Shown here piece after piece: positions 1 to 64,000 of a DNA stretch of 64,000 nt. The DNA is taken from assembly GCA_038065075.1 (NCBI GenBank), contig JBBTRQ010000011.1, forward strand, positions 5,924 to 69,923. Reading direction: 5' to 3'. The translations under genes and the position numbers were made by a program. The stretch comes from Patescibacteria group bacterium. Lineage in GTDB: Bacteria > Patescibacteriota > Patescibacteriia > UBA9934 > GWF2-40-263. The notes under the pieces are model-generated. The model was not told where the DNA came from. It saw only the letters and a program-made list of their open reading frames with translations, and did no database searches. Each line of letters starts with the position of its first letter. Within the stretch, counting starts at the first letter, position 1.

Positions 1-1766
1 CTTGCCGATCTCGTCGCGGATGCGATCACGGGTGTACTTGGGGTCGGCGGCCGATTTTGGATCGTTGTCGTCGATGGCTTTCTTCACTTGGTCACGAGTC
101 TGTTTGATGAGCTCTTGATGCTCCTTCATGAAGATGAAGCCGCGGCTGATGATGTCTGGGTAGCCCACGATCTTGCCAGTCTTCTTTTCAATCTGGGCGA
201 TGACGATCACCATGCCGTCTTCGGCCAAGACTTGGCGGTCACGCAGAACGACTTGGGAGACGTCGCCCACGCCCAGTCCGTCGACGAACACGTAATCGGT
301 CGGGACTTTTTCGTTCGTGAGGACGCCACCGTCTTTCCAGAACTCCATGACTTGTCCGTTGTCAACGATGAAGACGTTCTCTTTTGCCCATCCCATGGAG
401 TAGGCGACTTTCGCGTTCTCGCGCAGGAGGAAGTGGTTGCCTTCGATGGGGACGTAGTATTTTGGTTTGAAGAGCGCCAGCATGAGCTTGATGTCCTCTT
501 TCTTGGCGTGACCGCCGGCGTGCACGTCCATCATTTTGTAGTTGATGACGTTGGCGCCCTTGCGATAAAGCGTGTCCATGAGGCGTTGCACAGAGCCTTC
601 GTTTCCAGGGATCACCGATGAGGAAAAGATCACCGTATCGGTTTCTCGGACGCGAACATTGCGGTGCTCGTTGTTGGCGATGCGGTTCAGAGCCGCGTTC
701 TTCTCGCCTTGAGCTCCCGTGCAGATGAGCACGATTTTTTCATCGGGATAGCCGTCCATCTGTTCGGGCTTGATGAGAGTCGATTGGTTGCACTTGATGA
801 ACCCCATGGTCTTGGCGATCTCGACGTTGGTCTTCATGGAGTAGCCGTCGATGGCAACTTTCTTTCCGAGTTTCTCGGAAGCTTCGATAATCTGCTTTAC
901 GCGGGCAAGGAGTGACGCGAACGTGCCAATGATGACACGACCAGGAGCTTTCTCAATGATCGTCGTGAGTTCTTCACCAATGACTTTCTCGGAGATCTGG
1001 TGGCCTTCATGGTTGGCGTTGGTAGAGTCGCCCATGAGGCATAGCACACCTTCTTTTCCGAGCGCCGCGATTTGTTGAAAGTCGGCGTGCTCGGTGCCTT
1101 CGGGATGGAAATCGAATTTCCAGTCGCCGGTATGGCAGACACGGCCCATGGGGGTGTCGATCACAATACCCACGGCGTCGGGAATGGAATGGTTGATGTG
1201 GAAGAAGGAGACCGTGAGGTTTCCCAGGCGCAGAACGTCGCTCACTTTCGTAATCTTCACGTTGAGCTGGCGCGTGTGGAAGTCCTCTTGGCGGCGTTTA
1301 ATGATGGCCGCGGACATGGGCAGAGCGTAGATCGGCGGGTTGCCGATGTTGGGGACGGTGTGCGGGATGGCACCGATGTGGTCGTAGTGACCATGGGTGA
1401 TGATCACGCCGCGGATGTTTTTTTCCTTCCCCTTGAGATAACTCATGTTGGGGATGATGTAGTCCACACCGGGCATGTCCTCTTCAGGGAATTGGAGACC
1501 CATGTCCACAAGGATGATGTCATTCTTGTACTCGATGAGCGTGCAGTTGCGACCGACCTCCTCACAGCCCCCGAGGACCATGATGCGAAGTTTGTCACCG
1601 GCGGGAGAGCGGATCACTTTGGTTTGTGTTTGTCCTTGTGGATCCTGGTACTGTCCTGGTCGGTTGGATCGAAAGACTCGACCTTTGAACTTAGGTTTGC
1701 CCGGTGGTCGATGTCCGGGTTTGCCAGGCTGATGCCCGGGCTTACGTGGTGATTGTTGTTGAACCA
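1..1766 (-). CDS. rnj: Ribonuclease J (metallo-beta-lactamase/beta-CASP RNase), 3' end truncated by the window edge
   Basis: My reverse-complement translation from the ATG at 1766 (rc) gives MVQQQSPRKPG...RIMVLGGCEEVGRNCTLIEY...GVIITHGHYDHIGAIP (HxHxDH)...FHINHSIPDA...HTGDWKFD...HAGGHAKKEDIKLM, the RNase J hallmarks. The ORF runs off position 1, so it is absent from the ORF track. The + strand ORFs 88-1752 are antisense artefacts. Confidence 0.8.
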
Positions 1767-1913
1767 TAAAAAAGAAAAAAGGGAATAGAGAATTTAGGGA
1801 ATTGAGGCAAGTTGGAATATTCAGTTGTGAAGGGACGAGGGAAACGGGGGTGATCTTTTGGGAAGAGACGAGCGCTGGCTCATCTCTTTGGCAAAAGGTC
1901 ATCGTTGTTGTTT

Positions 1914-1998
1914 TGGTGCGGATGGAGGGACTCGAACCCTCAAGGTTTGCACCATACGCTTCTGAGACGTACGCGTATACCAGTTCCGCCACATCCGC
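1914..1998 (-). tRNA. tRNA-Leu (anticodon CAG), type II with long variable arm, CCA encoded
   Basis: The rc reads GCGGATG-TG-GCG-GAACTGGTATA-CGC-G-TACGT-CTCAGAA-GCGTA-(13-nt variable arm)-GAGGG-TTCGAGT-CCCTC-CATCCGC-A-CCA. It folds into a cloverleaf with a 7-bp acceptor, T-loop TTCGAGT and anticodon loop CUCAGAA. Confidence 0.8.
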
Positions 1999-2011
1999 AT
2001 GGCGCCCCCCG

Positions 2012-3760
2012 TTACCGAAGGGCCTTTTTTGTTTTGATGTACCAACTCGTGATGTCCGAGAATCGGTCAGAGGGGATTACGATCTGCTCGATTCCCGGGT
2101 GCTGGAGCTTTTTGGGAAGCGCGTAGCCGTAGGTCGACTGATAGAGATACAGGACGGGAAGATCTTTGGCAAGGAGAGCCTGAAACGCTTTGTATTTTTC
2201 TGCGCGAGCCGTGGTGTCCGTCAAGGCGCGACCCTCGACCAGAAGTGTATCGACTTCACTGTTACTGTATCCGACGAGATTGAGGCCCGACCCCTTACTT
2301 TGGGAGGAATGCCAGAAGGTGTACGGATCCGGATCAGCCTCGAATAGGATTGGGGCGAGGAGGAGTTCAAAGTTGCGCGGGGCGATCACGTCGGTGGCGA
2401 TCAGTTCAGGGGAGACGAAGGAGAGTTCCACTTCCATCCAGATCGCGCGCAGGTTGCCTTGGATCTTTTCTGCGACCAGGCGCATATCAGGCAGGTCAGT
2501 GCTTGTGAGAGTAAGACGCAACGTTTTTCCGGGTTCTTCCTCTGACTGCAGGGAGGATTTCAACAGCCGAATGTCTGAGCCTTCTTCTTGTGCGTATCCG
2601 GAGTCGGTCAGAAGCGTATTGGCTACGCTTGGATCGTAGGTGTCGACGAGGGTTTCGTCATATCCGACTTGGCCCGGGAGGATCTGCGCGTGGATGACAC
2701 GGGCGGACTCCCCGTACACGTCGTTCACGAGAGTGGATTTGTCGATCGCCTTTTGGATCGCTTGGCGCACAGAGAGATCTTTGAGAGCGACACTCAAGTT
2801 TTGGTTGAAATAGAGTACGGTCTCACGCAGGCTGAAGGGTTCGACCAGCTCGACGTTGCGGTTATTCTGAACATCCTCACGAGCCTCATATCCGACCACG
2901 CTCGCCCCCTCAACATTTTTATTTGCGAGAGCTTCTTGAAGCGCGATGGCGTCTGGATAGAACTTGAAGGTCAACTCTTCAATATACGGTGCCTGCGCGT
3001 AATAGTCGTCGTTGCGTTTGAGCGTGTAACTTCGGATGGATCCTTTTTTGTCTTTGGAAAATTCCGCGAACTCATAGGGACCGGAACCGACCGGCTGAAG
3101 GTTGAGGGCGGCCAGTGGCGCGTTCTGCGGAAGGATCTCCGCCCAGAGTCCGGCCGGGAGAATCCCCACGGTGAGAGATTGGACAAACGGCGCGAATGCA
3201 CCCTCCAGAACAAACGAAACCGTTTTGTCGTCTTCTTGTACCACGGTCACGTTGTAGAATTGGTCAGCGAGGGGACTGCGGTAGCTGGTGTTTTGAATGG
3301 CATTGATGGTGAAGAGGACATCGCGCGCACGCACATCCTCGCCATTGTGGAACTTGGCGTTGTCACGAATCTTGAGGGTATAGACCGTGCCGTCTTCATT
3401 GATGGTGAGAGACTCGGCAAGATCGGGAATGAATCCTTCCTCTGGATCCCAGCGCATGAGCCCGGAGTAGATGAGGCTCGCCAGATCTTGATCGACATCG
3501 CTTTGGATGGCGTACAGAGGATTGATGAACTGTGGTTCCCCAATAAGTCCTTCCGTGTACTGTCCGCCGACCGCGGGAATTTCTACGCGGTGGCTCACGA
3601 CATACGTGCCACCCCAACCGAGAATCGAGAGGATGAGAACAACGATGGCTCCGCCTAGGATGCGGCGTTCTGTTTGCGTGAGGATGCCAGGGAGCTGTTG
3701 CCACTGCTTCCACGAGGGGAAACCCTTCATCTTTCGTACCGCAAAGACCTGACGCATGGT
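2012..3760 (-). CDS. ABC transporter substrate-binding protein, family 5 (oligopeptide/nickel-binding OppA-like) with N-terminal TM anchor
   Basis: The 603-aa ORF (track 2012..3823) begins with GTG. The first ATG gives MRQVFAVRKMKGFPSWKQWQQLPGILTQTERRILGGAIVVLILSILGWGG (TM helix), then typical SBP_bac_5 sequence (GGQYTEGLIGEPQFINPLYA..., DGTVYTLKIRDNAKFHNGEDV...). The start is uncertain between 3823 and 3760. Confidence 0.7.
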   Translation of the reverse strand, partial: TMRQVFAVRKMKGFPSWKQWQQLPGILTQTERRILGGAIVVLILSILGWGGTYVVSHRVEIPAVGGQYTEGLIGEPQFINPLYAIQSDVDQDLASLIYSGLMRWDPEEGFIPDLAESLTINEDGTVYTLKIRDNAKFHNGEDVRARDVLFTINAIQNTSYRSPLADQFYNVTVVQEDDKTVSFVLEGAFAPFVQSLTVGILPAGLWAEILPQNAPLAALNLQPVGSGPYEFAEFSKDKKGSIRSYTLKRNDDYYAQAPYIEELTFKFYPDAIALQEALANKNVEGASVVGYEAREDVQNNRNVELVEPFSLRETVLYFNQNLSVALKDLSVRQAIQKAIDKSTLVNDVYGESARVIHAQILPGQVGYDETLVDTYDPSVANTLLTDSGYAQEEGSDIRLLKSSLQSEEEPGKTLRLTLTSTDLPDMRLVAEKIQGNLRAIWMEVELSFVSPELIATDVIAPRNFELLLAPILFEADPDPYTFWHSSQSKGSGLNLVGYSNSEVDTLLVEGRALTDTTARAEKYKAFQALLAKDLPVLYLYQSTYGYALPKKLQHPGIEQIVIPSDRFSDITSWYIKTKKALR

Positions 3761-3840
3761 GAGGTCATGGGCTCTGGATTTCGGATCCCTGTCTCGTTTA
3801 AAGAATGTGCGTATGTCTGGCACAAGTGCGGGCGCGCTCT

Positions 3841-4062
3841 TTAGACAAGAGCATTCGCCAGAGCGACTCCAAAGAATAGAATGGACAGCACGATGGTGAG
3901 CTGAAAGAGTTTCTTTTCAGCTCCCCGTTTTGTTCGATAGACGTTTCCGCCGCCACCGAATGCCGCGCCCAGTCCCGTGCCACGAGCTTGTAGAAGGATC
4001 GCGGCGACGAGAAGAATGGCGAGGATAATTTGCGATGTGTTGAGGATCGATTCGACGTTCAT
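3841..4062 (-). CDS. secG: Preprotein translocase subunit SecG
   Basis: 73 aa with two TM segments and the SecG signature ILLQARGTGLGAAFGGGG. ATG start at 4062 (rc). Confidence 0.7.
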   Translation of the reverse strand: MNVESILNTSQIILAILLVAAILLQARGTGLGAAFGGGGNVYRTKRGAEKKLFQLTIVLSILFFGVALANALV

Positions 4063-4192
4063 AGTTCGACGTTACCCACTACGGGTACGGATTTTTGATT
4101 CGTCGAAATGCTATCAGAGAACCCTCATTTGGTCAATTCCATGATATACTTTTTCTATCATCCACGCTATTTATAGTGAGTCATATCGAACT

Positions 4193-4927
4193 ATGGAGGC
4201 AGACGCACACATCCATCGTCGCCGTGGCCTTATCGCCACGATTGTCACGCTCGCGGTCTTGGGGCTGTTGGGAGTTTTTGTAGTGCGCGTGGTGCACTAT
4301 GTCAACCTCATTCGTTCAGGGGACATCGACTATTCCTCCTTGAGTTTCAATTCCATGTTTTCCACGAGCGCCGTCTTGGCGAGCCAGCCCGTCACAGATG
4401 GGATATTCGATCTTGCGACGTTTGATGATCCGAGTTTGGGGTCTGGCTCGGCTGCCGTGACCATTGTGGAGTTTGCGGATTTCGGATGTCCTTACTCGCG
4501 TGAATCGAGTTTCATCGTGCGCGAGCTGGCCAACCAGTATCCTGAAGATGTGCGCTTCGTGTATCGAGATTTTCCGCTTTCAGATATTCATCCGATTGGG
4601 CAAAAGGCCGCGGAAGCAGGGGAATGCGCGCAGGATCAAGGAAAGTTTTGGGAGTATCACGACAAGCTCTATCAAAACCAATCGGGCTTGACACAGGAGA
4701 GCTTGGTCGAGTTTGCCGCCGAGCTCAACATGAACGCGTATCAGTTTGAGACCTGCTTGGATTCGGGTCGGTATGCAGATGAGGTCATTGAAGATTATCA
4801 AGCGGGTGTCGAAGCTGGCGTGCGCGGGACACCGACGTTTTTCGTGAACGGCAACCGTATTGCCGGCGCGATCCCGAAAGATATTTTGGACGCGATCATT
4901 CAATCCGTTTTGAATCGAGAGGAATAG
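4193..4927 (+). CDS. DsbA-like thioredoxin-fold thiol:disulfide oxidoreductase, CxxS active-site variant (CPYS)
   Basis: N-terminal TM anchor. Active site ADFGCPYSRESS reads C-P-Y-S, a CxxS variant rather than CxxC (nucleotides 4480-4500 re-read to confirm). DsbA-family downstream motif GECAQDQGKFWEYHDKLYQNQ and C-terminal GTPTFFVNG. It ends 2 nt before the next gene. Confidence 0.65.
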   Translation: MEADAHIHRRRGLIATIVTLAVLGLLGVFVVRVVHYVNLIRSGDIDYSSLSFNSMFSTSAVLASQPVTDGIFDLATFDDPSLGSGSAAVTIVEFADFGCPYSRESSFIVRELANQYPEDVRFVYRDFPLSDIHPIGQKAAEAGECAQDQGKFWEYHDKLYQNQSGLTQESLVEFAAELNMNAYQFETCLDSGRYADEVIEDYQAGVEAGVRGTPTFFVNGNRIAGAIPKDILDAIIQSVLNREE

Positions 4928-4929
4928 CT

Positions 4930-6504
4930 ATGCAACGTCGTCGACTTTTGTTCACGATCGGACTTGTCTTCATCACGGCGACGTCTTTTGTTGCTCCCGT
5001 AGAGACGTTCGCCGCCGAAGATACGTGCGAATGTTGGTGCGAAAGCAAAGAAGGAGCCGTTTCGTATGCGCAGGGAACAGATTTGGAGATACCCGCTTCA
5101 GACTGTCGTACTTTTTGTGCGCAGGACTATCCTGGGTATCAAATGGCAGTTTGTGCAACCTCGTCCAATCAGTTGCCAAGCCAAAATATCAATTGCTTTA
5201 CCGCCGATGAATGCACCAAGCAAAAGGGTGAGCCTGATAAAAAGTATCAGCCGCCGGAATGCATGAATGGCAGATATTACTGTTATCCTGATTCCTCCAA
5301 GGCGGCCAAGGTAACGCTCTCGACATCCATCGGGGGACTGCAGGTGACGGGGGATCTGGGCGAGTACATCTCCAAGGTCTACACCTGGCTCATCGGTACC
5401 GCCACGACCATTGCCATTGTCTTCATCATGGTTGCCGGATTGCGCTGGACGTTGGGAGGGTTGAGCGCGGATCAGGTGGGCAAGGCCAAGAAGCTCATCC
5501 AAAATTCCGTCACCGGCCTGGTGCTCTTGTTGGGGACCTACCTTCTGTTGGCCACGATCAACCCGCAACTGTTAAAATTGCAAGTGCCGAGATTTCCGAT
5601 GATCAAGCAGATTGGCTTGGTTACGGCGGGCACGAGTTGTGGGTATCTTACAGGGGACAATGGTTACGGCGGGCCGTACCCAGGGTCACCGCACAATAGA
5701 AGCACGTTTAGGTCAGAGGATCCCAAAGCTGGGAAGCCGTATAAGCTCGAAGATGCTACTGGTACAAAATGTGGAGACGTCGCGAAAGTCGTAGAAGATT
5801 GGGAGGGCGAATCGTTGCCAGATGGAACAACATGCACCTATGACTCCTGCCCGACTCCGCCCCCGGTTCTGACATCTGAAAATGCCAACCAGTTCACCAA
5901 GTGCTTTATCAATGTAACGGGTGGTCAGTGTCTCTCATGTGGCCAGATCGTTGTGGGGAATCTGTTTATTGAGCCCAGTTCAAGCGTGTGCGCACAGTTG
6001 TCGCTCCCAGAGAAAAGCAAACCTGTTACGAGAAAGGTCACGACGCGTGTGCGGAATTTCTGGCCAGACGCGGGTGAGTGGCAGAGGAATGTTTCCGTGC
6101 CCATCATCAACCAATGCTTTTGGACGAAAGCCGGATCCATGATGGATGGAATCAACGGTCCAATTGATGCGCTTACGTCTTCTGGCACATGTGCCATGTT
6201 ACAGATTGATTGTACGAAGATTAATGACTGCGAGGATTACGACACAGTGCCAGAGGTCGTGAACGCTCAACAAACCGCGGATTTAGAAGCTATTCGCAAT
6301 CACGGAGTGCATAATGTCGCCTACGGTTTAGCTCAGGTAAATACCGGCGATTTGTCGCTTACTTCGATTTGCAATGATGATCCTTGCGAAGTTGAGGTGG
6401 AGGGAAAGACACAGTGTCGGAGCAACCAACTAGAACCACGTGTTGAATCTTGGACGGAGTTTGTCTCTTTACAGGGGAACGATTGCGTGACAGTGAACGA
6501 TTGA
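4930..6504 (+). CDS. Secreted Cys-rich (26 Cys) membrane protein with central TrbC/VirB2-like pilin-type double-TM domain
   Basis: Signal peptide MQRRRLLFTIGLVFITATSFVAPVETFA. Cys-rich N-terminal region. Core KVYTWLIGTATTIAIVFIMVAGLRWTLGGLSADQVGKAKKLIQNSVTGLVLLLGTYLLLATINPQLL resembles T4SS pilin TrbC/VirB2 and CPR 'pilin-like' proteins. Cys-rich C-terminal ~300 aa. Confidence 0.5.
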   Translation: MQRRRLLFTIGLVFITATSFVAPVETFAAEDTCECWCESKEGAVSYAQGTDLEIPASDCRTFCAQDYPGYQMAVCATSSNQLPSQNINCFTADECTKQKGEPDKKYQPPECMNGRYYCYPDSSKAAKVTLSTSIGGLQVTGDLGEYISKVYTWLIGTATTIAIVFIMVAGLRWTLGGLSADQVGKAKKLIQNSVTGLVLLLGTYLLLATINPQLLKLQVPRFPMIKQIGLVTAGTSCGYLTGDNGYGGPYPGSPHNRSTFRSEDPKAGKPYKLEDATGTKCGDVAKVVEDWEGESLPDGTTCTYDSCPTPPPVLTSENANQFTKCFINVTGGQCLSCGQIVVGNLFIEPSSSVCAQLSLPEKSKPVTRKVTTRVRNFWPDAGEWQRNVSVPIINQCFWTKAGSMMDGINGPIDALTSSGTCAMLQIDCTKINDCEDYDTVPEVVNAQQTADLEAIRNHGVHNVAYGLAQVNTGDLSLTSICNDDPCEVEVEGKTQCRSNQLEPRVESWTEFVSLQGNDCVTVND

Positions 6505-6513
6505 GATTTCATG

Positions 6514-6548
6514 CACCGGGCGCAACTCTTGCCCGGTGTTTTGTTTTG
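6514..6548 (+). terminator. Rho-independent terminator after the Cys-rich protein gene
   Basis: CACCGGGC-gcaactctt-GCCCGGTG hairpin followed by TTTTGTTTTG. Confidence 0.55.
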
Positions 6549-6587
6549 TGGTAGTGTGGCGAGCGCTTTATAGCCACAGATTTCATA

Positions 6588-6601
6588 GGGGCTTTAGCCC
6601 C
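6588..6601. repeat. GC hairpin GGGGCTTTAGCCCC inside a 25-nt exact repeat (TTTCATAGGGGCTTTAGCCCCGTCC) whose second copy sits at ~32893-32917 in inverted orientation
   Basis: Direct comparison: 6581-6605 equals the reverse complement of ~32893-32917 over 25 nt. Confidence 0.6.
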
Positions 6602-6672
6602 GTCCGTGTTCGACGCCCCTCCCGCCGTCGCTGAAGCTATGGCGGGCAGGAAAGGGGCTGTGAAGATTTATT

Positions 6673-9549
6673 ATGTCCAACAAGATTTCTGTTCGAGGAG
6701 CCCGCGTTCACAACCTCAAGAACATCAGTGTCGACATCCCAAAGAATCAGCTCGTCGTCATTACCGGTCTTTCCGGTTCGGGGAAATCCTCTCTGGCCTT
6801 TGACACCATTTACGCCGAAGGTCAGCGCCGCTACATGGAGTCGCTGTCTTCTTACGCCCGTCAGTTCCTTGAGCTTCAAGACAAACCAGACGTCGATGAG
6901 ATCCTTGGTCTCTCGCCGACGATCGCCATCGACCAAAAATCTTCGTCGCACAACCCGCGCTCTACCGTGGGGACCGTGACGGAGATTTATGATTTTTTAC
7001 GCGTCTTGTTCGCGCGTGCCGGCCGACCGCATTGTCCAAAATGTGGCGCACCGGTGTCTGAGCAGTCACTTCCGCAGATCGTGACACAGGTGAGCAAGTC
7101 GCTCGGGGAAAACCGTATCCTCCTCTTGGCTCCCGTTGTTCACCAACTTAAAGGCGAGCACAAACCTGCCTTGCAGGGCGCGCTCAATGCCGGGTTTACG
7201 CGTGTGCGTTTTGATGGATTTTTGATGGACACGCAAGAGGCGCTCACGATGCGCAAAGATAAGAAGAAGGATCACGACATCGACGTCGTCATATTCGATT
7301 TTGACCCGACTCAGACGTACTCCATGGAAACGGTGACCGTGCAAGTTCAGAAAGCCCTTGAGTATGGCAATGGTTTCGTGACGCTTTTGAACGACGACAA
7401 CGGAGACGAGTCCACCCTCTCTCAAAGTTTCATGTGCACCAACTGCAACCTCAACCTTCCTAAACCTGAACCGCGACTCTTCTCGTTTAACTCTCCGTTC
7501 GGTGCCTGCCCAGAATGTACGGGCCTAGGGGAGAAGCTTGTGCTTGAACCGGATCTCGTGATCCCTAACCGTCGCCTCACGTTTGAAGAGGGAGCCGTGC
7601 GGCCATGGACGCGCATTGCCGGCAACCAGACGAGCTACATGGACATCTTGAAGCTGGTCGCGAAGAAACATCGCATCCCCATGGACGCGCCCATCAGCAA
7701 AATCGCCAAGGCAAAATTAGAATTGCTTCTGAACGGAACGGGTGATGACGAGTACTCGTACAAGGGTGAGATGGTGACGTTCCCTGGAATCCTCGTCCAA
7801 CTTGAGCAGAAGTACCGCGAAACGGATTCTGAGTATGTCCGTGCTGAACTCGAGGGCTATATGCGCCGCATGCTATGTCCCCGTTGTCAGGGGAAACGTC
7901 TCCAGCCATCGGTGTTGGCGATCACCATTGCAGACAAATCGATTTCGGATGTCGTGAATATGCCCGTGGAGGAAGTGAAGGAATTTTTTGAGAAGGTAGC
8001 GAAGGTGGAACCCGCCTTCGCCAAGGCTATGGCGGGCAAGAAGGTGGCGAAGGTGGAAAAGGGACTCACGAATGAGGAGCGTCTTGTGGTGGAGCGCGTC
8101 GCCAAGGAGGTGCGGGCTCGCATCGACCAGCTCATGCAGGTTGGCCTTGGGTATCTCACCCTCGACCGTAGTGCGATGACGCTTTCGGGCGGAGAGAGCC
8201 AGCGCGTGCGGCTTGCGACCCAGCTTGGCAGTCAGCTCTCCGGTGTTATCTATATTTTGGATGAGCCCTCCATCGGTCTGCACCCACGCGACAACGACCA
8301 TCTCATTGAAACGATCCGTGCGCTGAAAGACTTTGGCAACTCTGTCATCGTCGTCGAGCACGATAAGGCCATGATCGAGGCGGCCGACTATGTGTTTGAT
8401 GTGGGTCCGGGTGCGGGCGAGTACGGCGGACAGATCGTCGCGGAAGGAACGCCTGCCCAGATCAAGAAGAATAAAGATTCGCTCACGGGCCAATACCTCA
8501 CGGGCAAGAAAGAGATTCCGCTCCCGAAGAAGTACCGCAAAGGAAATGGCAAGAAGATTACCGTGCAAGGGGCAACCGCGTTCAACCTCAAGAACGTCGA
8601 CGTCGATATCCCACTTGGAAAACTTGTCTGCGTGACAGGCGTTTCAGGATCGGGAAAGTCGACGCTCATTTTGGATATCTTAGGCAAGGCGCTGAGCCGG
8701 AAGTTTTACCGCGCCAAGGTGTATCCGGGTGACCACAAGGCAATCCACGGCATTGAGAACATCGACAAGGTCGTTGCGGTGGACCAGTCGCCGATTGGTC
8801 GAACCCCGCGTTCCAACCCAGCAACGTACACCGGCGTCTTCACGGCGATCCGAGATCTCTTCACAGATCAACCTGAAGCGAAGATGCGCAAGTTTGACGC
8901 CGGCAAGTTTAGTTTCAACGTGAAGGGTGGAGGACGTTGTGAAGCCTGCGGGGGAGATGGCATGCGTCGGATTGAAATGCAGTTCTTGCCCGACGTGTAC
9001 GTCGAGTGTTCCGAGTGCCGTGGCACGCGCTACAACCAAGAGGCGCTTGAGATCCACTACAAACAAAAACACATCGCCGATGTGCTCAACATGACGGTGG
9101 AGGAGGCGCGTCGCTTCTTCGCAGATCAGACGGCGATCTTTGATAAGCTCAACATCCTGCACGAGGTGGGACTGGGATACCTGCGCCTTGGACAGAGCGC
9201 CACAACGCTCTCCGGCGGAGAGGCTCAGCGCGTGAAACTCGCCACCGAGCTTTCTCGTCGCGCCACCGGCCGGACACTCTACATTCTGGACGAGCCCACG
9301 ACAGGTCTTCACTTCGAAGACATCAAGCGGCTCCTGGGCGTCTTGCACCAGCTGGTCGACAAAGGGAACACCGTCGTCATCATCGAGCACAACCTCGACG
9401 TCGTGAAAGGCGCTGACTGGGTGATCGACATGGGACCCGACGGGGGCATTAAGGGGGGAGAAGTAGTGGCCGTTGGTACACCTAAAGATATTGTGAAGAT
9501 AAAGAGGAGTATCACTGGACAGTACCTAAAAGCAGTCTTGAAAGGTTGA
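6673..9549 (+). CDS. uvrA: Excinuclease ABC subunit A (UvrA)
   Basis: 958 aa. Two ABC ATPase modules (GLSGSGKSSLAF... and GVSGSGKSTL...), LSGGE signatures x2, and Zn-finger Cys clusters (CPKCG, CTNCN, CPECTG, CEACGGDG...CSECRG). Confidence 0.95.
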   Translation: MSNKISVRGARVHNLKNISVDIPKNQLVVITGLSGSGKSSLAFDTIYAEGQRRYMESLSSYARQFLELQDKPDVDEILGLSPTIAIDQKSSSHNPRSTVGTVTEIYDFLRVLFARAGRPHCPKCGAPVSEQSLPQIVTQVSKSLGENRILLLAPVVHQLKGEHKPALQGALNAGFTRVRFDGFLMDTQEALTMRKDKKKDHDIDVVIFDFDPTQTYSMETVTVQVQKALEYGNGFVTLLNDDNGDESTLSQSFMCTNCNLNLPKPEPRLFSFNSPFGACPECTGLGEKLVLEPDLVIPNRRLTFEEGAVRPWTRIAGNQTSYMDILKLVAKKHRIPMDAPISKIAKAKLELLLNGTGDDEYSYKGEMVTFPGILVQLEQKYRETDSEYVRAELEGYMRRMLCPRCQGKRLQPSVLAITIADKSISDVVNMPVEEVKEFFEKVAKVEPAFAKAMAGKKVAKVEKGLTNEERLVVERVAKEVRARIDQLMQVGLGYLTLDRSAMTLSGGESQRVRLATQLGSQLSGVIYILDEPSIGLHPRDNDHLIETIRALKDFGNSVIVVEHDKAMIEAADYVFDVGPGAGEYGGQIVAEGTPAQIKKNKDSLTGQYLTGKKEIPLPKKYRKGNGKKITVQGATAFNLKNVDVDIPLGKLVCVTGVSGSGKSTLILDILGKALSRKFYRAKVYPGDHKAIHGIENIDKVVAVDQSPIGRTPRSNPATYTGVFTAIRDLFTDQPEAKMRKFDAGKFSFNVKGGGRCEACGGDGMRRIEMQFLPDVYVECSECRGTRYNQEALEIHYKQKHIADVLNMTVEEARRFFADQTAIFDKLNILHEVGLGYLRLGQSATTLSGGEAQRVKLATELSRRATGRTLYILDEPTTGLHFEDIKRLLGVLHQLVDKGNTVVIIEHNLDVVKGADWVIDMGPDGGIKGGEVVAVGTPKDIVKIKRSITGQYLKAVLKG
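7993..8058 (+). repeat. 66-nt in-frame mini-insertion in uvrA with 18-bp direct repeats flanking a 27-nt palindromic core; a diverged copy lies in the uvrA 5' leader at ~6615-6660
   Basis: AAGGTAGCGAAGGTGGAA - CCCGCCttcgccaaggctatGGCGGGC - aag - AAGGTGGCGAAGGTGGAA encodes KVAKVEPAFAKAMAGKKVAKVE. The leader copy CCCGCCgtcgctgaagctatGGCGGGCaggaaaggggctgtgaag matches roughly 35 of 46 positions. Confidence 0.45.
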
Positions 9550-9582
9550 CGTATTTAGGAAAATAGGCTAGTTTTGTTCGCT

Positions 9583-11238
9583 ATGAAACGACTTGCCTCA
9601 TCCCTCCTCTTGCTTGCACTTTTCCTGGGGAACGCCCCTGGAATCTCTGCCGCAACACTTACCCTGGTTGATTCAGGTCAACCGTTCTATCCATTGTCTG
9701 CCGTAACGTCGGAAGCCGTTTGGAATTATGGAACCCATGAGGTTGAGCGAACATCCATCGCGAAAGGCTTTGTTGGTCCGGTAAAATTCCAAGATGGCCT
9801 TCTTGTAAACGATGGGAGCCAGACGCTGTATCTGCGTGGTGGGCTCGCGTTTGAGTACCCAACGTTTATTGACCTCACCGACCCGGATTTTTATACAACG
9901 CCCATTGAAGAAAATGGATTGGCTGTGCTTGATCACTACGGTGAGGTTTTGAGTGGCGGAGCCTACATCGGCGCATTCACCTATGACTACGCGACTATGT
10001 ATGAAGGACTCCGCGGCGAAGAGTCGCAAGCCCAGTATGTCGAATCCGTTCGTGAGATCACAGATTCATTCGGGTCACTTGCGGGTGATTTCCTTCAGAC
10101 ATTTGTTGATCGACTTCTGGCCAACGCGGTACAGGATCAACTAAAGAATACAAACATTGTTTCAACGGACGTCGTCGCTTTCTCGCAAGAGGGCGAACAG
10201 CTCGTTGTCGTTGTACAGCTGACCTTCAAGGACGGTTCATCTCAGCTGTGGTACGCCGATGATGAAGACACACTCAAAGTGGTTACGGACTCTTGGATCG
10301 CCAAGGACGGCGACTTGCGTGGCGTACATGTGATGGAAAGCGGGTTGATCGCCTTTTTCCGGAATCACTACTATCGGATTTTCAATCCCAAGACCGGTCG
10401 TACAACAGATGAGTCTTCGGGTGGTCGTCTGAGTTGGACGGTTTCCGAACAAAAGAGCCTGCGTATTCAGGACGGCACAGCGGTATGGTTGGATCCTGAT
10501 GGAAGACTCCGATTCGCCGGTACAGGTTTTGTTGGCATCTGGGGAGAGGTTCATGAGAATGAGTTTGCCGTTGTGAACGATCGTCTCTACGCGCGTACCG
10601 AAGGTGCAAATCACGTCGTGGACCTTACCAATGGCACTACGACAAACAATGTCGACCTACTCGTCATGGATGAATTTGACGGGTTCCAAGTCGGTTTGAT
10701 CGGAGATCGCATCGTGTATCGCCATACAAAAACAGGAAAGGATTTGACCATTGGCTATGGCTCACGCCCCATGCTCTCCGGCGCGAATCACGTGTATTGG
10801 ACGGGCGCGGACGGGAAGTTCTATCACGCGACGATTCGTCCCAGCCTCGTAAAGACGTCACAGGTTCAGGCTTGGAAGCAGGCGGGAAGCCCGATTGTGT
10901 ATCTCGTAAAAGATGGTTGGCGTTATGCCATCCCAGATGAGACCACCTACTTCACCTGGTTTGATTCTTGGTCGCAGGTGAAGACGGTTGGGAATGAGAT
11001 CTACAGCGTTCCTATTGGTGGAGCGGCCTCCATGAATATCGGATCACTCGTGAAGTTGGTCGGAGATGATCGGGTCTATATGGTGACAGACTGGCGGCGA
11101 CTTCAGCACCTGGATAACGAAGCCGTGGTCATCAGTGATTACGGAAAAACCTGGGCCACGCAAGTCAAACAGATTGGTACAGCTCCGGCAAAGCACTATA
11201 CATTTGGTCAGCCGTTCAGTACGGTTGTACATGAATAA
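9583..11238 (+). CDS. Secreted hypothetical protein (paralog A of the 26595..28286 product)
   Basis: The track ORF 9574 starts with TTG. The first ATG at 9583 gives MKRLASSLLLLALFLGNAPGISAATL (signal peptide). The C-terminal region shares motifs with the 26595 protein (HVYWTGADGKFYHATI / HAYWQGADGNIYEVTF; TYFTWFDSW / VYFTWFDSW). Confidence 0.6.
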   Translation: MKRLASSLLLLALFLGNAPGISAATLTLVDSGQPFYPLSAVTSEAVWNYGTHEVERTSIAKGFVGPVKFQDGLLVNDGSQTLYLRGGLAFEYPTFIDLTDPDFYTTPIEENGLAVLDHYGEVLSGGAYIGAFTYDYATMYEGLRGEESQAQYVESVREITDSFGSLAGDFLQTFVDRLLANAVQDQLKNTNIVSTDVVAFSQEGEQLVVVVQLTFKDGSSQLWYADDEDTLKVVTDSWIAKDGDLRGVHVMESGLIAFFRNHYYRIFNPKTGRTTDESSGGRLSWTVSEQKSLRIQDGTAVWLDPDGRLRFAGTGFVGIWGEVHENEFAVVNDRLYARTEGANHVVDLTNGTTTNNVDLLVMDEFDGFQVGLIGDRIVYRHTKTGKDLTIGYGSRPMLSGANHVYWTGADGKFYHATIRPSLVKTSQVQAWKQAGSPIVYLVKDGWRYAIPDETTYFTWFDSWSQVKTVGNEIYSVPIGGAASMNIGSLVKLVGDDRVYMVTDWRRLQHLDNEAVVISDYGKTWATQVKQIGTAPAKHYTFGQPFSTVVHE

Positions 11239-11693
11239 CGTCGCTGAGATTCCATGAGGGAAACTTCGTGGAATCGATTGCGGCGTTCATCCCGAGCGCT
11301 CAGAGGGAGAAGCCAGATGCCTGCACTCCGAGAAGCACCCCAGAAGCTGAGGCGCGACTCGCGCCCACCTTCCCGCCAGGCGGTCTACTTGATCTACATC
11401 GCCCAGGACCGCGGACTCCTCGCCATGGACTACGGGGGCATCTCCTTCACCCTGCTGGACGAGCTCTACCGCGAGCACATCTACATCTGTGCCCCGGTCT
11501 CGCTTGGAGTCTATTAAGGCGCTTTCAAGCACCCTTCTACGTGCTCACCAACCCTGCTCCGGTCGCATCGAACTTTGGGCGGCTGATACATGCTGGCACA
11601 CGAAAACAGGGGTATCGGGGTTGAGTGTCTTACTGGCAATTTTCGGCTTATGTTCGCCTGTTTCCGGCGAGACAGATATCGTCACCCCTCGAA

Positions 11694-13238
11694 TTATTCG
11701 ACGCCGTATTTAGTATCCGTACCCTTATCAGACACTTTCAAAAAGAGATGGCGGTTAGCACTTACTCGAAACCTCAAATACAGTAGATGGGTCGATGTAC
11801 TGGGATCCGGCCCGCTGATCTCTAAAGTGGGGTGTTCAGCCTGAAGTATTTTTATGACTTCGTCGACTTTCTGACCAACGTCCGACGAGTTGTACAAACG
11901 TGAGTGGACACGCATGGCAAGTTCATTCATCCAGATATCCTCTTCAGAACGAAGCGTCTTTTTCTTTGGCTCAACGACATCCACTGCCTTCTGAAGGACA
12001 AGTATATGTTTTGATGCATCAAAACTATCTGGCGCATTCAGATAATCCTGAGCAGAATCGAGGAACGTTCCACTGAAGTGGAGCACATCTTCATATTCGG
12101 CGATATAAATGTTGTACTCTTCAAGCTTTGCCTTCTGCTCTTTGAGTGACAACTCTTTATCGATTCCTAGATCATCACAGAATGGAGCGAGAATCTCATC
12201 TTTAAATGATTTTTCGTGGCCGGATTTCGGCGCGTCAAAGATGACCCTAGTCTCCTTATCAAAGCTTCGCCACAATTTCCAGAATTGGTATGTCATGTTA
12301 TTTCCACCAGTGCTCACCATAAATACACGACGGCTCCAATCGACCCTATTATCGGTCTTCAGTTTGCCGAAAATAATCTCGTCTGACATTCCTTCAATGA
12401 AAAGTGTAACAGGCGCATAAAGGAACGCGCGCTTGTTTGCATCGAGAAACGGTCCAAGTTTCTCGATCAGAACATCGGCTCCGTTTTCGCTTGCTTGAAT
12501 GATATGTGTATCACGTAGGCGATCCTTCAGATTGAAGTACGAGTAGGTATAGGTATCGGGGTTTCCGACACGAATCATTTCGGGATTATGCGTTGCAAAC
12601 ACGAACTGTTTCCCATAACCTATTTCAGCGTGTATCTCCTCAAGAAGGAATGAAATCATGTCTGGATGGAGATAAAGTTCTGGTTCGTCCACTGCAAGAA
12701 AAAGACACTTTGGGTGGTAAACGTAGGTTAGAAGTAACGACAAACGCCGTAGTCCATCACTTTCGTGTTGAGGTGAATACGATGGGACTTCTTCGTCATT
12801 TTCACGCAGAAACCCCATTACATTTTTCACGCCTCGCTTTTGAAGATTTGGGTAACGACCAAGGTACTTTTGGAGGGCATCACGAATCTTAATTCTGATT
12901 TCTGGATAATCCTCGAGGTGCTGATAGAACGTCTGTCCCGTAACCTCTTCGCTGTCGAGATCCGACTGGCTTGCCGATTTGTCCAAAATTGACTGGCTCT
13001 CCTGATACAGATCGTGTTGTGGCGACGCGGTGATGTACTGTGCAAAATAACCATCACGATTTCGACCGCTATTTGTAATTACTTGCTTCGCCTGTTTGGT
13101 CACGGTTCTAAGAACCAAACTTTTCCCAGAACCATTCGGTCCAAAAAAATAATTGATAGCCTTAAACGTCAGTTTTTTGTCTTGGTGCAAACCATGTGGT
13201 AGGCCGCTCACCTGCGCCTCTTTGAGAAGAAGTTCCAT
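11694..13238 (-). CDS. OLD-family / PARIS(AriAB)-like ABC-type ATPase fused to a Toprim-like nuclease domain (anti-phage defence nuclease)
   Basis: 514 aa. Walker A FGPNGSGKS, Walker B/D-loop LFLAVDEPELYLHPD, H-loop FVFATHNPEMI (AAA_21/ABC-like ATPase). The C-terminal FIEGMSDEIIFGKL...VFMVSTGG...VIFDAP resembles the Toprim E-G...D motifs of OLD nucleases and DUF4435. Confidence 0.6.
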   Translation of the reverse strand: MELLLKEAQVSGLPHGLHQDKKLTFKAINYFFGPNGSGKSLVLRTVTKQAKQVITNSGRNRDGYFAQYITASPQHDLYQESQSILDKSASQSDLDSEEVTGQTFYQHLEDYPEIRIKIRDALQKYLGRYPNLQKRGVKNVMGFLRENDEEVPSYSPQHESDGLRRLSLLLTYVYHPKCLFLAVDEPELYLHPDMISFLLEEIHAEIGYGKQFVFATHNPEMIRVGNPDTYTYSYFNLKDRLRDTHIIQASENGADVLIEKLGPFLDANKRAFLYAPVTLFIEGMSDEIIFGKLKTDNRVDWSRRVFMVSTGGNNMTYQFWKLWRSFDKETRVIFDAPKSGHEKSFKDEILAPFCDDLGIDKELSLKEQKAKLEEYNIYIAEYEDVLHFSGTFLDSAQDYLNAPDSFDASKHILVLQKAVDVVEPKKKTLRSEEDIWMNELAMRVHSRLYNSSDVGQKVDEVIKILQAEHPTLEISGPDPSTSTHLLYLRFRVSANRHLFLKVSDKGTDTKYGVE

Positions 13239-13286
13239 ATCTGTAGTGCAGACTATATCATGCCGTTACAATTCAGAGCTGTAAAC

Positions 13287-13889
13287 TTAGAAAGAATATG
13301 AAATCACTCCACGGACGACGCCTTCGATCCTAAAATCTTTATCGGCAACGAACGGATCGTATTTCTTGTTTTCAGAGATCAGGATGATGGCGTTATCGGA
13401 TTTTTGAATCCGTTTGATTAACGCTTCACCTCGATTTACGCACACGACGATCTCGCCGTTCTGCGCGTCATCTGACTTTTTCACCAGAACGAGATCTTTA
13501 TTATGAATTTTCGGCGTCATCGAATCTCCAGAAGCTCTTACCAGGAATGCACCCCCCGCCGGGAAGCCGAGAATCTTTGTTGAGATCGGGACTTGCTCGA
13601 TAGGGTCGCCGTCGAGGACTGAACCGTTCGGTCCACATTTGGCAAACCCGTAAAGATTCAGGTAGGCCACCTTTGCGTCGCCTGTGCCGGAAACGACCTG
13701 GTAATCCCTAGGGTTAGAAGGATTGCGACGCAGACGCCCCTTTTCTTCGAGCTGACGGATGTGGTGGAGAACTACACTCGGAGAAGAGACTCCGAGCTCC
13801 TCCTGAAGATCACGGATGGAGAGTTGCTCGTGCCGATGCCTTTCCAAGAGAACAAGTAGCTTCGCTTGGGTGGGATGGAGCTCCTGCAT
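13287..13889 (-). CDS. LexA / phage-CI-like repressor (wHTH + S24 peptidase)
   Basis: 200 aa. N-terminal wHTH (LSIRDLQEELGVSSPSVVLHHIRQLEEKGRL). S24 catalytic Ser in ASGDSMTP and Lys in EALIKRI, plus the self-cleavage region. Confidence 0.85.
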   Translation of the reverse strand: MQELHPTQAKLLVLLERHRHEQLSIRDLQEELGVSSPSVVLHHIRQLEEKGRLRRNPSNPRDYQVVSGTGDAKVAYLNLYGFAKCGPNGSVLDGDPIEQVPISTKILGFPAGGAFLVRASGDSMTPKIHNKDLVLVKKSDDAQNGEIVVCVNRGEALIKRIQKSDNAIILISENKKYDPFVADKDFRIEGVVRGVISYSF

Positions 13890-14005
13890 ATGTGGACAAC
13901 TATACGCTGTGGATAACTTTCAGTCAAGAACATCCTTGTATTGTTCTACGATTTGTTCTACTCTCGGAATATGCTCGCCGAAACAGTTGATGGTTCTCGT
14001 CCCGC
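13890..14005. promoter_or_regulatory. Divergent control region between the repressor gene and the + strand module; candidate operator direct repeat TTGTTCTAC x2
   Basis: tattGTTCTACgattTGTTCTACtc at ~13935-13960. CACGTG...CGTGTCACATG quasi-palindrome at ~14023-14048. Confidence 0.3.
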
Positions 14006-14419
14006 ATGCACAGCCGATTAATGGCCACGTGCTTAATTACGTGTCACATGAACGTTGGGACACTCATGCTGGCGCATAACACCAATTCGTCCCATGCATA
14101 TATGGTTCAACCCTATAACGGCCATCATCCCTACACGCAGGTGTGTGTCGGAGGATGGCAATACGCCCTGACCGGCGTGTATTACTGCGGCTACCTCGGA
14201 GCTGACGGACGGCTTCAACCGCTCTACATCGGCCGCGCAATTGGCGACGGCGGAATCCGTGGCCGTCTGCTCGATCATCTCCGAGATGATGTGTGGCCTG
14301 GTGTGACACATTTCGGATTCGCGGTTTGTGCCACTGCGCAAGAAGCTATCACTCATGAAGCGGCGGAGATTCGGCGCTTTCAGCCACGTTTTAACACACA
14401 AGGAAAATCCTATGGCTAA
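14006..14419 (+). CDS. Small GIY-YIG nuclease-domain protein (start uncertain; possibly M33 at 14102)
   Basis: GVYYCGYLGADGRLQPLYIGRAIGDGGIRGRLLDHL...THEAAEIRRFQPRFN fits GIY-(x10)-YIG...R...H...E...N. Its stop overlaps the next start (ATGGCTAA). Confidence 0.5.
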   Translation: MHSRLMATCLITCHMNVGTLMLAHNTNSSHAYMVQPYNGHHPYTQVCVGGWQYALTGVYYCGYLGADGRLQPLYIGRAIGDGGIRGRLLDHLRDDVWPGVTHFGFAVCATAQEAITHEAAEIRRFQPRFNTQGKSYG

Positions 14420-14636
14420 CCAACATGTTCTGAAACGCGAAGACGGCTGGGGTGTACGCCGCGAAAAAGCTTCCCGCGACACCGTCATCGTCCCCACGCA
14501 GAAGGCAGCAGAAAAGATCGCAAAGGAAATCGCCACGAATCAGGGAGGAGATGTCTTTATTCATCGGCAGACGGGCAGCCAATGGCGCGAACGCAACACC
14601 TATGGAAAAATCGACCACAATCCCCCGAGGGGATGA
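14412..14636 (+). CDS. DUF2188-family small protein
   Basis: MANQHVLKREDGWGVRREKASRDTVIVPTQKAAEKIAKEIATNQGGDVFIHRQTGSQWRERNTYGKIDHNPPRG matches the DUF2188 pattern (GW.V.....A......K.eAi..A...A...g.e..IH...G.i....syg.DP.PP.G). AGGAAA Shine-Dalgarno 5 nt upstream of the ATG. Confidence 0.6.
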   Translation: MANQHVLKREDGWGVRREKASRDTVIVPTQKAAEKIAKEIATNQGGDVFIHRQTGSQWRERNTYGKIDHNPPRG

Positions 14637-14994
14637 TGCTTCGACAGGCGTTCAGATTCAGGAATCTGAGACGGAGGTGGCGGTGATCATCACGAACCTC
14701 CACCTCCACACGACCGTGCTGCGCAAGCCCAAGACCTTCGCGGAAGGCGTCCGACGTTCCCTTACAAGCGGGAAGGCCGGCCGCGTTCACCAGTCGGACG
14801 GGTTCGAAATCGCTCCAGACGGACAAACGTTCAAGTTCACGATTCCAATCGAAGGGATGGACAGGGTGGTCGCCGATGCCGCCGCCAAAGGCCAACGCGT
14901 CCGCTTCTACATTCCGAGGGATGGCCTGCCTCTCTACATAGGCAAGGATCTTATCCAGCGCACCGAGGCTCTGAAACGCCAGGACAAGGTGTGA
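14602..14994 (+). CDS. Hypothetical protein (start uncertain; alternative GTG at ~14683 with a GGAGG 6 nt upstream)
   Basis: ORF in the same orientation as its neighbours, ...VIITNLHLHTTVLRKPKTFAEGVRRSLTSGKAGRVHQSDGFEIAPDGQTFKFTIPIEGMDRVVADAAAKGQRVRFYIPRDGLPLYIGKDLIQRTEALKRQDKV. No recognisable domain. Confidence 0.3.
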   Translation: MEKSTTIPRGDDASTGVQIQESETEVAVIITNLHLHTTVLRKPKTFAEGVRRSLTSGKAGRVHQSDGFEIAPDGQTFKFTIPIEGMDRVVADAAAKGQRVRFYIPRDGLPLYIGKDLIQRTEALKRQDKV

Positions 14995-15050
14995 TGTAAT
15001 ACCAGTAGATCGTTCCAACTTCACGTCTACAACGTGGTGTATCACTAATT

Positions 15051-15180
15051 CCGGCTCCGGCCGGTAGGAGGCGCGGTAACGCGCCGAAGAGGCATCGCCT
15101 CGGTCGTGCCCGCTCTGTAGAGCTAGTTCGAAAGTCTATTTGGATTTTTCGTGCTCGCTCTACGGAGCGGGCACTTTTTG
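15051..15180 (+). promoter_or_regulatory. Cluster of four consecutive GC hairpins ending in an 18-bp stem / 33-nt loop hairpin plus T-run (terminator, structured leader, ncRNA or pac/ori candidate)
   Basis: CCGGC-tccg-GCCGG (15051-64). GCGCG-gtaa-CGCGC (15071-84). GAGG-catcg-CCTC. GTGCCCGCTCTGTAGAGC (15106-23) ... GCTCTACGGAGCGGGCAC (15157-74) with one G.U pair, then TTTTT. Confidence 0.45.
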
Positions 15181-15214
15181 TTCCCTCACTAACTTATTCA
15201 TCACATTCAGTCAT

Positions 15215-16597
15215 ATGGCCAAACACAACCTTACTCAACACGACGGCACCAAAATTGCCGTTCAGTACGTCCCGCTCGCTTCCCTGAAGCTCGCGGAATA
15301 CAACCCGCGTCGCCATGACGCGGAGCAAGCCGCCAAGCTCAAGGACGGCATCAAAAAGTTCGGGCTGGTCGACCCGATCATCGTGAACGCGGCTCCCGAA
15401 CGCGAGAACATCATCATCGGTGGTCACTTCCGAGCGGAGATCGCAAAGGAGCTTGGCATGACCGAGGTTCCGGTCGTCTTCGTGAACATACCCGACATTG
15501 GGCGCGAGAAGGAATTGAACCTTCGCCTTAATCGCAACACGGGCGAATTCGACCTGGAACTCCTGGCCGAGTTCGACGAGTCCCTACTCACAGACATCGG
15601 CTTCACAACGAACGAGCTCGACCAAATCTTCGAGGCCGAGGAGACGCCCGAGATGTTCGACCTCAATAAGGAGCTGGCCAAACTCGATATCAAACAGATC
15701 GAGATCCAGAAGGGCGACGTATGGCAACTCGGCGAGAGTCAGCTTATGTGCGGGGATTCAACAGTTGAGGTGGACATGTTCACACTCATGGGTGGCGAAC
15801 GAGCGGACATGTGCTTCACCGATCCTCCATACATCCTCGACTATCTCCATGGGAAGAGAAAGGAGGGTCAAGCTGTCACCGGCTTCGGGGCGAAGCGCAA
15901 TCGCCGCTATCTTGAGACCGATGTTCTGCCGCCCGACTTTACGGAAAAATGGATGGGCAGCGTGGTCAAGGTGGCCGCGTCCAACTTCTCGATCATCGTG
16001 TACGAGAATTGGAAGAATATCCGTACGATCTGGGGCGAGATGGAGAAGTATTGGAAGGTAAAAAACATGATCGTTTGGCATCTCGAGAACCGCCACCAAG
16101 GGTTCTCATCCAAGTACAAATTTTTCAACAAGCACGATATCGCCGTGGTCGGCGCGGGCGGTGACGTGCCGTATAACTTCGATCCCGAAGAGGCACCGCT
16201 CCAGGAGGAATACGAGACAGCGCTTTATGCCATCTCCGGAAAGCCACAATGGGAGCCGTACCAAAAGGGCAAGAAAAACTGTCCGACGGACTTTATCGAG
16301 TTCCGTGCGTCCGATGAGAAGCATTCCGGCCAGGGTGTCATCTTTGGCACCAAGCCGACGGAAATTCTCATCCCGTACATCAAGGTGCTCACGAAACGCA
16401 ATGATATCATCCTTGAACCCTTCGGTGGATCCGGTTCGACGTTGATCGCCGCGACGAAGATGAGTCGCCGATGCCGAATCATGGAAAAGTCGCCGGTGTA
16501 CGCGGAAGTGATTCGCAAGCGTTGGGAAAAACTCACAGGGCAGAAAGCAGTCCGTATTTCGTGCGGCATCTATGGAAAATCCAACCCTACATCCTAA
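15215..16597 (+). CDS. ParB-like nuclease N-terminal domain fused to a DNA (N6-adenine/N4-cytosine) methyltransferase
   Basis: First ATG gives MAKHNLTQHDGTKIAVQYVPLASLKLAEYNPRRHD... (ParB-N/ParB-like nuclease). Motif IV FTDPPY precedes motif I ILEPFGGSGSTLIAA (beta-class amino-MTase order). The track ORF 15140 has an N-terminal extension across the hairpin and is rejected. Confidence 0.8.
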   Translation: MAKHNLTQHDGTKIAVQYVPLASLKLAEYNPRRHDAEQAAKLKDGIKKFGLVDPIIVNAAPERENIIIGGHFRAEIAKELGMTEVPVVFVNIPDIGREKELNLRLNRNTGEFDLELLAEFDESLLTDIGFTTNELDQIFEAEETPEMFDLNKELAKLDIKQIEIQKGDVWQLGESQLMCGDSTVEVDMFTLMGGERADMCFTDPPYILDYLHGKRKEGQAVTGFGAKRNRRYLETDVLPPDFTEKWMGSVVKVAASNFSIIVYENWKNIRTIWGEMEKYWKVKNMIVWHLENRHQGFSSKYKFFNKHDIAVVGAGGDVPYNFDPEEAPLQEEYETALYAISGKPQWEPYQKGKKNCPTDFIEFRASDEKHSGQGVIFGTKPTEILIPYIKVLTKRNDIILEPFGGSGSTLIAATKMSRRCRIMEKSPVYAEVIRKRWEKLTGQKAVRISCGIYGKSNPTS

Positions 16598-17030
16598 CGC
16601 TCGGCGCACACAGGCAAAGCGGGACGCGGAGAAAGTTCGGCTTGTCGAGGCATTTAGGAAAACGCCCATCGTTCAACTCGCTTGCCAGTCGGCCGGTGTC
16701 CAGAGTCGATCGAGCTATTACCGGTGGCGCAAGGAGGATCCCGAATTCGCCAAGGCCTGTGACGACGCGATTGGCGAGGGTGTTGAACTTGTCTCGGATC
16801 TTGCAGAATCCAAACTTATCCAAGCCATCAAGGAGCAGAACTACTCCGCGATTAGTTTCTGGCTGCGCCATCGGCACCCCGCCTACGCTGACAAACTTAA
16901 CATTCAAGCCAAGGTAGAAGTCGATAAGCCATTAACTTCGGAGCAAGAGGCGGTGATCCGTCGCGCCATCGAGCTTGCCAGGCTCCCACCACCTTATGAC
17001 CAATCCAAACCTTCTACCCCTGCCGAATGA
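16572..17030 (+). CDS. Putative phage terminase small subunit (HTH DNA-binding)
   Basis: 152 aa. N-terminal HTH with SRSSYYRWRKEDPEFAKACDDA, typical of TerS. It lies immediately upstream of and overlaps the TerL gene. Confidence 0.55.
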   Translation: MENPTLHPNARRTQAKRDAEKVRLVEAFRKTPIVQLACQSAGVQSRSSYYRWRKEDPEFAKACDDAIGEGVELVSDLAESKLIQAIKEQNYSAISFWLRHRHPAYADKLNIQAKVEVDKPLTSEQEAVIRRAIELARLPPPYDQSKPSTPAE

Positions 17031-18519
17031 GGACCCTGAGACGGTGAGCGACCTCGTGCACCTCATGATTCGCGACCAGCGGATCCGTACCGAGGTGACG
17101 CGCGGAAGCCATATGTGGTTCTTTCTGACCTACCTCGCGGATTATGTCCGCTATCCCTTCGCGCCGTTCCATCGCGAGATGTTCGCCCTATCTGAGGACG
17201 ACACCCTGCCAATGTTGGTACTCATGGCGTTCCGCGGGTCGGCCAAGTCTACAATCTTCACTCTCTCGTATCCGATTTGGGCGATCCTCGGACAACAGAA
17301 AAAGAAGTTCATCGTCATCCTCGGCCAGACGCAGCAACAGGCACGACAGTATCTCGCCAACCTCAAACGTGAGCTGGAGCGCAACGATCTGCTCCGGCGA
17401 GATCTCGGTCCATTCGAGGAGCGCGACGAGGAATGGAGCGCTGGAAGCATCGTCATTCCTAAATACGATGCCCGCATCACCGCCATTTCCTGCGAGCAAG
17501 GCATCCGTGGACTTCGTCACGGTGCATACCGCCCCGACCTCATCATCTGCGACGACCTGGAGAACCTCGACAGCGTGCGGACGCGCGATGGCCGCCAAAA
17601 ACTCTACCAATGGCTCATGGGCGAGGTCATTCCTGCTGGGGACGTGAACACCCGTATCGTAATCGTCGGCAACTGCCTGCACGATGACGGAATCATGATG
17701 CGGCTCCAGCGAGAGATCACGGCTGGCGCAAGGTTGGGCGTGTTCCGATCGTTCCCACTTCTTGATGACGAAGGTATTTGTTTGTGGCCAGGCAAGTTCC
17801 CAGATCCCGAATTGGTCGAGTCATTTAAGCGGTCGGTGGTGGACGAGATCACCTGGCAACGGGAGTACTTATTAAGAATCATCGCTGGGGTCGATACTGT
17901 GATCCATCGCGACTGGATTCAGTATTACGACGAGGCGGAGATGGCAGCGTGCGGAGAGAAGTTCCGCTACGTGGGGATCGGCATCGATTTGGCGATCTCC
18001 GACAAGGATACCGCCGACTACACCGCCATGGTGACGGCACACGTGTACGGACGAATCAAAAAACTTCGAATCTTCATCCAACCGCATCCGACAAATGAGC
18101 GGCTTGGGTTTCCGGATACCTACGAGCGAGTAAAGGCCATGGCAAATCTCCACACAGACAAAGCAAAGCTCAAAATTTTCATCGAAGATGTAGGCTATCA
18201 AGGCGCACTAATTCAGATGCTCGAAAAAGACGGGTACCCGGCCGAGGGCGTGAAACTTCACGGTGCGGATAAGCGATCTCGTCTTGCGCTTACGAGTCAT
18301 CTGATCAAAAACGGGGTAATTCGCTTTCCTCGGATTGGCGCAGAGGAATTGATCGAGCAACTGACCGGCTTCGGCTCGGAACGCCACGATGACCTCGCGG
18401 ATGCATTCTCGAGTTTGATCATCAAAATCAAAGAGCATGACAAACCCGCGCCGTGCATCGGGTTCATCTCGTTCGGATGGGACGGATCGGTGCGAGATAC
18501 GCGGATTGAACTGGACTAA
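16996..18519 (+). CDS. Phage terminase large subunit (ATPase + nuclease)
   Basis: Walker A-like MAFRGSAKST, Walker B LIICDDLEN, and C-terminal RNaseH-like nuclease region (IGIDLAISDKDTADYTAMV...). The track ORF starts at TTG 16975; the first ATG is at 16996. Confidence 0.85.
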   Translation: MTNPNLLPLPNEDPETVSDLVHLMIRDQRIRTEVTRGSHMWFFLTYLADYVRYPFAPFHREMFALSEDDTLPMLVLMAFRGSAKSTIFTLSYPIWAILGQQKKKFIVILGQTQQQARQYLANLKRELERNDLLRRDLGPFEERDEEWSAGSIVIPKYDARITAISCEQGIRGLRHGAYRPDLIICDDLENLDSVRTRDGRQKLYQWLMGEVIPAGDVNTRIVIVGNCLHDDGIMMRLQREITAGARLGVFRSFPLLDDEGICLWPGKFPDPELVESFKRSVVDEITWQREYLLRIIAGVDTVIHRDWIQYYDEAEMAACGEKFRYVGIGIDLAISDKDTADYTAMVTAHVYGRIKKLRIFIQPHPTNERLGFPDTYERVKAMANLHTDKAKLKIFIEDVGYQGALIQMLEKDGYPAEGVKLHGADKRSRLALTSHLIKNGVIRFPRIGAEELIEQLTGFGSERHDDLADAFSSLIIKIKEHDKPAPCIGFISFGWDGSVRDTRIELD

Positions 18520-19508
18520 AATTCGTCTAGATTCAATCCTGGAACCTGATAAAGTTGTTCAATCGCTTTACGCTCCTCGTCTGACAAAAGTTGTACCCCG
18601 CGATTATAAAGAAATTTTACGAATTCATTTACATCCTGGTCATCATGAACCCAATGGATCTGATTATTTTGGATTGCGGCTTGAAGCATCGATCGCAATT
18701 CGTCATCGGTAAATTCTGAAAACTTGCTCAATACAGCAACTGATTTATGTGTAGTCTCAAAATTTCTAGTGTTCGCGAAACCGTCAATAGCGAGGCTTCT
18801 GGCAAGCTCATCGGCCAGTTGAATATTAGGGTACTTATCTCTAAAGAACTGCGATAGGTCAGGATAAAGATATACTTGGGAATTTTTCTTGATTTTCCAT
18901 TCATCTTTCAGGCAATCAAGTATTTCGCCATCGTGTAAAGGTGAGCGGTAATCAGAATCTTTTGAAATGAGATACAAGTCTTCTTTTTGTGGGACGTTGG
19001 CTAAAAGCGAAAGCCAGCAAATCGCGTCTCCGTATGAATTATTTTTTCCTGGCGGGTGTCCGAGGTCCATTCTTCTGACAGCCTTATCGATAATTGTTGC
19101 TGTTTCCAGAACAATTGCCTTAGAGAATATTTCTTCCAAGGTTTTATCAGCTTTTAAACCATCCTGAGCTGCCTCCTCTCTGATGTTCTGTACCGCCTTC
19201 GAGATGAGTTTAGAGAATTCTCTCGCTGCCACGCTCAAAGCAGTGTGGTTTGCGTCGAGCTGAACCAATTGAGGAAATTTCGAGACGGTGTTCCTCAATT
19301 GGAATTCCCGAATGGCATCGGCGATTTTCGTCTCTCTGTTTCGTCGAAATTCAGACCTCGCATGGTCAGGTAAATACAAAACGATACCGCGTTGATCAAG
19401 TGCTGTGACGAGTTTTTTTAATGCCTCAAGATCGTCATCGGTATAATGATAAAAAGAGAGGTATATGTTTGTATCAATGAAGACGTGTAATGCCACAAGA
19501 AATTTCAC
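18516..19508 (-). CDS. PIN-like domain protein (DUF4935-like), last gene of the type I R-M operon
   Basis: N-terminal VFIDTNIYLSFYHYTDDDLEALKKL (PIN-type acidic motif). GTG start at 19508 directly abuts the hsdS stop codon (19509-19511). 330 aa. Confidence 0.55.
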   Translation of the reverse strand: MKFLVALHVFIDTNIYLSFYHYTDDDLEALKKLVTALDQRGIVLYLPDHARSEFRRNRETKIADAIREFQLRNTVSKFPQLVQLDANHTALSVAAREFSKLISKAVQNIREEAAQDGLKADKTLEEIFSKAIVLETATIIDKAVRRMDLGHPPGKNNSYGDAICWLSLLANVPQKEDLYLISKDSDYRSPLHDGEILDCLKDEWKIKKNSQVYLYPDLSQFFRDKYPNIQLADELARSLAIDGFANTRNFETTHKSVAVLSKFSEFTDDELRSMLQAAIQNNQIHWVHDDQDVNEFVKFLYNRGVQLLSDEERKAIEQLYQVPGLNLDEF

Positions 19509-20693
19509 CTATAAAAGCTGTGCGGTCAAAGCTGAAAATGCTTCGTCGATCAATTGTCCACGATGCAGTTGTTTTCCTCGGATTTTTGCCGAATTTTCTA
19601 CAAGCTCAACAAATTCAACCTGCTTATCTTTTGGAGGCACCAAAATATCCAAACCCGTCAGTGCATCGGTGTTAAGACTCTGAACAGTCGCTCCGGTTTT
19701 GATCAGTGTTAACAGATGTCTTTCTAAACCACGCAATTGCCAATACAGAAAAATCGGATTGATCTCTGCCGAAGGGATCAGAGCTTTGATATCTTGGTTA
19801 ATCGCCACTGGTCTAGCTGTGATCGCGATCGGTACCGTATGCTTCAAGATTCCACTGCGAGTAACCACCAATAATGAATTGGGAGGTATCAGATTTGTAG
19901 CTGATTCCGCAATTGCTTCTTGAGTTATGTGATCCTCAGTATCCTCAATAAACTCATCCCCCATGTCCTTCGGGGAGACCCATGGAATCACTCCGTTCCA
20001 AAATTTTCCCATTTGTTTCGAAGGTGTACCCCCACCCTTAACGGTTACCACGTCGCTCAATTTTTTTGTCAAAAAGTTTTGGTCAATTGAGTTACCAAAC
20101 ATTTGGTCAAACAATGCAGGAGCGAAGTCAGACAAAATTTTGTATGCGCTATCACGTTTTGTTTTCAATTCCAGTACCTGATCCAAAGTCGACACAATTT
20201 GCTTCTGTGTCTTCAAAGGAGGAACGGGAATTAACAACTTTCCGTAACGCCGTGTCTCTAGATTTCTAATTCCTGACGTCTGTCTCTGAAGGGAGTTGGT
20301 AACGCCTTTCATATACAGATTCTGGAGGCAGTGCCAGAGGAATCGCGGATCAATCATCCCTGCGTCTTTTACTCGAATCCGAGCAGTAAAGTTACTATAG
20401 GTATACCCAGGTTTGTCCAATTGAAAGAGCGCAACTCGACCCACAGGTTGTTTGGGCCCACCACCAGATTTTTCTAAAATAATATCACCGGGCTTTAGCT
20501 CCCTTGTAGAAAACTGTCGATCTTCAACGAGATGCTCTGCCACATCATCAAAATCCAAATGACCACCCGCTTTAAAATTTGTATTACGGATAATTCTCGC
20601 CTGACGCATCGTTCCTGATTTACCAATCCAAAGACCACCCGTTATGTCACATAGTTCATCCAGATTTTTTTCGATATACGGTGAACCATGCAT
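19509..20693 (-). CDS. hsdS: Type I restriction-modification specificity subunit HsdS
   Basis: 394 aa with two target-recognition domains and central/C-terminal conserved helices. ATG at 20693 lies 1 nt after the hsdM stop. Confidence 0.85.
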   Translation of the reverse strand: MHGSPYIEKNLDELCDITGGLWIGKSGTMRQARIIRNTNFKAGGHLDFDDVAEHLVEDRQFSTRELKPGDIILEKSGGGPKQPVGRVALFQLDKPGYTYSNFTARIRVKDAGMIDPRFLWHCLQNLYMKGVTNSLQRQTSGIRNLETRRYGKLLIPVPPLKTQKQIVSTLDQVLELKTKRDSAYKILSDFAPALFDQMFGNSIDQNFLTKKLSDVVTVKGGGTPSKQMGKFWNGVIPWVSPKDMGDEFIEDTEDHITQEAIAESATNLIPPNSLLVVTRSGILKHTVPIAITARPVAINQDIKALIPSAEINPIFLYWQLRGLERHLLTLIKTGATVQSLNTDALTGLDILVPPKDKQVEFVELVENSAKIRGKQLHRGQLIDEAFSALTAQLL

Positions 20694-20694
20694 A

Positions 20695-22170
20695 TCAAAC
20701 CTGTTTTAGGAGATTCTCGACTTCCGATACGATTTCCTTCTCAAGCTTAACGACCTCTCGCAAAATTTCCTTTGGATCACGGTGATCGATGGCTGTTGTT
20801 TCTATGGTTCGATAGCGACCAATAGCCAAACTTAAATCAGAATCCTTTTTAATGGTTTCTGCACTGATCAGGAAACTATTTACACTGGATTTGCGTTCCG
20901 GCCATGCCGCAAGCACATCCGGAATATTGTTTTTATTGATGGGTTGTCGTCGATCATCTAAGGTGTAACCATCGGCTTTGAGGTCGTAAAACCAAACGTC
21001 CTGTGTCGCACCACCCTTCTTGAAAATCAAAACACCCGTTGCGACACCGGAGTATGGCTTGAACACTCCTGGTGGCAAATTAATCACAGCCTGAAGTTCG
21101 CAAGTGTCGAGCAAAAGTTCGCGAATTTTTCTGGCAGCACGGTTTGTTGCAAAAAGCACACCATTCGGAACAATCACAGCTGCCCGACCGCCGCCCGTAA
21201 GGTGGTCAATAAACCACTTACAAAACAAGAGCTCTGTGCTAGTGGTGAGCAAGTTGATGTCTGCAAGGATGCTTTCTTGCTGGATTGATCCAGCGAAAGG
21301 AGGATTCGCAAGAATCACATCGTAGCGGTCGCTATAGTGACGAGGATCAGTGAGCGGGTTATAAAAAAGGATTCGTGCCTTCTCAAGCTGGTGCAGGTAA
21401 AGGTTCATGATTGCGACTTTCACCATGTTCGCGTCGTTGTCGAAGCCGGTGAACGCCTGCTCCTCGAGGAATTTCCATTGGGCAGTTGATAGCTCATCAC
21501 CTGTGTTTTGACCCTTGGTCTGCGAGCCTTTTGAGGTATGCGTACGCTTGATGTGATCGAAAGCGGCAATCAAAAATCCACCCGTACCACAAGCTGGATC
21601 ACAGATGCGTTCACCCGGCTGAGGGGCTACCATTTCCACCATCATCGCGATGATGTGTCGCGCTGTGCGGAACTGACCGGCGTTACCCTGCATTGAAAGG
21701 TTGCTGAGCAGGTACTCATATGCGTCTCCCTTGATATCGATTCCTTGAAGCGGCTTGAGTTCCATCGAATGAATCGTCTGGATGACGGCACGGAGCGTTG
21801 GGCGATCGTAGATTTTTAGGGTCGCGCGTGCGAACAGAAGTTTTCCTGTCTCGGATAGGTTCGGAAGCTCGTGGATATTCTCAATCGCGGCGCGGGCGGC
21901 ATCAAAAAGGGCGTCACCGGTTAGGGTGACGAAATTGCCCCAGCCGTACTTCGACCACTCGCCTGAAAAAATCGGCTTGTAGTTCTTGTCGAGACGAGCA
22001 AGTTGCTCGTCTCGTTCGGAAAGGATTCGCAAGAACAACAGATAAGAAATCTGCTCGATCGCATCAATCGGATTATTGACCCCTCCTGAGTAAAGTGAGT
22101 CCATCAGCTGGTCGATCTTTGACTTGAGATCGGAGGAAGTAAAAAGCTCTTGGGAACGCATTGATACCAT
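20695..22170 (-). CDS. hsdM: Type I R-M N6-adenine DNA methyltransferase HsdM
   Basis: NPPFAGS motif IV, motif I DPACGTGGFLIAA, HsdM N-terminal domain. Confidence 0.9.
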   Translation of the reverse strand: MVSMRSQELFTSSDLKSKIDQLMDSLYSGGVNNPIDAIEQISYLLFLRILSERDEQLARLDKNYKPIFSGEWSKYGWGNFVTLTGDALFDAARAAIENIHELPNLSETGKLLFARATLKIYDRPTLRAVIQTIHSMELKPLQGIDIKGDAYEYLLSNLSMQGNAGQFRTARHIIAMMVEMVAPQPGERICDPACGTGGFLIAAFDHIKRTHTSKGSQTKGQNTGDELSTAQWKFLEEQAFTGFDNDANMVKVAIMNLYLHQLEKARILFYNPLTDPRHYSDRYDVILANPPFAGSIQQESILADINLLTTSTELLFCKWFIDHLTGGGRAAVIVPNGVLFATNRAARKIRELLLDTCELQAVINLPPGVFKPYSGVATGVLIFKKGGATQDVWFYDLKADGYTLDDRRQPINKNNIPDVLAAWPERKSSVNSFLISAETIKKDSDLSLAIGRYRTIETTAIDHRDPKEILREVVKLEKEIVSEVENLLKQV

Positions 22171-22176
22171 AGAATT

Positions 22177-24579
22177 TTAAAGCTCAGCCAGATCCGCTTG
22201 GCGAACGATTGGGGTAAGACGCAGGGCATCGAATACTTCATCACGTTCGTTGAATGCGAGCAGACCTTCAAGTCCGCCGAGGGCGTTGAATTGACTGGTG
22301 TTAAAAATGGTCATGTCCTTTGCGAAGAAGCGTCGGCGAGCATCCTTATCTTCCACCAACATCTTCACAATAGCGTCCACCCAGCGCTGATCGTTAAACC
22401 GCAGATTGAACTGCGATGCGATAGTTTCGACAGTATCCTCGACAATCCGCGCCTTCGTTGGGATCGGCTTTTTCCCAAGGGGACCGTAGACGAAGGTCGG
22501 CACCGGGGCTGGGATACCGTAAGCCTGTACAAGTTTGCCAGGGGTGTAGAACATTTTCGGTCGGTTGAAAAACCGTTCCCCCATAATGGTTTCAATAGCG
22601 TCATCGTCCTCGTCATCAACTGCGTTTTTGAATTCTCCATCCTTTTTGTATAGATCCTTTATGTCTTTTTCGTATGAGCCGCGGAATGTCATAACATCGA
22701 CCTTTTCGCCGTCGGGTCCGACGATTTTAATCTCGGTGGTTTGGACAATATCGGTGCCAGTCCAGACAGGAATCTCTGGCTTGAGATGGCCTCCAGCCGC
22801 CGGTTCAGCTACAGTTACACCTTCTCCAGTAGGCAGAGCCTCGGACTTGGAGCCTTTCTTTCCTTTTGCAGGTTTTACCTCTCGCGGTACCACCAGCGGA
22901 ACGGTATAGTCATATTTTTCTTGGAAATACTCGGCTACGCCGCAAAAATCCAAAATCAGGAAATTTTCCTTCTTGTATGCCGTGTTGCCAACTTTAAACG
23001 TATGAAGACGCGTCCCGCGTCCTTTGATCTGGATGTACTCAGTCGGGGAAAAGATCGGGCGAGCAAGGACGATATTGAGAATGTCCGTGCAGTTATACCC
23101 AGTCGAAAGCATGTCGACGGAAACAGCAACGCGCTCATTGCGTTTCCCATCACGGAAATCTTTTGCGATTGCCGCTGCATCTTGGATGCGGGAAGTGATG
23201 GTGAGTGCAACCTCGGGCTGGATGGCGTTCAGCATCTTTGTCAGAGTCGTTGCATGGGTTTGGTTCACAGCAAAAATAATGGTTCTGCCGATTTGACCAT
23301 CGGGAGCACGAAGCGCATTTTTGAAAAACTGCTCGCAGATAATTTTGTTACGCTCGGGAGTGAAGATTTTCCGCTCAAGATCGCGAATCTTGTAGCTCTC
23401 TTCCTGCTCGTTGACCGTGACAGTCCATCCGCCTTCCTCGAGCGCCTTGGTAGTGATTTCAGAACGGATATCCCAAATTTTAGGCAGGCAAAGGAATGGA
23501 CCCTCGGGATCCTTTACCGCATCGACGATGTCATATCGGAACGTCGGCAACCCAGGCTTACAGCCGAAATAGTGATACGTGTCCCGTAGTTGGCGAGCTT
23601 CAAGAGCTTTGGGATTCTCCTCCTCAAGTTGAGTGAGATCGACATTTTTTAAATATGCCTTCGGGGTTGCCGTTAGACCAACACGTGTGGCCTGGAAATA
23701 CTGAAGGACTTCACGCGCGTCACCGTAGATAGAACGATGCGCTTCATCGTTAACCACAAGGTCAAAGTGATACGGTGTAAATGCCTCACGGTAACGCCTA
23801 TCAACTAAAAGCGACTGAATGGTGGCGATCACAACGCTCGAAGCCATGAGCTCAGCAGGCTTGTGACGTGCAGTTTTAAAAATGACCGGCTTGTAATCGC
23901 GCAGGATAAATTCGAATGTCTCCAGCGTTTGCTTGGCAAGCTCAATTCGGTCAACGACAAAAAGCACGCGCTCGGCGTTACGTGTCATGAGGAAACGCCG
24001 GATCATCGCAGCACACATAAGTGTTTTCCCAGTACCCGTCGCCATTTCCAAAAGGAATTTCCTTCGGCCGGATTCATCGAACTGTTTGGCAACTTCGTCG
24101 AGTGCACGAATTTGGTAGCCGCGAACCTTAAGTGCCGGATCGATACCAGCAAGCGAATTTGGAGTGAGTCTTTCAGTAAGCAACGGTCTTGGTGGTTGAA
24201 GGTTTTTTAATTTCAACCGTTCAAGATCGGCTCGGGATGGAAGTGATTCGATGCGATATGCATCTTCCTGATTCTTGCGCGTGAAATTCCAAAAATAATG
24301 AACCGTCCCATTTGAGAGGATGACAAATGGCGCTTTTAAATTATCGGCATACCCACGCGCCTGATCCTTTGCATCGTATGGATCAAGATCTTCGCGCTTC
24401 GCTTCAAGGATGCAAAGCGGAAAGCCGCGATCATCTTTCAGAATGTAGTCAGAGCGCCCGGTCGTTGAGGAAACTTCCAATGTGACCTGTTGCGTATCGA
24501 GCAGATTCCAGCCGCTCCCTTCAAGTGCCTTATCGATTAAGATGCGGGAAAAAGCTTCGGGTTGTCCTTTTGCGACCAT
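22177..24579 (-). CDS. hsdR: Type I restriction endonuclease subunit HsdR
   Basis: 800 aa. N-terminal PD-(D/E)xK nuclease (DYILKDDRGFPLCILEAKRE), helicase motif I EMATGTGKT, motif II VVNDEAHR, motif VI QIKGRGTR. Confidence 0.9.
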   Translation of the reverse strand: MVAKGQPEAFSRILIDKALEGSGWNLLDTQQVTLEVSSTTGRSDYILKDDRGFPLCILEAKREDLDPYDAKDQARGYADNLKAPFVILSNGTVHYFWNFTRKNQEDAYRIESLPSRADLERLKLKNLQPPRPLLTERLTPNSLAGIDPALKVRGYQIRALDEVAKQFDESGRRKFLLEMATGTGKTLMCAAMIRRFLMTRNAERVLFVVDRIELAKQTLETFEFILRDYKPVIFKTARHKPAELMASSVVIATIQSLLVDRRYREAFTPYHFDLVVNDEAHRSIYGDAREVLQYFQATRVGLTATPKAYLKNVDLTQLEEENPKALEARQLRDTYHYFGCKPGLPTFRYDIVDAVKDPEGPFLCLPKIWDIRSEITTKALEEGGWTVTVNEQEESYKIRDLERKIFTPERNKIICEQFFKNALRAPDGQIGRTIIFAVNQTHATTLTKMLNAIQPEVALTITSRIQDAAAIAKDFRDGKRNERVAVSVDMLSTGYNCTDILNIVLARPIFSPTEYIQIKGRGTRLHTFKVGNTAYKKENFLILDFCGVAEYFQEKYDYTVPLVVPREVKPAKGKKGSKSEALPTGEGVTVAEPAAGGHLKPEIPVWTGTDIVQTTEIKIVGPDGEKVDVMTFRGSYEKDIKDLYKKDGEFKNAVDDEDDDAIETIMGERFFNRPKMFYTPGKLVQAYGIPAPVPTFVYGPLGKKPIPTKARIVEDTVETIASQFNLRFNDQRWVDAIVKMLVEDKDARRRFFAKDMTIFNTSQFNALGGLEGLLAFNERDEVFDALRLTPIVRQADLAEL

Positions 24580-24668
24580 ATGTCCGAATTATGCCTGAAA
24601 AGAGCCTTATCTGCAATGAGTTTTTGTCCCTTTTGTTACCTACAAGTAGGGCTAGGCACCCAGGACAG

Positions 24669-24694
24669 ATGTGGCATTAATGTCCATGCCACAT
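24669..24694. promoter_or_regulatory. Perfect 9-bp inverted repeat ATGTGGCAT-n8-ATGCCACAT, 12 nt upstream of the recombinase start (candidate operator / recombinase-binding site)
   Basis: Read directly from the sequence. It lies in the divergent region between hsdR (-) and the recombinase (+). Confidence 0.4.
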
Positions 24695-24705
24695 AACGGC
24701 CATTT

Positions 24706-26037
24706 ATGAACAATCCAGCCCAACAAGCAGTACCAGTGCCACAGCCGATCCGCTACTGCCTTTACTCACGCAAGAGCACCGAGCAAGACGAGCAACAATC
24801 CCTCTCGATTGAATCCCAAGTGAAAGAAATGCTCGCGGCGGCGGAGCGGGACGGGCTTTTGGTAACGGAGATCCGGCGCGAGAGTCACTCGGCTAAGGCG
24901 TCTGGCCAGCGACCCGAGTTTAACCGGCTCATCGATGATATACGCCTTCAACGGTTTGACGGCATCCTTGCCTGGGCGCCAGACCGCTTGAGCCGTAACG
25001 CGGGAGACCTGGGAACCATCGTGGACTTAATGGATCAAGGTGTTATCCGCGAAATTCGCACCAATGGATCCCGGTTCACGAATTCGCCGAGCGATAAGTT
25101 CATGCTCATGATGCTCTGCAGCCAGGCCAAGCTAGAAAACGATAACAAGAGCATCAACATCAAGCGCGGGCTCAAGGCGAAAGTCGAAATGGGCTATCGG
25201 CCTAACATGGCTCCGATGGGGTACTTGCATGACAAGAATGCTGACAAGGGTACGAAGCGGATTTACATCGATCCCGAACGCGCGCCGGGCATCCGTGAGA
25301 TGTTTGAAAAAGTCGGATATCGATTCTGGTCAGGGCGACAGGTTAAACGATGGCTTGATAACGATGCAATGTTCAGGTCACGAACGGGTAGAAAGGTTGC
25401 GTTGAGTAGTATCTACATGATGCTTTCAAATCCATTTTACACCGGCCGATACGAATTCCCGATGAAGAGCGGGAAGTGGTACAAGGGCAAGCATGACGCG
25501 ATCATCTCACAAGAGCTATTCGATCGGGTGCAGGAGAACCTCAGTGTGATCCCCAAAGGTACACATGGATCAAAGGAGTTCTCGTTCACCAGATTGTTCT
25601 CCTGTGGCGCGTGCGGAGCCGGCATTACGGCCGAGGAGAAGGTGAAGCGGCTCAAGGACGGTACGGTCAAACGGTATGTGTACTATCATTGCACAAAACA
25701 GGTCGATAGGAATTGCCGTGAGTCGTTCCTGCGTGAGGAGTCTCTCATCGAGCAGCTGCTGAAGATCGTCGATAAGCTTAGCATCGATGAACTTGGGATG
25801 GCCGAGATCGTAAAAGCAGAGATGGAAAAATTTCAACGGCTCCTTGTGGTCGTGTCCAAGCTGGATTCGAACCAGCAAAACATCATGGTTCTTCCGAAAC
25901 TGGACGTACGAGCCTGCGCGAAACTGATCCTTCAGGACGGATCAAAAGAAGACAAGCGGAAACTGCTCGAGCAACTCAAGAGCCGCATCATCCTGAAGGG
26001 GGGCAAGCTGAGTATAGAAAAGAAGAGAAAAACCTAA
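24706..26037 (+). CDS. Large serine recombinase (resolvase-like catalytic domain + recombinase domain + Zn-ribbon)
   Basis: N-terminal YCLYSRKSTEQDEQQSLSIESQ (catalytic Ser). Recombinase domain. C-terminal CGACGAGI...YYHCTK zinc ribbon and coiled-coil. 443 aa. Confidence 0.9.
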   Translation: MNNPAQQAVPVPQPIRYCLYSRKSTEQDEQQSLSIESQVKEMLAAAERDGLLVTEIRRESHSAKASGQRPEFNRLIDDIRLQRFDGILAWAPDRLSRNAGDLGTIVDLMDQGVIREIRTNGSRFTNSPSDKFMLMMLCSQAKLENDNKSINIKRGLKAKVEMGYRPNMAPMGYLHDKNADKGTKRIYIDPERAPGIREMFEKVGYRFWSGRQVKRWLDNDAMFRSRTGRKVALSSIYMMLSNPFYTGRYEFPMKSGKWYKGKHDAIISQELFDRVQENLSVIPKGTHGSKEFSFTRLFSCGACGAGITAEEKVKRLKDGTVKRYVYYHCTKQVDRNCRESFLREESLIEQLLKIVDKLSIDELGMAEIVKAEMEKFQRLLVVVSKLDSNQQNIMVLPKLDVRACAKLILQDGSKEDKRKLLEQLKSRIILKGGKLSIEKKRKT

Positions 26038-26051
26038 GGGTCGCCAAATCG

Positions 26052-26086
26052 AAAACCCGCATTCCATGAGGAGTACGGGTTTTCTT
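26052..26086 (+). terminator. Rho-independent terminator after the recombinase gene; its loop contains the right copy of the 11-bp repeat
   Basis: AAAACCCG-cATTCCATGAGGagta-CGGGTTTT-CTT. Confidence 0.6.
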
Positions 26087-26531
26087 GGTCACCCCCTGTT
26101 CCGGTCGCCAGGAACAGGTCGTGATGGTTCTGGAGCAAGAGATTCGAACCGAATCTCGACCATCTGTCACAGATCGTCGGTCTCCTGCAGGCAGCCTTGC
26201 TGGACCTCGACCAGGCGCTCGCGCCGTTTCGGATCCGCATCGCGCGTGTCGAGGCGCGTCGGGACCACGTCCCGCTGTGGAACTTCAGCGGTCAGTTGAC
26301 CCAGCTGGTCGTCGAGGGCTTCCACAACGGCCACTACTTCCACACCTTCCCCGGCGGGAGGATCGACGACAACCTCGCAGAGATGGAGATGGCGGAGTTC
26401 AACCGCCTGGTCATCCACTGCGAGGCCGTCAGGTAGCCTTCCGTCCGCTCAACGCGCTCTAGCCACCCGGCTGGAGCTTTTCATTTTGGCTAAATTTAGC
26501 CCATAGATGCCCACTCAGTGGGTTTCACCGA

Positions 26532-26560
26532 TTGACAAAAGCGCTATTTTCTGGTATCTT
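26532..26560 (+). promoter_or_regulatory. Candidate sigma70-type promoter for the 26595 gene
   Basis: TTGACA - 17 nt - TATCTT, ~35 nt upstream of the ATG. Confidence 0.3.
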
Positions 26561-26594
26561 TTTACGTTAAATTAGCAAAAACTATTTAATCTCT

Positions 26595-28286
26595 ATGCTT
26601 AAGAAACTACTTATCTTGGCCGTTGCGGTTGCCATAGGTGTGAGTCCTCTGCTTCCCCGTGTCTTTGCTGACTCGGGATCTTGGACAAACACCGTTGCCA
26701 GCGCGGCTTGGGACTACGATTTTTACCGCGTTGAGCGCCTGGCGCTTGATGAGGTTTCGGGTCCTTATGACTTTAACGACGCCGTCTTCGTAACCTCCAC
26801 GTCAGGATTGGAGACCGTTGACATGACCATCTTCCAGGATGGAGAAGCCTTCGAGATTGAAGGTGTCGACGAGCGCGTCAGCTCTGCCTTCTGGCACACC
26901 GCGCAGGACGGCCGTTTCATCTACCTCGTCCCGTCTGACGACGGTGAGATTTGGGGCACGGTTTACGAGTATGACTCCACGACCGGAACCTCCACCGTGC
27001 TCACGCAGATTGAACAGACACCAGACGATCTTGATTTCATGACGTTCGCCACCGATGGCGACCGCGTCTACTTTGGTACCATCCACTCGGATGAGGATAC
27101 CGGAAAGATCGAGTCCGAACTCTCTGTCCACGATTACGACTCCACCTATGGCCGCGATGACTTTTCTTATACGCTCACCGCGCCTTGGCAGGAGATCGTC
27201 GATGTCCAAGATGGACTTGCACTCGTGAAGTTCCAGTTCTCCGGTGGCTTTGAACAGCTCTGGCTTATCGACCAGACGGCCCGTTCTATGGAAGCCATTC
27301 CAGACACCTGGACGGAAGATCCGGGCGAGATTGTCGGCGCGCATTTTGTGAGCGATGGATCAGTCCGCTACTTCCGCAACTTCCGACTCTTTAGCTACAA
27401 CCCAGAAACCGACACAACCCCGACAGACGCCGGTGGCGCGTATCTCTCCTGGTTTGATGAGGTTGGCGATGCCGTGCAGATTGTCGGCGACCGCATGGCC
27501 TATATCGACGATGAGGACGGCCTCTACGTGTCTAGCGTCGACGGCGTGAGCAAGTTCGGTGTTGCAAAAAATGGTTTGTTCAACCTCGACGAGGATGCGA
27601 TCTACTTCCAAAATCTCGACGGCGAGTATGTGGGTTATCATTTCTCGACCCGAGAATGGGAGACACTCAGCTTCCTCGTGACCGATACGTATGAGGATAT
27701 CCGTGTCGGGATAGACACAGACGACAACGTCTGGTACCAGAACCTCACGACCGGACACCTCTTGAACGTCGGTTTCGGTAATGAGCCCGTGGTCCTCTCC
27801 GACCGTGAACATGCCTATTGGCAGGGCGCGGACGGCAACATCTATGAGGTGACGTTCTCGCCTTTGCTCGATCTCGCTCGCGAGGATGTGGAAGCGTTTA
27901 GCTCCTACACCTCCGACGGGATCTACCTCGTGGCGGACGGCAACATGTGGCTCATCCCTGACCCGACCGTCTACTTCACTTGGTTTGATTCATGGGATGA
28001 TACCCTTGAGGTCAGCCAGGCGACGATCAATGTCTATCTTGAGACGTACGAGTACAAGGGCGATCTCAAACTCGCCGCGGGAACGCGCGTGAAGTCTGAT
28101 GTGTCCAACAAGGTCTATGTCGTGGGCTCTGACGAGAAGCTTCACTGGATCACCACAGAGACGGTCGCCGATGAGGTCTACGGCTCCGATTGGAACCAAG
28201 GGATCATCGAAGTGACCAGCACCTACCTCTGGAAATACGCCACCGGTTCGAGCATCGCTTCGACCGACGACGTCCGAAGTATCTAA
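26595..28286 (+). CDS. Secreted hypothetical protein (paralog B of the 9583..11238 product)
   Basis: Signal peptide MLKKLLILAVAVAIGVSPLLPRVFA. Shares C-terminal motifs with paralog A. Confidence 0.6.
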   Translation: MLKKLLILAVAVAIGVSPLLPRVFADSGSWTNTVASAAWDYDFYRVERLALDEVSGPYDFNDAVFVTSTSGLETVDMTIFQDGEAFEIEGVDERVSSAFWHTAQDGRFIYLVPSDDGEIWGTVYEYDSTTGTSTVLTQIEQTPDDLDFMTFATDGDRVYFGTIHSDEDTGKIESELSVHDYDSTYGRDDFSYTLTAPWQEIVDVQDGLALVKFQFSGGFEQLWLIDQTARSMEAIPDTWTEDPGEIVGAHFVSDGSVRYFRNFRLFSYNPETDTTPTDAGGAYLSWFDEVGDAVQIVGDRMAYIDDEDGLYVSSVDGVSKFGVAKNGLFNLDEDAIYFQNLDGEYVGYHFSTREWETLSFLVTDTYEDIRVGIDTDDNVWYQNLTTGHLLNVGFGNEPVVLSDREHAYWQGADGNIYEVTFSPLLDLAREDVEAFSSYTSDGIYLVADGNMWLIPDPTVYFTWFDSWDDTLEVSQATINVYLETYEYKGDLKLAAGTRVKSDVSNKVYVVGSDEKLHWITTETVADEVYGSDWNQGIIEVTSTYLWKYATGSSIASTDDVRSI

Positions 28287-28299
28287 AATAATCCTCGTC

Positions 28300-28375
28300 A
28301 TTGCGAGGGAGGCACCAGCCGACCGAAGCAATCCTGCAAAGATTGCTTCGTCGCTTCGCTCCTCGCAATGACGAG
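28300..28375. other. ~75-nt extended near-perfect hairpin (nested 15-bp + 13-bp stems) between convergent genes; bidirectional terminator or MITE-like element
   Basis: CTCGTCATTGCGAGG...CGACCGAAGCAATC-ctgcaaa-GATTGCTTCGTCG...CCTCGCAATGACGAG. Confidence 0.45.
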
Positions 28376-28450
28376 TGTCAAACACAGCCTCTGGAGCCCG
28401 TGTAAGCGGGCTTTAGGGATCCGTGTTGGAGCCATCTACTCCAGAAATCA

Positions 28451-28482
28451 CAAAACCGGCCTTGAGAGCCGGTGTTGTTTTT
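28451..28482 (-). terminator. Terminator of rplS (bidirectional hairpin CCGGC-cttgaga-GCCGG with flanking A/T runs)
   Basis: On the minus strand the stem is followed by TTTTGTGATTT; on the plus strand by TGTTGTTTTTTT. Confidence 0.5.
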
Positions 28483-28917
28483 TTACTTCTTTTTCTTTTC
28501 CATTCCCAGTTCCGTGTAGGTCTCTTTGAGCTTGCGCTTGAAGCCGAGCTTGAGATCCTTGAGGAAGCCGAGTTTGGCTTGGCGGACCTTGGCCGTCTTC
28601 ACCAGTTCGATCTTGGCAATGACCGGCGAGTTAATCGGGTAGATCTTCTCGACACCGACTCCATCGCTCACTTTGTGGATGGTGATCGTGCGGGAGATGC
28701 CCTTGCCACCCAAGGCGAGGATCATGCCCTCAAACACCTGGATGCGCTCGCGCTCTTCGCCTTTTGGTGAGACGTCCTTGATGCGCTCGTGGAGTCGCAC
28801 GGTCTGGCCGGCCTGGAGTTCCTTCATGCCGATGAGCTTGGAGGGAGTCTCTTTGACTGCAACGGTTGTGGTCTCTTCGACCGGAGCCTCCTGGGGTTGT
28901 ACCTGTTCTTCTGACAT
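28483..28917 (-). CDS. rplS: 50S ribosomal protein L19
   Basis: GMILALGGKGISRTITIHKVSDGVGVEKIYPINSPVIAKIELV is the L19 core, with an N-terminal extension and a Lys-rich tail. Confidence 0.9.
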   Translation of the reverse strand: MSEEQVQPQEAPVEETTTVAVKETPSKLIGMKELQAGQTVRLHERIKDVSPKGEERERIQVFEGMILALGGKGISRTITIHKVSDGVGVEKIYPINSPVIAKIELVKTAKVRQAKLGFLKDLKLGFKRKLKETYTELGMEKKKK

Positions 28918-28924
28918 AGTTGTT

Positions 28925-29030
28925 GTTTACGTCACCGTCTAGCGGACCACATCGTGCGATGGTAGCCCCGGGCTTCAGCCCGGGTGCAGCCCAGGCTAAA
29001 GCCTGGGTCTACCGCTACTCATTCGTCAGA
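28925..29030 (-). promoter_or_regulatory. Structured 5' leader of rplS with tandem GC hairpins (candidate r-protein autoregulatory leader / attenuator)
   Basis: CCCGGGC-ttca-GCCCGGG (28967-84) and CCCAGGCT-aa-AGCCTGGG (28990-29007). Flanking UAGCGG...CCGCUA long-range complementarity. Confidence 0.35.
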
Positions 29031-29089
29031 TCAGTGTTCGTGGATCGGCTGATAATGTGGCGAAATAATAGCGGCTGAAGCTTTTTTCG

Positions 29090-29644
29090 TCAAGCGTCCA
29101 TGAGGGTTTCTATCTTTGCGACGGCTTCCTCAAGTTTGTCTTGACGGTTCACGATGCGGTGGTCGGCGGAAGCGGCGAAGGTCATCTCTCGTTCGATCGC
29201 GGCTTTGCGCTCCTCGAGTCCGGCGGTTGTGTCCTTGTCCCGCTTGGCGATTCGACTCAGGAGTTCATCTACGTTTTCTGCTTCGATGAACAAGAGGACG
29301 GCATGAGGGTTGGTTTGCTTGATCGTCTTGGCGCCTGCGACGTCGACGACAAACAGGACGTCGTACCCTGCCTCCATGAGCGCTGTCACGTCCGATCGCC
29401 GACTGCCGTAGAGGTTGTCATAGTGCTCGTCCCACTCAAACATGGAGCCCTCGTCGATGAGTTTCTGGAACGTCTCCCGCGACAGGAAGTGATAGGACAT
29501 GCTGTCCGTCTCTCCCTCGCGGATAGGTCGCGTCGTGCAGGTGACGACTTTTTTGAGAGTGGATCGGCGTTTGAGGAGTTCCATCGCGACAGTCGTTTTC
29601 CCAACGCCACTGGGGCCGGTGATGATGTAGAGGTTTCCTCGCAT
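29090..29644 (-). CDS. gmk: Guanylate kinase
   Basis: MRGNLYIITGPSGVGKTT (P-loop), YHFLSRETFQKLIDEGSMFEWDEHYDNLYG. Confidence 0.9.
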   Translation of the reverse strand: MRGNLYIITGPSGVGKTTVAMELLKRRSTLKKVVTCTTRPIREGETDSMSYHFLSRETFQKLIDEGSMFEWDEHYDNLYGSRRSDVTALMEAGYDVLFVVDVAGAKTIKQTNPHAVLLFIEAENVDELLSRIAKRDKDTTAGLEERKAAIEREMTFAASADHRIVNRQDKLEEAVAKIETLMDA

Positions 29645-29649
29645 AGGTT

Positions 29650-30594
29650 CTAGCCCCGTTTAAGTTTTCCCAGGATCTCTTCAAGCTCATCCGGAAGTGG
29701 CGCTACAAAACTTTTTTCTTTTCCGTCCATCAGACGAATCGTCAGTCTATGCGAGTGGAGGAACAGGCGGCCGAGCGGAATCTCTCGGAATTTCATGCCG
29801 TGGACTTTGTAGAGCTTGTCGCCCACGATCGGATAACCCAGCGCCTGGAAGTGCACGCGGATTTGGTGCGTGCGGCCAGTGAGGATTTTGACATTCACAT
29901 AGGTCGTGATCGAGAAGCGCTCAAGGACATCATACTGGGTGATGGCGTCTTTGCCTTCCTGGTCGCCGGTGCGCGCGACCATGCGACCTTTCATTTTAGA
30001 ACGCGCGATCTTGAGCGAGATGGTGTCGGTCTCTTTGGGGAGCGTGCCGTAGACCAGCGCGAGGTATTCTTTCTTGGTCGTGCGATTTTGGAACTGGAGC
30101 TTGAGCGCGTCGAAGGCTGGCTGGGTTTTGGCGACCACCATGAGTCCCGAAACATCTTTGTCGAGGCGATGCACAATGCCGGGACGGGTGGGATCATCAC
30201 CAACATCTGCGATTTCTGGATGCCGTTCTAACAGGCCGTCCACGACGGTGACGCGATGTTCATCTTTGAGAGCTTCGTGGACGAGAAGTCCCGCGGGTTT
30301 GTTGATGACCAGCAGATCGTCGTCTTCATAGACAACGTCCAGGATCGGTGTGACACCGTCTTTTACCGGGACGGTGAGTTCGACCTCTGGGTAGAAAATC
30401 GTATCCCCGGTGGAGAGCATTTCACCGGTTTTGACGCTCTTTCCGTTGAGCGTAATGCCCCCTTGCTTGATGAGTCGCTGGATCTGCGAGCGGGAGGCCT
30501 CCATGGCGTCGGTCAGGTATTTGTCGAGTCGTTCGCCTTTGTGGTTGGCAGGAATTTCAATCGTTGGCATAGATGTTGGGATTATAGCAATCAC
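29650..30594 (-). CDS. RluA-family 23S rRNA pseudouridine synthase (RluD-like, S4 domain + catalytic domain)
   Basis: S4-like N-terminus (ERLDKYL...), catalytic HRLDKDVSGLMVVAKT, 314 aa. Confidence 0.85.
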   Translation of the reverse strand: MIAIIPTSMPTIEIPANHKGERLDKYLTDAMEASRSQIQRLIKQGGITLNGKSVKTGEMLSTGDTIFYPEVELTVPVKDGVTPILDVVYEDDDLLVINKPAGLLVHEALKDEHRVTVVDGLLERHPEIADVGDDPTRPGIVHRLDKDVSGLMVVAKTQPAFDALKLQFQNRTTKKEYLALVYGTLPKETDTISLKIARSKMKGRMVARTGDQEGKDAITQYDVLERFSITTYVNVKILTGRTHQIRVHFQALGYPIVGDKLYKVHGMKFREIPLGRLFLHSHRLTIRLMDGKEKSFVAPLPDELEEILGKLKRG

Positions 30595-30643
30595 GCGCAG
30601 GATTGACAGCCTTGGGTGGTATACTAGTGTAAACCAACAATAT

Positions 30644-30720
30644 AGGGGCGTAGCTCAGTTGGTTAGAGCTCCGAGCTTATACCTCTGTGGTCGATGGTTC
30701 GACTCCATCCGCCCCTACCA
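30644..30720 (+). tRNA. tRNA with anticodon UAU (putative tRNA-Ile reading AUA); CCA encoded
   Basis: AGGGGCG-TA-GCTC-AGTTGGTTA-GAGC-T-CCGAG-CTTATAC-CTCTG-TGGTC-GATGG-TTCGACT-CCATC-CGCCCCT-A-CCA. There is one C.U mismatch in the anticodon stem, so identity should be confirmed with tRNAscan-SE. Confidence 0.6.
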
Positions 30721-30728
30721 AAACACCT

Positions 30729-30899
30729 ATGCCTTTTCTTATTCTTGGAGTCATCATGCTCATCATCGGTATCATCTTCCTGCGTCGGGCCATCAGAGGT
30801 CAGGACAAGGAAGGAGTGATTGGCGTTATGGCGCTCATCATCGCTTCGGTTATCATGATTCTGTTTTTCGGGCTCTTCTACACCTTGACCATTTTTTAG
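30729..30899 (+). CDS. Small 2-TM membrane protein (56 aa)
   Basis: MPFLILGVIMLIIGIIFLRRAIRGQDKEGVIGVMALIIASVIMILFFGLFYTLTIF. The track ORF 30687 (GTG) overlaps the tRNA, so the first ATG is used. Confidence 0.4.
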   Translation: MPFLILGVIMLIIGIIFLRRAIRGQDKEGVIGVMALIIASVIMILFFGLFYTLTIF

Positions 30900-30900
30900 T

Positions 30901-31353
30901 ATGGATGCCGAACTCACTTCCTTTCTCATCGTGCTTTCGCTTCTCTGGTTTGTGGTCTACTGGGTCTTGGGCGGAGTCTTCTTTGCCGTCGTGACGATGA
31001 TGCGACTTGGCCGTTTGCGCAAGGTTCGCTTCAGTTGTCTATTCTCGATTCTTTCGCTTGTCATCGGGATCGGCGTAGCTTATATCGGAGTCAAAGGTTC
31101 GCAAGAGGCGGTGAGTGATTGTCTGGGAGAGGCCGTGACGAATGCCGAGAAGATGACGGCCGTGCTGGGATGCGGCGCCGCGAGTATCTTCGGGATGTTT
31201 CTCTTGGGCGCGCTTGTCCTCACGATCGGCGGGTTCCTCATCATGGCCGTTTCCAAAAGTAAGAGCCAGCCATGGATCGTCCTGGATCACGAGGAGATGC
31301 AGGATCAGCCACCACAAGACGACATCCCCAAAAGTCAGTTCTTTGAGGGTTGA
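30901..31353 (+). CDS. Hypothetical 4-TM membrane protein
   Basis: 150 aa with four predicted TM helices and an acidic C-terminal tail. Starts 2 nt after the previous gene. Confidence 0.5.
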   Translation: MDAELTSFLIVLSLLWFVVYWVLGGVFFAVVTMMRLGRLRKVRFSCLFSILSLVIGIGVAYIGVKGSQEAVSDCLGEAVTNAEKMTAVLGCGAASIFGMFLLGALVLTIGGFLIMAVSKSKSQPWIVLDHEEMQDQPPQDDIPKSQFFEG

Positions 31354-31410
31354 CGATTCGAACCTTTCCTCGTACACTTTTGCCTGTCTTGAAAAGACAC
31401 AAGTCTAGCC

Positions 31411-31487
31411 GGGCGGTTAGCTCACTTGGTTAGAGCGCTACATTGACATTGTAGAGGTGACTGGTTCGAGTCCAGTACCGCCCACCA
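31411..31487 (+). tRNA. tRNA-Val (anticodon GAC), CCA encoded
   Basis: GGGCGGT-TA-GCTC-ACTTGGTTA-GAGC-G-CTACA-TTGACAT-TGTAG-AGGTG-ACTGG-TTCGAGT-CCAGT-ACCGCCC-A-CCA. Confidence 0.85.
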
Positions 31488-31521
31488 AAAATCCCCCAGT
31501 CTAGCTGGAGGATTTTTGTTT
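31488..31521. terminator. Bidirectional terminator hairpin after tRNA-Val, overlapping the convergent minus-strand gene end
   Basis: AAAATCCCCCAG-tcta-GCTGGAGGATTTT followed by TGTTT. Confidence 0.45.
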
Positions 31522-32880
31522 GAGTTCCTGTTCGAGCCAGTCCAGAGCATCTTCGCGGCGCATGAGCAGTCCATCGAGTTGTCGATCGCGTACCTGGTCG
31601 AGTAAGAGACGGATCTGCGGTCCTGCGAGGACTCCCAGGGCGAGGACATCTTGTCCCGACACCAGGGGAGCGATTGACTCATCGTGATCCACCAACCATC
31701 GGTCTTCCATCTGCTTGCGTCGTATGCGGATGGCTTGTGCCAGCTCCTTTTGACCCAGCAGATCAAGACACCGGACAAACAACAGACCTTTGCCGTTGAA
31801 GAAACAGCGTTCAAACTCGCTGGCACGCATGGCTTGGACTTCTGTTGGACGGAAGTTTTTTTGGAGCAGATCGATGAGCGCGACAATTTGGTCGGCCTCG
31901 GTGCGCCCCGCAGATCCGCGCTCCAGAGTGTCCAGTCCTGTGAAGGAAAGCGCTTGGTGAACGGCCGTCTTGTTGAGGGCGCGCAGAAGCAATGTCAGGA
32001 CGATGGTCAATTCCCCGGGAGTCGCTTGCGCAAGAGGAGTGAGGTACTTGAGATCCGTGTTCAACAGTGCTTGAATATCTGGGAACAATTCGGCGATCGC
32101 GCCGTGGGCCTGAAGTTGTTGGAGACCTCGTGTCGGGTTGCGAGAAAGAGTCTTAGCAAGTTCCACCCCGACGGTCTCTCGAGGCACGATATATTCGAGT
32201 TTTCCGTTCACCTCTTTTTGCGTGTTGATTCTTGGGAGGAGCTCCTTCATGGCAAGGCTTGTCGCTTCGTCTAGGACGAACTCGAGCTCAGAAGCGAAGC
32301 GGATGCCGCGCAGGATGCGTGAGAGATCCTCGGTGAATCGTTGCGTGGGGTTTCCCACCGCGCGGATGAGTTTGCGTTGAAGATCCGCTTGTCCGTTGAA
32401 CGGGTCGATGAGCGTTCGCGTGCGGACGTCAAAGGCCATGGCATTGATCGTGAAGTCCCTTCGTGCGAGATCGTCCTCAATAGACAGGTTGGGATCTGAT
32501 TGGACGTCAAAATCTTTGTAGCCTCCGAGGCTTCCGTCCGCTACGGCCTCGGTGCGTGGAAGCGCGATGTCGATGAACGCCATGTCACGGGTCGAGAAGC
32601 CCTTCGGCATGAATTTGTAGACGCCGAAATGTTGACCGACGAGGTTGAGCTCGCCGCGCTCACCCAGCCACGCTTCCAGGTTCGTTTGATCTAAACCCTG
32701 TACGACGAAGTCAAAGTCGAATTCTCGAATGCGACGATTCAGCAAAAGATCCCGCACGGCTCCGCCGACGAGGAACAAATTGGCCTTTGGAAATGCAAAA
32801 AGAAAATCATGAACAAACGAAAGACCTGGTTGCGATGTGAGTGTTTGAGTGATGTGTTCCTCCTGGAGCATATGACTCAT
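31501..32880 (-). CDS. tRNA nucleotidyltransferase (CCA-adding enzyme) / poly(A) polymerase family protein
   Basis: N-terminal Pol-beta-like NTase motif LFLVGGAVRDLLLNRRIREFDFDFVV, followed by PolyA_pol head and RNA-binding body domains. 459 aa. Confidence 0.8.
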   Translation of the reverse strand: MSHMLQEEHITQTLTSQPGLSFVHDFLFAFPKANLFLVGGAVRDLLLNRRIREFDFDFVVQGLDQTNLEAWLGERGELNLVGQHFGVYKFMPKGFSTRDMAFIDIALPRTEAVADGSLGGYKDFDVQSDPNLSIEDDLARRDFTINAMAFDVRTRTLIDPFNGQADLQRKLIRAVGNPTQRFTEDLSRILRGIRFASELEFVLDEATSLAMKELLPRINTQKEVNGKLEYIVPRETVGVELAKTLSRNPTRGLQQLQAHGAIAELFPDIQALLNTDLKYLTPLAQATPGELTIVLTLLLRALNKTAVHQALSFTGLDTLERGSAGRTEADQIVALIDLLQKNFRPTEVQAMRASEFERCFFNGKGLLFVRCLDLLGQKELAQAIRIRRKQMEDRWLVDHDESIAPLVSGQDVLALGVLAGPQIRLLLDQVRDRQLDGLLMRREDALDWLEQELKQKSSS

Positions 32881-32901
32881 TGTAACAGAAACGATCAGGA
32901 C

Positions 32902-32915
32902 GGGGCTAAAGCCCC
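32902..32915. repeat. Second copy (inverted) of the 25-nt GGGGCTTTAGCCCC-containing repeat; terminator-like hairpin after the GT4 gene
   Basis: The reverse complement of ~32893-32917 is TTTCATAGGGGCTTTAGCCCCGTCC, identical to 6581-6605. Confidence 0.6.
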
Positions 32916-32925
32916 TATGAAAAAT

Positions 32926-34068
32926 TTATTTCACAGCCGCTTTAGCGGCGTTCCGATAGACGTCAAACGTTTTCTCGCACATAGACTCAAAGGAAAAGTT
33001 CGACTCGACGCTGTGACGGGCTTGGAGGCCCATGGAGGTTCGGGTGTGCTCCTCGCCAATGAGTCGTGAGAGCGCGTTGACGAGTTGATCGAGATCGTCG
33101 ACCAAGATACCGCCGCCGTGCTCAAGCGCTTCGGGGATCCCACCCACACGCGAGGCAATGACGGGGATACCGGCGCTCATGGCCTCGAGGATCGAGTAGG
33201 GGAATCCTTCCCAATGTGAGAGTAAAACAAAGATGTCGGCCTGGGTACGGAGTTGCTTGAGCACTTCCTCACGGGGAAGCGCGCCCAGGAGCGTGATGTT
33301 GTCCTCAAGTTGTTGCTCGCGAATTTGTTCCTCGAGCCGTTTGAGATCAGGGCCCTCGCCGATGATCACGACGCGCACACGATCTCGGAGCTCGCGAGGG
33401 AGTCGGGCGATGGCCTCAATGAGCAGGAACGGATTTTTCGGAGGTGCGAGTCTCCCAACGAAATAGATTTGTACGCATGTCCTCATCCCACTCTTATCTG
33501 TGTCATCCCGAGCGAGGCCAACGGCCGAGTCGAGGGATCTCGAAGTTTCAATCCCATTGTATATCTGTACGAGCTTTTCCACCGGAGCGATGCGATTCGC
33601 GCGAGCCAGCTTCAAGTCATTCTGCGAAACACAAATAATGCGTTTCGAGAACCTCCCGGCGGTGCGCTCGAGGAATGGCACCAGAAGTCGTCGCAGGCGC
33701 GGCGCTCCTTGGGTAAATCCCCAGCCATGCGCGGTGAAAATCGTTGGAATGCGACCGCGCAGACGGAGTCGTCCAACGAGACCTGCCATGGTGCTGTGGC
33801 AGGCGACGAGGTCTGGCTTGAATTCATCGACCGCCTCGAGGAAACGCCGGCTCGCACGCCACAGACGCAAGGGACTCGCGGTGTTGCCGAGCTCGTCATT
33901 GGAAAAGAATTGTCCGCCGAGTCGAGCGGTCTCTCCCTCAAGCCAACCGCCAGGCATGCTCATAACCGCAACCTCATGGCCGTGCAGGACGAGCCAACGG
34001 GTAAGTTGTGCGACATGCGTTTGTGCCCCGCCTTGCTCTGACTTTGTGATGAAGAAGAATACGCGCAT
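32926..34068 (-). CDS. Glycosyltransferase family 4 (GT-B)
   Basis: C-terminal EGFPYSILEAMSAGIPVIASRVGGIPE (GT4 E-x7-E region). N-terminal Glyco_trans_4-like. Confidence 0.8.
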   Translation of the reverse strand: MRVFFFITKSEQGGAQTHVAQLTRWLVLHGHEVAVMSMPGGWLEGETARLGGQFFSNDELGNTASPLRLWRASRRFLEAVDEFKPDLVACHSTMAGLVGRLRLRGRIPTIFTAHGWGFTQGAPRLRRLLVPFLERTAGRFSKRIICVSQNDLKLARANRIAPVEKLVQIYNGIETSRSLDSAVGLARDDTDKSGMRTCVQIYFVGRLAPPKNPFLLIEAIARLPRELRDRVRVVIIGEGPDLKRLEEQIREQQLEDNITLLGALPREEVLKQLRTQADIFVLLSHWEGFPYSILEAMSAGIPVIASRVGGIPEALEHGGGILVDDLDQLVNALSRLIGEEHTRTSMGLQARHSVESNFSFESMCEKTFDVYRNAAKAAVK

Positions 34069-34070
34069 AC

Positions 34071-36218
34071 CTAGTTCAACGACTCAATAAACGCATCGGC
34101 CTGCTTCGCCATGCTGGGGTCGAGTTCCTTGAGACGTGTGGCCGCATCGATGGCCTCTTGGGTTTGACCGACGGTGGCATAGGTGGCAGCGAGGTTGGCC
34201 AGCAAGGACGGATCCTCTGGATTTTCCTCTAGCCATGCCTCATAGAGCTCGATAATCTTTCCGTATTCTTGTTGGGCGAGGAGCAATTCCGCGATCCATG
34301 ACACCTGCTCCTTAGAAGCCACCTGGATGTCTCCCAACGTTCCTCGATATCCATACTTCGCGGTTAAGGCCAGGTCGCCCTCTTTGAACGCGATTTCAGA
34401 CAAGATTAAGTAGAGGCTAGGCGTGTCTGGGTATGAGGCCACGAGAGATTCGACGAGTACCTTGGCCTGCGCGACATCGCCGTTGCGCAGGAAGATAAGG
34501 GCAAGAACTCGTTTGGGTTCAAATCGCGCCGGGGCGAGTTCGATGGCGCGTTGAGCCGCGTCCAACCCTTCTTGTACCACAGGGGCATCTTGAAGAGTTG
34601 CCTTGAGGTAATAGAGAAAGCCCAGATCGCTCCACACACGCGCTCGAAATGGATGACGACTCGTGCTGAGTTGATGTTGACGGATCGCTTCATCGACAAC
34701 CTCCTCCTCAAGCGTCGAGGACTTCACAAAGGACTGAACGAGCAAGACATACTTGTTCGCGATGAGGGTGTCGTCCAGGACGATGTTTTGTGAGGCGGCG
34801 GCTTGATAGGACGCACGGGCGGTTTGAGGGTCGTCTTCTAGAAAGCGTTGGCCAGTTCCGATCGTGTAGGCAAGAGTATGGTAGGGGAGGACGAAGGTAA
34901 TGATTCCAACCAGAGCCACCGTGCATCCGACAAAAAAGGCTGGTGTGGAACCATGCGAAGGATGAGTGACGTGTTTTTGTGTGAGCTCGGGTGTGGCACT
35001 GATAAGGGCGATCAAAAAAAGGAACGTCAGCAGTTCACTAAACGTATGGAAGACAAATTGGCCCTGGATCACGTAGGCGGTAAGTCCGGCCAAAAGGATG
35101 AGAGATTGGGTCGTGCGGAGACGCAAGCCCTGTCGATACAGAAGAACCAGCAGAGCCAGGTAGAGGCCAAAGCCGATAAGGCCTGTGGTGGTGAGCCATT
35201 CGATGGCGATGTTGTGAGGCTTGTCCGGCCAGGTCGTTGAGCTGTCGTAGGTTTCTTCTGTGAACAACTGGTCGGCGATGCGATAAAAATTTCCCGGTCC
35301 CAACCCAAGGACAGGTGCTTGTTGCCATCCTCGCAAGCCCATCTCCCAGTAGGCCAAACGCGAGAGCACGTTGGTATCACCCACTTGGACGAGACGGGAC
35401 AAACCGGTTTGTTCAGGAGCGAACGTCACGACCGCAAAAAGAAGCGCGACGCCGATGGCGACCACCGCAAGGGATTTTGTGAGGAAGGGTTTGAGAGAGG
35501 TCCGATGCGTGGTGATGTGAGAGACAAACCAGAACAGACCGCCTGCCAGAAGCCCAACGAACGCTCCGCGCGTTCCCGAGAGGAGGATCGCTCCCATCAT
35601 GATTGTGCTTGCGAGGCGATACAGGGTTTTGTGTTTCTTCGCGCCGTCAGACGCACGCGCGAGACTCAAGAAAAGCGGGAGAATGAGAAAGCTCGACAAG
35701 AAGATGGGGTTTCCCAGAACACTTGCCACGCGACCTTCTTGGCTCACAAATGAAGGAAAGAGCCAGCCTTCAAACAGCGCATAGAACGCGATGAGCGTGG
35801 CAACGCCAATGAGGATGTTCGTGTACGTTCGTTTCCATCGCTCCTGATGGGTGAAGAGTTCGTAGAGGTACAAGACGACCAGAAATCCATGAATGAAGAG
35901 AACCACACTCACAGGACGCTGGAGGGTCCCCAAAAAACTGTTGAGCGGATCGATGCCTAAGAGGGAGGAAAGAATCAGGGTGAGAATGAACGCGGCAAAC
36001 GTCAGGATAATCGGTTGTCGAAATACGGACCAAGGTTCTTTTTTTTGAAAGAGGATGGCTAAGTAACAAGGGAGAGCCAGGAGCGTCAGCAGAAGGAAGG
36101 CGATGACTTTCGCGGTACTCATCGCTTGGATGTAGGACGGAAAAAATAGGATGGGAGTGACCAGAATGAGGCCGCAGAGTACGCCCAGGATCGTGTAGAG
36201 ACGTTTGGTGGTAAACAT
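34071..36218 (-). CDS. O-antigen ligase/polymerase-like (Wzy_C) polytopic membrane protein with C-terminal TPR repeats
   Basis: ~10 TM helices, Wzy_C-type periplasmic loop, C-terminal TPR region. The first ATG (MFTTKRLYT) at 36218 avoids overlap with the upstream gene. Paralogous to 57928, 59889 and 61859. Confidence 0.75.
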   Translation of the reverse strand: MFTTKRLYTILGVLCGLILVTPILFFPSYIQAMSTAKVIAFLLLTLLALPCYLAILFQKKEPWSVFRQPIILTFAAFILTLILSSLLGIDPLNSFLGTLQRPVSVVLFIHGFLVVLYLYELFTHQERWKRTYTNILIGVATLIAFYALFEGWLFPSFVSQEGRVASVLGNPIFLSSFLILPLFLSLARASDGAKKHKTLYRLASTIMMGAILLSGTRGAFVGLLAGGLFWFVSHITTHRTSLKPFLTKSLAVVAIGVALLFAVVTFAPEQTGLSRLVQVGDTNVLSRLAYWEMGLRGWQQAPVLGLGPGNFYRIADQLFTEETYDSSTTWPDKPHNIAIEWLTTTGLIGFGLYLALLVLLYRQGLRLRTTQSLILLAGLTAYVIQGQFVFHTFSELLTFLFLIALISATPELTQKHVTHPSHGSTPAFFVGCTVALVGIITFVLPYHTLAYTIGTGQRFLEDDPQTARASYQAAASQNIVLDDTLIANKYVLLVQSFVKSSTLEEEVVDEAIRQHQLSTSRHPFRARVWSDLGFLYYLKATLQDAPVVQEGLDAAQRAIELAPARFEPKRVLALIFLRNGDVAQAKVLVESLVASYPDTPSLYLILSEIAFKEGDLALTAKYGYRGTLGDIQVASKEQVSWIAELLLAQQEYGKIIELYEAWLEENPEDPSLLANLAATYATVGQTQEAIDAATRLKELDPSMAKQADAFIESLN

Positions 36219-36225
36219 AGGCGGG

Positions 36226-37158
36226 TTATCTGAGCGAATGATGGGCGTAGATTTTTTGGCCGAACACATGGACGCGTGCCCATCGAACGATCGAGAGTGG
36301 AAGGATGGAGGCGATGAAGGGTTTGAGAAGATAGATCGCGTTCCAGAGTGGATAGTCGCCTCGACGCAGAGCGCTCACGCGAGCACGTACGGCACAGCGT
36401 AGTTGTGCCCGCTCGCTCGCAAAGGAGATCATGTTTTTGACCAGACGTTTTTGCATGAGAACTTCAGGTAGGTTGGCCATGCGGCTTGTGCGTGAGAGCC
36501 TAAGCCAGAGATCGTAGTCTTGGGCGCGACGGTAGGATTCATCGTAGCCGTGCACGCGATCTAGCGTTGTGCGGCGTATCATCACGGAGCTGTGGAGCAG
36601 GGGATTGGTGCGCGGGAGCGTGCGGTGGATGTCATCGGGGTCGGTGATGACGTGTGGGCGGCCGATGACTCTGTCGTCTTCGTCGATCCACTCGTAGGCT
36701 GTTCCTACGACGTCGATGTCTGGATGTGTTTCTAGGAACGCGACTTGTTTCTCGAGTCGGTGAGGGAGGGCCACGTCATCCGCGTCCATGCGGGCGATGA
36801 AGTTGCCGCGCGCTTGTGCAAGGGCGATGTTGAGCGATTTCGTGAGCCCGAGGTTTGTGGGGTTGGTGATGACGCGGATATGGACATCTTGCGCGGCGAG
36901 CTCGCGCAGGATCTCCGACGTTGCGTCTGTTGAGGCGTCATCGATGATCAAGAATTCAAAATCACGGAAGGTCTGGTTCAGGAGGCTCTCGACCGCCTGG
37001 TGCACGAATCGCTCGGCATTATGGACGGATAGAAGGATGGAAATTTTTATGCGCGTGTTCACATGGGGATGGCTCAGATTGATGGAAAGATTAGTTGCAA
37101 GATACGATTCAATCTTTTTTTGAAAACATACAGGAGATGTCTTGTCTGATGTTTCCAT
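36226..37158 (-). CDS. Glycosyltransferase family 2
   Basis: ISILLSVHNAERFVHQAVESLLNQTFRDFEFLIIDDASTD (GT2 DxD region). The ATG at 37158 overlaps the upstream MTase by 85 nt, so a GTG at ~37062 is an alternative start. Confidence 0.8.
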   Translation of the reverse strand: METSDKTSPVCFQKKIESYLATNLSINLSHPHVNTRIKISILLSVHNAERFVHQAVESLLNQTFRDFEFLIIDDASTDATSEILRELAAQDVHIRVITNPTNLGLTKSLNIALAQARGNFIARMDADDVALPHRLEKQVAFLETHPDIDVVGTAYEWIDEDDRVIGRPHVITDPDDIHRTLPRTNPLLHSSVMIRRTTLDRVHGYDESYRRAQDYDLWLRLSRTSRMANLPEVLMQKRLVKNMISFASERAQLRCAVRARVSALRRGDYPLWNAIYLLKPFIASILPLSIVRWARVHVFGQKIYAHHSLR

Positions 37159-37979
37159 AGGGCTGTTTTAATCTTTCTCAGGCTTTCCTTTCGAAATTCC
37201 TTATGTTCTCCCGGTTTGGCAAGGACGCTGATCCCTCTGTCGGTTACTTCTTGTATGATCGTTTGGAAGCCAGTTTTTGAAAGGAGGTTTGTGATAGTTA
37301 TTGGTGTGAACATCATCATATGAATGCTAGAGAAATAGTCAAAAATGGTTCGATCCGCTCTCATTGAGAAGATATTCGGAACCTCGATGAATAGCACGCC
37401 ATGTTGGGATAATTTCGAGTGTACAGCATTCAGGAACACGACGGGATTTGTTGTGTGTTCAATTACGTGGAGCGCGATAATGAGATTAAATGTTTCGTTT
37501 TGGAAAGTTGTTTCATTGAAGAAGCCAGTCTGAATGTCTAAGCCGAGGTTTTCTCTAGCATATTGTGAGAGGGGGAAAGAAGGCTCCACACCACGCACAT
37601 TCCAACCTTCCTCTCGTAACGAATGAAGCAAAAAACCTGATGAGCTCCCAATTTCCAGAACGCTACCCCTTTCGTTTTTGTTGAGATGTTTCTGAAGCCA
37701 TGCTGTTTTTTTTTGGGCGTCGAGTTTCGAGCACTTGAAATATTTTCCTGATGTTTCTAACTCGAATTCTCCCTGTTTGTAAAATGCGTTTAATGACAGG
37801 TGGTCTGGCTGGGGATTTTGGAAGGCGAATCCACAATATTCGCACGAGACGTATTGGATATCAGCGCAGGCGATTTTTTTTATGTATCGATCTTTTTTGT
37901 GTCGTAATAATCGGCGTTGTTGTTTTGAATAACAGATCGGACAAGGCAAGTCTGTGTTCGTAGCTGGTTCAGCACACAT
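37074..37979 (-). CDS. Class I SAM-dependent methyltransferase with N-terminal Cys4 zinc-ribbon (sugar C-/O-methyltransferase-like, TcaB9-type N-domain)
   Basis: CPICYSKQQ...CEYCGFAF zinc ribbon. MTase motif I VLEIGSSSGFLLHSLREEGWNVRGVEPS. Confidence 0.7.
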   Translation of the reverse strand: MCAEPATNTDLPCPICYSKQQRRLLRHKKDRYIKKIACADIQYVSCEYCGFAFQNPQPDHLSLNAFYKQGEFELETSGKYFKCSKLDAQKKTAWLQKHLNKNERGSVLEIGSSSGFLLHSLREEGWNVRGVEPSFPLSQYARENLGLDIQTGFFNETTFQNETFNLIIALHVIEHTTNPVVFLNAVHSKLSQHGVLFIEVPNIFSMRADRTIFDYFSSIHMMMFTPITITNLLSKTGFQTIIQEVTDRGISVLAKPGEHKEFRKESLRKIKTALWKHQTRHLLYVFKKRLNRILQLIFPSI

Positions 37980-38098
37980 AGCTATTTTTGATTTCTCTTA
38001 GGAAGCAATAGAGATCCGTGGTGATTTAGGCTCCTTCCCGCTGTAGCTCTTTTTCACCTGAAGACGGACATGATGACAGAGATCGTCATGGCAGAATA

Positions 38099-39076
38099 TC
38101 AGATGATTTTGTTCACTCGCACACGTTCGCGCCACCTTACAAACGTCTTACTCAGCCAAGGAATACACATCTTCATGAGCACACGCATCGGGATACTATT
38201 CGCAATATACTTATAGAGAAATGCATCTCGATCATGCTGTCGTTTGTAGTTTTGAATGATTTTTTGGATGGTTTCGTGGTTGTCAGTTTGTGTCAATGTG
38301 TGTGGTTCAGTCATGCGGGCGAGGACGCAGATGCCTCGCGGAACGTGCCCTTGTGCCACGACGCGGAATCCGTGCTTAGCCAGAAGTCGGGTCAGAGACG
38401 TCTGGGAGAACGTATAGAGATGGGGTGCGGCAAAGTACGACGTATAGAACGCACTTTTGGGATGATAGATATCGGGAACTTCAACATAGAGATATCCGTC
38501 TGGACGCAGTACTTCGCGGATATCGGTGAGGATCTCTCCGGGATTTTCCAGGTGCTCGAGCGTGTGCAGGAGCGTGACCAGGTTAAACGTCTGGTCAGGA
38601 AAGGTGCCTTTTTGAAACAGTTGTATATGGATTTGTTCAAGATCGTAGTGCTTGCGCGCGATGTCGCTCATGTTCTTGGAGGGCTCTACGCCATGTCCTT
38701 CCCAACCCGCTTGGACAAAGAGTGACAGAAACGCACCGGTGTTACTTCCAATGTCGAGGACAGTGAATCCTGGCGATGGCTGTCGCACGGGAATCTGCCC
38801 GGCGATCCAATTAAATGACTGCGAGGCGTACTCATCCTTTTTCTGAATATATTTATCTGAGACGTTCTGCTCCGCGCGGTCGTAGTAATCGCGTGAATAC
38901 AGCGATTCGATTTCGTGCGATTCCAACTTCGGGTTTTGATACACAAATCCACAGTTCGTACAGATGTCGTAACATGTGTGTGTTGACCCGATCCGTTTTC
39001 CGAATGGGTCTTGGGTGTTCGTAAGAAGTCTCTCGCGCTGAGATCCCTCGCACAGTAAGCAAGTAACGTGTTTCAT
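38099..39076 (-). CDS. Zn-ribbon class I SAM methyltransferase (paralog 2)
   Basis: CLLCEGSQRE...CTNCGFVYQNP. VLDIGSNTGAFLSLFVQAGWEGHGVEPS. Confidence 0.7.
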   Translation of the reverse strand: MKHVTCLLCEGSQRERLLTNTQDPFGKRIGSTHTCYDICTNCGFVYQNPKLESHEIESLYSRDYYDRAEQNVSDKYIQKKDEYASQSFNWIAGQIPVRQPSPGFTVLDIGSNTGAFLSLFVQAGWEGHGVEPSKNMSDIARKHYDLEQIHIQLFQKGTFPDQTFNLVTLLHTLEHLENPGEILTDIREVLRPDGYLYVEVPDIYHPKSAFYTSYFAAPHLYTFSQTSLTRLLAKHGFRVVAQGHVPRGICVLARMTEPHTLTQTDNHETIQKIIQNYKRQHDRDAFLYKYIANSIPMRVLMKMCIPWLSKTFVRWRERVRVNKII

Positions 39077-40035
39077 AGCTCAGTTTTTGCGATTACATGC
39101 AGGTTATCCCCATAGCCAATCCAGTCGAGCAGACGGACGAGCGGTTTGAGGAGGAGATTAAGAAGGTGATGGCGACGAAGGCGACCATCCACGAGGGGAA
39201 CATGTAGGGCGTCACGCAGAAAATATTCGATGGATCCTGTCCAACCTTTCGTACTCGAGGCGGTGTAGAGATCGAGAACCTCGAAACCTTCTTCTTGAAG
39301 GAGTGTTCGCAAGGTGGAAGGGGAGAAGAGGAGGTTGTGGCGCGGAGCATCAAGGTTAAACCAGAAACTGCGAAATACTTGCGCAACCACACTCTGATTG
39401 GTTGGCATGTTTAGATACAGGATACCACCCTGTGTAAGAGCCTGTCGGGCATCTCGTAAGATTTGTCGTGGGTCCGTCAGATGTTCGAAGACTTGGTTGA
39501 GGACCACAACATCGAACGTCGGCTCCTTCCATTGCTCAGCAATCGAGAATCCTTGTCGAACATCCAGTCCCCAGCTGCGACTTTGTTCCACCATGGATTG
39601 ACTCGGCTCAAGACCAGAGACGTTCCAACCCAAGTGTTGTTGAGTGAGTAGAAATGTTCCCGCTCCACTCCCAACGTCGAGGAGCCGTTTCCCGTGCCCG
39701 AGCATTTTGAATGGCGTGTGACGGAAGAAGCCTGTTCGGCGGAACAGGCGGGAGAAGAACGAAGGATTTTGTTCCCAAGCACGCTCGCGTTCCTGCATGA
39801 GTCGAAGACGACGTGCGGTGTCCGATGGAACGCGTGGACGCTCCGCGACATGGGAGAGATACTGTGCGTCGTAGTGTTGGTCGTACGACTGAGAAGTTGT
39901 TTGCGGATGAAGGAAGGTGAGGCCGCACGTCAAACAACGATAATAGGCGTGGTGATCCAGAGGCTTGTTTCGCAGGCGGTCCTGGCAGGAGATCCATCGA
40001 CGCGCATTGGGGCTTTGGCAGGAAGGACAGATCAT
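39073..40035 (-). CDS. Zn-ribbon class I SAM methyltransferase (paralog 3)
   Basis: ICPSCQS...CLTCGLTFLHPQ. LLDVGSGAGTFLLTQQHLGWNVSGLEPS. Confidence 0.7.
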   Translation of the reverse strand: MICPSCQSPNARRWISCQDRLRNKPLDHHAYYRCLTCGLTFLHPQTTSQSYDQHYDAQYLSHVAERPRVPSDTARRLRLMQERERAWEQNPSFFSRLFRRTGFFRHTPFKMLGHGKRLLDVGSGAGTFLLTQQHLGWNVSGLEPSQSMVEQSRSWGLDVRQGFSIAEQWKEPTFDVVVLNQVFEHLTDPRQILRDARQALTQGGILYLNMPTNQSVVAQVFRSFWFNLDAPRHNLLFSPSTLRTLLQEEGFEVLDLYTASSTKGWTGSIEYFLRDALHVPLVDGRLRRHHLLNLLLKPLVRLLDWIGYGDNLHVIAKTEL

Positions 40036-41543
40036 AGGGATGTGCCGATCTCTTCCAAGGTGCTTGTCACCAAATGGACAGGATCGCTAGGGAGATTCAT
40101 GTAGTCTTTTAAGAAGGATTCCGCCTGTGCCGCGAGTTGATTGAGTACGGATGTTTGTGTGCTGGCTTCGAGTGTGTCGACGAGTTCGGAAATGGTATGA
40201 GCTCCAAGCCCGGCGCCTTGCGTGACCATTTCCATGTCCTGAATGCCATCGATGTTCAAAAGGATAACAGGAGTTTTCAAACGTGTCGCCTCTACGTGCA
40301 AGGTGGAGGAAGAGGTCACGAGGACCTCGCTCACTTGGATGAGATCGTACACGGTTTCTTTTGCTGAACGGATGAACACGTGTTCGTTTTCCTTGAGTCC
40401 AACCTGCGCAAGGAGTGCCTGATAAAAACCTGGAGTCGTATATGGACTCTTGGCTGGGTGAGGGGTGATGACGAGTTTGGTAGTCGGATGTTTTGCTTGG
40501 TGTTGGATAAATGCTTCAAGCATCATCCGCGCGAGAGCGGAATTTTTTTCACGGTCGAAATGCTGTCCAGAAAACAAGATGAACCCTCCTTCGGGAAGGG
40601 AGAAGCGCGAGCGAATTTCCTCCGGGCTCAAAGCAAGTGTGGGGTTGATCGAAGAAAGAGCAGGAGATCCCGTGACCCAGATGCGTTCCGGTTGTACTTT
40701 GTGCGCGAGGAAGTAACGTTTCGCGGCCTCGCCCCAGACGCATAGCCGGGAGGCAATCGAAGGTGTATTGACGACGAGATTTTTGACGGTCTCATTGGTG
40801 ACGCCGTGTTGGATCAGAATGGTTGGGATCTGACGCATGTTCGCCCGGGTGAACACACATCGTTCCATCGGGTGCATTTCCGTGGCGGATACAATGACTT
40901 GTTTCTGGTGGAGTCGGGTTCGCAATCGGGCGTTCAATGCGAGAAAGCGTGGAGCATGGAAGAAGAGGGTCGAGAGAGATAGGAGAATGTCTGCTCGCTG
41001 AGGAGAAACAAGCAAAGGCACGCTCGTTCGCCAGAGCATGGAAGCAAGCCGAATAATCTCGGAGAGATTGAGATGTGCTTGCCCGATATTTTCACATCGC
41101 CACGATGGGTACTGCGCGTGCAAGGCGACTCGTGCAGCTTCATCGAATGTCCAAATGGTAATGGTTTCCCCGCGGGTGTGCAGAGCTTCCATTACAGGCT
41201 GGAGGTGTTTGGCGATGGCTCCGTGGGGGACGGATTTTGCCATCAAAAAAACGTACTCACGGCCAGGAGGTTGTGGGGATTCCGCTTCGCGCGATCCCCA
41301 CAAACGCACACAGGCTTCGGTGCAGGAGATCATTGCTCGCAGGAGTGTTCCCCACGAGCCAGTCTGTTTATCATCGTCTTGCTTAGACAAAAAAACCGGC
41401 AGTCTCAGCAGGTGTCCAAAAGAGATGCCGTCGATGTCGGTGAGGTCCTTTCCGTCCGAGAGAAACCAGTGGTCCGCGAACTCACGACTCCTGGAGTCGC
41501 TCGCGTGTCGGGCGGATGCGTCAAAGGAGTTCGTGGCAGACAT
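40032..41543 (-). CDS. Hypothetical GT-B-fold-like transferase (possible TagB/TagF-type glycerophosphotransferase or capsule polysaccharide biosynthesis protein)
   Basis: 503 aa. Rossmann-like C-terminal half with VITPHPAKSP (HP motif as in TagF-family). No strong match otherwise. Confidence 0.35.
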   Translation of the reverse strand: MSATNSFDASARHASDSRSREFADHWFLSDGKDLTDIDGISFGHLLRLPVFLSKQDDDKQTGSWGTLLRAMISCTEACVRLWGSREAESPQPPGREYVFLMAKSVPHGAIAKHLQPVMEALHTRGETITIWTFDEAARVALHAQYPSWRCENIGQAHLNLSEIIRLASMLWRTSVPLLVSPQRADILLSLSTLFFHAPRFLALNARLRTRLHQKQVIVSATEMHPMERCVFTRANMRQIPTILIQHGVTNETVKNLVVNTPSIASRLCVWGEAAKRYFLAHKVQPERIWVTGSPALSSINPTLALSPEEIRSRFSLPEGGFILFSGQHFDREKNSALARMMLEAFIQHQAKHPTTKLVITPHPAKSPYTTPGFYQALLAQVGLKENEHVFIRSAKETVYDLIQVSEVLVTSSSTLHVEATRLKTPVILLNIDGIQDMEMVTQGAGLGAHTISELVDTLEASTQTSVLNQLAAQAESFLKDYMNLPSDPVHLVTSTLEEIGTSL

Positions 41544-41548
41544 AGTGC

Positions 41549-42250
41549 TTAGGGATGGATGTATCGATCACTCCACTCAGACAAGATGAGCTCCGCCAAT
41601 CGGAGTTCGTCGCGGGTATGGATATCGACCGTCATGTTGAGGTCGTCGAATTCATGAATCAAGATGTTTGGACCGAGGCGCTCGCCGCGAGCCATGAATG
41701 CGGCTCGTGTGCAGGTGATAAGACCACTATAGCAGATGTAGATTTGGTCGGGTTTGAGTTGTCGAACCGTGAATCCACTGTCGAGACGCTCCAAACCATG
41801 TTCGGTTTTTTTCCAAACAGACTTGTGTTCGTGCACACCGCTGATGACCGAGTCATATCCGCCTTCGAGCATCGCCGTGAGAGCCTCGTCCAAAAAAGTT
41901 GGTGGGCGCACGGGGCGGGTTGGGTCGACAAAACAAATGTACTCGACAGAAGGATCTTGCTCCAAGAGCCAGGTGGTCATGTAGGCGAACGTGTCTTCAA
42001 GTCGGGTGTGGTCTTCTACAAGATGTTCAGGCAAGAGGAAGGGGACTTCGGCGCCGTAGGTAGTCGCCACGTCGGCGATCTGTTGGTCATCGGTCGCCAT
42101 CAGAACACGTCCGATGTGTTTGGATTGTTTTGCTGCCTCAATCGCATACGCCATGAGCGGGTGGCCGTTTACGGGTTGGAGATTTTTTTTGGGAAGGCCC
42201 TTGGACCCCCCTCGTGCGGGAATGATGGCAACGATGTTTGGCATACTCAT
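41549..42250 (-). CDS. Acylneuraminate cytidylyltransferase family protein (CMP-ulosonic-acid synthetase; NeuA/KdsB/PseF-like)
   Basis: [40 protein letters not shown] (CTP_transf_3 N-terminus). 233 aa. Confidence 0.8.
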   Translation of the reverse strand: MSMPNIVAIIPARGGSKGLPKKNLQPVNGHPLMAYAIEAAKQSKHIGRVLMATDDQQIADVATTYGAEVPFLLPEHLVEDHTRLEDTFAYMTTWLLEQDPSVEYICFVDPTRPVRPPTFLDEALTAMLEGGYDSVISGVHEHKSVWKKTEHGLERLDSGFTVRQLKPDQIYICYSGLITCTRAAFMARGERLGPNILIHEFDDLNMTVDIHTRDELRLAELILSEWSDRYIHP

Positions 42251-43656
42251 AGGCCGATCTCATGTCGTTTAAGAAAGAGGTGTTTGGCCACTTCTCGTTC
42301 TGAAGGTTCTTGAATGTCTAGGAGGAGCACGGTGTGATCCATCGGAATAACGGCGACAGACTCACCCAAGCGCGACCCAGCCAGAATGAAGGGAAGCTTG
42401 GTAATGCACCCAAGGCCGGTGTATCCCATCCAGAGGGGATCCTTTTCGGAACGCTTAATAAAGCCGCTGTCCTTTCGGACCAGTCTTCCTTGGTCCAGGG
42501 CCCAGATTGCTCGATACTCTTTTTTGGCGACGAAGACCGAGTCGGCTTTTTCAATGAGGGCTTTTTTTACCAGCTCGTTGAGAAGTTCTGCCGTACGGAA
42601 TACATGCGTTGCTTTCACGAACAGGACATGACTGGGTTCGAAGGAGGTTGTTTCTTGGATGTGCGTCACACTCGCTCGCAAGACTTCCTCCAGAGAGGCC
42701 GAGGGTCCATCGAAGGTTGGTGTTTGGTAGCGAAAGACCGAGAATCCAAACGTGCTTGCGAGGTCCATGGCCGCGGCGTGCTTGGTAGCAACAACGACAT
42801 GCGTGAGTAAGTTCGCCCGAGCGATCTCCCCAAACACATGATCCAAGAACGAGTGATCTAAGCCAAGAGGTTTCTCCAGGAGAAGTTCCGCGTCCGCATC
42901 AGAAAGTGGCACGACGGTCAGAATACGCTGGACTCCATCGGAGGCAAGCTGTCGATCTAGGGCGTCAACACTTATTCCTGTCGGCTCAAGTTGTTCTAAG
43001 ATCGTGACGGTGGTTTGTGCGCGACTCGTGTTGCCATATTGGTGAATGCCATGATGGTGATAGACCCGAGCCTCTGGTTCGTACACGACAACGTACCCTG
43101 CTTCCTGAACGGCTTTCGTCCAGATGCGGTCTTCGATATTGGTCGCCTCCTCGTCAAAAGGAATTCGATCCCAGATATCTCGACGGATGATCGAGTTTGC
43201 GTTGTGAAAAAAGCTATCTTTGCGCTGGATTTTTTTCTCCGGTCCAAACGTAATAATGAGGTCGCGCTTATCAAACGGCGAGGACTCTGGGAGGGGAAGC
43301 TGGCGGCCGTAGACTCCAGCGATCTGTGGGTCCTCCGAGATGGTGCGAACCAATGTCTCAAGCCAAATGGAGTCTGTGGGTACGGCGTGCGCGGAAAGAA
43401 GGACGAGTAGTTCGCCATGGGAGGCACGGATTCCCGCGTTTAACGAAGCTCCCGGGCGATAGGGAGAAGCGTCGTATGGAAGAATTGTGCACGGAAAATT
43501 TTTGACGAGCTCGAGGGTCCGATCTGTGGAGCCGGAGTCAACGACAAGAATCTCGTAGTTTCGATACGTCTGGGATTCAATCGCACTTAACGTACGTGCC
43601 ACCCAGTCTTCCTCGTTTTTTGTTCGGATGATGATCGAAACCAGAGGTTGGCTCAT
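42247..43656 (-). CDS. Glycosyltransferase family 2 with C-terminal nucleotidyltransferase-like domain
   Basis: [40 protein letters not shown] (GT2). C-terminal ~200 aa ([10 protein letters not shown]...HVVVATKH...) resembles a cytidylyltransferase fold. Confidence 0.65.
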
Positions 43657-44579
43657 AGCGTTCTTCCAACGGCTGGGGCGATGGTTCGAAGATCAGTCAT
43701 CAACTGACCGAACATCTCGAAGTTGAGAGCTTGGAGCGGATCAACCCAGGCATGTTCTGGATCCGGGTGGACGTCGATCAGGAGGCCATCCGCTCCGGCG
43801 GCAATGGCGGCTCGACTCATGGCGCAGACATAGGAACGCTTGAAGGTTGAATGGCTTGGATCGGCAATAACCGGAATGGTTGGAGCGTACTCATTGAGCG
43901 CCACAATGGCCTGGATGTCCAAGATCGCTCGTGAGGAGACATTGTGCGTATGAGGAACCGCCACGCCGCGCTCGCAGATGACGAGGTTCTTTTTTCCACG
44001 AGCATAAAAATGTTCCACCATGCCAAGAAGGCTGCGAATGGATTCGCCGGCGTGGCGTTTGAGCAAAACCGGTTTGTCGCTTTCACACAGTCGGTAAAGG
44101 AGATCCATGTTAAACATGGATCGATAACCAACTTGGTACATGTCGGCGTACGGCTCCATGAGATCGATCGCTTCGGCAAAAGTTGGTTCTGAGACGATGG
44201 GAAGCCCGACGGATTTTCCAGCCTCGGCGAAATAGACAAATCGAGGTTCGGCCCGCTCAAGAACTTCCTTTTTGGAGAGGATGCGGGTTCGAGGCAAATC
44301 TTCACCGCCACTTCCTGCGTCAGAAAGGAGGAGGGGATCGCCGTAGGGGAAGGTGAGTGGTTTGAAGACGCCTCCGCGCAGGAGCGTGGCACCGGCAGCT
44401 TTCACCGCCTGAGCAATCGCGAAAACTTGGTCGCGACTTTCCACCGTGCAAGGACCGGCCATGACGCTTAGCGTCTTTCCACCCACTTCGGTATTTCCGA
44501 CTTGCACCGGACGTTTCTCACCCGCGACACTGCACAGGGGGATGTTATTTTTCAGGTCATTCTCACTCAAGTCTTTCAT
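43653..44579 (-). CDS. DAH7PS/KDO8PS-family (type Iβ) PEP-utilising aldolase with an altered phosphate-binding motif
   Basis: [27 protein letters not shown] (vs canonical KPRTSPYSFQG), [58 protein letters not shown]. Aligns along its length to P. furiosus/T. maritima DAH7PS, with a ~20-aa insertion after the KPxT motif. Confidence 0.8.
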
Positions 44580-45493
44580 AGGAGTTGTGAGGCGGTTTGC
44601 ATGAGGGAGTTAATCGTTTGGGAAGTCGGGATTCCTATACCTTGAAGCGTTTTTTCAAAAGCCATGACAGCTTGTTCGAGGTTCATTTCTTTTCCATTGA
44701 GGGTTTGTGCGCCGTGCGCTCGCGCGAGTCGCAACAAAGGTGTCTCTGGCGGTTGGTAGATGAGATCGAACACCCAGGTGTCTGGTTGCAGACGGCTCAT
44801 CGTCAAGCTTTCGATCGGGGAAAGGTCTTCTTGTCCGGATCCTTGGAAGCCCATGGTGGTCGCGTTCACGATGATGTCTGCCTGTGTGAGGGTCTCTTCT
44901 TGAATCGGCCATGTGACAACGGTCGTCGGACAAAGCTTCGAGGATTTTTGGGCAAAGACGTTGGCGGTTTCCTGCGTTCGATTCGCTACGAGGAGTGTGC
45001 CTGCAGATCCAAGCGCGCGAGCTAGATAGATCCCAACGGCTTGCCCAGCTCCTCCCAGACCCAGGAGCAGAACGGTCTTTCCCGCGAGGGAACCCACGTG
45101 GGACTCAAGACTTTTGATGGCGGCGGCCCCGTCCGTGTTGGCGCCGACGAGCTTTCCATCTTTGCGGTAGAGGGCATTCACCGCACCGATCAGACGCGCT
45201 TCTTCTTCCATGTCGTCCAGATAGGGGAGGATAGCTTGTTTATGGGGAGTGGTTATCGCGCCGCCGATGAAGCGAGGATCCCGTTTGAGTTCTGCCACGA
45301 TCTCGGACAAATCTTCTGAGTTCACGTCCATAGGATGCATGCGTGCGCTGACCCCGAGTCCTTCAAACGCGGCATTCCACAGTTTCGGTGAGCGTGCCCC
45401 CTGCGATGGTCGAGCGCCTAAAATGGCGGCATACAGCGCCGTGGCGTCCAACAAGAGGGACTCTCGATTTTGTACGCCGGAGAGGTTCATCAT
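44576..45493 (-). CDS. Shikimate/quinate 5-dehydrogenase (AroE) family protein
   Basis: [15 protein letters not shown] (SPxxHN-like substrate motif). Rossmann [19 protein letters not shown]. 305 aa. Confidence 0.75.
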
Positions 45494-45494
45494 A

Positions 45495-46568
45495 TTAGAG
45501 AGAACGATTTCCTAAACGAGAAGAACGTACATCCTCATTCACTTCAACCCAGCGATGTTCTTCCGTGCTCTTATAAAGGGCATGGACAATCCGAACACTC
45601 GCCAGCGCATCTTCCGCGCTGATGGGAGGATCGATACGGCCGTCATTGAGTCGGTTGAAAATTTCTTGAAGGAGTGGACCGTGAGAGAGGCCGTAGCCGG
45701 TCGGGACGTCTTGAGAATGTTGGGTGACAACGAGTTCATCACCTTCCTGTGACTCCGTGAATTGCCAGTGCACGATGTTGTTTAAGGCAATGCCGGCGAC
45801 TTGTGCAGATCCATGTTCGGCGACGATAGAGATCGAAGCCTCCTTATCCTCTGGTCGTGCCGCGGTCGTTACTTCAATCGTCCCGAGCCCGCCATTCTGG
45901 AATCGCACAAGCGCGACGGTTGTATCTTCTGCTTCAAGTTGGTTGAGGGCATTTTGTTGCGCGCTCACGACTTCTTGGATCGGACCACAAATCCACTGGA
46001 GGGCATCGATGTGATGGATGGCCTGCTGGCTAATGACGCCTCCGTCCATCGCCCACGTTCCGTGCCATCCATCTTGATAGTAGTCCTGGTAGCGGCACCA
46101 AATGAGTCGGATGCTTCCGAGGATAAGTTTTCCAAATCGTCCGGAATCCACAACCTCTTTGAGGTGAGCGATCGCGGGATTGAATCGATTCTGTTTTACC
46201 GCGGCGTACATGAGCCCCTTCTCTTTCGCTAGGGCGATGTTTTCCATGACTTCTTGCGCGATGAGGCCCACAGGTTTCTCGACGATGACATGCTTCCCAG
46301 CTTCAAGCGCCGCGCGCGCGTGCTGTGCGTGTTTACCTGACTCTGTCAGTACCAGAACAACGCTCACCTCTGGACTGGTGATGACCTCCTGTAGATCGTA
46401 CACCGCTCGAGCGCCCAGTCGCTTGGCCATGGTGTCAGCCTTTTCCTGAACGCGGTCACAGACCATAACAACGTTCACGCCATTCATTCCTCGCTCGAGG
46501 AATTGAGCGATGTGATTCGCGACGCGTCCGCATCCGAGAATACCTATCTGTTGCATAGTTTCAATCAA
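45495..46568 (-). CDS. Gfo/Idh/MocA-family NAD(P)-dependent oxidoreductase
   Basis: IGILGCGRVANHIAQFL (Rossmann), EKPVGLIAQEVMENIALAKEKG (EKP motif), C-terminal alpha/beta domain. Confidence 0.8.
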   Translation of the reverse strand: MIETMQQIGILGCGRVANHIAQFLERGMNGVNVVMVCDRVQEKADTMAKRLGARAVYDLQEVITSPEVSVVLVLTESGKHAQHARAALEAGKHVIVEKPVGLIAQEVMENIALAKEKGLMYAAVKQNRFNPAIAHLKEVVDSGRFGKLILGSIRLIWCRYQDYYQDGWHGTWAMDGGVISQQAIHHIDALQWICGPIQEVVSAQQNALNQLEAEDTTVALVRFQNGGLGTIEVTTAARPEDKEASISIVAEHGSAQVAGIALNNIVHWQFTESQEGDELVVTQHSQDVPTGYGLSHGPLLQEIFNRLNDGRIDPPISAEDALASVRIVHALYKSTEEHRWVEVNEDVRSSRLGNRSL

Positions 46569-46599
46569 GGGGAAGAACCCTTGTTTGCTTCGTCTCGCA

Positions 46600-46640
46600 A
46601 TAAAAAAGCAGGGTTATGTTGCCATAATCCCTGCTTTCGG
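46600..46640 (-). terminator. Rho-independent terminator after the ABC exporter gene
   Basis: On the minus strand: GCAGGGATTAT-ggcaac-ATAACCCTGC followed by TTTTTTATT. Confidence 0.5.
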
Positions 46641-46656
46641 TCAATGAAAACGCTGG

Positions 46657-48438
46657 TTATTCGATCGCGGCCATGCGCGAAAAATAGGAGTCAGGTTTAC
46701 GTAAGAGATCAGCTGGGGCGCCCTCCTCAACAATCTGACCATCGACAATAGCAAGAATACGATCGGCCATGCTGAGGGTGGAGAGTCGATGGGCCACCAT
46801 GATAATCGTTGTTGTTGATCCCTTCATGGACTCAATGACGCGCTTGAGCTGTTCTTGAGAGGCATTGTCCAGGGCGCTCGTTGCTTCATCCAGAATGAGG
46901 ACCTCGGGATGTTTTGCAAGGGCTCGTGCCAGAACAATGCGCTGGCGCTGACCCATGGAGAGGTTGATCCCTTGTTCTCCAACCTGGGCCTCCGATTGTT
47001 CGGGAAGGCGTGACACAAATTCATTTGCCTGAGCGAGATCAATCGCGCGCGCAACGTCTGCGGCCGTAACCGTTGGATCAAAGAAACGAATATTCTCCGT
47101 GATGGTTCCGTTCAGAAGGAAAAGATCCTGGGGGACATATCCCACGTTTTGCCTCCAGGCTTCTCGCGTAATTGTTCGGCTGTCCACGCCATCGACCAGA
47201 AGAGCCCCACGGGTTGGTGTGAGCAAACGAAGGAAGAGATTAATAAGCGTTGTTTTTCCAGATCCAGAGGGGCCGATGATGCCGAGCAACTCTCCCTTCT
47301 TCACAGAAAACGAAAGTCCACGCAGAGCGGCACCATTTTTTGGGTAGGAAAATTCGATCTGCTCGGCACGAATCTCTTTCTCAAAGAGAAACGTGTTCGT
47401 CCCATGATCCGTCGTGACGTGCTCCTGTGCGAGCTTCTGGGACGCGATACTGCTTTCCAGGTGAGGGAGAAGTTCACTCACTTTTTGGAGTTTCCCGAGA
47501 GTTCCTTCAATGTAAGAAAAGATTTGGTGAACGAGGTACACCATGACCGCAAAGACGCTGAATGTGAACCCAGGTTGTCGATACATGATTCCAAAAAGGG
47601 CTAACAAAAAAATGATCACGATGGGTTGGGCAAAAATTGTTCCAAGACCATGAAAGATATACAGCCGTCGCCGAGAGTGTTTCAAGGATTCAAAGAGATG
47701 GTTGGCTTGTTTCGTTAGTTCAGCAGGAACGGCACGTGTTTTAATCGACTTAATCCCAAGGAAAATTTGGTTTACAAAGTGACCAACGCGTTTGTTGTCT
47801 TCTGCAAAGCGACGCGCTGTTTTAGCCGTTTTCCGAAAGATCGGTTTGAACGTAAGAAAAAAGATGGCTCCCGCAATGAGAGCGATGAGGGTAATACGGG
47901 AAGAAATCGAAAAGGCGACAATAGAGTAGATACACAAGTTCGTGAGAGAGAGAATGAGCATGCTTACGACGCGCAGGAGGTTCGTTGCACCTGTGATATC
48001 AAGCGTCAGGGCTTTATCCAAGTATCCCATTTTTTCTCTCGAGAGAAACAGCCAGTCCGCGCCGAGCATCGAACCAAAGAGTCGCTCACGTTCTCGTCGT
48101 TCGTATTCGGAGGTGATTGAGGCACTGACGACCTGAAAGGCAAGCAAGACAAATGCTTTCAGAATGAACAGTCCGCCGATTAGGAAGAAAAGGATCCGCA
48201 AGGAAAGATCGGTCTGGAACAACTCGAAGAGGGAACGGACCGCTTCCATAATCAGACCACTTGTTTCCGGAACGTCTCCCAGAATGAATCCAAGAAATGG
48301 AATGAGGGCATTGATGCCGATTCCTTCCAAGACACCTCCGAGGAATCCAAGAGCAACCAATGCAGACAGCTCCCGTCGATAGGGACGGAACCCTCGGAGG
48401 ATGACGCGGATGAGATGAGGGGTCTTGAGGATGTTCAT
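46657..48438 (-). CDS. ABC exporter (fused TMD-NBD; MsbA/PglK-like lipid-linked glycan flippase candidate)
   Basis: 6-TM domain plus NBD with GPSGSGKTTL, LSMGQRQRIVLARAL, ILDEATSALD. Confidence 0.85.
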   Translation of the reverse strand: MNILKTPHLIRVILRGFRPYRRELSALVALGFLGGVLEGIGINALIPFLGFILGDVPETSGLIMEAVRSLFELFQTDLSLRILFFLIGGLFILKAFVLLAFQVVSASITSEYERRERERLFGSMLGADWLFLSREKMGYLDKALTLDITGATNLLRVVSMLILSLTNLCIYSIVAFSISSRITLIALIAGAIFFLTFKPIFRKTAKTARRFAEDNKRVGHFVNQIFLGIKSIKTRAVPAELTKQANHLFESLKHSRRRLYIFHGLGTIFAQPIVIIFLLALFGIMYRQPGFTFSVFAVMVYLVHQIFSYIEGTLGKLQKVSELLPHLESSIASQKLAQEHVTTDHGTNTFLFEKEIRAEQIEFSYPKNGAALRGLSFSVKKGELLGIIGPSGSGKTTLINLFLRLLTPTRGALLVDGVDSRTITREAWRQNVGYVPQDLFLLNGTITENIRFFDPTVTAADVARAIDLAQANEFVSRLPEQSEAQVGEQGINLSMGQRQRIVLARALAKHPEVLILDEATSALDNASQEQLKRVIESMKGSTTTIIMVAHRLSTLSMADRILAIVDGQIVEEGAPADLLRKPDSYFSRMAAIE

Positions 48439-48439
48439 A

Positions 48440-49520
48440 TTAGACGAGGATGTCTGGAATCGCTGTGAGCGTCGGATGGGGGAGTAAATGTTTCATGAGA
48501 CTCAGGCCCCAAAAGAACAGGACGGTCGCATGGATATCAGGTTCGTTCAACCCTCGAGTGACCCTCGCGCCGTAGTAGTGTCGGTTGGCGGCATCGCGAT
48601 GGAAGGAAAATCCTCCTACCTGTGCATGGTAGTACACCGACCACTCATGCAGGGTTTTCTCGCAGAACGCCTGAATCTCTTTGTGGCGATGCGTGCCTCC
48701 ACACCATTCGTTTGCGTATCGCAGCACGAGAATTTGATTGATCTGATCACAGGCATCATGTTGCGCTTGTGCGGGATTGGTGAGGCACAGATCGATGAGT
48801 GCCTTGGAATCTGGTGCTTGTGCACCGATAAGGGTCAAACCAGACAACACTTTCATCGCCCCGTTCACGCGCTGTCTGGCGCTGGGACTTCCGGTGTACC
48901 ACGATCCGTTTGTTTGTTGAATTCCCGTCAGGAAGGTTTGGATCGTCTGTACGGCTTGCGTGTAAGTGGTCTCGTCGATGGTTCCAGTATTACGCAATAG
49001 AGTAAGAAAGAAGAGCTGGTGACTCAGATGTGATCCAGCGCTCCAAGGATTGGTCCAGTCGAGGCTTGAGAGGTACGACGTCAGCTCATGTGAATCTGTT
49101 GTGACGGACAGGGGAATGAAATCGGGAAGGCGATCGTGAATCCAGAGCGCGGCGTACGCTTGGCGAGTTTCAGCGCGGATATAGTCTTCGTCGATGGAGC
49201 GTGGAAGCTGGCCGCGTTTGAGCGTGCCAAGGAATGTGCGGATGCGTCGTTTGCGCAAGACGAACGGATCGGCAAATGTCCCGTCTGACGATTGGAATGA
49301 AAGGACTCGTTGCGTGGTGTCCGCGATGAGATCTGGGTTCGTTACGCCGAGCAAATGAAACAGCTTGAGCGCAAAAATACTGCCCGCAAGATTTTGGCGG
49401 GTGTGTTCAGAGAAAATGTCACCTGTGAGCGAATAAGAAAAATAGTCAGGAGTAGCTGGATCCTGGAGACGGGAGAGAAACTCCCGCGCGCGCGGCTGTA
49501 TATCGTTGAGCCAATCCATA
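48440..49520 (-). CDS. Prenyltransferase/squalene-cyclase-like (alpha/alpha)6-barrel repeat protein
   Basis: Repeats QSSDGTFADPF, QQTNGSWYTG, QVGGFSF resemble PFTB/SQHop_cyclase Q-x2-DG-x-W/F repeats. The track ORF starts at TTG 49564; the first ATG at ~49520 abuts the upstream stop. Confidence 0.4.
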
Positions 49521-50636
49521 TCAGCGAAGAGGTGTCGTTTCCATGAGAGAAAAGAGTCGCTCAAGATAGTGATCCCATGTCAGATGAGCCAGGATCGTTT
49601 CATGACCTCGACGAGCCATGGTTTGAGCTTCATCAGGGGAGCCGACAATTCTGTCGATGGCATGTGTCAGGGCGTCCGGATCTTCTGGGGGGATAAACAG
49701 AACATTGTCTTGGTCTGTGAGGAAATAGCCGTGTTTGATCGCACCGGTCCGAGTCACAACGACCGGCTTCTCCATTGCCATACATTGTAGCAGGGTTGTT
49801 GTGGCCCCGGAGTAAGAATTGTTGTGAAGAGGTAATACGATGGCGCGTGCATTGGCGATGAAGGAAGGGATGTCTGCGAATGGTACGTCTGTCTTGAGGG
49901 TTATGTTTGGAGGGAGTTCGCTCCAACGGTCACGGAGCTTCTGCGCGTGCGCGGCGCTCGTGATGATAAGGAACGGTTCGCTCCGTCGCTGAGCCACTTC
50001 AACAAGTAAATCAAAATCTCGATGCGGATCAGCACCGATGGAGGTGATGGGTCCTTGCGAGGAAGTAGGACGTGGTTGAAACAGGCTCGTGTCGACACCA
50101 AACGGGAGAAAGTGGACCTTGAGTGAATCGTTGGCGAGAATGTCTTGGAGCCGTTGTGACTCTTCGTAGCCGTAGCACACGATGTGGGAAACTGTTTTTT
50201 GGAAGGCCCATCGGTATAGGCGACGCATGGGAGCACGCATTTTGTCCCAGCGTTCTGGGAGGCCGATGCTCATGTAGAGAATTGGTCGCGATGGAACAAG
50301 ACCGACGGCCATAAGAAGAACGAGGGGGATTCCTACGCGGTCAGCGGTTGAGATGATCAAGTCGGCGCGTGCGAGAGGCTTTCGGAGCGCAAGAATGTGA
50401 AACCAATTTCCTCCAGAACCTCCCATGGCAGACCAAATGTTATTGATCAATCTATCAATAACGTTCTCGATCCTCGTCCGTTTTGATCGATGATACAGAT
50501 CCGCATCGACTGTATGTCCAAAGCGATTCGCCTGGTCCATGCCATACCAGAGTGAAGCCTGTCCTCCATAGCGGTGACCAGGTTGTGCGATCGAGGTGCG
50601 GGACGTGGGATCTGGAAAAAGGTAGAACAATTTCAT
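49521..50636 (-). CDS. Glycosyltransferase (GT-B fold, GT4-like)
   Basis: C-terminal LLQCMAMEKPVVVTRTGAIKHG. 371 aa. Confidence 0.65.
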   Translation of the reverse strand: MKLFYLFPDPTSRTSIAQPGHRYGGQASLWYGMDQANRFGHTVDADLYHRSKRTRIENVIDRLINNIWSAMGGSGGNWFHILALRKPLARADLIISTADRVGIPLVLLMAVGLVPSRPILYMSIGLPERWDKMRAPMRRLYRWAFQKTVSHIVCYGYEESQRLQDILANDSLKVHFLPFGVDTSLFQPRPTSSQGPITSIGADPHRDFDLLVEVAQRRSEPFLIITSAAHAQKLRDRWSELPPNITLKTDVPFADIPSFIANARAIVLPLHNNSYSGATTTLLQCMAMEKPVVVTRTGAIKHGYFLTDQDNVLFIPPEDPDALTHAIDRIVGSPDEAQTMARRGHETILAHLTWDHYLERLFSLMETTPLR

Positions 50637-51274
50637 ACCCGTTTCTTACACACAATCATGTAATGGAAGGGGTTCTCAAAGAGAGGATAGTGTTTGGTGA
50701 TCTCCCAGCCCTGGGCGGGGAAAAGAGCAAGAACATCTTTGAGTCGGTAGCCGCGTTTTCCAATCTCCCAGAAGTGACCGCCCGGACGTGAATCAGGATG
50801 GCGCTTGGGGAACAGGGTAAAACAGCCGATCCATCGAAACTCCTTGATGAACGGGAAGATTTTTATGAGGAGGCGGGGCTTGTATGTTCCCAAGGTGGAG
50901 TAAGGAAGCGTGACAATCAGGTGCTCATTGGAGAGCTTGTGAAAGTCTCGGAGAACCTGCGGGACGTCTTCGTAGGGAATGTGTTCGAGTGTCTGACAGC
51001 ACAGGATGACGTCGACGGGTGCGCGCACGATGCCCAGGAGGGAGCGGACGTCGGCGACGTAGTCTGGGTGTGTCTGAGGATCCATGTCTACGGTTTTGAC
51101 ATCGTAACCCATTTGTCGCAAGACGGATGTGACGATCGTATTTCCGACGCCGACTTCCAGAATCGTTTTGACTCGCGGGAGGCTTGTCACTTCATGGAGT
51201 TGATACCAATAGGAGTTCCACCGTTGTTTGGTGAGGTAGGCCATGGAGGAATAGTTGGGAGCGAGTTGTGTCAT
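50633..51274 (-). CDS. Class I SAM-dependent methyltransferase
   Basis: Motif I ILEVGVGNTIVTSVLRQMGYDVKTVDMDP. Confidence 0.7.
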   Translation of the reverse strand: MTQLAPNYSSMAYLTKQRWNSYWYQLHEVTSLPRVKTILEVGVGNTIVTSVLRQMGYDVKTVDMDPQTHPDYVADVRSLLGIVRAPVDVILCCQTLEHIPYEDVPQVLRDFHKLSNEHLIVTLPYSTLGTYKPRLLIKIFPFIKEFRWIGCFTLFPKRHPDSRPGGHFWEIGKRGYRLKDVLALFPAQGWEITKHYPLFENPFHYMIVCKKRV

Positions 51275-52326
51275 ACGCGGTCGCGGAGTTTGAGCATCGT
51301 GAGAGAAAGGGCTTTTTGAAAACGGTGAAACGTCGTGAACCGGTCACTTGGCCGCGCGGCGAGGATGGGTTTTTTTTGTGCCAGAAGGGTTTCAAAAAGA
51401 CGCAGATAGGCTCCGCACATGGATGGCGCATCGTTTGGATAGGCGCCGAGTTTGTCGGCGAACTGATCATATCGGGTGATGAGCGTCTCAAGTGAGCGCT
51501 CAACGTCAGAGACGTCTTGAAATGGGACGCCGTATCCTTGGCAGTATTCAGGCAGTGCTCCGCTCATGCGGTAGAGCAGGGGCAATCCGCACAGGGCGGC
51601 TTCGATATGGTGCATCCCCGCTGGTTCGTTGAGAGAAGCTGTGATGTAGAGGTCGTGTCGATGGAGTTCTCTCGCCAATTCACTCCCAGATTTCGGGGTG
51701 ATGACCTGGATAGCTTGTAAGGCGGCCTGCGCGGGGACGTTCCCAATATACGAGAACGTGAGACGGTTACCCAATTCGGTGGTGGCTAGGAGGTGATCCA
51801 GATGCATGTAGACATCCCATCCTTTTTTCCAGTTTCCACTCCAGTGGTGAGTGACGAGTCGGATTTTTTGGTCGGTGGGAAGATGATGTCTTTGATAGGA
51901 AAAAACGGAACGATCCGCTCCGTTCAAAATGACAGAAGAGTTTTTTGTAAACGGGTTTTGCTCTCGATGGAGTTGCTCCAACCAAGACGAGATGAAAACC
52001 GTATGATCCATGATGTCATTGGCGGTGGAGAGAAATTGGTTGAGCGTTTTGGTGTCTTTGCGTTCGTCACACTCATTGATTCGATGGACAAGCAGGACAG
52101 AAGGGTTTGTGTGTTGGACGTAACGCATGATCTGGAGCGGACCGAACGCGACTGAACGCAAGGATGTCCGCGGGTCGGTCATAAGCACCAGGTCAAGATC
52201 CGGTTCGCGAAGGTCAAAAAAAACCTCATGGCCATGCTGGCGCAGATGCTGTGTGAGGAGTTTACCGAACTGGTTTCCTCCACCAAAAGCTCCCTCTTGA
52301 AGATTCATCCCGATCGCGATTTTCAT
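51271..52326 (-). CDS. Glycosyltransferase (GT-B fold, family 1/4-like)
   Basis: MKIAIGMNLQEGAFGGGNQFGKLLTQHLRQHGHEV N-terminal GT-B domain. 351 aa. Confidence 0.55.
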   Translation of the reverse strand: MKIAIGMNLQEGAFGGGNQFGKLLTQHLRQHGHEVFFDLREPDLDLVLMTDPRTSLRSVAFGPLQIMRYVQHTNPSVLLVHRINECDERKDTKTLNQFLSTANDIMDHTVFISSWLEQLHREQNPFTKNSSVILNGADRSVFSYQRHHLPTDQKIRLVTHHWSGNWKKGWDVYMHLDHLLATTELGNRLTFSYIGNVPAQAALQAIQVITPKSGSELARELHRHDLYITASLNEPAGMHHIEAALCGLPLLYRMSGALPEYCQGYGVPFQDVSDVERSLETLITRYDQFADKLGAYPNDAPSMCGAYLRLFETLLAQKKPILAARPSDRFTTFHRFQKALSLTMLKLRDRV

Positions 52327-52342
52327 ATGTGGTCACGCGTCC

Positions 52343-53362
52343 CTATGATACCCGATGGAGCTCCGCTTCGACCATCCTTTTTACGAGTTCTGGGAAAGCG
52401 ACAGATGGACGCCATCCTAGAAGTGTTTTGGCCTTTGTGGCGTCGCCTAAAATCGTATCGACTTCCGCCGGTCTGAAATATTGGGGGTCGATGGCCACGA
52501 GGGTTTTTCCCGTGGAGAGATTGAGACCAACTTCGTCGGTTCCTTCGCCCTGCCAGGTGATGTCCATCCCCACAACTCTGAATGCTTCCACGATGAACTC
52601 ACGGACGCTGTGGTTTTCTCCCGTGGCCAGGACAAAGTCATCTGCGAACGTATGTTGGAGGATCATCCACATACCCTTGGCACAGTCTCCCGCGTACCCC
52701 CAATCTCGTTTGGCATCCATGTTCCCGATGAGGAGCGGTTTTGTTCCACCTTTGCCGATCCGAGCAACCGCCATGGCAATTTTCCTTGTCACGAATTCTT
52801 TGCCGCGATGCTCAGACTCGTGATTGAAGAGGATGCCGTTGCTCATGAAGAGGTGATAGGCCTCGCGGTAATTTTTTACCGTCCAGAATCCTGCAAGTTT
52901 GGAAACGCCATAGGGACTGCGCGGGTAAAACGGTGTCAACTCATTTTGCGGAGTCTGCTGGACTTTCCCGTAGAGCTCAGAGGTTGCGGCGAAATAGAAT
53001 CGAGAATGTTTTGAGTATTCCTTGATCGCGTTGACGAAGTTCAACGTCCCCTCGATGTTGGTTTTGTAGGTGAGACTTGGATTGGTGAAACTCGCGCCTA
53101 CGAAACTCTGCGCCGCGAGATGGTAGATCTCGTCGTATTGTCCCTCACGGACGACCGAGTCCACGATCGTGTGATCTGTCACGTCACCCCATTGGATCGT
53201 GATCCGTTTAAGTTCGTCTTCACGCAGGGCATGGAGATTTCCCAGAGAGGCGGCACTGTTGCGTCGAACAAAGCCATGCACCTCGTACCCGAGGTCTAGG
53301 AGCCAACGTGAAAGAAAAAAACCGTCTTGGCCGGTGATTCCCGTGATGAGTGCTTTTTTCAT
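52343..53362 (-). CDS. gmd: GDP-mannose 4,6-dehydratase
   Basis: MKKALITGITGQDGFFLSRWLLDLGYEVHGFVRRNS...ATSELYG...YGVSKLAGFWTVKNYREAYHLFMSNGILFNHESEHRG, the GMD signature. Confidence 0.9.
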   Translation of the reverse strand: MKKALITGITGQDGFFLSRWLLDLGYEVHGFVRRNSAASLGNLHALREDELKRITIQWGDVTDHTIVDSVVREGQYDEIYHLAAQSFVGASFTNPSLTYKTNIEGTLNFVNAIKEYSKHSRFYFAATSELYGKVQQTPQNELTPFYPRSPYGVSKLAGFWTVKNYREAYHLFMSNGILFNHESEHRGKEFVTRKIAMAVARIGKGGTKPLLIGNMDAKRDWGYAGDCAKGMWMILQHTFADDFVLATGENHSVREFIVEAFRVVGMDITWQGEGTDEVGLNLSTGKTLVAIDPQYFRPAEVDTILGDATKAKTLLGWRPSVAFPELVKRMVEAELHRVS

Positions 53363-54417
53363 AGGAGAGGTTTGTAAAGTTCACTCCAGTAACGGTCGAT
53401 CAGAACCTCCCATCCATACGGCTTGACCTCCTCCAAGCCCTGCGTGATCAGATTCTGTCGTAGAGTTGGATTTTCAAAGAGGCGTCTGATAGCGAAAGTC
53501 AGCTTATCACGATCTTCAATATCGGCAAGAAGCGCCGTTTTGTCGTCTTTGGCGACATCTGCGACCATTCCCACACGCGTACTGACAAGGGGTGTACCGG
53601 TTGCCCAGCTTTCGAGTAAGGCGAGCGGGACACCCTCCGTTCGCGAGGAAATCAGGTAGACATCTAACGCCTGGTAGAGCGTGTTTACTTCTTGATAGGC
53701 ATTGAGAAAACGATGCGTGAAGGGAACGTTAGCCTTGGTGAGGCGGGCCTTCACGTATCCACGGGACGGTCCGCTTAAGAGAACATGGACAGGTAGATCT
53801 TTGGCAAGGCGCTCGATGACATCACAAAACACATCCGGCCCCTTGATCAGCTTGGGGTTCATCCCTTCCCCCCAGCCGTCCCCATCTTTTTGAAATGATC
53901 CGATGACGAACGCCTCCGTCGGGATCCCAAGTGATTCTCGTGTCCGTTTTTTTGTTTCAGGTGAGGATGACGAAAAGATGTTGAGATCGATTCCCATGGG
54001 GACCACACGAATTTTGTCTTCGGGGAATCCATGTTGGATCAGCGTTTGTTTGGTCTTCTGTGCCGTGGTGTGCAAGAGGTCGATTCGTGAAGCGACTTCC
54101 TGCATCTGTGTGAGGCGTGGATCATCTTGATTCACGTGGTACCACGTCGCGAGGACGCGATTGGTTTTGTAACGGCGGGGGACAGGAACCGAGTTGAAAT
54201 GGAGGAGCTTGTTTCGCGAGAAATGAAAAAATGGGTTTGCAGAAACACGAGCAAGACCCTTCCTGGCAATTTCAGACGAGAGACTTTTCGAAATTTCACT
54301 CACTACCCAATCGTAACCGTCGGTGATGATTTGGATGTCTTCTTGTTTCCAGAGGTTGGGAATGCTTCTAAGCCATCGGTTGACGTTTCTTGTGATGTAC
54401 TGTGTAAGAACTGTCAT
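53359..54417 (-). CDS. Glycosyltransferase family 4
   Basis: EGVPLALLESWATGTPLVSTRVGMVADV. Confidence 0.75.
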   Translation of the reverse strand: MTVLTQYITRNVNRWLRSIPNLWKQEDIQIITDGYDWVVSEISKSLSSEIARKGLARVSANPFFHFSRNKLLHFNSVPVPRRYKTNRVLATWYHVNQDDPRLTQMQEVASRIDLLHTTAQKTKQTLIQHGFPEDKIRVVPMGIDLNIFSSSSPETKKRTRESLGIPTEAFVIGSFQKDGDGWGEGMNPKLIKGPDVFCDVIERLAKDLPVHVLLSGPSRGYVKARLTKANVPFTHRFLNAYQEVNTLYQALDVYLISSRTEGVPLALLESWATGTPLVSTRVGMVADVAKDDKTALLADIEDRDKLTFAIRRLFENPTLRQNLITQGLEEVKPYGWEVLIDRYWSELYKPLL

Positions 54418-55049
54418 AAGTCGTGTGGTTGAGACACGACCGCCCAGATCTCGCCGAACTGGATGGAGTGTGAGCGAATGAAGAGTCCGGCGTCGTGGAG
54501 TTCCTTGGTGAAGTTTTCGAGTGTGTACTCGGTTTCGTGCGTGGTGTCGAGTCGATATTCGAGTCCGAGTTCCTTTTTGTACAGCGTGATCCAGTCACGG
54601 TCGAGCATGGGGACACGGATGAGAAAGAGAGGAGCGAGGTGTTTGACGCGTTTCAAAAACTCGACGCGATGCTCGATATGCTCCAGGACATTGGACAGCA
54701 CGACGACGTCGAAACGTTCTTCTGGTGAGAATGTCGTCGCGTCTGCCACCAGGTACAGAAGGTTCCCGCGAGCGAATCGAGTTTCCCAAGCCTGTTTGTT
54801 CTTTTTGTTAAGATCGATTCCTGTGACGTGCGCGGTTTTCCCTGCGAGATCATACGCGAGTGCTCCATTCCCACAACCGATGTCGAGCACGCGGTCAGTC
54901 GGGCGGATATGGTCGAGGAAAAACTGGTGGTAATTCATCAGCCGATGTTTGGGATGAAGTCCTCCTTCGGCACCAATCGCAAACCGGCTCGCGAGTTTGT
55001 AAGAGAGGGTGTGGAGTTTTAACGCGAGGCGGACGAGGATTTTTTGCAT
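54414..55049 (-). CDS. Class I SAM-dependent methyltransferase
   Basis: VLDIGCGNGALAYDLAGK. Confidence 0.7.
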   Translation of the reverse strand: MQKILVRLALKLHTLSYKLASRFAIGAEGGLHPKHRLMNYHQFFLDHIRPTDRVLDIGCGNGALAYDLAGKTAHVTGIDLNKKNKQAWETRFARGNLLYLVADATTFSPEERFDVVVLSNVLEHIEHRVEFLKRVKHLAPLFLIRVPMLDRDWITLYKKELGLEYRLDTTHETEYTLENFTKELHDAGLFIRSHSIQFGEIWAVVSQPHDL

Positions 55050-55822
55050 ACGAGCAGAATCATGTGGCCGGTCAGGCGAGCCAAGAGAAGAGTGAGTAGG
55101 TAGCGCGCTGCGCGTGCGAGTATGAATCGGCTCTTGTAAAGCCGTTGAAGGACCGGAGACAGGAAAGCGATTTCGTCCTTCACGCCTTTGAGGGCGTCAT
55201 ACGGGTATTTCTCGACACACGTGAAGCCTTGAGATTCGAGTTCCTTGATGACGGATTGCTCATCGAGCATGAATTCATAGAACGTGTCTGGGTGCTGGAC
55301 GTCGATGTTTGCGTAGCGTCCGAGATGTGCTTTGAGCCGACGCAGAGGCGACATCCACGGGAAGGTGAGAAAGAGGAAACCTCCAGGCTTGAGGACGCGC
55401 GCGGCTTCTTTGGTAATAGGATCGAAACCATCCCAGAAATGTTCGATGACCCCTAGCGACCAGTAACCATCGAAGGTGCTGTCTGTGAAGGGAAGCTGGC
55501 GGACGTCGCCGACCTGTACGCGTAGCTCGGGAATGAGTTCTTTCACGGTCTCGATCGTCCTTGTGGCGTAGTCGATGCCATGTGCCTCGTAACCCCACGT
55601 GTCCATCGCATACACGACTTGTCCAGTTCCACATCCGCCTTCCAAGATGCCCCCACCAGCTGGAACATACTTCATCGTCACACGTTTGAGAAAGTGATAC
55701 GTGTTGCCAGACGTAATGTCTTTGAGGAGTTTTTCTTTGCTCCATTGTTCATCCCAAAATTCCGGCGTGGCTTCACGTGTGAACATGGCAAGTCGTTTGT
55801 TGGTGGCGTCGTAGGCGATCAT
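55019..55822 (-). CDS. Class I SAM-dependent methyltransferase
   Basis: GGILEGGCGTGQVVYAMDTWGYEAHGIDYA. Confidence 0.7.
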   Translation of the reverse strand: MIAYDATNKRLAMFTREATPEFWDEQWSKEKLLKDITSGNTYHFLKRVTMKYVPAGGGILEGGCGTGQVVYAMDTWGYEAHGIDYATRTIETVKELIPELRVQVGDVRQLPFTDSTFDGYWSLGVIEHFWDGFDPITKEAARVLKPGGFLFLTFPWMSPLRRLKAHLGRYANIDVQHPDTFYEFMLDEQSVIKELESQGFTCVEKYPYDALKGVKDEIAFLSPVLQRLYKSRFILARAARYLLTLLLARLTGHMILLVCKKSSSASR

Positions 55823-56967
55823 GAGTAGAAGGAGAGTTCGTTTTGAATGGCTTGGTCGAGCGAGGCGGTGGACAGAATCTGTTTACGCGCCTGTTCTCCA
55901 ATTCGATTCTGGAGTTCGTGATTGTTGAGCAGTCGTTTCAGTGTTTCTTGTAGCGAGTTTGCAGTTGTCTCGCACAGGAGCCCCGTCTCCTTGTCTTTGA
56001 TGAGCGTATTGATTCCTTCGACGTTCGTGCCCACGACCGGCAATCCGCAGGCCATAGCCTCGAGAAGCACTTTCGGATTTCCTTCGTAGAGAGATGGAAG
56101 CACGAAGATCTCGCAAGCATTGAGCGCGGCGGGCAGTTCCTCGTTGGCCACACGGCCGCGGAACTTCACATCGACACCCAGGGCACGCGCTTGTTCCTCG
56201 AGTGTGTGTTGCAGAGAGCCTTCGCCGTATACGATGAGCCTCGCGTTCAAGCCTTGCATCGCTTCTACGAGTGTATCAAGATTTTTTTGCTTCTCGAGCC
56301 GTCCGACGTAGCAGACCGTTCTGGGTTGTTTCTCGACCGTCATGAGTCGAAACAATTCCGTGTCGACCCAGTTGGGAATGACATGAATTTTTCCTCGCGG
56401 AATGTGGTAGCGGGTTGCGACGAAGTCTGCATCTGCTTGTGTCGTGTGGATGATGGCGCCTGCGGATCGGTAGGCAAGGCGTTCGATCATCGAGATCGCG
56501 GCCCGTTTTAATCGCGACGCTCCCTGACGCTTGGCAAAGCGATACCATTGGAACCCTGCGCGCACGATGAGTGGTTTGCGATAGAGCCAGTGCGCGAGGA
56601 GCGCTGGAATCGCGCCAGCAACCTGGTGGATCCGTATTGCGTCGACTTGCTTGAGCTGTTTGCGGTAGACGAACGGAAGCATGAGTGCGTAATGGCTTGG
56701 TGGACATTTACAGTTTTTTTGGAATAGACGGATGTTGGGCCCAAGGCGGTTGAGATATTGCTCGTCGTGTTCGCCGTAGGTAAACAACCACACCTCACCG
56801 ACCTCACGAGCGAGTTCTTGGTAGAACTGTACTTCGCGCGAAAACATTCCGCGCTTCTCCCAAAGTTCGAGAGAAACGCCATGCGTGAAAAAGACGGCGA
56901 TGCGTTTGTCTGGACTAAACGCCATAGTAGCCTCGATACCATTCCACGAATTTCGGAATACCTTCAT
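55819..56967 (-). CDS. Glycosyltransferase family 4
   Basis: EGNPKVLLEAMACGLPVVGTNVEGINTLIKDKETG. Confidence 0.8.
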   Translation of the reverse strand: MKVFRNSWNGIEATMAFSPDKRIAVFFTHGVSLELWEKRGMFSREVQFYQELAREVGEVWLFTYGEHDEQYLNRLGPNIRLFQKNCKCPPSHYALMLPFVYRKQLKQVDAIRIHQVAGAIPALLAHWLYRKPLIVRAGFQWYRFAKRQGASRLKRAAISMIERLAYRSAGAIIHTTQADADFVATRYHIPRGKIHVIPNWVDTELFRLMTVEKQPRTVCYVGRLEKQKNLDTLVEAMQGLNARLIVYGEGSLQHTLEEQARALGVDVKFRGRVANEELPAALNACEIFVLPSLYEGNPKVLLEAMACGLPVVGTNVEGINTLIKDKETGLLCETTANSLQETLKRLLNNHELQNRIGEQARKQILSTASLDQAIQNELSFYS

Positions 56968-57898
56968 CGAGGTTTACGCGCGGTTCCCAGCTTAGAGTCG
57001 TCTTCGCGCGAGAGATGTCGGCCCAGGTCTGTCGCACGTCGCCAGGTTGCATTTCTATAAATGTCTTCTCGATTGTTTTTCCAGTGGCTTGTTCCACAAG
57101 CTCGATCATGTGCATCAGTGGCTCGGCCTTGCCACGTCCAAGATTGAGAATCTCCCATGCAGAAGGTGTTTCAAGCGCGTGGACAATACCGTCAACGATA
57201 TCGTCGATGTAAGTGAAGTCGCGCGCCATTTCTCCTTGGCCAAAGATGCGAATAGGTGTGCCGTCGAGTGCCGCCTTCGTAAAAGAAAAAAACGCCATGT
57301 CCGGCCGGCCCCATGGCCCGTACACCGTGAAGAACCGCAAACAGGTGATGGAGAGGCCGTAGAGATGATGATAGCTATGTGCCATCAGCTCGCAAGATTT
57401 TTTTGTCGCGGCGTAGAGCGAGATGGGTGCATCGGTCGCGTCCGTTTCTTTGACTGGGTACTGTCGGGCATCGCCGTAGACGGAGGAGCTTGAGGCCATG
57501 ACGATTCTGCTCACGTGAAACTCGCGGGCGAGTTCGAGTATTGAGAGCGTACCGCGTAGGTTACTTTGCTCGTAGACAAAGGGAGCTTGGGCCGCATAAC
57601 GCACACCCGCTTGCGCACCCAGGTGACAGATTTTGTCGATGTCATGTTTCTCAAAAATGTCCCGCATCGCGGCGTGGTCGGCAATATCGACGCGGTACAG
57701 GGTGTGGGGGATGTTCGCGAGGAGTGTCTGAACGCGTGCTTCCTTAAGCGTTGGGTCGTAATAAGGGTTGAAATTATCGACGATCACAAGCTCGTTCCCA
57801 AGCTCACCGAGCCGTTTGGCCACCGCCGAGCCGATGAATCCCGCGCCTCCCGTCACGAGAATAGACCCATTGTCATGTGGTTGGAGCATAGTGGGCAT
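56915..57898 (-). CDS. NAD-dependent nucleotide-sugar epimerase (UDP-glucuronate 4-epimerase-like SDR)
   Basis: ILVTGGAGFIGSAVAKRL...VDNFNPYYDPTLKEARVQTLL...YAATKKSCELMAHSYHHLYGL. Confidence 0.85.
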   Translation of the reverse strand: MPTMLQPHDNGSILVTGGAGFIGSAVAKRLGELGNELVIVDNFNPYYDPTLKEARVQTLLANIPHTLYRVDIADHAAMRDIFEKHDIDKICHLGAQAGVRYAAQAPFVYEQSNLRGTLSILELAREFHVSRIVMASSSSVYGDARQYPVKETDATDAPISLYAATKKSCELMAHSYHHLYGLSITCLRFFTVYGPWGRPDMAFFSFTKAALDGTPIRIFGQGEMARDFTYIDDIVDGIVHALETPSAWEILNLGRGKAEPLMHMIELVEQATGKTIEKTFIEMQPGDVRQTWADISRAKTTLSWEPRVNLDEGIPKFVEWYRGYYGV

Positions 57899-57927
57899 AT
57901 TTTACACATATTCTCAGATGAATCACA

Positions 57928-59883
57928 ATGGAAGCGTTGCACGGTATGAAACACACATCACATCTTTTGGAACGGTTCGCTCATTGGGGGATTTCTGCGC
58001 TGTTGGCTACCCCGTTGTTGTTTTCCAATAGCTTCCTGTTTCCCGCGATGGCTCCCAAGTTGTTGTGGTTTTTTTTTGTTTCTGAGGTGACGTTCGTGTT
58101 GTGTGTGTGGTTGTGGAGGGTCAAACCATCGTCGCCGCCAAGAACATCGCTTCCGCTTGTCCTCTTTTTTATCTTTCTTGTCGTTCTCGCTCTCTCTGCC
58201 GTGCTTGGGGTGTATCCGCTCAATAGTTTTTGGGGCAGTTTGGAGACGAACACGAGCGTCCTTGTTTGGATTCACCTGGGTCTGGTACTCGTGAGTCTCC
58301 TCACTGTTGCGAAGACACCGCAGGCGTGGACCAACATCGCGGTTGTTGCGACCGTCATTGGCCTGAGTGTCTCCGTCTTGCATCTGACTTCTTTTGCCCC
58401 TGAGACTTCTGTTATCGGGTTTAATAGCGGTTCAACGTTGGGGAATTCAGGTTTCCTGGGGACGTATCTCTTGTTCTCGCTTTTTTTTGCTGCCTTCTTG
58501 ACCCTGTGTGTCGCCGCCCGGGCACGGATGTTGGGAATGGTCGCCGTTGCCGTCTTCTTGTACACGTTATTTTCTAGCGATGCCGCCGCCGCTTCCATCG
58601 GTGCATTGGGAGGTTTGTTGTTGTTTGCTTCGCTTTTGCTGTGCGCGTCTAAAGACAAGCATCGGCGATCCTTGGGACTTGCCGTGATTTTTTTCCTTGG
58701 TGCCGCCTTTGTGAGTGCGGCTTGGCTTGCGATTCATGACGGGAATGCGGTGCACGCGTGGATTTTGGAGCACAGTTCCGGTTCTCGGTTCGTGGTTGCC
58801 AAGATCGCTTGGGGATCGTTTTTGGAGCATCCCATTCTTGGTTGGGGTCCAGAGAATTTTCGTTTCGCGTTCCTCTCCCATTTTGCCCCTTGTTTTGGTG
58901 GAGAGTACTGCGGGGGGAACATTCTCTTTGACCGCGCCCATAACGTCTTTCTGGATATCCTTGTGACCGTTGGGTTGGTTGGGCTCGTTGCCTATGCGGC
59001 GTTGTGGGTCGGGATGTTCTCTTATCTTTGGCAGGTATTTAGACGCAATGCGATATCCATCCGTGCCGCCGCACTTGTCGTGAGCGTATTGGCCGCCTAT
59101 TTCGTCCAGAATCTGACTACCTTTGATACGGTCGTCTCGCTTCTCTTTTTCGTCTTCGTATACGCGTTCGTCGCCAGCCACACACATGAGCCTGTGTCTG
59201 ATACGAGGATCAACATTGTTGCTCCGGCGCTTGTCACGATCCTCTTGCCCGTATGCCTGTTTTTCTTTGTGGTTGAACCTCTGCGCGGTGTCATGAACGT
59301 GAAAGTTGCCGCGACGAGTCTCAATTCAATTGTGCGCTTTGGCGCCTACCAAACGGCTGTGACTGTTTCGCCGTTGGGCAGGGATGTCCGCCGCAACTTT
59401 CTTGCGCTTCAGACAGCAAACCTCTTGTGGGGATATGACCCTGTTGCCCAAGCGGACGTCGTGGCAAAGCTCAAGCCGTACTTCGTGGAGGAAATCGCTC
59501 TTGCCAAAGACACCCTTGGCGATACACTATCGCGTTCGCCCGATGACCTACGGGGGTACCTCTACCTGCTTAAACTCCTCCAGGTGCAAGGTCGCCTGTA
59601 CGATCAAGACGCATTTGTGCAGGCAGGGCTTGTCTTGGATGAGGCTCGAGCCCGCAACCCAAACCAAACGATTTTTCTTTGGGTAGGCGTCGCCCTTCGT
59701 TTAGAGCAAGGGGATCAAACGGGGGCTATCGAGATCGCCAAAGAGGCAATTGCGCTTGCTCCAGACCACGAGACAACACAACGAAACCAAACATTGCTCG
59801 AGGCCTATCTTGATAAGGTTACATTCACAATCGCAACGCCCAGCGAGCTTACATACATATTGCTTCAGTTCTATTTAGATTGA
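57928..59883 (+). CDS. O-antigen ligase-like (Wzy_C) membrane protein with C-terminal TPR repeats
   Basis: Polytopic. WGPENFRFAFLSHFAPCFGGEYCGGNILFDRAHNVFLDILVTVGLVG (Wzy_C loop). TPR C-terminus. Confidence 0.75.
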   Translation: MEALHGMKHTSHLLERFAHWGISALLATPLLFSNSFLFPAMAPKLLWFFFVSEVTFVLCVWLWRVKPSSPPRTSLPLVLFFIFLVVLALSAVLGVYPLNSFWGSLETNTSVLVWIHLGLVLVSLLTVAKTPQAWTNIAVVATVIGLSVSVLHLTSFAPETSVIGFNSGSTLGNSGFLGTYLLFSLFFAAFLTLCVAARARMLGMVAVAVFLYTLFSSDAAAASIGALGGLLLFASLLLCASKDKHRRSLGLAVIFFLGAAFVSAAWLAIHDGNAVHAWILEHSSGSRFVVAKIAWGSFLEHPILGWGPENFRFAFLSHFAPCFGGEYCGGNILFDRAHNVFLDILVTVGLVGLVAYAALWVGMFSYLWQVFRRNAISIRAAALVVSVLAAYFVQNLTTFDTVVSLLFFVFVYAFVASHTHEPVSDTRINIVAPALVTILLPVCLFFFVVEPLRGVMNVKVAATSLNSIVRFGAYQTAVTVSPLGRDVRRNFLALQTANLLWGYDPVAQADVVAKLKPYFVEEIALAKDTLGDTLSRSPDDLRGYLYLLKLLQVQGRLYDQDAFVQAGLVLDEARARNPNQTIFLWVGVALRLEQGDQTGAIEIAKEAIALAPDHETTQRNQTLLEAYLDKVTFTIATPSELTYILLQFYLD

Positions 59884-59888
59884 CGTTC

Positions 59889-61862
59889 ATGCCCCGTCGC
59901 ATCTGCCAATGGCTTTTATACTCACTTACCCTAACCCCGCTCTTGGTTTGGAAGGGGTTGTATTATGAGTTCACGACAACAGAAGCCTTTTTTGTCATGG
60001 GGGTCGTGGAGGTGATGGTGCTGTGTTTTATTTGGGCGGCCTATAAAGATCCGCAGGTAAGACCAAGGCTCGGCCTGGTCGGGAAAGCCTTCCTCGTATT
60101 CGTGGCTATCCTTGTGCTTGCGTCGGCCTTTGGGGTGGATCCAACGCTCAGCTTCTGGTCGAGCTTTGACCGTCTCACGGGCGTTGTCTTTTGGTTTCAT
60201 CTCTCGGCACTGTTTGTTGTGGGCAGTGGGATTCTTCGCACATCAGAAGATTGGCGCAGGTTGTTCTTTTGCTCAACCTTCGTGGGATTTTTCGTTTCTG
60301 TATTCCATCTTCTTTCCTTCGCGGGATTTGATGGTGTGTGGCTCGTCAACCGTAGCGCCACCATTGGCAACTCGACTTTCTTTGCGGTGTACATTCTGTT
60401 CCAATTAGCTTTTTCTTTGCTCATTCTCGTCCGCGCGTCCGGAATATGGCGAGCCTATGCCATTTTTGTCGCCATTGTTTTCGCCATGGCGATTTACACA
60501 AGCGAAGCGCAAGCGGTGATTCTCTCCTCGGTTGGGGGGCTGGTTCTCATTGTGGCTCTTATGGGAGTACGGCGAGGAAAGGCGGCTCGTGTTGTGGGTA
60601 TATCGATCATTGCCGTGCTTGTGTTGGCATTTTTCGTCGGGCTTCTTGGGTTATTCCAACCTTCCTCCGCCGTCCGACAATGGTTGATAGAACATTCGTC
60701 CGGTTCCCGCTTTACCCTTTGGGAGATCGCCGGGAAGGGGATAGAGGATCGTCCGTTGCTTGGTTGGGGTTCAGAGAATTTCGGGTCGGTGTTTACCCAG
60801 TATTACAACCCCTGTTTTGGTTCGTTCGCCTGTGGGGCACAGAATTTGTTTGATCGGGCGCATAACAAGGTACTCGACGTCTTGGTCGAGACCGGCGTGG
60901 TTGGTCTTTTGGGATACCTCGCCATTTTTGTTGCGGCCATTTGGAGCCTCTGGCGGCGGAATTGGGAGCCTCGTGACGCGTTGATCCCCATGGTCGTGAC
61001 GGGCGCTCTGGCGGCATATGTTGTCCAAGATCTTGTGGCGTTGGATGTTCCACTGACGTTGCTGTTTTTGGTATTTTTACTTTTGTTCACAGACCAGACG
61101 GGAAGCACGGCCGTCTTGGCAGGAAAAAAACGACGATTCATGCCGATGGCTGTGCCTGTGTGTGTAACCATTTTTGTCCTTGTGGTTTTTTTCGTAAACG
61201 TAATCCAGCCCTTGCGCGCAAACCTCTCTGTGGCGCAGTGGTTTGAAGCGGATAGTGACACAGAACGCTTGGCGGCGCTTGACCGTGCGACAGGACTCTC
61301 CAAGGTTGGGATAGAGGATCGTCTTGCGTTCATGGCCAGACAAAGCGCTGGGAAACTCTGGATTGAGTCCATTAAGGGTGAGGCGATGACGGATGAGGCG
61401 GGTGAGGAGACGGTTCTTTTGTACGATCGACTTTTGGCGTTTGAGCAAACGCATTCACTGTCTTTATCCGTGCAAACTCAGTTGGGATTTGTTCTCCACA
61501 CCAGCGGAAAGTTTTTTGACGAGGACGCTTTCCAAGCGGCAGAGAACGTCCTGCAGGAAGCCATCGATCGCTACCCCAACCACCCACAGCCACGATGGGC
61601 GCTGGCCTCCGTGTACCTTGAACAGGGGAAGATGGAGCAAGCCATAGCCATAACCCAAGCGGCGTTTGACCTGGACCCCGCAGTCGTAGAGTCCCATATT
61701 CAGCGGCTCATTGCCGTAAAGTTTTCGCAAAATCAAGAGTTGTTTATGCGCTATGTCCAGGAGGCCATGGCTCTTTCTCCTGAGTCGGAAGCAGAAATCC
61801 GTCTCATTTACGAGGCGGATCTTGCACGCAAACGGGATCAGCTTTTATTTGAACTCTATTAA
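59889..61862 (+). CDS. O-antigen ligase-like (Wzy_C) + TPR membrane protein (paralog)
   Basis: WGSENFGSVFTQYYNPCFGSFACGAQNLFDRAHNKVLDVLVETGVVG. First ATG at 59889 (track TTG 59880 overlaps the previous stop). Confidence 0.75.
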   Translation: MPRRICQWLLYSLTLTPLLVWKGLYYEFTTTEAFFVMGVVEVMVLCFIWAAYKDPQVRPRLGLVGKAFLVFVAILVLASAFGVDPTLSFWSSFDRLTGVVFWFHLSALFVVGSGILRTSEDWRRLFFCSTFVGFFVSVFHLLSFAGFDGVWLVNRSATIGNSTFFAVYILFQLAFSLLILVRASGIWRAYAIFVAIVFAMAIYTSEAQAVILSSVGGLVLIVALMGVRRGKAARVVGISIIAVLVLAFFVGLLGLFQPSSAVRQWLIEHSSGSRFTLWEIAGKGIEDRPLLGWGSENFGSVFTQYYNPCFGSFACGAQNLFDRAHNKVLDVLVETGVVGLLGYLAIFVAAIWSLWRRNWEPRDALIPMVVTGALAAYVVQDLVALDVPLTLLFLVFLLLFTDQTGSTAVLAGKKRRFMPMAVPVCVTIFVLVVFFVNVIQPLRANLSVAQWFEADSDTERLAALDRATGLSKVGIEDRLAFMARQSAGKLWIESIKGEAMTDEAGEETVLLYDRLLAFEQTHSLSLSVQTQLGFVLHTSGKFFDEDAFQAAENVLQEAIDRYPNHPQPRWALASVYLEQGKMEQAIAITQAAFDLDPAVVESHIQRLIAVKFSQNQELFMRYVQEAMALSPESEAEIRLIYEADLARKRDQLLFELY

Positions 61863-63856
61863 CGGTGGAACAGTGTCAGGAGTTCCTGGGACTGTGTGGA
61901 AATGTCTGCTGTCCTCAGTTCATCGATGTCTGCTTTCAAGGCAGGAACGGCGAGGAGCGCTTTTTTGGCGAGATCCTCAAACGCGGCCTCGTCATCCATC
62001 CATTTGAGTACGAGGAGTTGGTAGTTATAAGCCTGGGGGGAGAATGGGGATGCAGAAAGCACATCCTGCGTGAGAGCGAGAGCCTCATCAGCTCTCCCCA
62101 TATCAAGATACACACCCGCGAGCGTCCATTTAGGTTGCGGGATCAGTGGGTAGAGGTCGATGGCTTCAAGCAAAACGGCCTCTGCTTTTTCAAATCCGGC
62201 TGGATTGAAGAAATGGCCTTCCGTTTGCTCCATGATGCCCAGGGCGATGTGGGCGCGTAGCTCTTGGCTTTTGTGAGTGAGGCTTTCTTTCAGACCTGCT
62301 TGTGCCATTCCTAATTCTATTCGTGCCGCCGACTCAATATCCTTGAGTCGCTCAGGAGCGATGTTCCAGAACACACGCTCCGTCTGGGCTGAGAGCCATG
62401 CCCGGCGCATGTCTCTCCCAAGAGGAGAGAGAGTTGTCGCTCGCTCGTAAGCTTCAACCCTCTCTTGGAGCGACGTGGCATTGAGGGTTTGTGCAAAGGC
62501 CAGATTACCGCGAACGGGTTGGATGACAAAGAAGAAGAGGAGGAATGGAAGGAAAATCGTTGCGAAAGATGGGACGAGGGCGGACAAAGGAGTTCGTTTT
62601 TCGGTCGGGGGTCTGTTAAGGGTGCTTCCAAATGCGAGAATCAGAGTCCAAAATAAGAGGCTTGTGTTTGTGTCCAAGACAGTGAGGTTTTGGACGAAAT
62701 AGGTCGCGAGAGCCGAGACGAACACAACGAACGTGAAAGGCGTGATGCGGCGATTTTTTCTTGCCGTGTTAAGTGCGTAGAGCGTGGCCACAAAGAGACT
62801 CAGGTAAATGGAGAGGCCCACGACCCCCGATTCAATCCACACGTCCAACACCTTGTTGTGTGCGCGGTCGAACCACATTTCAAATCCACACGCCTGAGAT
62901 CCCAAGCAAGCGTCGTAGTATTTAAGTGAGACGGTGCCAAAATTTTCTAGACCCCAACCGAGCACGGGTCGTTCCCGGATGCCTTTCCAAGCCATGTCCC
63001 ACAAGGCGAATCGGGATCCTGAAGAGAGGTCGATGAAGGTGCGGTGGAGGAAACTGTCTGGCACGAAGATTAACGTGCTCGTTGCCAAGAAAGATACAAT
63101 GAGGGCTCCCAATACAAACCACCCAATTATTCGCTTCCACCTTTGAGCCGTCAAGATCAGGAGAAGAGACACAAGCAAAATGATACCGCCCAGTAAGCTG
63201 TATTGTACAGCGACCGCACTGATAGTCCTTAACGTAAAGAAAAAGAAAGCGGCAAACATGATCCACACAAGCCGGCGACTCGTTTTGATCTGTTCGCCCG
63301 CGACATAGAGCGCAAAAAAGAAATGGAAGAGAAGGTACACGGCAAGGAAGGAAGAGTTCCCAAATGTGGATCCACCATGTGCTTCGGGGATCAAGGAATC
63401 TCCTCCAAGTGAAAAGAGATGGACGAGAGCAACGGCCAGGGCAACGAGAGTCGAGAAGGAAAAAAACTGTACCCAATCGCTCTGGGAACGCAGGATGTTT
63501 ACGGCCAGAAAAAAGACCAAAACAAGATGCAACCACGTAAGGACACCGCCCATGCGATCCAGGCTCCCCCAAAAGCTATAAGCGGGATTCACTCCAGTGA
63601 GGGAGGTGAGAATGAGGACGCTCAGGTAAAGCAGGACAAGTTTTCCGATAGGGGAGAGAGGAGCCCGCACAAGAGACGTGCGAGATTTAAACCACAAGAA
63701 ACACACGAGAGACAGTTCGCTTAATGCGTACAAGGCATACGTTTTGGGTGTTGTGTGGAGGAATAGGAGTTTGCTCCAGTACAAGACTGGGATGAGCAAG
63801 AGAGCGAACAAGAACAGTCGAGATGCTTTCAAGAGAGGATCGTCGTGGGTCTGCAT
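61859..63856 (-). CDS. O-antigen ligase-like (Wzy_C) + TPR membrane protein (paralog, convergent)
   Basis: WGLENFGTVSLKYYDACLGSQACGFEMWFDRAHNKVLDVWIESGVVG. ATG at 63856 (rc). Confidence 0.75.
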   Translation of the reverse strand: MQTHDDPLLKASRLFLFALLLIPVLYWSKLLFLHTTPKTYALYALSELSLVCFLWFKSRTSLVRAPLSPIGKLVLLYLSVLILTSLTGVNPAYSFWGSLDRMGGVLTWLHLVLVFFLAVNILRSQSDWVQFFSFSTLVALAVALVHLFSLGGDSLIPEAHGGSTFGNSSFLAVYLLFHFFFALYVAGEQIKTSRRLVWIMFAAFFFFTLRTISAVAVQYSLLGGIILLVSLLLILTAQRWKRIIGWFVLGALIVSFLATSTLIFVPDSFLHRTFIDLSSGSRFALWDMAWKGIRERPVLGWGLENFGTVSLKYYDACLGSQACGFEMWFDRAHNKVLDVWIESGVVGLSIYLSLFVATLYALNTARKNRRITPFTFVVFVSALATYFVQNLTVLDTNTSLLFWTLILAFGSTLNRPPTEKRTPLSALVPSFATIFLPFLLFFFVIQPVRGNLAFAQTLNATSLQERVEAYERATTLSPLGRDMRRAWLSAQTERVFWNIAPERLKDIESAARIELGMAQAGLKESLTHKSQELRAHIALGIMEQTEGHFFNPAGFEKAEAVLLEAIDLYPLIPQPKWTLAGVYLDMGRADEALALTQDVLSASPFSPQAYNYQLLVLKWMDDEAAFEDLAKKALLAVPALKADIDELRTADISTQSQELLTLFHR

Positions 63857-64000
63857 ACTTTGTCTATTGTAAAGATCGCGATAAGATACTGCAATAAGAT
63901 CAACGTCGAAGTATGGGTTTTCTTTTTAGAAAATTGTCTCTGCTTTTGGGGGACATTCTGCTTTTATATGGCTCGCTTTTTTTAGCTTTGTTTGTTGGTT

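Follow-up and report, generated by a model that had tools for sequence, protein, structure and literature searches.

The type I restriction-modification (R-M) operon described here lies within a window of 64,000 nucleotides from a Patescibacteria group bacterium (GCA_038065075.1 JBBTRQ010000011.1:5924-69923), and is followed by a gene of the PIN_12/DUF4935 family which is best read as one of several interchangeable passengers carried just 3' of hsdS, and not as a dedicated partner of HsdS. This arrangement of R-M and PIN genes does not amount to a new system but adds to the examples of mobile R-M operons whose variable end gives defence genes a ride, and the interesting part is the passenger, a member of a large uncharacterised family, rather than the pairing. 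With moderate confidence we favour the explanation that the operon resides on a prophage-like island and that the PIN protein is a swappable, self-contained sensor-effector defence protein which senses an infection cue. From the observations below we infer a role in defence, the sensing of single-stranded DNA (ssDNA), an RNA target and independence from HsdRMS.

Four co-directional open reading frames occupy the minus strand between 18516 and 24579 in the order hsdR-hsdM-hsdS-PIN, at the coordinates given in an earlier sequence-only reading, and comparisons with Pfam, PADLOC and NCBIfam confirmed the identities proposed for them there. The hsdR gene (22177..24579, minus strand) encodes an EcoAI-like type I restriction subunit of 800 aa, in which Pfam detects the nuclease N-terminal domain HSDR_N_2, ResIII (3.8e-38) and Helicase_C (SF2 motor); PADLOC recovers it as REase_I (6e-67) and NCBIfam, with a partial score, as a member of the EcoAI/FtnUII family. 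The methyltransferase subunit encoded by hsdM (20695..22170, minus strand; 491 aa) matches N6_Mtase (2.4e-56) and HsdM_N in Pfam and MTase_I (2.7e-139) in PADLOC, while the specificity subunit encoded by hsdS (19509..20693, minus strand; 394 aa) has two target-recognition regions and matches Pfam Methylase_S in two stretches (3.3e-25). As read from the sequence, hsdR and hsdM are joined by TAA, 6 nt and ATG, and hsdM and hsdS by TGA, 1 nt and ATG, the latter being the 1-nt junction noted previously; hsdS itself ends in TAG at 19511-19509. The three genes form a complete, ordinary type I R-M operon, and the earlier description, of such an operon to which a PIN-domain gene is closely attached, is supported. 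A scan for consensus promoters and terminators within the operon yielded nothing informative, shuffled sequence containing more sites. In assembly L082 hsdR is frameshifted and hsdS is split, which is most likely assembly noise, because that assembly has low coverage (7x) and, at 99.74% identity to the present locus, differs by 13 indels over 14.9 kb.

Two in-frame GTG codons could serve as the start of the PIN gene. The one directly abutting the hsdS stop, to which the sequence-only reading had assigned the start, is indeed present at 19508 and would yield 330 aa; the actual start is most probably the other one, at 19496, which lies 12 nt past the hsdS stop and gives a protein of 326 aa (18516..19496, minus strand; Pfam PIN_12 and PIN_8). 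We place it there because a Shine-Dalgarno-like hexamer, AGGTGA (19505..19510, minus strand; read from the sequence), is separated from it by a spacer of 8 nt, because the identical 326-aa protein (P0001) is called from 19496 in four independent assemblies of the locus, and because the N-termini of homologues agree with this shorter form. Given the 12-nt gap and the overlap of the Shine-Dalgarno hexamer with the hsdS stop, the genes are tightly packed and almost certainly co-transcribed, as judged from their spacing, but they are not fused as had been proposed. Translational coupling of the PIN gene to the upstream genes is plausible.

The content of the position behind hsdS differs among the nearest relatives of the R-M operon (HsdM identity of 65-92%), all of which carry other genes there. 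These comprise two unannotated genes and an Abi_C gene in the relative with an HsdM of 87% identity (L097), a SMODS gene and a gene for a 185-aa protein in that with 70%, a gene for a 223-aa protein together with PDDEXK_1 and HipA_C genes in that with 67%, and, directly after hsdS, a 1358-aa orphan in that with 65%. Five related operons with five different cargo sets can serve as a guide for finding such cargo slots. DNA homology to the relatives ends at hsdM, or at or inside hsdS, and in none does it cover the PIN gene; the recombinase-hsdR-hsdM arrangement is common to another locus (L096), at approximately 79% DNA identity. The GC3 of PIN and hsdS is 0.40-0.41, that of hsdM and hsdR 0.52-0.54, and that of host genes approximately 0.68.

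The sequence-only reading had envisaged a specific partnership with a PrrC-like backup effector. In a guard of this kind, functionally tied to this one R-M system, HsdRMS would physically hold the PIN nuclease inactive until a phage anti-restriction protein, by disabling the enzyme, releases it. PrrC of EcoprrI is itself the precedent, being likewise a nuclease gene co-transcribed with type I hsd genes (here judged from spacing) and, by analogy, a conceptual counterpart as a possible second line of defence behind restriction. The co-directional packing of the PIN gene 12 nt behind hsdS is consistent with such a guard. So are certain homologues: in a survey of 80 homologue loci in GTDB genomes, searched over 8 kb for R-M genes, 16 (about 20%) lie near an R-M component, 7 of them directly adjacent, and in one (L030) hsdM and hsdS enclose the PIN gene. 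However, in the remaining 64 of the 80 loci no R-M gene could be detected over those 8 kb, the R-M systems that do occur represent three types unrelated to each other (I, IIG or III) and lie on either side of the PIN gene, and the closest homologue, at 46% identity, is a lone gene. PrrC, in contrast, is an ABC-ATPase joined to a HEPN-like tRNase, is found almost exclusively within type I R-M loci and is silenced by the R-M enzyme, whereas the PIN_12 gene encodes no ATPase, follows hsdS, and is solitary in approximately 80% of the genomes examined; no HsdRMS-docking domain was found in its product. Adjacency to hsdS is hence not conserved, and the gene is commonly found alone. Because of these solitary loci, the lone closest homologue, the usually monocistronic organisation reported for DUF4935 genes (Matelska et al. 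2017, PMC5499597) and the other cargo in related operons, the specific partnership is not supported, and we regard a PrrC-like guard as very unlikely.

The lack of a conserved partner is also apparent in the wider neighbourhoods. The 138 proteins encoded immediately beside the PIN homologues represent 120 different Pfam families. When small open reading frames lying up to 200 nt upstream or up to 150 nt downstream were compared across the 80 loci, no cross-locus cluster larger than 2 emerged, and the larger neighbours were also not conserved across loci. Counted without a matched genomic background, the immediate neighbours include type III REases, type IIG/PglX, GajA, MADS and PDC-S46. Most homologues (approximately 80%) are situated among ordinary genes, for example those for GGT, GATase, MFS transporters and Mur ligase.

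The PIN protein contains an N-terminal nuclease domain (approximately residues 5-183; 18948..19484, minus strand) with a long helical insert, which matches the entire Pfam PIN_12 model (PF16289, positions 1-172 of 172) with 68.3 bits against a cut-off of 32, as well as PIN_8 (PF18476) with 45.5 bits against a cut-off of 26.1. Its acidic metal-binding set, D8, E49, D157, D180 and D182, is invariant among 32 homologues of 32-46% identity, so that the PIN-like, DUF4935-type identity proposed from the sequence, with its acidic residues, is borne out. An AF2 model of the 326-aa protein has a mean pLDDT of 89, and in Foldseek searches of the PDB with the full model the PIN protein 1w8i (probability 0.97) and the VapC structures 5k8j and 6a7v were retrieved, all with weak E-values. 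The likeness to AbiJ suggested earlier found no counterpart, there being no Abi_C or AbiJ-type family among the matches listed with E up to 0.01 in Pfam and PADLOC and up to 0.001 in NCBIfam. The same three libraries gave no ATPase or HEPN match, the only matches being to PIN families and, in the C-terminal region, to PDC-S34 and PD-T7-3.

The protein is a member of the DUF4935/PIN_12 family of Matelska et al. 2017 (PMC5499597), who described proteins of approximately 330-350 aa with an N-terminal PIN-like domain, 4-5 acidic residues and an uncharacterised C-terminal region. Their analysis assigned no function to the family and found its C-terminus to be without homologues; our results go beyond it in linking the C-terminus to PDC-S34 and DARNA, and in finding the gene to be co-operonic with R-M genes. 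The family comprises over 1,300 clusters at 50% identity. Like the VapC component of VapBC, the protein has a conserved acidic quartet and probably a VapC-group PIN fold, but it is approximately 2.5 times larger, has the long helical insert as well as a further domain at its C-terminus, and no conserved antitoxin gene adjoins it in the 80 loci.

The lack of a conserved antitoxin-like neighbour tells against a further alternative, namely that the gene has no part in defence and is a housekeeping or stress RNase, or an island-stabilising selfish toxin, that came to lie behind hsdS by chance. Such an origin would accord with the ordinary metabolic genes flanking most homologues, with the presence of only 10 relatives in IMG/VR, and with the absence of a full-length model for the protein from the defence databases PADLOC and NCBIfam. 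It agrees poorly with the patchy distribution of the family across distant phyla, its atypically low GC at this locus, its recurrence beside R-M, Gabija and MADS genes, and a C-terminal domain common to a PADLOC candidate and an experimentally validated defence protein. We therefore consider a non-defence function rather unlikely, and the defence role suggested from the sequence is reasonable.

The C-terminal domain (approximately residues 222-316; 18549..18833, minus strand; PADLOC and profile matches) is a putative sensor of six helices, for which a domain-only AF2 model has a pLDDT of 90, and carries two conserved motifs, S-x-x-F246-x-x-T-H250 and N277-N278-Q279-I-H281-W282. In PADLOC comparisons all 32 PIN members examined match the C-terminus of PDC-S34 (best 2e-15), and to judge from these profile matches the two C-termini are clearly homologous. 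The match is limited to positions 297-372 of the 384 in the model, so that the full-length PDC-S34 model is not recovered. PDC-S34 and the 'guilt-by-embedding' candidates (Payne et al., bioRxiv 10.1101/2024.01.29.577857) are likewise defence candidates that consist of one gene and occur in association with R-M operons; because the N-terminal approximately 300 positions of the PDC-S34 model are unmatched, the PIN protein represents a different architecture. When a profile of the C-terminal domain was used in HMMER it gave 1,343 matches, all 150 of those listed being of the PIN_12 architecture or fragments, while a search of an index of 5.8 billion proteins with the C-terminal domain by itself returned only 11 candidates and one fragment.

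A more distant likeness links this domain to DARNA/PD-T7-3, a dodecameric, ssDNA-activated HEPN tRNase to which ssDNA is presented by phage SSB. The PADLOC model for PD-T7-3 is matched by 3 of the 32 PIN members (best 2.7e-4) and by the present protein with E 1.2e-3, within model positions 343-409 of 432; the HEPN N-terminus (Rx4H) is unmatched, with PIN in its place. Domain-level profiles matched the PDB entries 9wxf/9wwz ('Dandelion') with E 0.004-0.016 in a consistent register, top-ranked with the deeper profile, whereas the single PIN sequence gave E 0.4-0.8 and a full-length family profile found no match among PDB sequences. The similarity is marginal and spans approximately 55 residues of the 300-residue DARNA domain. 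In DARNA the bases of ssDNA are contacted by F368, D372, N402, Q403, Y405, W406 and N408, and F368A and W406A abolish function (preprint 10.64898/2026.02.22.705581). The register taken from HMMER alignments to 9wxf/9wwz pairs F246 with F368, N278 with N402, Q279 with Q403, Y/H281 with Y405 and W282 with W406, accounting for 5 of the 7 base-contact residues in a weak alignment; H250 stands in place of D372, and N408 of DARNA falls on a variable position, 284. The most conserved C-terminal residues of the PIN family appear to align with DARNA ssDNA base contacts. Foldseek searches of the PDB with the C-terminal model gave weak armadillo/HEAT-like matches, and neither 9wxf nor 9wwz was among the top 50, although the library may lack them. 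The supplements of Vassallo 2022 and Payne 2024 do not mention DUF4935/PF16289.

Both proteins combine an N-terminal nuclease with a C-terminal alpha-helical domain in a single chain; they differ in having PIN instead of HEPN as the effector and in the size of the C-terminal domain, approximately 100 aa as against approximately 300 aa. The PIN C-terminus may resemble the ssDNA sensor of DARNA. A bolder and quite tentative proposal is that PIN_12/DUF4935 is an effector-swapped relative of DARNA, in which a helical module with an F...NQxYW site for ssDNA bases would act as a portable infection sensor and PIN would have replaced HEPN. If so, an ssDNA-sensing module would be common to at least three architectures (PIN_12, PDC-S34 and DARNA), and a portable ssDNA 'infection sensor' would have been brought into a CPR bacterium by a mobile type I R-M operon that carries it as cargo. 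This would suggest that ssDNA sensing is a modular trait common to unrelated nuclease effectors.

The same alignment could support direct action on DNA. The PIN active site would then be FEN-like, and the C-terminal domain would be a substrate-binding module delivering to it phage DNA that is single-stranded or branched (intermediates of replication or recombination), in place of an allosteric sensor controlling an RNase. Matelska et al. 2017 (PMC5499597) include DNA flap and ssDNA nucleases in the PIN-like superfamily but group PIN_12 with VapC proteins, of which the characterised ones are RNases. Homologues from Legionellales carry an added pentapeptide-repeat extension; since pentapeptide-repeat proteins, Qnr and MfpA among them, are known DNA mimics, this extension hints at an activity related to DNA. 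On balance, we hold direct DNA cleavage to be unlikely.

Under the preferred explanation, that of a self-contained passenger, the genes behind hsdS would be transcribed from the R-M promoter. The C-terminal domain would recognise an infection cue, most likely exposed ssDNA as in DARNA/PD-T7-3, and its recognition would license the PIN domain to cut RNA in the manner of abortive infection, backing up restriction as a second line of defence where it fails. The link between PIN_12 and DARNA C-termini makes a cheaply testable prediction, namely that ssDNA should activate the PIN nuclease and that F246A or W282A should abolish this activity.

The prophage-like island that carries the operon measures approximately 15 kb; it also codes for both terminase subunits (small and large), a LexA-like repressor, a ParB-methylase, a serine recombinase and an OLD-type nuclease. 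A repeat search found no att-like repeats flanking it, and an Rfam search found three tRNAs and nothing else. As its mobility gene the island has a large serine recombinase (24736..26037, plus strand; matching Resolvase, Recombinase and Zn_ribbon_recom in Pfam), which is divergent from hsdR. At the opposite end of the operon the phage large terminase (17044..18519, plus strand; PHROG 38, 4e-76, and NCBIfam termin_lrg_T7) is convergent with the PIN gene, their stops overlapping in CTAA at 18516-18519, as read from the sequence. A second defence-type gene (11694..13238, minus strand) encodes an OLD-family ABC-ATPase/TOPRIM nuclease with matches to AAA_21 and OLD-like_TOPRIM in Pfam and to AriA (7e-19) and Old (5e-13) in PADLOC.

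The restriction-modification (R-M) block of the window comprises four ORFs in the same direction on the minus strand, as the sequence-only reading had placed them. Profile searches identify these as an EcoAI-like hsdR (22177-24579; HSDR_N_2, ResIII and Helicase_C), hsdM (20695-22170; HsdM_N and N6_Mtase), hsdS (19509-20693; Methylase_S in two stretches) and a PIN gene whose long form spans 18516-19508 (PIN_12 and PIN_8). By their domain content, the first three constitute a complete type I R-M system. Read directly from the sequence, the junctions run TAA, 6 nt and then ATG between hsdR and hsdM, and TGA, 1 nt and then ATG between hsdM and hsdS, the latter gene ending with TAG at 19511-19509. 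Another assembly of the locus (L082, ERZ2470813; 99.74% identical to the window, with 13 indels and 7x coverage) shows hsdR split into 737 and 63 aa and hsdS broken into 182 and 67 aa, with the PIN gene intact; these breaks are probably assembly noise, a reading favored over the possible alternative that the R-M genes are decaying while the PIN gene is retained.

A GTG does lie immediately 3' of the hsdS stop, at 19508, but the earlier assignment of this codon as the start of the PIN gene is not supported. A second in-frame GTG at 19496 is preceded by an AGGTGA hexamer (19510-19505) 8 nt upstream, with no such element before GTG 19508; it was chosen as the start in all four of four independent assemblies, giving the 326-aa form of the identical public protein, and the N-termini of homologues, typically M-N-L-F-I-D-T-N, agree with this shorter form. 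With this start, the PIN gene is packed 12 nt behind hsdS, and its ribosome-binding site overlaps the hsdS stop. Apart from the start codon, the observation stands; the description of the gene as "fused" goes too far. From this layout, co-transcription of hsdRMS and PIN appears nearly unavoidable, and translational coupling is plausible.

NCBI assigns the identical PIN protein to a Patescibacteria MAG, and assembly GCA_964359885.1 contains this locus as well. About 140 indexed homologues of ~330 aa show 35-46% identity to the protein. We fetched 80 homologue loci from different species spread over many phyla, with Planctomycetota, CPR, Proteobacteria, Bacteroidota, Chloroflexota and Cyanobacteria among them; Legionella quateirensis, Variovorax boronicumulans, Pedobacter gandavensis and Marinobacterium sediminicola are cultivable species that carry a homologue. 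We searched the flanks of these loci with iterated profiles for HsdM, HsdS, HsdR, type IIG and type III methylases, and Res helicases. At least 16 of the 80 loci, a lower bound since some flanks are incomplete, contain an R-M component within 8 kb, and seven have one directly adjacent. Three unrelated types are represented among the adjacent systems, namely type IIG (L002, L063), type III (L007, L010, L045, L061) and type I (L026, L030, L033, L074), and the PIN homologue may lie upstream, downstream or, in the case of L030, inside the operon between hsdM and hsdS. No R-M gene was found near the closest homologue (46% identity). The closest large neighbors on either side amount to 138 proteins of 120 different Pfam families, no family appearing over five times; the most frequent one reflects synteny of Chamaesiphon genomes. 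DUF4935 genes, moreover, are usually monocistronic (Matelska et al. 2017, PMC5499597). The specific hsdS-PIN partnership that had been proposed is thus not supported: the gene is commonly found alone, which the sequence-only reading had itself named as an outcome that would refute it. The same distribution speaks against a guard of HsdRMS comparable to PrrC, the anticodon nuclease embedded in a type I R-M locus, and we accordingly disfavor this explanation. Another alternative is that the protein is a non-defence RNase or an addiction toxin; no small ORF is conserved beside the PIN homologues in the 80 loci, and hence there is no antitoxin candidate among them. In the embedded arrangement of L030 (869-7560, a Planctomycetia MAG), a gene with Schlafen AlbA_2, HATPase_c_4 and HTH domains, also between hsdM and hsdS, overlaps the PIN_12 gene by 25 nt.

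Close relatives of the R-M operon retain the order hsdR-hsdM-hsdS, and some adjoin a serine recombinase or sit on a prophage. The genes that follow differ from one relative to the next. L096 (HsdM 92% identical), in which no Methylase_S gene was called, has a 272-aa protein without a Pfam match and then a cold-shock gene 3' of hsdM. In L097 (87%), hsdS is followed by proteins of 223 and 273 aa, an Abi_C protein of 255 aa and one of 78 aa; on contig ERZ1426829 (70%), by a 294-aa SMODS protein and one of 185 aa; on contig ERZ27296333 (67%), by a 223-aa protein, PDDEXK_1 and HipA_C; and in L099 (65%), by an orphan of 1358 aa whose gene overlaps the hsdS stop. In DNA comparisons, L096 matches window positions 25685-20767 at 79% identity, a stretch that starts within the recombinase gene and runs through to where hsdM ends, and L097 matches hsdR, hsdM and part of the middle of hsdS; neither comparison yields a match over the PIN gene. 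The GC3 values agree with this break, being 0.41 for PIN and 0.40 for hsdS as against 0.54 for hsdM and 0.52 for hsdR (flanking host genes, ~0.68). Taken together, these comparisons show that the site 3' of hsdS behaves as a variable cargo slot in this R-M lineage, with the PIN gene as one occupant. Such an arrangement, a mobile R-M operon carrying defence cargo, is ordinary. The 223-aa protein directly 3' of hsdS in L097 (10600-11271) and ERZ27296333 (5478-6149) is missing from the window and, in the L097 copy, has no Pfam match; possibly it recurs as an accessory gene in this lineage.

The PIN protein matches the whole 172-position model of PIN_12 (PF16289, formerly DUF4935) with 68.3 bits, where the cut-off is 32, and PIN_8 with 45.5 bits. 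The acidic residues that an active PIN nuclease should have, which the sequence-only reading had left to a profile alignment, are present as D8, E49, D157, D180 and D182, all invariant in 32 homologues. A confident AlphaFold2 model (mean pLDDT 89) displays strands that alternate with helices, together with a long insert of helices and, set apart from these, a C-terminal domain of six helices. No NCBIfam model matches the protein, its PHROG family (9788) has no assigned function, and IMG/VR contains few members of the family, 10 relatives having been found there.

In PADLOC searches, residues ~227-302 of the PIN protein, in its C-terminal domain, match the C-terminus of the defence candidate PDC-S34 (E 1e-10) and, more weakly, positions 343-409 of the 432-position model of the anti-phage protein PD-T7-3 (E 1.2e-3); among 32 family members, all match PDC-S34 (best 2e-15) and three match PD-T7-3 (best 2.7e-4). 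The PDC candidates stem from a "guilt-by-embedding" screen (Payne et al., 10.1101/2024.01.29.577857), which covered genes lying inside BREX, DISARM and type I R-M loci. PD-T7-3 has since been characterized as DARNA, an N-terminal HEPN tRNase with a C-terminal helical domain described as Pds5-like, in which F368, D372, N402, Q403, Y405, W406 and N408 contact ssDNA bases and F368A and W406A are inactive; relatives with other effectors are not mentioned in that preprint (10.64898/2026.02.22.705581). Against PDB sequences, a 25-sequence profile of the PIN_12 C-terminal domain matches 9wwz_A and 9wxf_A (E 0.004-0.008), which also rank first with an 83-sequence profile (E 0.011-0.016). The latter chain is "Dandelion" (460 aa, 12 chains), whose segment F373...D377...N407-Q408-C-Y410-W411-R-N413 reproduces the DARNA contacts at exactly +5, from which we infer that it is DARNA itself or a very close homologue. 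The alignment pairs F246, H250, N278, Q279, Y/H281 and W282 of the family with F368, D372, N402, Q403, Y405 and W406 of DARNA, and these are the family's most conserved C-terminal positions; the window sequence alone gives the same register at a non-significant E of 0.4-0.8. A model of the domain alone (pLDDT 90) weakly resembles armadillo/HEAT-type helical repeats, which would be compatible with the Pds5-like description of DARNA but is no proof. On this evidence, the two C-terminal modules are likely to be homologous, and ssDNA sensing is possibly common to both.

We accordingly envisage the PIN protein as a self-contained sensor-effector, whose C-terminal module would sense a nucleic-acid cue associated with infection, ssDNA being the best guess, upon which the PIN domain would cut RNA and abort the infection; its expression from the R-M operon would here provide a second layer of defence. 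Alternatively, the protein could itself be a direct ssDNA or flap nuclease. The cargo belongs to an uncharacterized family for which a DARNA-like mechanism is now testable. In some members of this family, the C-terminal profile matches twice, and a weak second match occurs in Dandelion (9wxf residues 267-298), an indication that the module arose from an internal repeat of helices. Two Legionellales homologues (L032:8001-9920 and L039:7932-9914) extend to 639-660 aa with C-terminal pentapeptide repeats. Pentapeptide-repeat proteins are known DNA mimics, making this extension intriguing on a protein suspected of nucleic-acid sensing.

The operon resides on a ~15-kb island (window 11300-26500), whose other genes specify an OLD-type ATPase-TOPRIM nuclease, a LexA/S24 repressor, a fusion of ParB with a methylase, the small and the large terminase subunit and a large serine recombinase. 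Genes for capsid, portal or tail proteins were not recognized on it, and the island may be a prophage in decay or an element resembling a satellite. The stops of the convergent terL (TAA, 18517-18519) and PIN (TAG, 18518-18516) genes overlap in CTAA at 18516-18519; hence, no intergenic space or terminator separates the phage packaging genes from the R-M block. The OLD-family gene (11694-13238, minus strand; GC 0.445, low), which encodes ABC-ATPase and TOPRIM nuclease in a single protein with PADLOC matches to AriA and Old, adjoins the repressor and adds another defence-type gene to the island. The genes flanking the island, at 9583-11238 (551 aa) and 26595-28286 (563 aa), are paralogous over their full length (25% identity, E 1e-39), placing the island between tandem paralogues; their products, read as secreted proteins, both have hydrophobic, leader-like N-terminal segments in the alignment and match no family. 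Further along the window, at 30644-30720, lies a tRNA-Ile gene with the anticodon TAT, an uncommon bacterial way of decoding AUA.

Follow-up and report, generated by a model that had tools for sequence, protein, structure and literature searches.

Among the glycan-assembly genes of a Patescibacteria group bacterium lies a gene for a DAH7PS-like aldolase, which raises the question of whether this enzyme serves the synthesis of aromatic amino acids or makes an acidic sugar for a surface glycan. The stretch of DNA that was analysed (the window) comprises 64,000 nucleotides. Its minus strand carries, from 46568 to 41549, five co-directional genes at the positions given in the initial annotation, and most of them overlap, as that annotation had also described: 4-bp overlaps are present at 42247-42250, 43653-43656 and 44576-44579, and the remaining genes are spaced 1-6 bp apart. 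Gene 1 of this cassette encodes a Gfo/Idh/MocA NAD(P) oxidoreductase (45495..46568, 357 aa, TTG start). It is followed by genes for an AroE-like NAD(P) dehydrogenase of the shikimate/quinate dehydrogenase family (44576..45493, 305 aa), the aldolase itself, a predicted ulosonic-acid synthase from a distinct subfamily of the DAH7PS-type PEP aldolases (43653..44579, 308 aa), a GT2-like and nucleotidyltransferase-like fusion protein (42247..43656, Pfam Glycos_transf_2 and NTP_transf_3), and a predicted CMP-ulosonic-acid synthetase (41549..42250, 233 aa). When every plausible ORF in the window was scanned with Pfam, no aroB, aroQ, aroK, aroA or aroC was detected, in agreement with the earlier reading, and these genes were also missing from every annotated neighbourhood of the related loci.

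The aldolase matched Pfam DAHP_synth_1 (E 8e-37), and its residues 19-307 aligned with the DAH7PS model NF006421, which bears out the proposed end-to-end relationship to type I-beta DAH7PS. Its scores of 258 bits against NF006421 (cut-off 335), 220 against TIGR01361 (cut-off 268) and 46-75 against the KDO8PS models (cut-offs 242-457) placed it below every curated DAH7PS and KDO8PS cut-off. The closest folds to an AlphaFold model (pLDDT 89.8) were those of type I-beta DAH7PS, with TM 0.86-0.89 of target at 31-40% identity, and KDO8PS was the second-best fold match. Using the ligand spacing Cys-170-His-26-Glu-11-Asp, which we take to be that of the P. furiosus and T. maritima DAH7PS enzymes, the metal ligands are predicted to be C44 (GPC), H243 (DPSH), D269 (IDVHP; Glu in most family members) and D280 (AWVD). 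The Cys of GPC had been assigned correctly at the outset, and the earlier placement of the His in HPDPEH and the Asp in DPSH gives way to these positions. In alignments of 37-57 homologues, the ligands C44/H243/D269(E)/D280 and the PEP-binding residues R68, K73, K174 and R204 were invariant or conservatively substituted, the invariant set being C44, R68, K73, K174, R175, R204, H243 and D280. Judged by these residues, the catalytic machinery of the aldolase is intact.

By the same kind of comparison, the aldose-phosphate site is altered across the whole family. Direct alignment with three canonical aroF proteins confirmed that the aldolase has KPLTFPY where they have KPRTSPY, and an independent assembly of the same contig carries an identical coding stretch. 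The aldolase clade, which was monophyletic against canonical aroF as represented by only three sequences, is marked by a unique N-terminus (MKD..D..N), by the changes KPRTSPY to KPLTFPY and RTF to PHTH, by the motifs TF(K/R)R and VDPLQAL, and by the signature residues L75, F77, H176, H210-T211-H212, T245-F246 and W278/VDPL. KRG is changed to KRH in most lineages, with the alphaproteobacterial orthologue as the exception, and the Thalassobaculum orthologue has a KDO8PS-like Cys-to-Asn metal switch. The loop insertion after KPLTFPY that was noted initially is present and amounts to ~21 residues, but it is confined to the tier of 57-92% identity; the tier of 43-51% keeps KPLTFPY and lacks the insertion, which is therefore not family-defining. 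Phosphate could still be bound by the new His, Lys or Arg residues, so loss of the Arg and Ser of KPRTS is no proof of an unphosphorylated substrate.

The cassette was found in 59 reference-genome loci from more than 12 phyla. Carriers belong to CPR groups, Thermodesulfobacteriota, Omnitrophota, Elusimicrobiota, Chloroflexota, Acidobacteriota, Planctomycetota, Gemmatimonadota, Nitrospinota, Nitrospirota, Campylobacterota, Myxococcota and Alphaproteobacteria, and the cultured ones include Thalassobaculum sp. OXR-137, Desulfovibrio mangrovi and Desulfatibacillum aliphaticivorans. We counted a partner as linked when it was encoded on the same strand no more than 6 kb away in one of 39 fully flanked reference loci, which also span more than 12 phyla. 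By this measure the aldolase was linked to the cytidylyltransferase in 34 loci, the GT2 domain in 33, the Gfo protein in 31 and the AroE-like protein in 29 (plus four in which it is fused with Gfo). No phosphatase was conserved, an HAD-phosphatase motif being found near the aldolase in 1 of the 39. The neighbourhoods were always glycan loci with flippases, Wzy, GT4 and GT2 genes, and several had sialyltransferase-like or GT-B proteins downstream of the cassette; canonical aroF, by contrast, lies within an aromatic amino-acid operon.

In two NeuB-type clusters (L064 and L065), the same GT2-fusion family adjoins a CTP_transf_3 protein, and there is no DAH7PS-like gene. Since the module of cytidylyltransferase and GT2 fusion is thus common to the cassette and to classical NeuB clusters, the aldolase appears to fill the NeuB slot, and from this position it most likely makes a CMP-activated acidic sugar, so far undescribed, that would enter a surface glycan. 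By analogy, its role would most likely be that of NeuB in nonulosonic-acid clusters and of KdsA in the Kdo pathway. Members of the 43-51% tier have a NeuB-like paralogue in the same operon, so in that tier the aldolase might share condensation with, or be followed by, a second such enzyme. On these genomic grounds, the operon is probably a cassette that is complete in itself, has spread horizontally, and makes and activates an unusual acidic sugar destined for a surface glycan. The glycan-directed CMP-ulosonic-acid pathway with a DAH7PS-family synthase that was first suggested for the window is supported by the recurrence of the cassette, its glycan loci and the partners shared with NeuB clusters. 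Our literature search found no paper describing a DAH7PS-like synthase in a CMP-sugar glycan cassette.

The cytidylyltransferase matched Pfam CTP_transf_3 (79 bits) and, over its full length, the PseF model TIGR03584 (118.6 bits, cut-off 205.7). The KdsB models matched only its N-terminal ~70 residues, its best PDB match was NeuA (9ftb), and its 'IIPARGGSKGLPKKN' loop was intact. The fusion protein consists of a GT-A (GT2-like) domain at about residues 1-205 and a CMP-ulosonate-synthetase-fold domain at about residues 240-469. The two domains recognised initially are therefore present, but neither is typical. The GT2 domain, which is unusually conserved across phyla, lacks a DxD motif. Where chondroitin polymerase has its DCD motif, this domain has S88-A-H90; S88 and H90 do not vary among 34 homologues, and E175-D176 are retained. 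The C-terminal domain can be superposed on CMP-Kdn and CMP-Neu5Ac synthetases (TM ~0.8 of target, rmsd ~3 A), with the CTP-binding loop deleted or replaced and the acidic motif lost; these features mark the second nucleotidyltransferase domain as catalytically dead.

The flanking minus-strand genes also recur with the cassette. The GT-B-like protein (40032..41543, 503 aa), a candidate transferase for the activated acid, is encoded directly after the cytidylyltransferase and is syntenic in the CPR loci L003-L008; it gave weak matches to Epimerase_2 (34.9 bits), Glyphos_transf and Glycos_transf_1 and scores below cut-off for NF046086, the BFO_1060-family glycosyltransferases (48 bits), and TIGR04396 (30 bits), and no solved sequence relative was found for it. 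Three paralogous SAM-dependent methyltransferases (37074..40035; 301, 325 and 320 aa), of which the one at 39073-40035 matched Methyltransf_23/11/12, are all syntenic in the same CPR loci, and methyltransferases also lie downstream of the GT2 fusion in L001, L064 and the P0133 locus; they would O-methylate the acid or the glycan. Directly upstream of the cassette, an ABC exporter with fused transmembrane and ATPase domains (46657..48438, 593 aa; Pfam ABC_membrane and ABC_tran) is syntenic in L003-L006 and adjoins the cassette in L013, L019, L026, L056 and L070. The conserved protein beyond it (48440..49564, 374 aa) had no Pfam or NCBIfam match, and its gene is syntenic with the cassette in L003-L008.

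The Gfo protein (Pfam GFO_IDH_MocA plus C-terminal domains) scored under all NCBIfam cut-offs, the best match being iolG (127 against 355). Its closest solved relatives were 3q2k/3q2i (205 bits; next match 91 bits), presumably the UDP-GlcNAcA 3-dehydrogenase WlbA, and it shares 51% identity with the Desulfovibrio mangrovi orthologue. The AroE-like protein (Pfam Shikimate_dh_N and Shikimate_DH) scored 180 bits against TIGR00507 (cut-off 200). Both catalytic residues, Lys in TPHK and Asp in NTDG, are retained, Ala takes the place of the first Ser in the SxS motif, and the protein's third-best PDB match was a sugar-acting member of the family, the 5-ketofructose reductase 7cok. In four genomes (L031, L033, L036 and L038) the two enzymes form a single fusion protein of ~730 aa. 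At least four loci of three phyla (L010/L063 Dehalococcoidaceae, L015/L062 Elusimicrobia and L020 Myxococcia) lack the pair and encode in its place in the operon IolO-like and IolB-like enzymes (297 bits against a cut-off of 300, and 192 against 205), which match TM0416 and an IolB-like structure. IolO and IolB chemistries require an alpha-hydroxy carbonyl, and uronate or keto-aldonate acids are the substrates of the known members. This exchange suggests that the redox pair serves in precursor supply, the aldehyde substrate possibly being carboxylated. The initial annotation had the ulosonic acid reduced or oxidised after condensation; a redox step is retained here, but it may act before condensation rather than after it. 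In the Kdo pathway, KdsD likewise prepares the aldehyde substrate for KdsA.

Together, these observations are consistent with the following pathway. The Gfo and AroE-like enzymes would be redox-coupled and use a sugar that bears a carboxylate, most likely turning a common precursor into the aldehyde used by the aldolase, with epimerisation of the product as the less likely role. The aldolase would then condense phosphoenolpyruvate with this aldehyde, which is predicted not to be erythrose 4-phosphate and is probably unphosphorylated, to give a 3-deoxy-2-ulosonic-type acid. The NeuA/PseF-like cytidylyltransferase, whose motifs are present, would make the CMP derivative of the acid. In what is the least certain step, the GT2 fusion might transfer the CMP-sugar to a conserved acceptor or modify it, the dead synthetase fold probably being a ligand-binding module. 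The GT-B-like protein, the methyltransferases, other glycosyltransferases, Wzy-like proteins and the ABC exporter would assemble, decorate and export the glycan.

One alternative to this scheme, which we regard as possible but less likely, is that the redox pair acts after activation as a two-enzyme epimerase, in which one enzyme would oxidise a hydroxyl on the CMP-ulosonic acid to a ketone that its partner reduces from the opposite face. ElaA (Gfo/Idh/MocA), ElaC (a reductase) and ElaB (a CTP-transferase) form exactly such a cassette, the CMP-legionaminic acid 8-epimerase module of Acinetobacter baumannii KL49, which yields 8-epi-legionaminic acid (PMC13656337), and by analogy this precedent would point to a pair acting on the CMP-sugar. 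A Gfo-AroE fusion fits the oxidation and subsequent reduction of one substrate, a pyranose ulosonic acid would resemble quinate, a substrate type of the AroE family, SDR and Gfo pairs adjoin the CTP_transf_3 and GT2 fusion genes in another cluster, and the pair is missing from some clusters, as optional tailoring would predict. However, where it is missing its position is taken by the IolO-/IolB-like enzymes, whose chemistries cannot act on a 3-deoxy-2-ulosonic acid without a second carbonyl; moreover, the cassette reductase is AroE-like rather than an SDR, and BLAST detected no similarity between the cassette Gfo and its counterpart in the NeuB-type cluster L064. It is also conceivable, although improbable, that the activated acid is a head group or modifier that the GT2 fusion moves to a lipid, protein or nucleotide sugar. 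The cross-phylum conservation of the GT2 domain would favour a conserved small acceptor over variable glycans, and this domain, lacking DxD, is fused to a ligand-binding pseudo-enzyme; the genes around the cassette are nevertheless consistently those of polysaccharide or oligosaccharide assembly, among them flippases, Wzy and several glycosyltransferases, and sialyltransferase-like or GT-B proteins lie downstream in several loci.

The remaining alternatives concern the aldolase itself. Kdo-containing capsules and glycans exist, and the shared superfamily, the KDO8PS fold match and the Thalassobaculum metal switch would suit a functional KDO8P synthase analogue with CMP-Kdo or a close Kdo derivative as product. 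We consider this quite unlikely in view of the low KDO8PS scores, the missing KANRS-type phosphate loop, the lack of a conserved KdsC-like phosphatase, the absence of a KdsD-type arabinose-5-phosphate isomerase among Pfam-annotated neighbours (seven annotated loci and the window), and the PseF/NeuA rather than KdsB character of the cytidylyltransferase. Ordinary aroF and aroE enzymes for aromatic amino acids, in a glycan locus by coincidence, would explain the best family matches, the names in public annotations and the intact catalytic residues of both proteins. Against it, CPR bacteria hold the aldolase's closest relatives, and such bacteria generally lack amino-acid biosynthesis. This reading is very improbable, being largely refuted by the sub-threshold scores of both proteins, the family-wide change in the E4P-phosphate motif, the linkage to a cytidylyltransferase across phyla, and a context that differs from that of canonical aroF and is devoid of the other shikimate genes in the window and the annotated neighbourhoods. 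The rifamycin cluster combines RifH (DAHP synthase), RifI (AroE-like) and RifL (Gfo/Idh/MocA), the same three families, and the BagF/FevY-type DAH7PS model matches the aldolase at 184 bits. An aminoshikimate/AHBA-like or other secondary-metabolite route is still extremely improbable: a BagF/FevY assignment would take a score of 700, the cassette, window and related loci yielded no homologue of an aminotransferase/AHBA synthase, DHQ-synthase or dehydratase, and the steady partners are a cytidylyltransferase and a GT-A domain in a glycan-assembly context.

Compared with known systems, the aldolase has the TIM-barrel fold, metal-ligand set and PEP-binding Arg/Lys residues of type I-beta DAH7PS (AroF/AroA(G) of Thermotoga, Pyrococcus, Aeropyrum and Bacillus; EC 2.5.1.54). 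It differs in that KPRTS, RTF, KRG and ALxDG have become KPLTF, PHTH, KRH and A(W/A)VDPL, in the new invariant N-terminus, in a 21-residue loop insertion and a GAR to GYR change within the window aldolase's own clade, and in lying almost always beside a CMP-sugar synthetase and never beside shikimate genes. The similarity of Gfo to IolG, and of the alternative front-end enzymes to IolO (TM0416) and IolB near their thresholds, recalls inositol and uronate catabolism, but the IolO/IolB-like genes sit in a biosynthetic glycan cassette, with the remaining inositol-catabolic genes absent from their annotated neighbourhoods. The Ela module likewise combines, in one ulosonic-acid locus, a CTP-transferase with two redox enzymes, a Gfo/Idh/MocA oxidase and an NAD(P)H reductase; its reductase is an SDR, and the exchange of our redox pair for IolO/IolB-like enzymes argues for a different substrate stage. 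The Kdo pathway (KdsD, KdsA, KdsC and KdsB) shares the synthase superfamily and the Cys/Asn metal switch, and an isomerase or redox front end supplying an aldehyde to a PEP aldolase would parallel KdsD-KdsA; the cassette departs from it in phosphatase, KANRS loop and type of cytidylyltransferase. In contrast to the NeuB/PseI/LegI and NeuA/PseF/LegF clusters, the cassette has a condensing enzyme of the DAH7PS/KDO8PS family rather than NeuB (PF03102), includes an AroE-like dehydrogenase and lacks the UDP-GlcNAc-derived hexose branch (dehydratase, aminotransferase, acetyltransferase and hydrolysing epimerase). With these clusters it would nonetheless share condensation of PEP with an aldose, CMP activation with no phosphatase and transfer to a glycan, and it has the same type of cytidylyltransferase and the same GT2/pseudo-synthetase fusion.

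The five genes of the cassette lie on the minus strand and encode, in reading order, a Gfo/Idh/MocA oxidoreductase (45495-46568, 357 aa), an AroE-like dehydrogenase (44576-45493, 305 aa; Shikimate_dh_N and Shikimate_DH), a DAH7PS-like aldolase (43653-44579, 308 aa; DAHP_synth_1), a fusion of GT2 and nucleotidyltransferase-like domains (42247-43656, 469 aa; Glycos_transf_2 and NTP_transf_3) and a cytidylyltransferase (41549-42250, 233 aa; CTP_transf_3), all assigned with Pfam. Because three of the junctions are 4-bp overlaps and the remaining gaps span 1-6 bp, the cassette looks like an operon with translational coupling. Upstream are an ABC exporter (46657-48438) and a conserved 374-aa protein of no known family (48440-49564), which gave no Pfam or NCBIfam match and whose synteny with the cassette is kept in the CPR loci L003-L008. 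Downstream are a GT-B-like protein (40032-41543), for which a PDB sequence search returned no match, and three methyltransferases (37074-40035). The surrounding glycan-assembly locus, which begins at about 32.9 kb and continues to the window's end, also encodes GT4 and GT2 proteins, further methyltransferases, a GDP-mannose 4,6-dehydratase and four Wzy_C-like membrane proteins, and related loci contain flippases, Wzy proteins and glycosyltransferases. The nearest relatives of the cassette proteins are found in Candidatus Uhrbacteria and Parcubacteria MAGs.

Several other features of the window were observed. The GDP-mannose 4,6-dehydratase and an SDR epimerase/reductase (52343-53362 and 56915-57898) form a separate 6-deoxyhexose branch supplying the same glycan locus. 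The four Wzy_C/O-antigen-ligase-like membrane proteins (34071-36269, 57928-59883, 59880-61862 and 61859-63856) are 650-730 aa long, and at least two carry C-terminal TPR repeats; such multiplicity in one glycan locus is unusual. A tRNA-Ile called by both ARAGORN and Rfam (30644-30720) has the anticodon TAT, which is unusual in bacteria, where AUA is normally decoded by a lysidine-modified CAT tRNA. Positions 18516-26037, with a GC content of 0.45-0.50 versus about 0.53, encode a PIN-domain protein, a complete type I restriction-modification system (HsdS, HsdM, HsdR) and a serine recombinase, and probably represent a defence island that is mobile. More genes of the defence or mobile-element type occupy 11694-16597, namely an AAA_21/AbiEii-like ATPase, a LexA-like repressor (S24 peptidase) and a fusion of a ParB N-terminal domain to an N6-N4 DNA methylase.

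The aldolase is a DAHP_synth_1 TIM barrel (Pfam PF00793, E 8e-37). Its AlphaFold model is confident (pLDDT 89.8) and, in Foldseek, matched the type I-beta DAH7PS structures 1vs1, 4c1k and 3pg8 with a TM of 0.86-0.89 of target at 31-40% identity, KDO8PS structures being clearly farther away. DAH7PS models cover the protein from end to end, which together with the fold match upholds the full-length alignment with type Iβ synthases that the initial annotation had described. Alignment to solved enzymes and to three canonical aroF proteins predicted the metal ligands C44 (GPC), H243 (DPSH), D269 (Glu in most homologues) and D280, based on the ligand residue numbers of P. furiosus and T. maritima in the literature. 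Their spacing of 199 (170 plus 29 inserted residues), 26 and 11 is that of the canonical Cys/His/Glu/Asp set. The earlier statement that the metal ligands are kept was thus right as to their retention, but its choice of the His in HPDPEH and the Asp in DPSH was wrong by both alignment and spacing. The PEP-binding residues R68, K73, K174 and R204 are invariant among homologues. Although fold and metal- and PEP-binding residues are those of a DAH7PS, the protein scored below every curated DAH7PS cut-off (NF006421, 258 vs 335; TIGR01361, 220 vs 268; NF009239, 178 vs 279). KDO8PS models gave at most 75 bits, the best against a cut-off of 242. The NeuB family PF03102 had no match at E<=0.01, and the PseI model scored 16 bits against a cut-off of 340.

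In DAH7PS, the KPR(T/S)S loop binds the phosphate of erythrose-4-phosphate. The canonical type I-beta sequence KPRTSPY is replaced by KPLTFPY throughout the subfamily to which the aldolase belongs; KPLTF is found in all 57 subfamily sequences (one reading KPLSF), versus KPRTS in the three canonical aroF proteins, so that the change from KPRTSP to KPLTFP noticed in the window is both confirmed by alignment and conserved. Other substitutions shared by the whole subfamily are GI-RTF to GxxxPHTH, AL(C/S)DG to A(W/A)VDPL and a regulatory or short N-terminus to MKDIS..D...N.PL. The changes KRG to KRH and DPSHAxGK to DPSHxTF(K/R)R are seen in most lineages, an alphaproteobacterial orthologue having KRG and DPSHATFWQ. 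Restricted to the homologue tier of 57-92% identity are GAR to GYR and an insertion of approximately 21 residues in the beta2-alpha2 loop. The insertion of about 20 residues reported to follow the phosphate loop is therefore present, but it is ruled out as a mark of the whole subfamily. The substituted positions cluster around the aldose site. In a neighbour-joining tree, the 57 sequences formed one clade apart from the canonical aroF proteins, to which their mean identity is 38-44%, a small sampling that included three canonical proteins. If confirmed, this subfamily would offer enzymologists a natural example of a remodelled aldose-phosphate site in this aldolase family. The orthologue from Thalassobaculum sp. 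OXR-137 (CP139715.1; L069:8068-8991) retains KPLTFPY and HTH and has GPN for GPC, replacing the metal-ligand Cys with Asn. A Cys/Asn switch separates metal-dependent from metal-independent KDO8P synthases, and the Thalassobaculum substitution parallels that split.

The window matches ENA ERZ1286166 contig_5401 (locus L071), and over window positions 43072-46840 the two differ by eight single-base homopolymer indels and zero mismatches. Since the indels fragment the aldolase gene, the AroE-like gene and others in the public copy, the window represents the corrected sequence. Both copies, which are independent assemblies, have the same DNA at KPLTFPY, and the motif is common to hundreds of orthologues, which rules out a sequencing artefact as its source; the altered loop is real. 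A locus labelled 'uncultured Gammaproteobacteria' (L004, CAZELN010000020.1) has an aldolase with 86% identity to that of the window and full synteny with Candidatus Uhrbacteria loci; its taxon label probably results from faulty binning or labelling.

A pattern scan of one genome per GTDB species yielded 59 cassette loci, distributed among CPR groups, Thermodesulfobacteriota, Omnitrophota, Elusimicrobiota, Chloroflexota, Acidobacteriota, Planctomycetota, Gemmatimonadota, Nitrospinota, Nitrospirota, Campylobacterota, Myxococcota and others, and at least 120 protein-database clusters were found at >=60% identity. Linkage was counted at the 39 loci where 5 kb or more flanks the aldolase gene on each side, a partner being a gene on the same strand within 6 kb. 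The aldolase had a GT2 domain as partner at 33 of these loci, a Gfo enzyme at 31 and an AroE-like protein at 29, with four more fused to Gfo; a HAD-phosphatase motif lay nearby at one. As in CMP-ulosonic-acid clusters, a putative PEP-dependent synthase and a CMP-sugar synthetase are adjacent, both in the window and at 34 of the 39 loci, where the cytidylyltransferase was the partner. The CTP loop of this cytidylyltransferase, IIPARGGSKGLPKKN, is intact, and the protein matches PseF/NeuA over its full length, with KdsB models matching its N-terminal ~70 residues only. Cultured carriers of the cassette include Desulfovibrio mangrovi, Desulfatibacillum aliphaticivorans and Thalassobaculum sp. OXR-137, and relatives of the AroE-like protein occur also in Azospirillum halopraeferens and strain BAL199. 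A plasmid tblastn search recovered only canonical aroF at no more than 41% identity.

All annotated neighbourhoods that we examined are glycan loci. As the initial annotation had stated, a Pfam scan of every plausible ORF found no other shikimate-pathway genes in the window, and seven annotated related loci likewise contained no shikimate or aromatic amino-acid genes; the canonical aroF of Ilyobacter sits with prephenate dehydrogenase, aroA and chorismate mutase. On gene content and linkage, we reject a plain shikimate route as well as an AHBA/aminoshikimate route. By membership tests, the predicted enzyme fails as a functional DAH7PS (phosphate loop, cut-offs and genomic context), as a KdsA (model score, scarcity of the HAD-phosphatase motif and the partial KdsB match of its neighbour) and as a NeuB. 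Taken together, the sequence data suggest that the cassette probably makes a sugar acid for a glycan and does not act in the shikimate pathway.

The GT2/nucleotidyltransferase-like fusion belongs to a family of more than 2,000 proteins. Two homologues at approximately 40% identity (loci L064 and L065) adjoin CTP_transf_3 genes in NeuB-type clusters that have no DAH7PS-like gene, one cluster containing NeuB, a DegT aminotransferase, Epimerase_2, a PglD-like acetyltransferase, a formyltransferase and a Maf-like protein, and the other CTP_transf_3, a 2-hydroxyacid dehydrogenase and NeuB. A third homologue (the P0133 locus) is clustered with an SDR and a Gfo enzyme. Because the same fusion family adjoins CTP_transf_3 in NeuB and DAH7PS-like clusters alike, the cytidylyltransferase and the fusion, with or without a methyltransferase, can be read as a general CMP-ulosonic-acid module. 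In some clusters NeuB is the PEP-condensing enzyme that accompanies this module, and in others it is the DAH7PS-like protein. Such equivalence of position is the strongest single argument for the original proposal of a glycan-directed pathway with a DAH7PS-family synthase in place of NeuB or KdsA, a proposal that linkage across phyla also supports.

The GT-A domain of the fusion is unusually conserved across phyla and keeps a putative catalytic E175-D176. It has no DxD motif: S88-A89-H90 stands opposite D-C-D of chondroitin polymerase, with S88 and H90 invariant in the fusion family. The C-terminal half has the CMP-Kdn/CMP-Neu5Ac synthetase fold (TM ~0.8 of target, rmsd ~3 Å) and lacks both the acidic Mg-binding motif and the PARxxSK...KN CTP loop, which is replaced in the Uhrbacteria clade and shortened by an 8-residue deletion in 35 other homologues; this loss rules out a second active nucleotidyltransferase. 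We infer that the dead synthetase fold is a binding module for the acid or CMP-acid, and that the absence of DxD would be in keeping with CMP, a monophosphate, as the donor's nucleotide. The alternative that the GT2 domain is a UDP-sugar hydrolase, analogous to PseG/NeuC, is weakened by the missing DxD and by the presence of a genuine NeuC-like Epimerase_2 beside the fusion in NeuB clusters. The fusion looks like a general, still uncharacterised part of nonulosonic-acid clusters. Its two halves are encoded as separate genes in the lower-identity (43-51%) tier and in Thalassobaculum.

In the same lower tier, a divergent NeuB-like gene (TIGR03569, 190 bits vs a cut-off of 400) lies between the AroE-like and GT2 genes (L052:11962-13020, L046:11901-12935, L032:11860-12990, L041:14780-15877 and L035:11934-13028); in Thalassobaculum, only a 164-aa SAF-like remnant occupies this position. 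Operons of this tier thus encode two PEP-condensing enzymes, which may serve a single pathway or separate ones. The reading of the window is unaffected, since its own tier has no NeuB-like gene.

The AroE-like protein has the Rossmann domain, and its catalytic Lys (TPHK) and Asp (NTDG) align with those of solved AroE and are kept in 48 homologues. It nevertheless falls below the cut-off of TIGR00507 (180 vs 200) and of every other AroE/YdiB model, and its SxS motif has changed from 'HSLSP' to 'GARSP', with loss of the first Ser. Among its best solved relatives is the sugar-acting 5-ketofructose reductase. The best solved relatives of the Gfo enzyme are 3q2k and 3q2i (205 bits vs 91 for the next match), which we take to be WlbA, a UDP-GlcNAcA 3-dehydrogenase. 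WlbA is a nucleotide-sugar dehydrogenase of the Gfo family (PMC13656337). Fusion of the Gfo and AroE-like proteins into one of ~730 aa in four genomes suggests that the two act together. One possible role is that of an oxidation-reduction epimerase acting on the CMP-acid, for which ElaA and ElaC of the Acinetobacter baumannii KL49 CMP-legionaminic acid 8-epimerase module are a precedent (PMC13656337). However, at least four loci of three phyla (Elusimicrobia, Dehalococcoidaceae, Myxococcia) lack the pair and carry in its operon position an enzyme resembling the 5-keto-L-gluconate epimerase IolO (297 vs a threshold of 300; PDB TM0416) and one resembling the 5-deoxy-glucuronate isomerase IolB (192 vs a threshold of 205). 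The IolO and IolB chemistries require an alpha-hydroxy carbonyl, which a 3-deoxy-2-ulosonic acid does not have. Because a pair with chemistry so unsuited to that acid takes the same position, we prefer, though not strongly, the view that the Gfo and AroE-like enzymes would supply the aldolase precursor. An isomerase in that role would have an exact parallel in KdsD, which makes the aldehyde for the PEP aldolase KdsA.

Our confidence in any specific substrate or product of the cassette is low. Known IolO- and IolB-type enzymes act on uronate or keto-aldonate acids, which, with the IolO/IolB-like replacements, speculatively suggests an aldehyde bearing a carboxylate. In such a scheme, an aldehyde-acid would be prepared either by the Gfo and AroE-like redox pair or by the IolO/IolB-like epimerase and isomerase pair, and the aldolase would accept this uronate-type substrate with its terminal carboxylate replacing the phosphate of E4P or A5P. 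A carboxylate would suit both the rebuilt anion site and the lack of a phosphatase. With it in place of phosphate, the product would be dicarboxylic, a CMP-activated 3-deoxy-2-ulosaric acid of the Dha type, Dha being the one familiar sugar of that class. We consider this specific combination of substrate and product unlikely. The biosynthesis and activated form of Dha are still listed as unknown (PMC12168206). If true, the scheme would give the first known biosynthesis of an ulosaric acid, whatever the organism. The 'higher-carbon CMP-ulosonic acids' of Magnetospirillum, known from SugarBase, were considered as a candidate product, but they are diacetamido C10 acids without assigned genes, and we claim no link to them.

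To our knowledge, the ulosonic acids of glycans have so far been traced to two types of synthase, KdsA for Kdo and the NeuB family for sialic, legionaminic and pseudaminic acids and Kdn. Our analysis indicates a third type, apparently recruited from the DAH7PS lineage. Members of the subfamily occur widely among uncultured bacteria and in some cultured ones, and all of their annotations name shikimate-pathway enzymes. Their reassignment, if confirmed, would mend a systematic misannotation, in which 'aroF' and 'aroE' calls overstate aromatic amino-acid capacity in genome-reduced lineages, and would add a new acidic sugar or sugar class to the bacterial surface repertoire, including that of the CPR, whose envelopes are almost unknown. 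It would also put forward genes for CMP-linked alpha-keto acids that mass spectrometry has revealed and that still lack an assignment (bioRxiv 10.64898/2026.04.20.719630). We found no description of a DAH7PS-like/AroE-like/cytidylyltransferase cassette in the full-text literature, where absence is not proof. The ElaABC module, with its Gfo/Idh/MocA oxidase, SDR reductase and CTP-transferase acting on a CMP-sugar, has an analogous architecture, but here the reductase is AroE-like. We read the cassette as a putative CMP-ulosonic-acid pathway that would work in the manner of the nonulosonic-acid and Kdo pathways, with a synthase of the DAH7PS lineage at its core and an AroE-like protein as partner.
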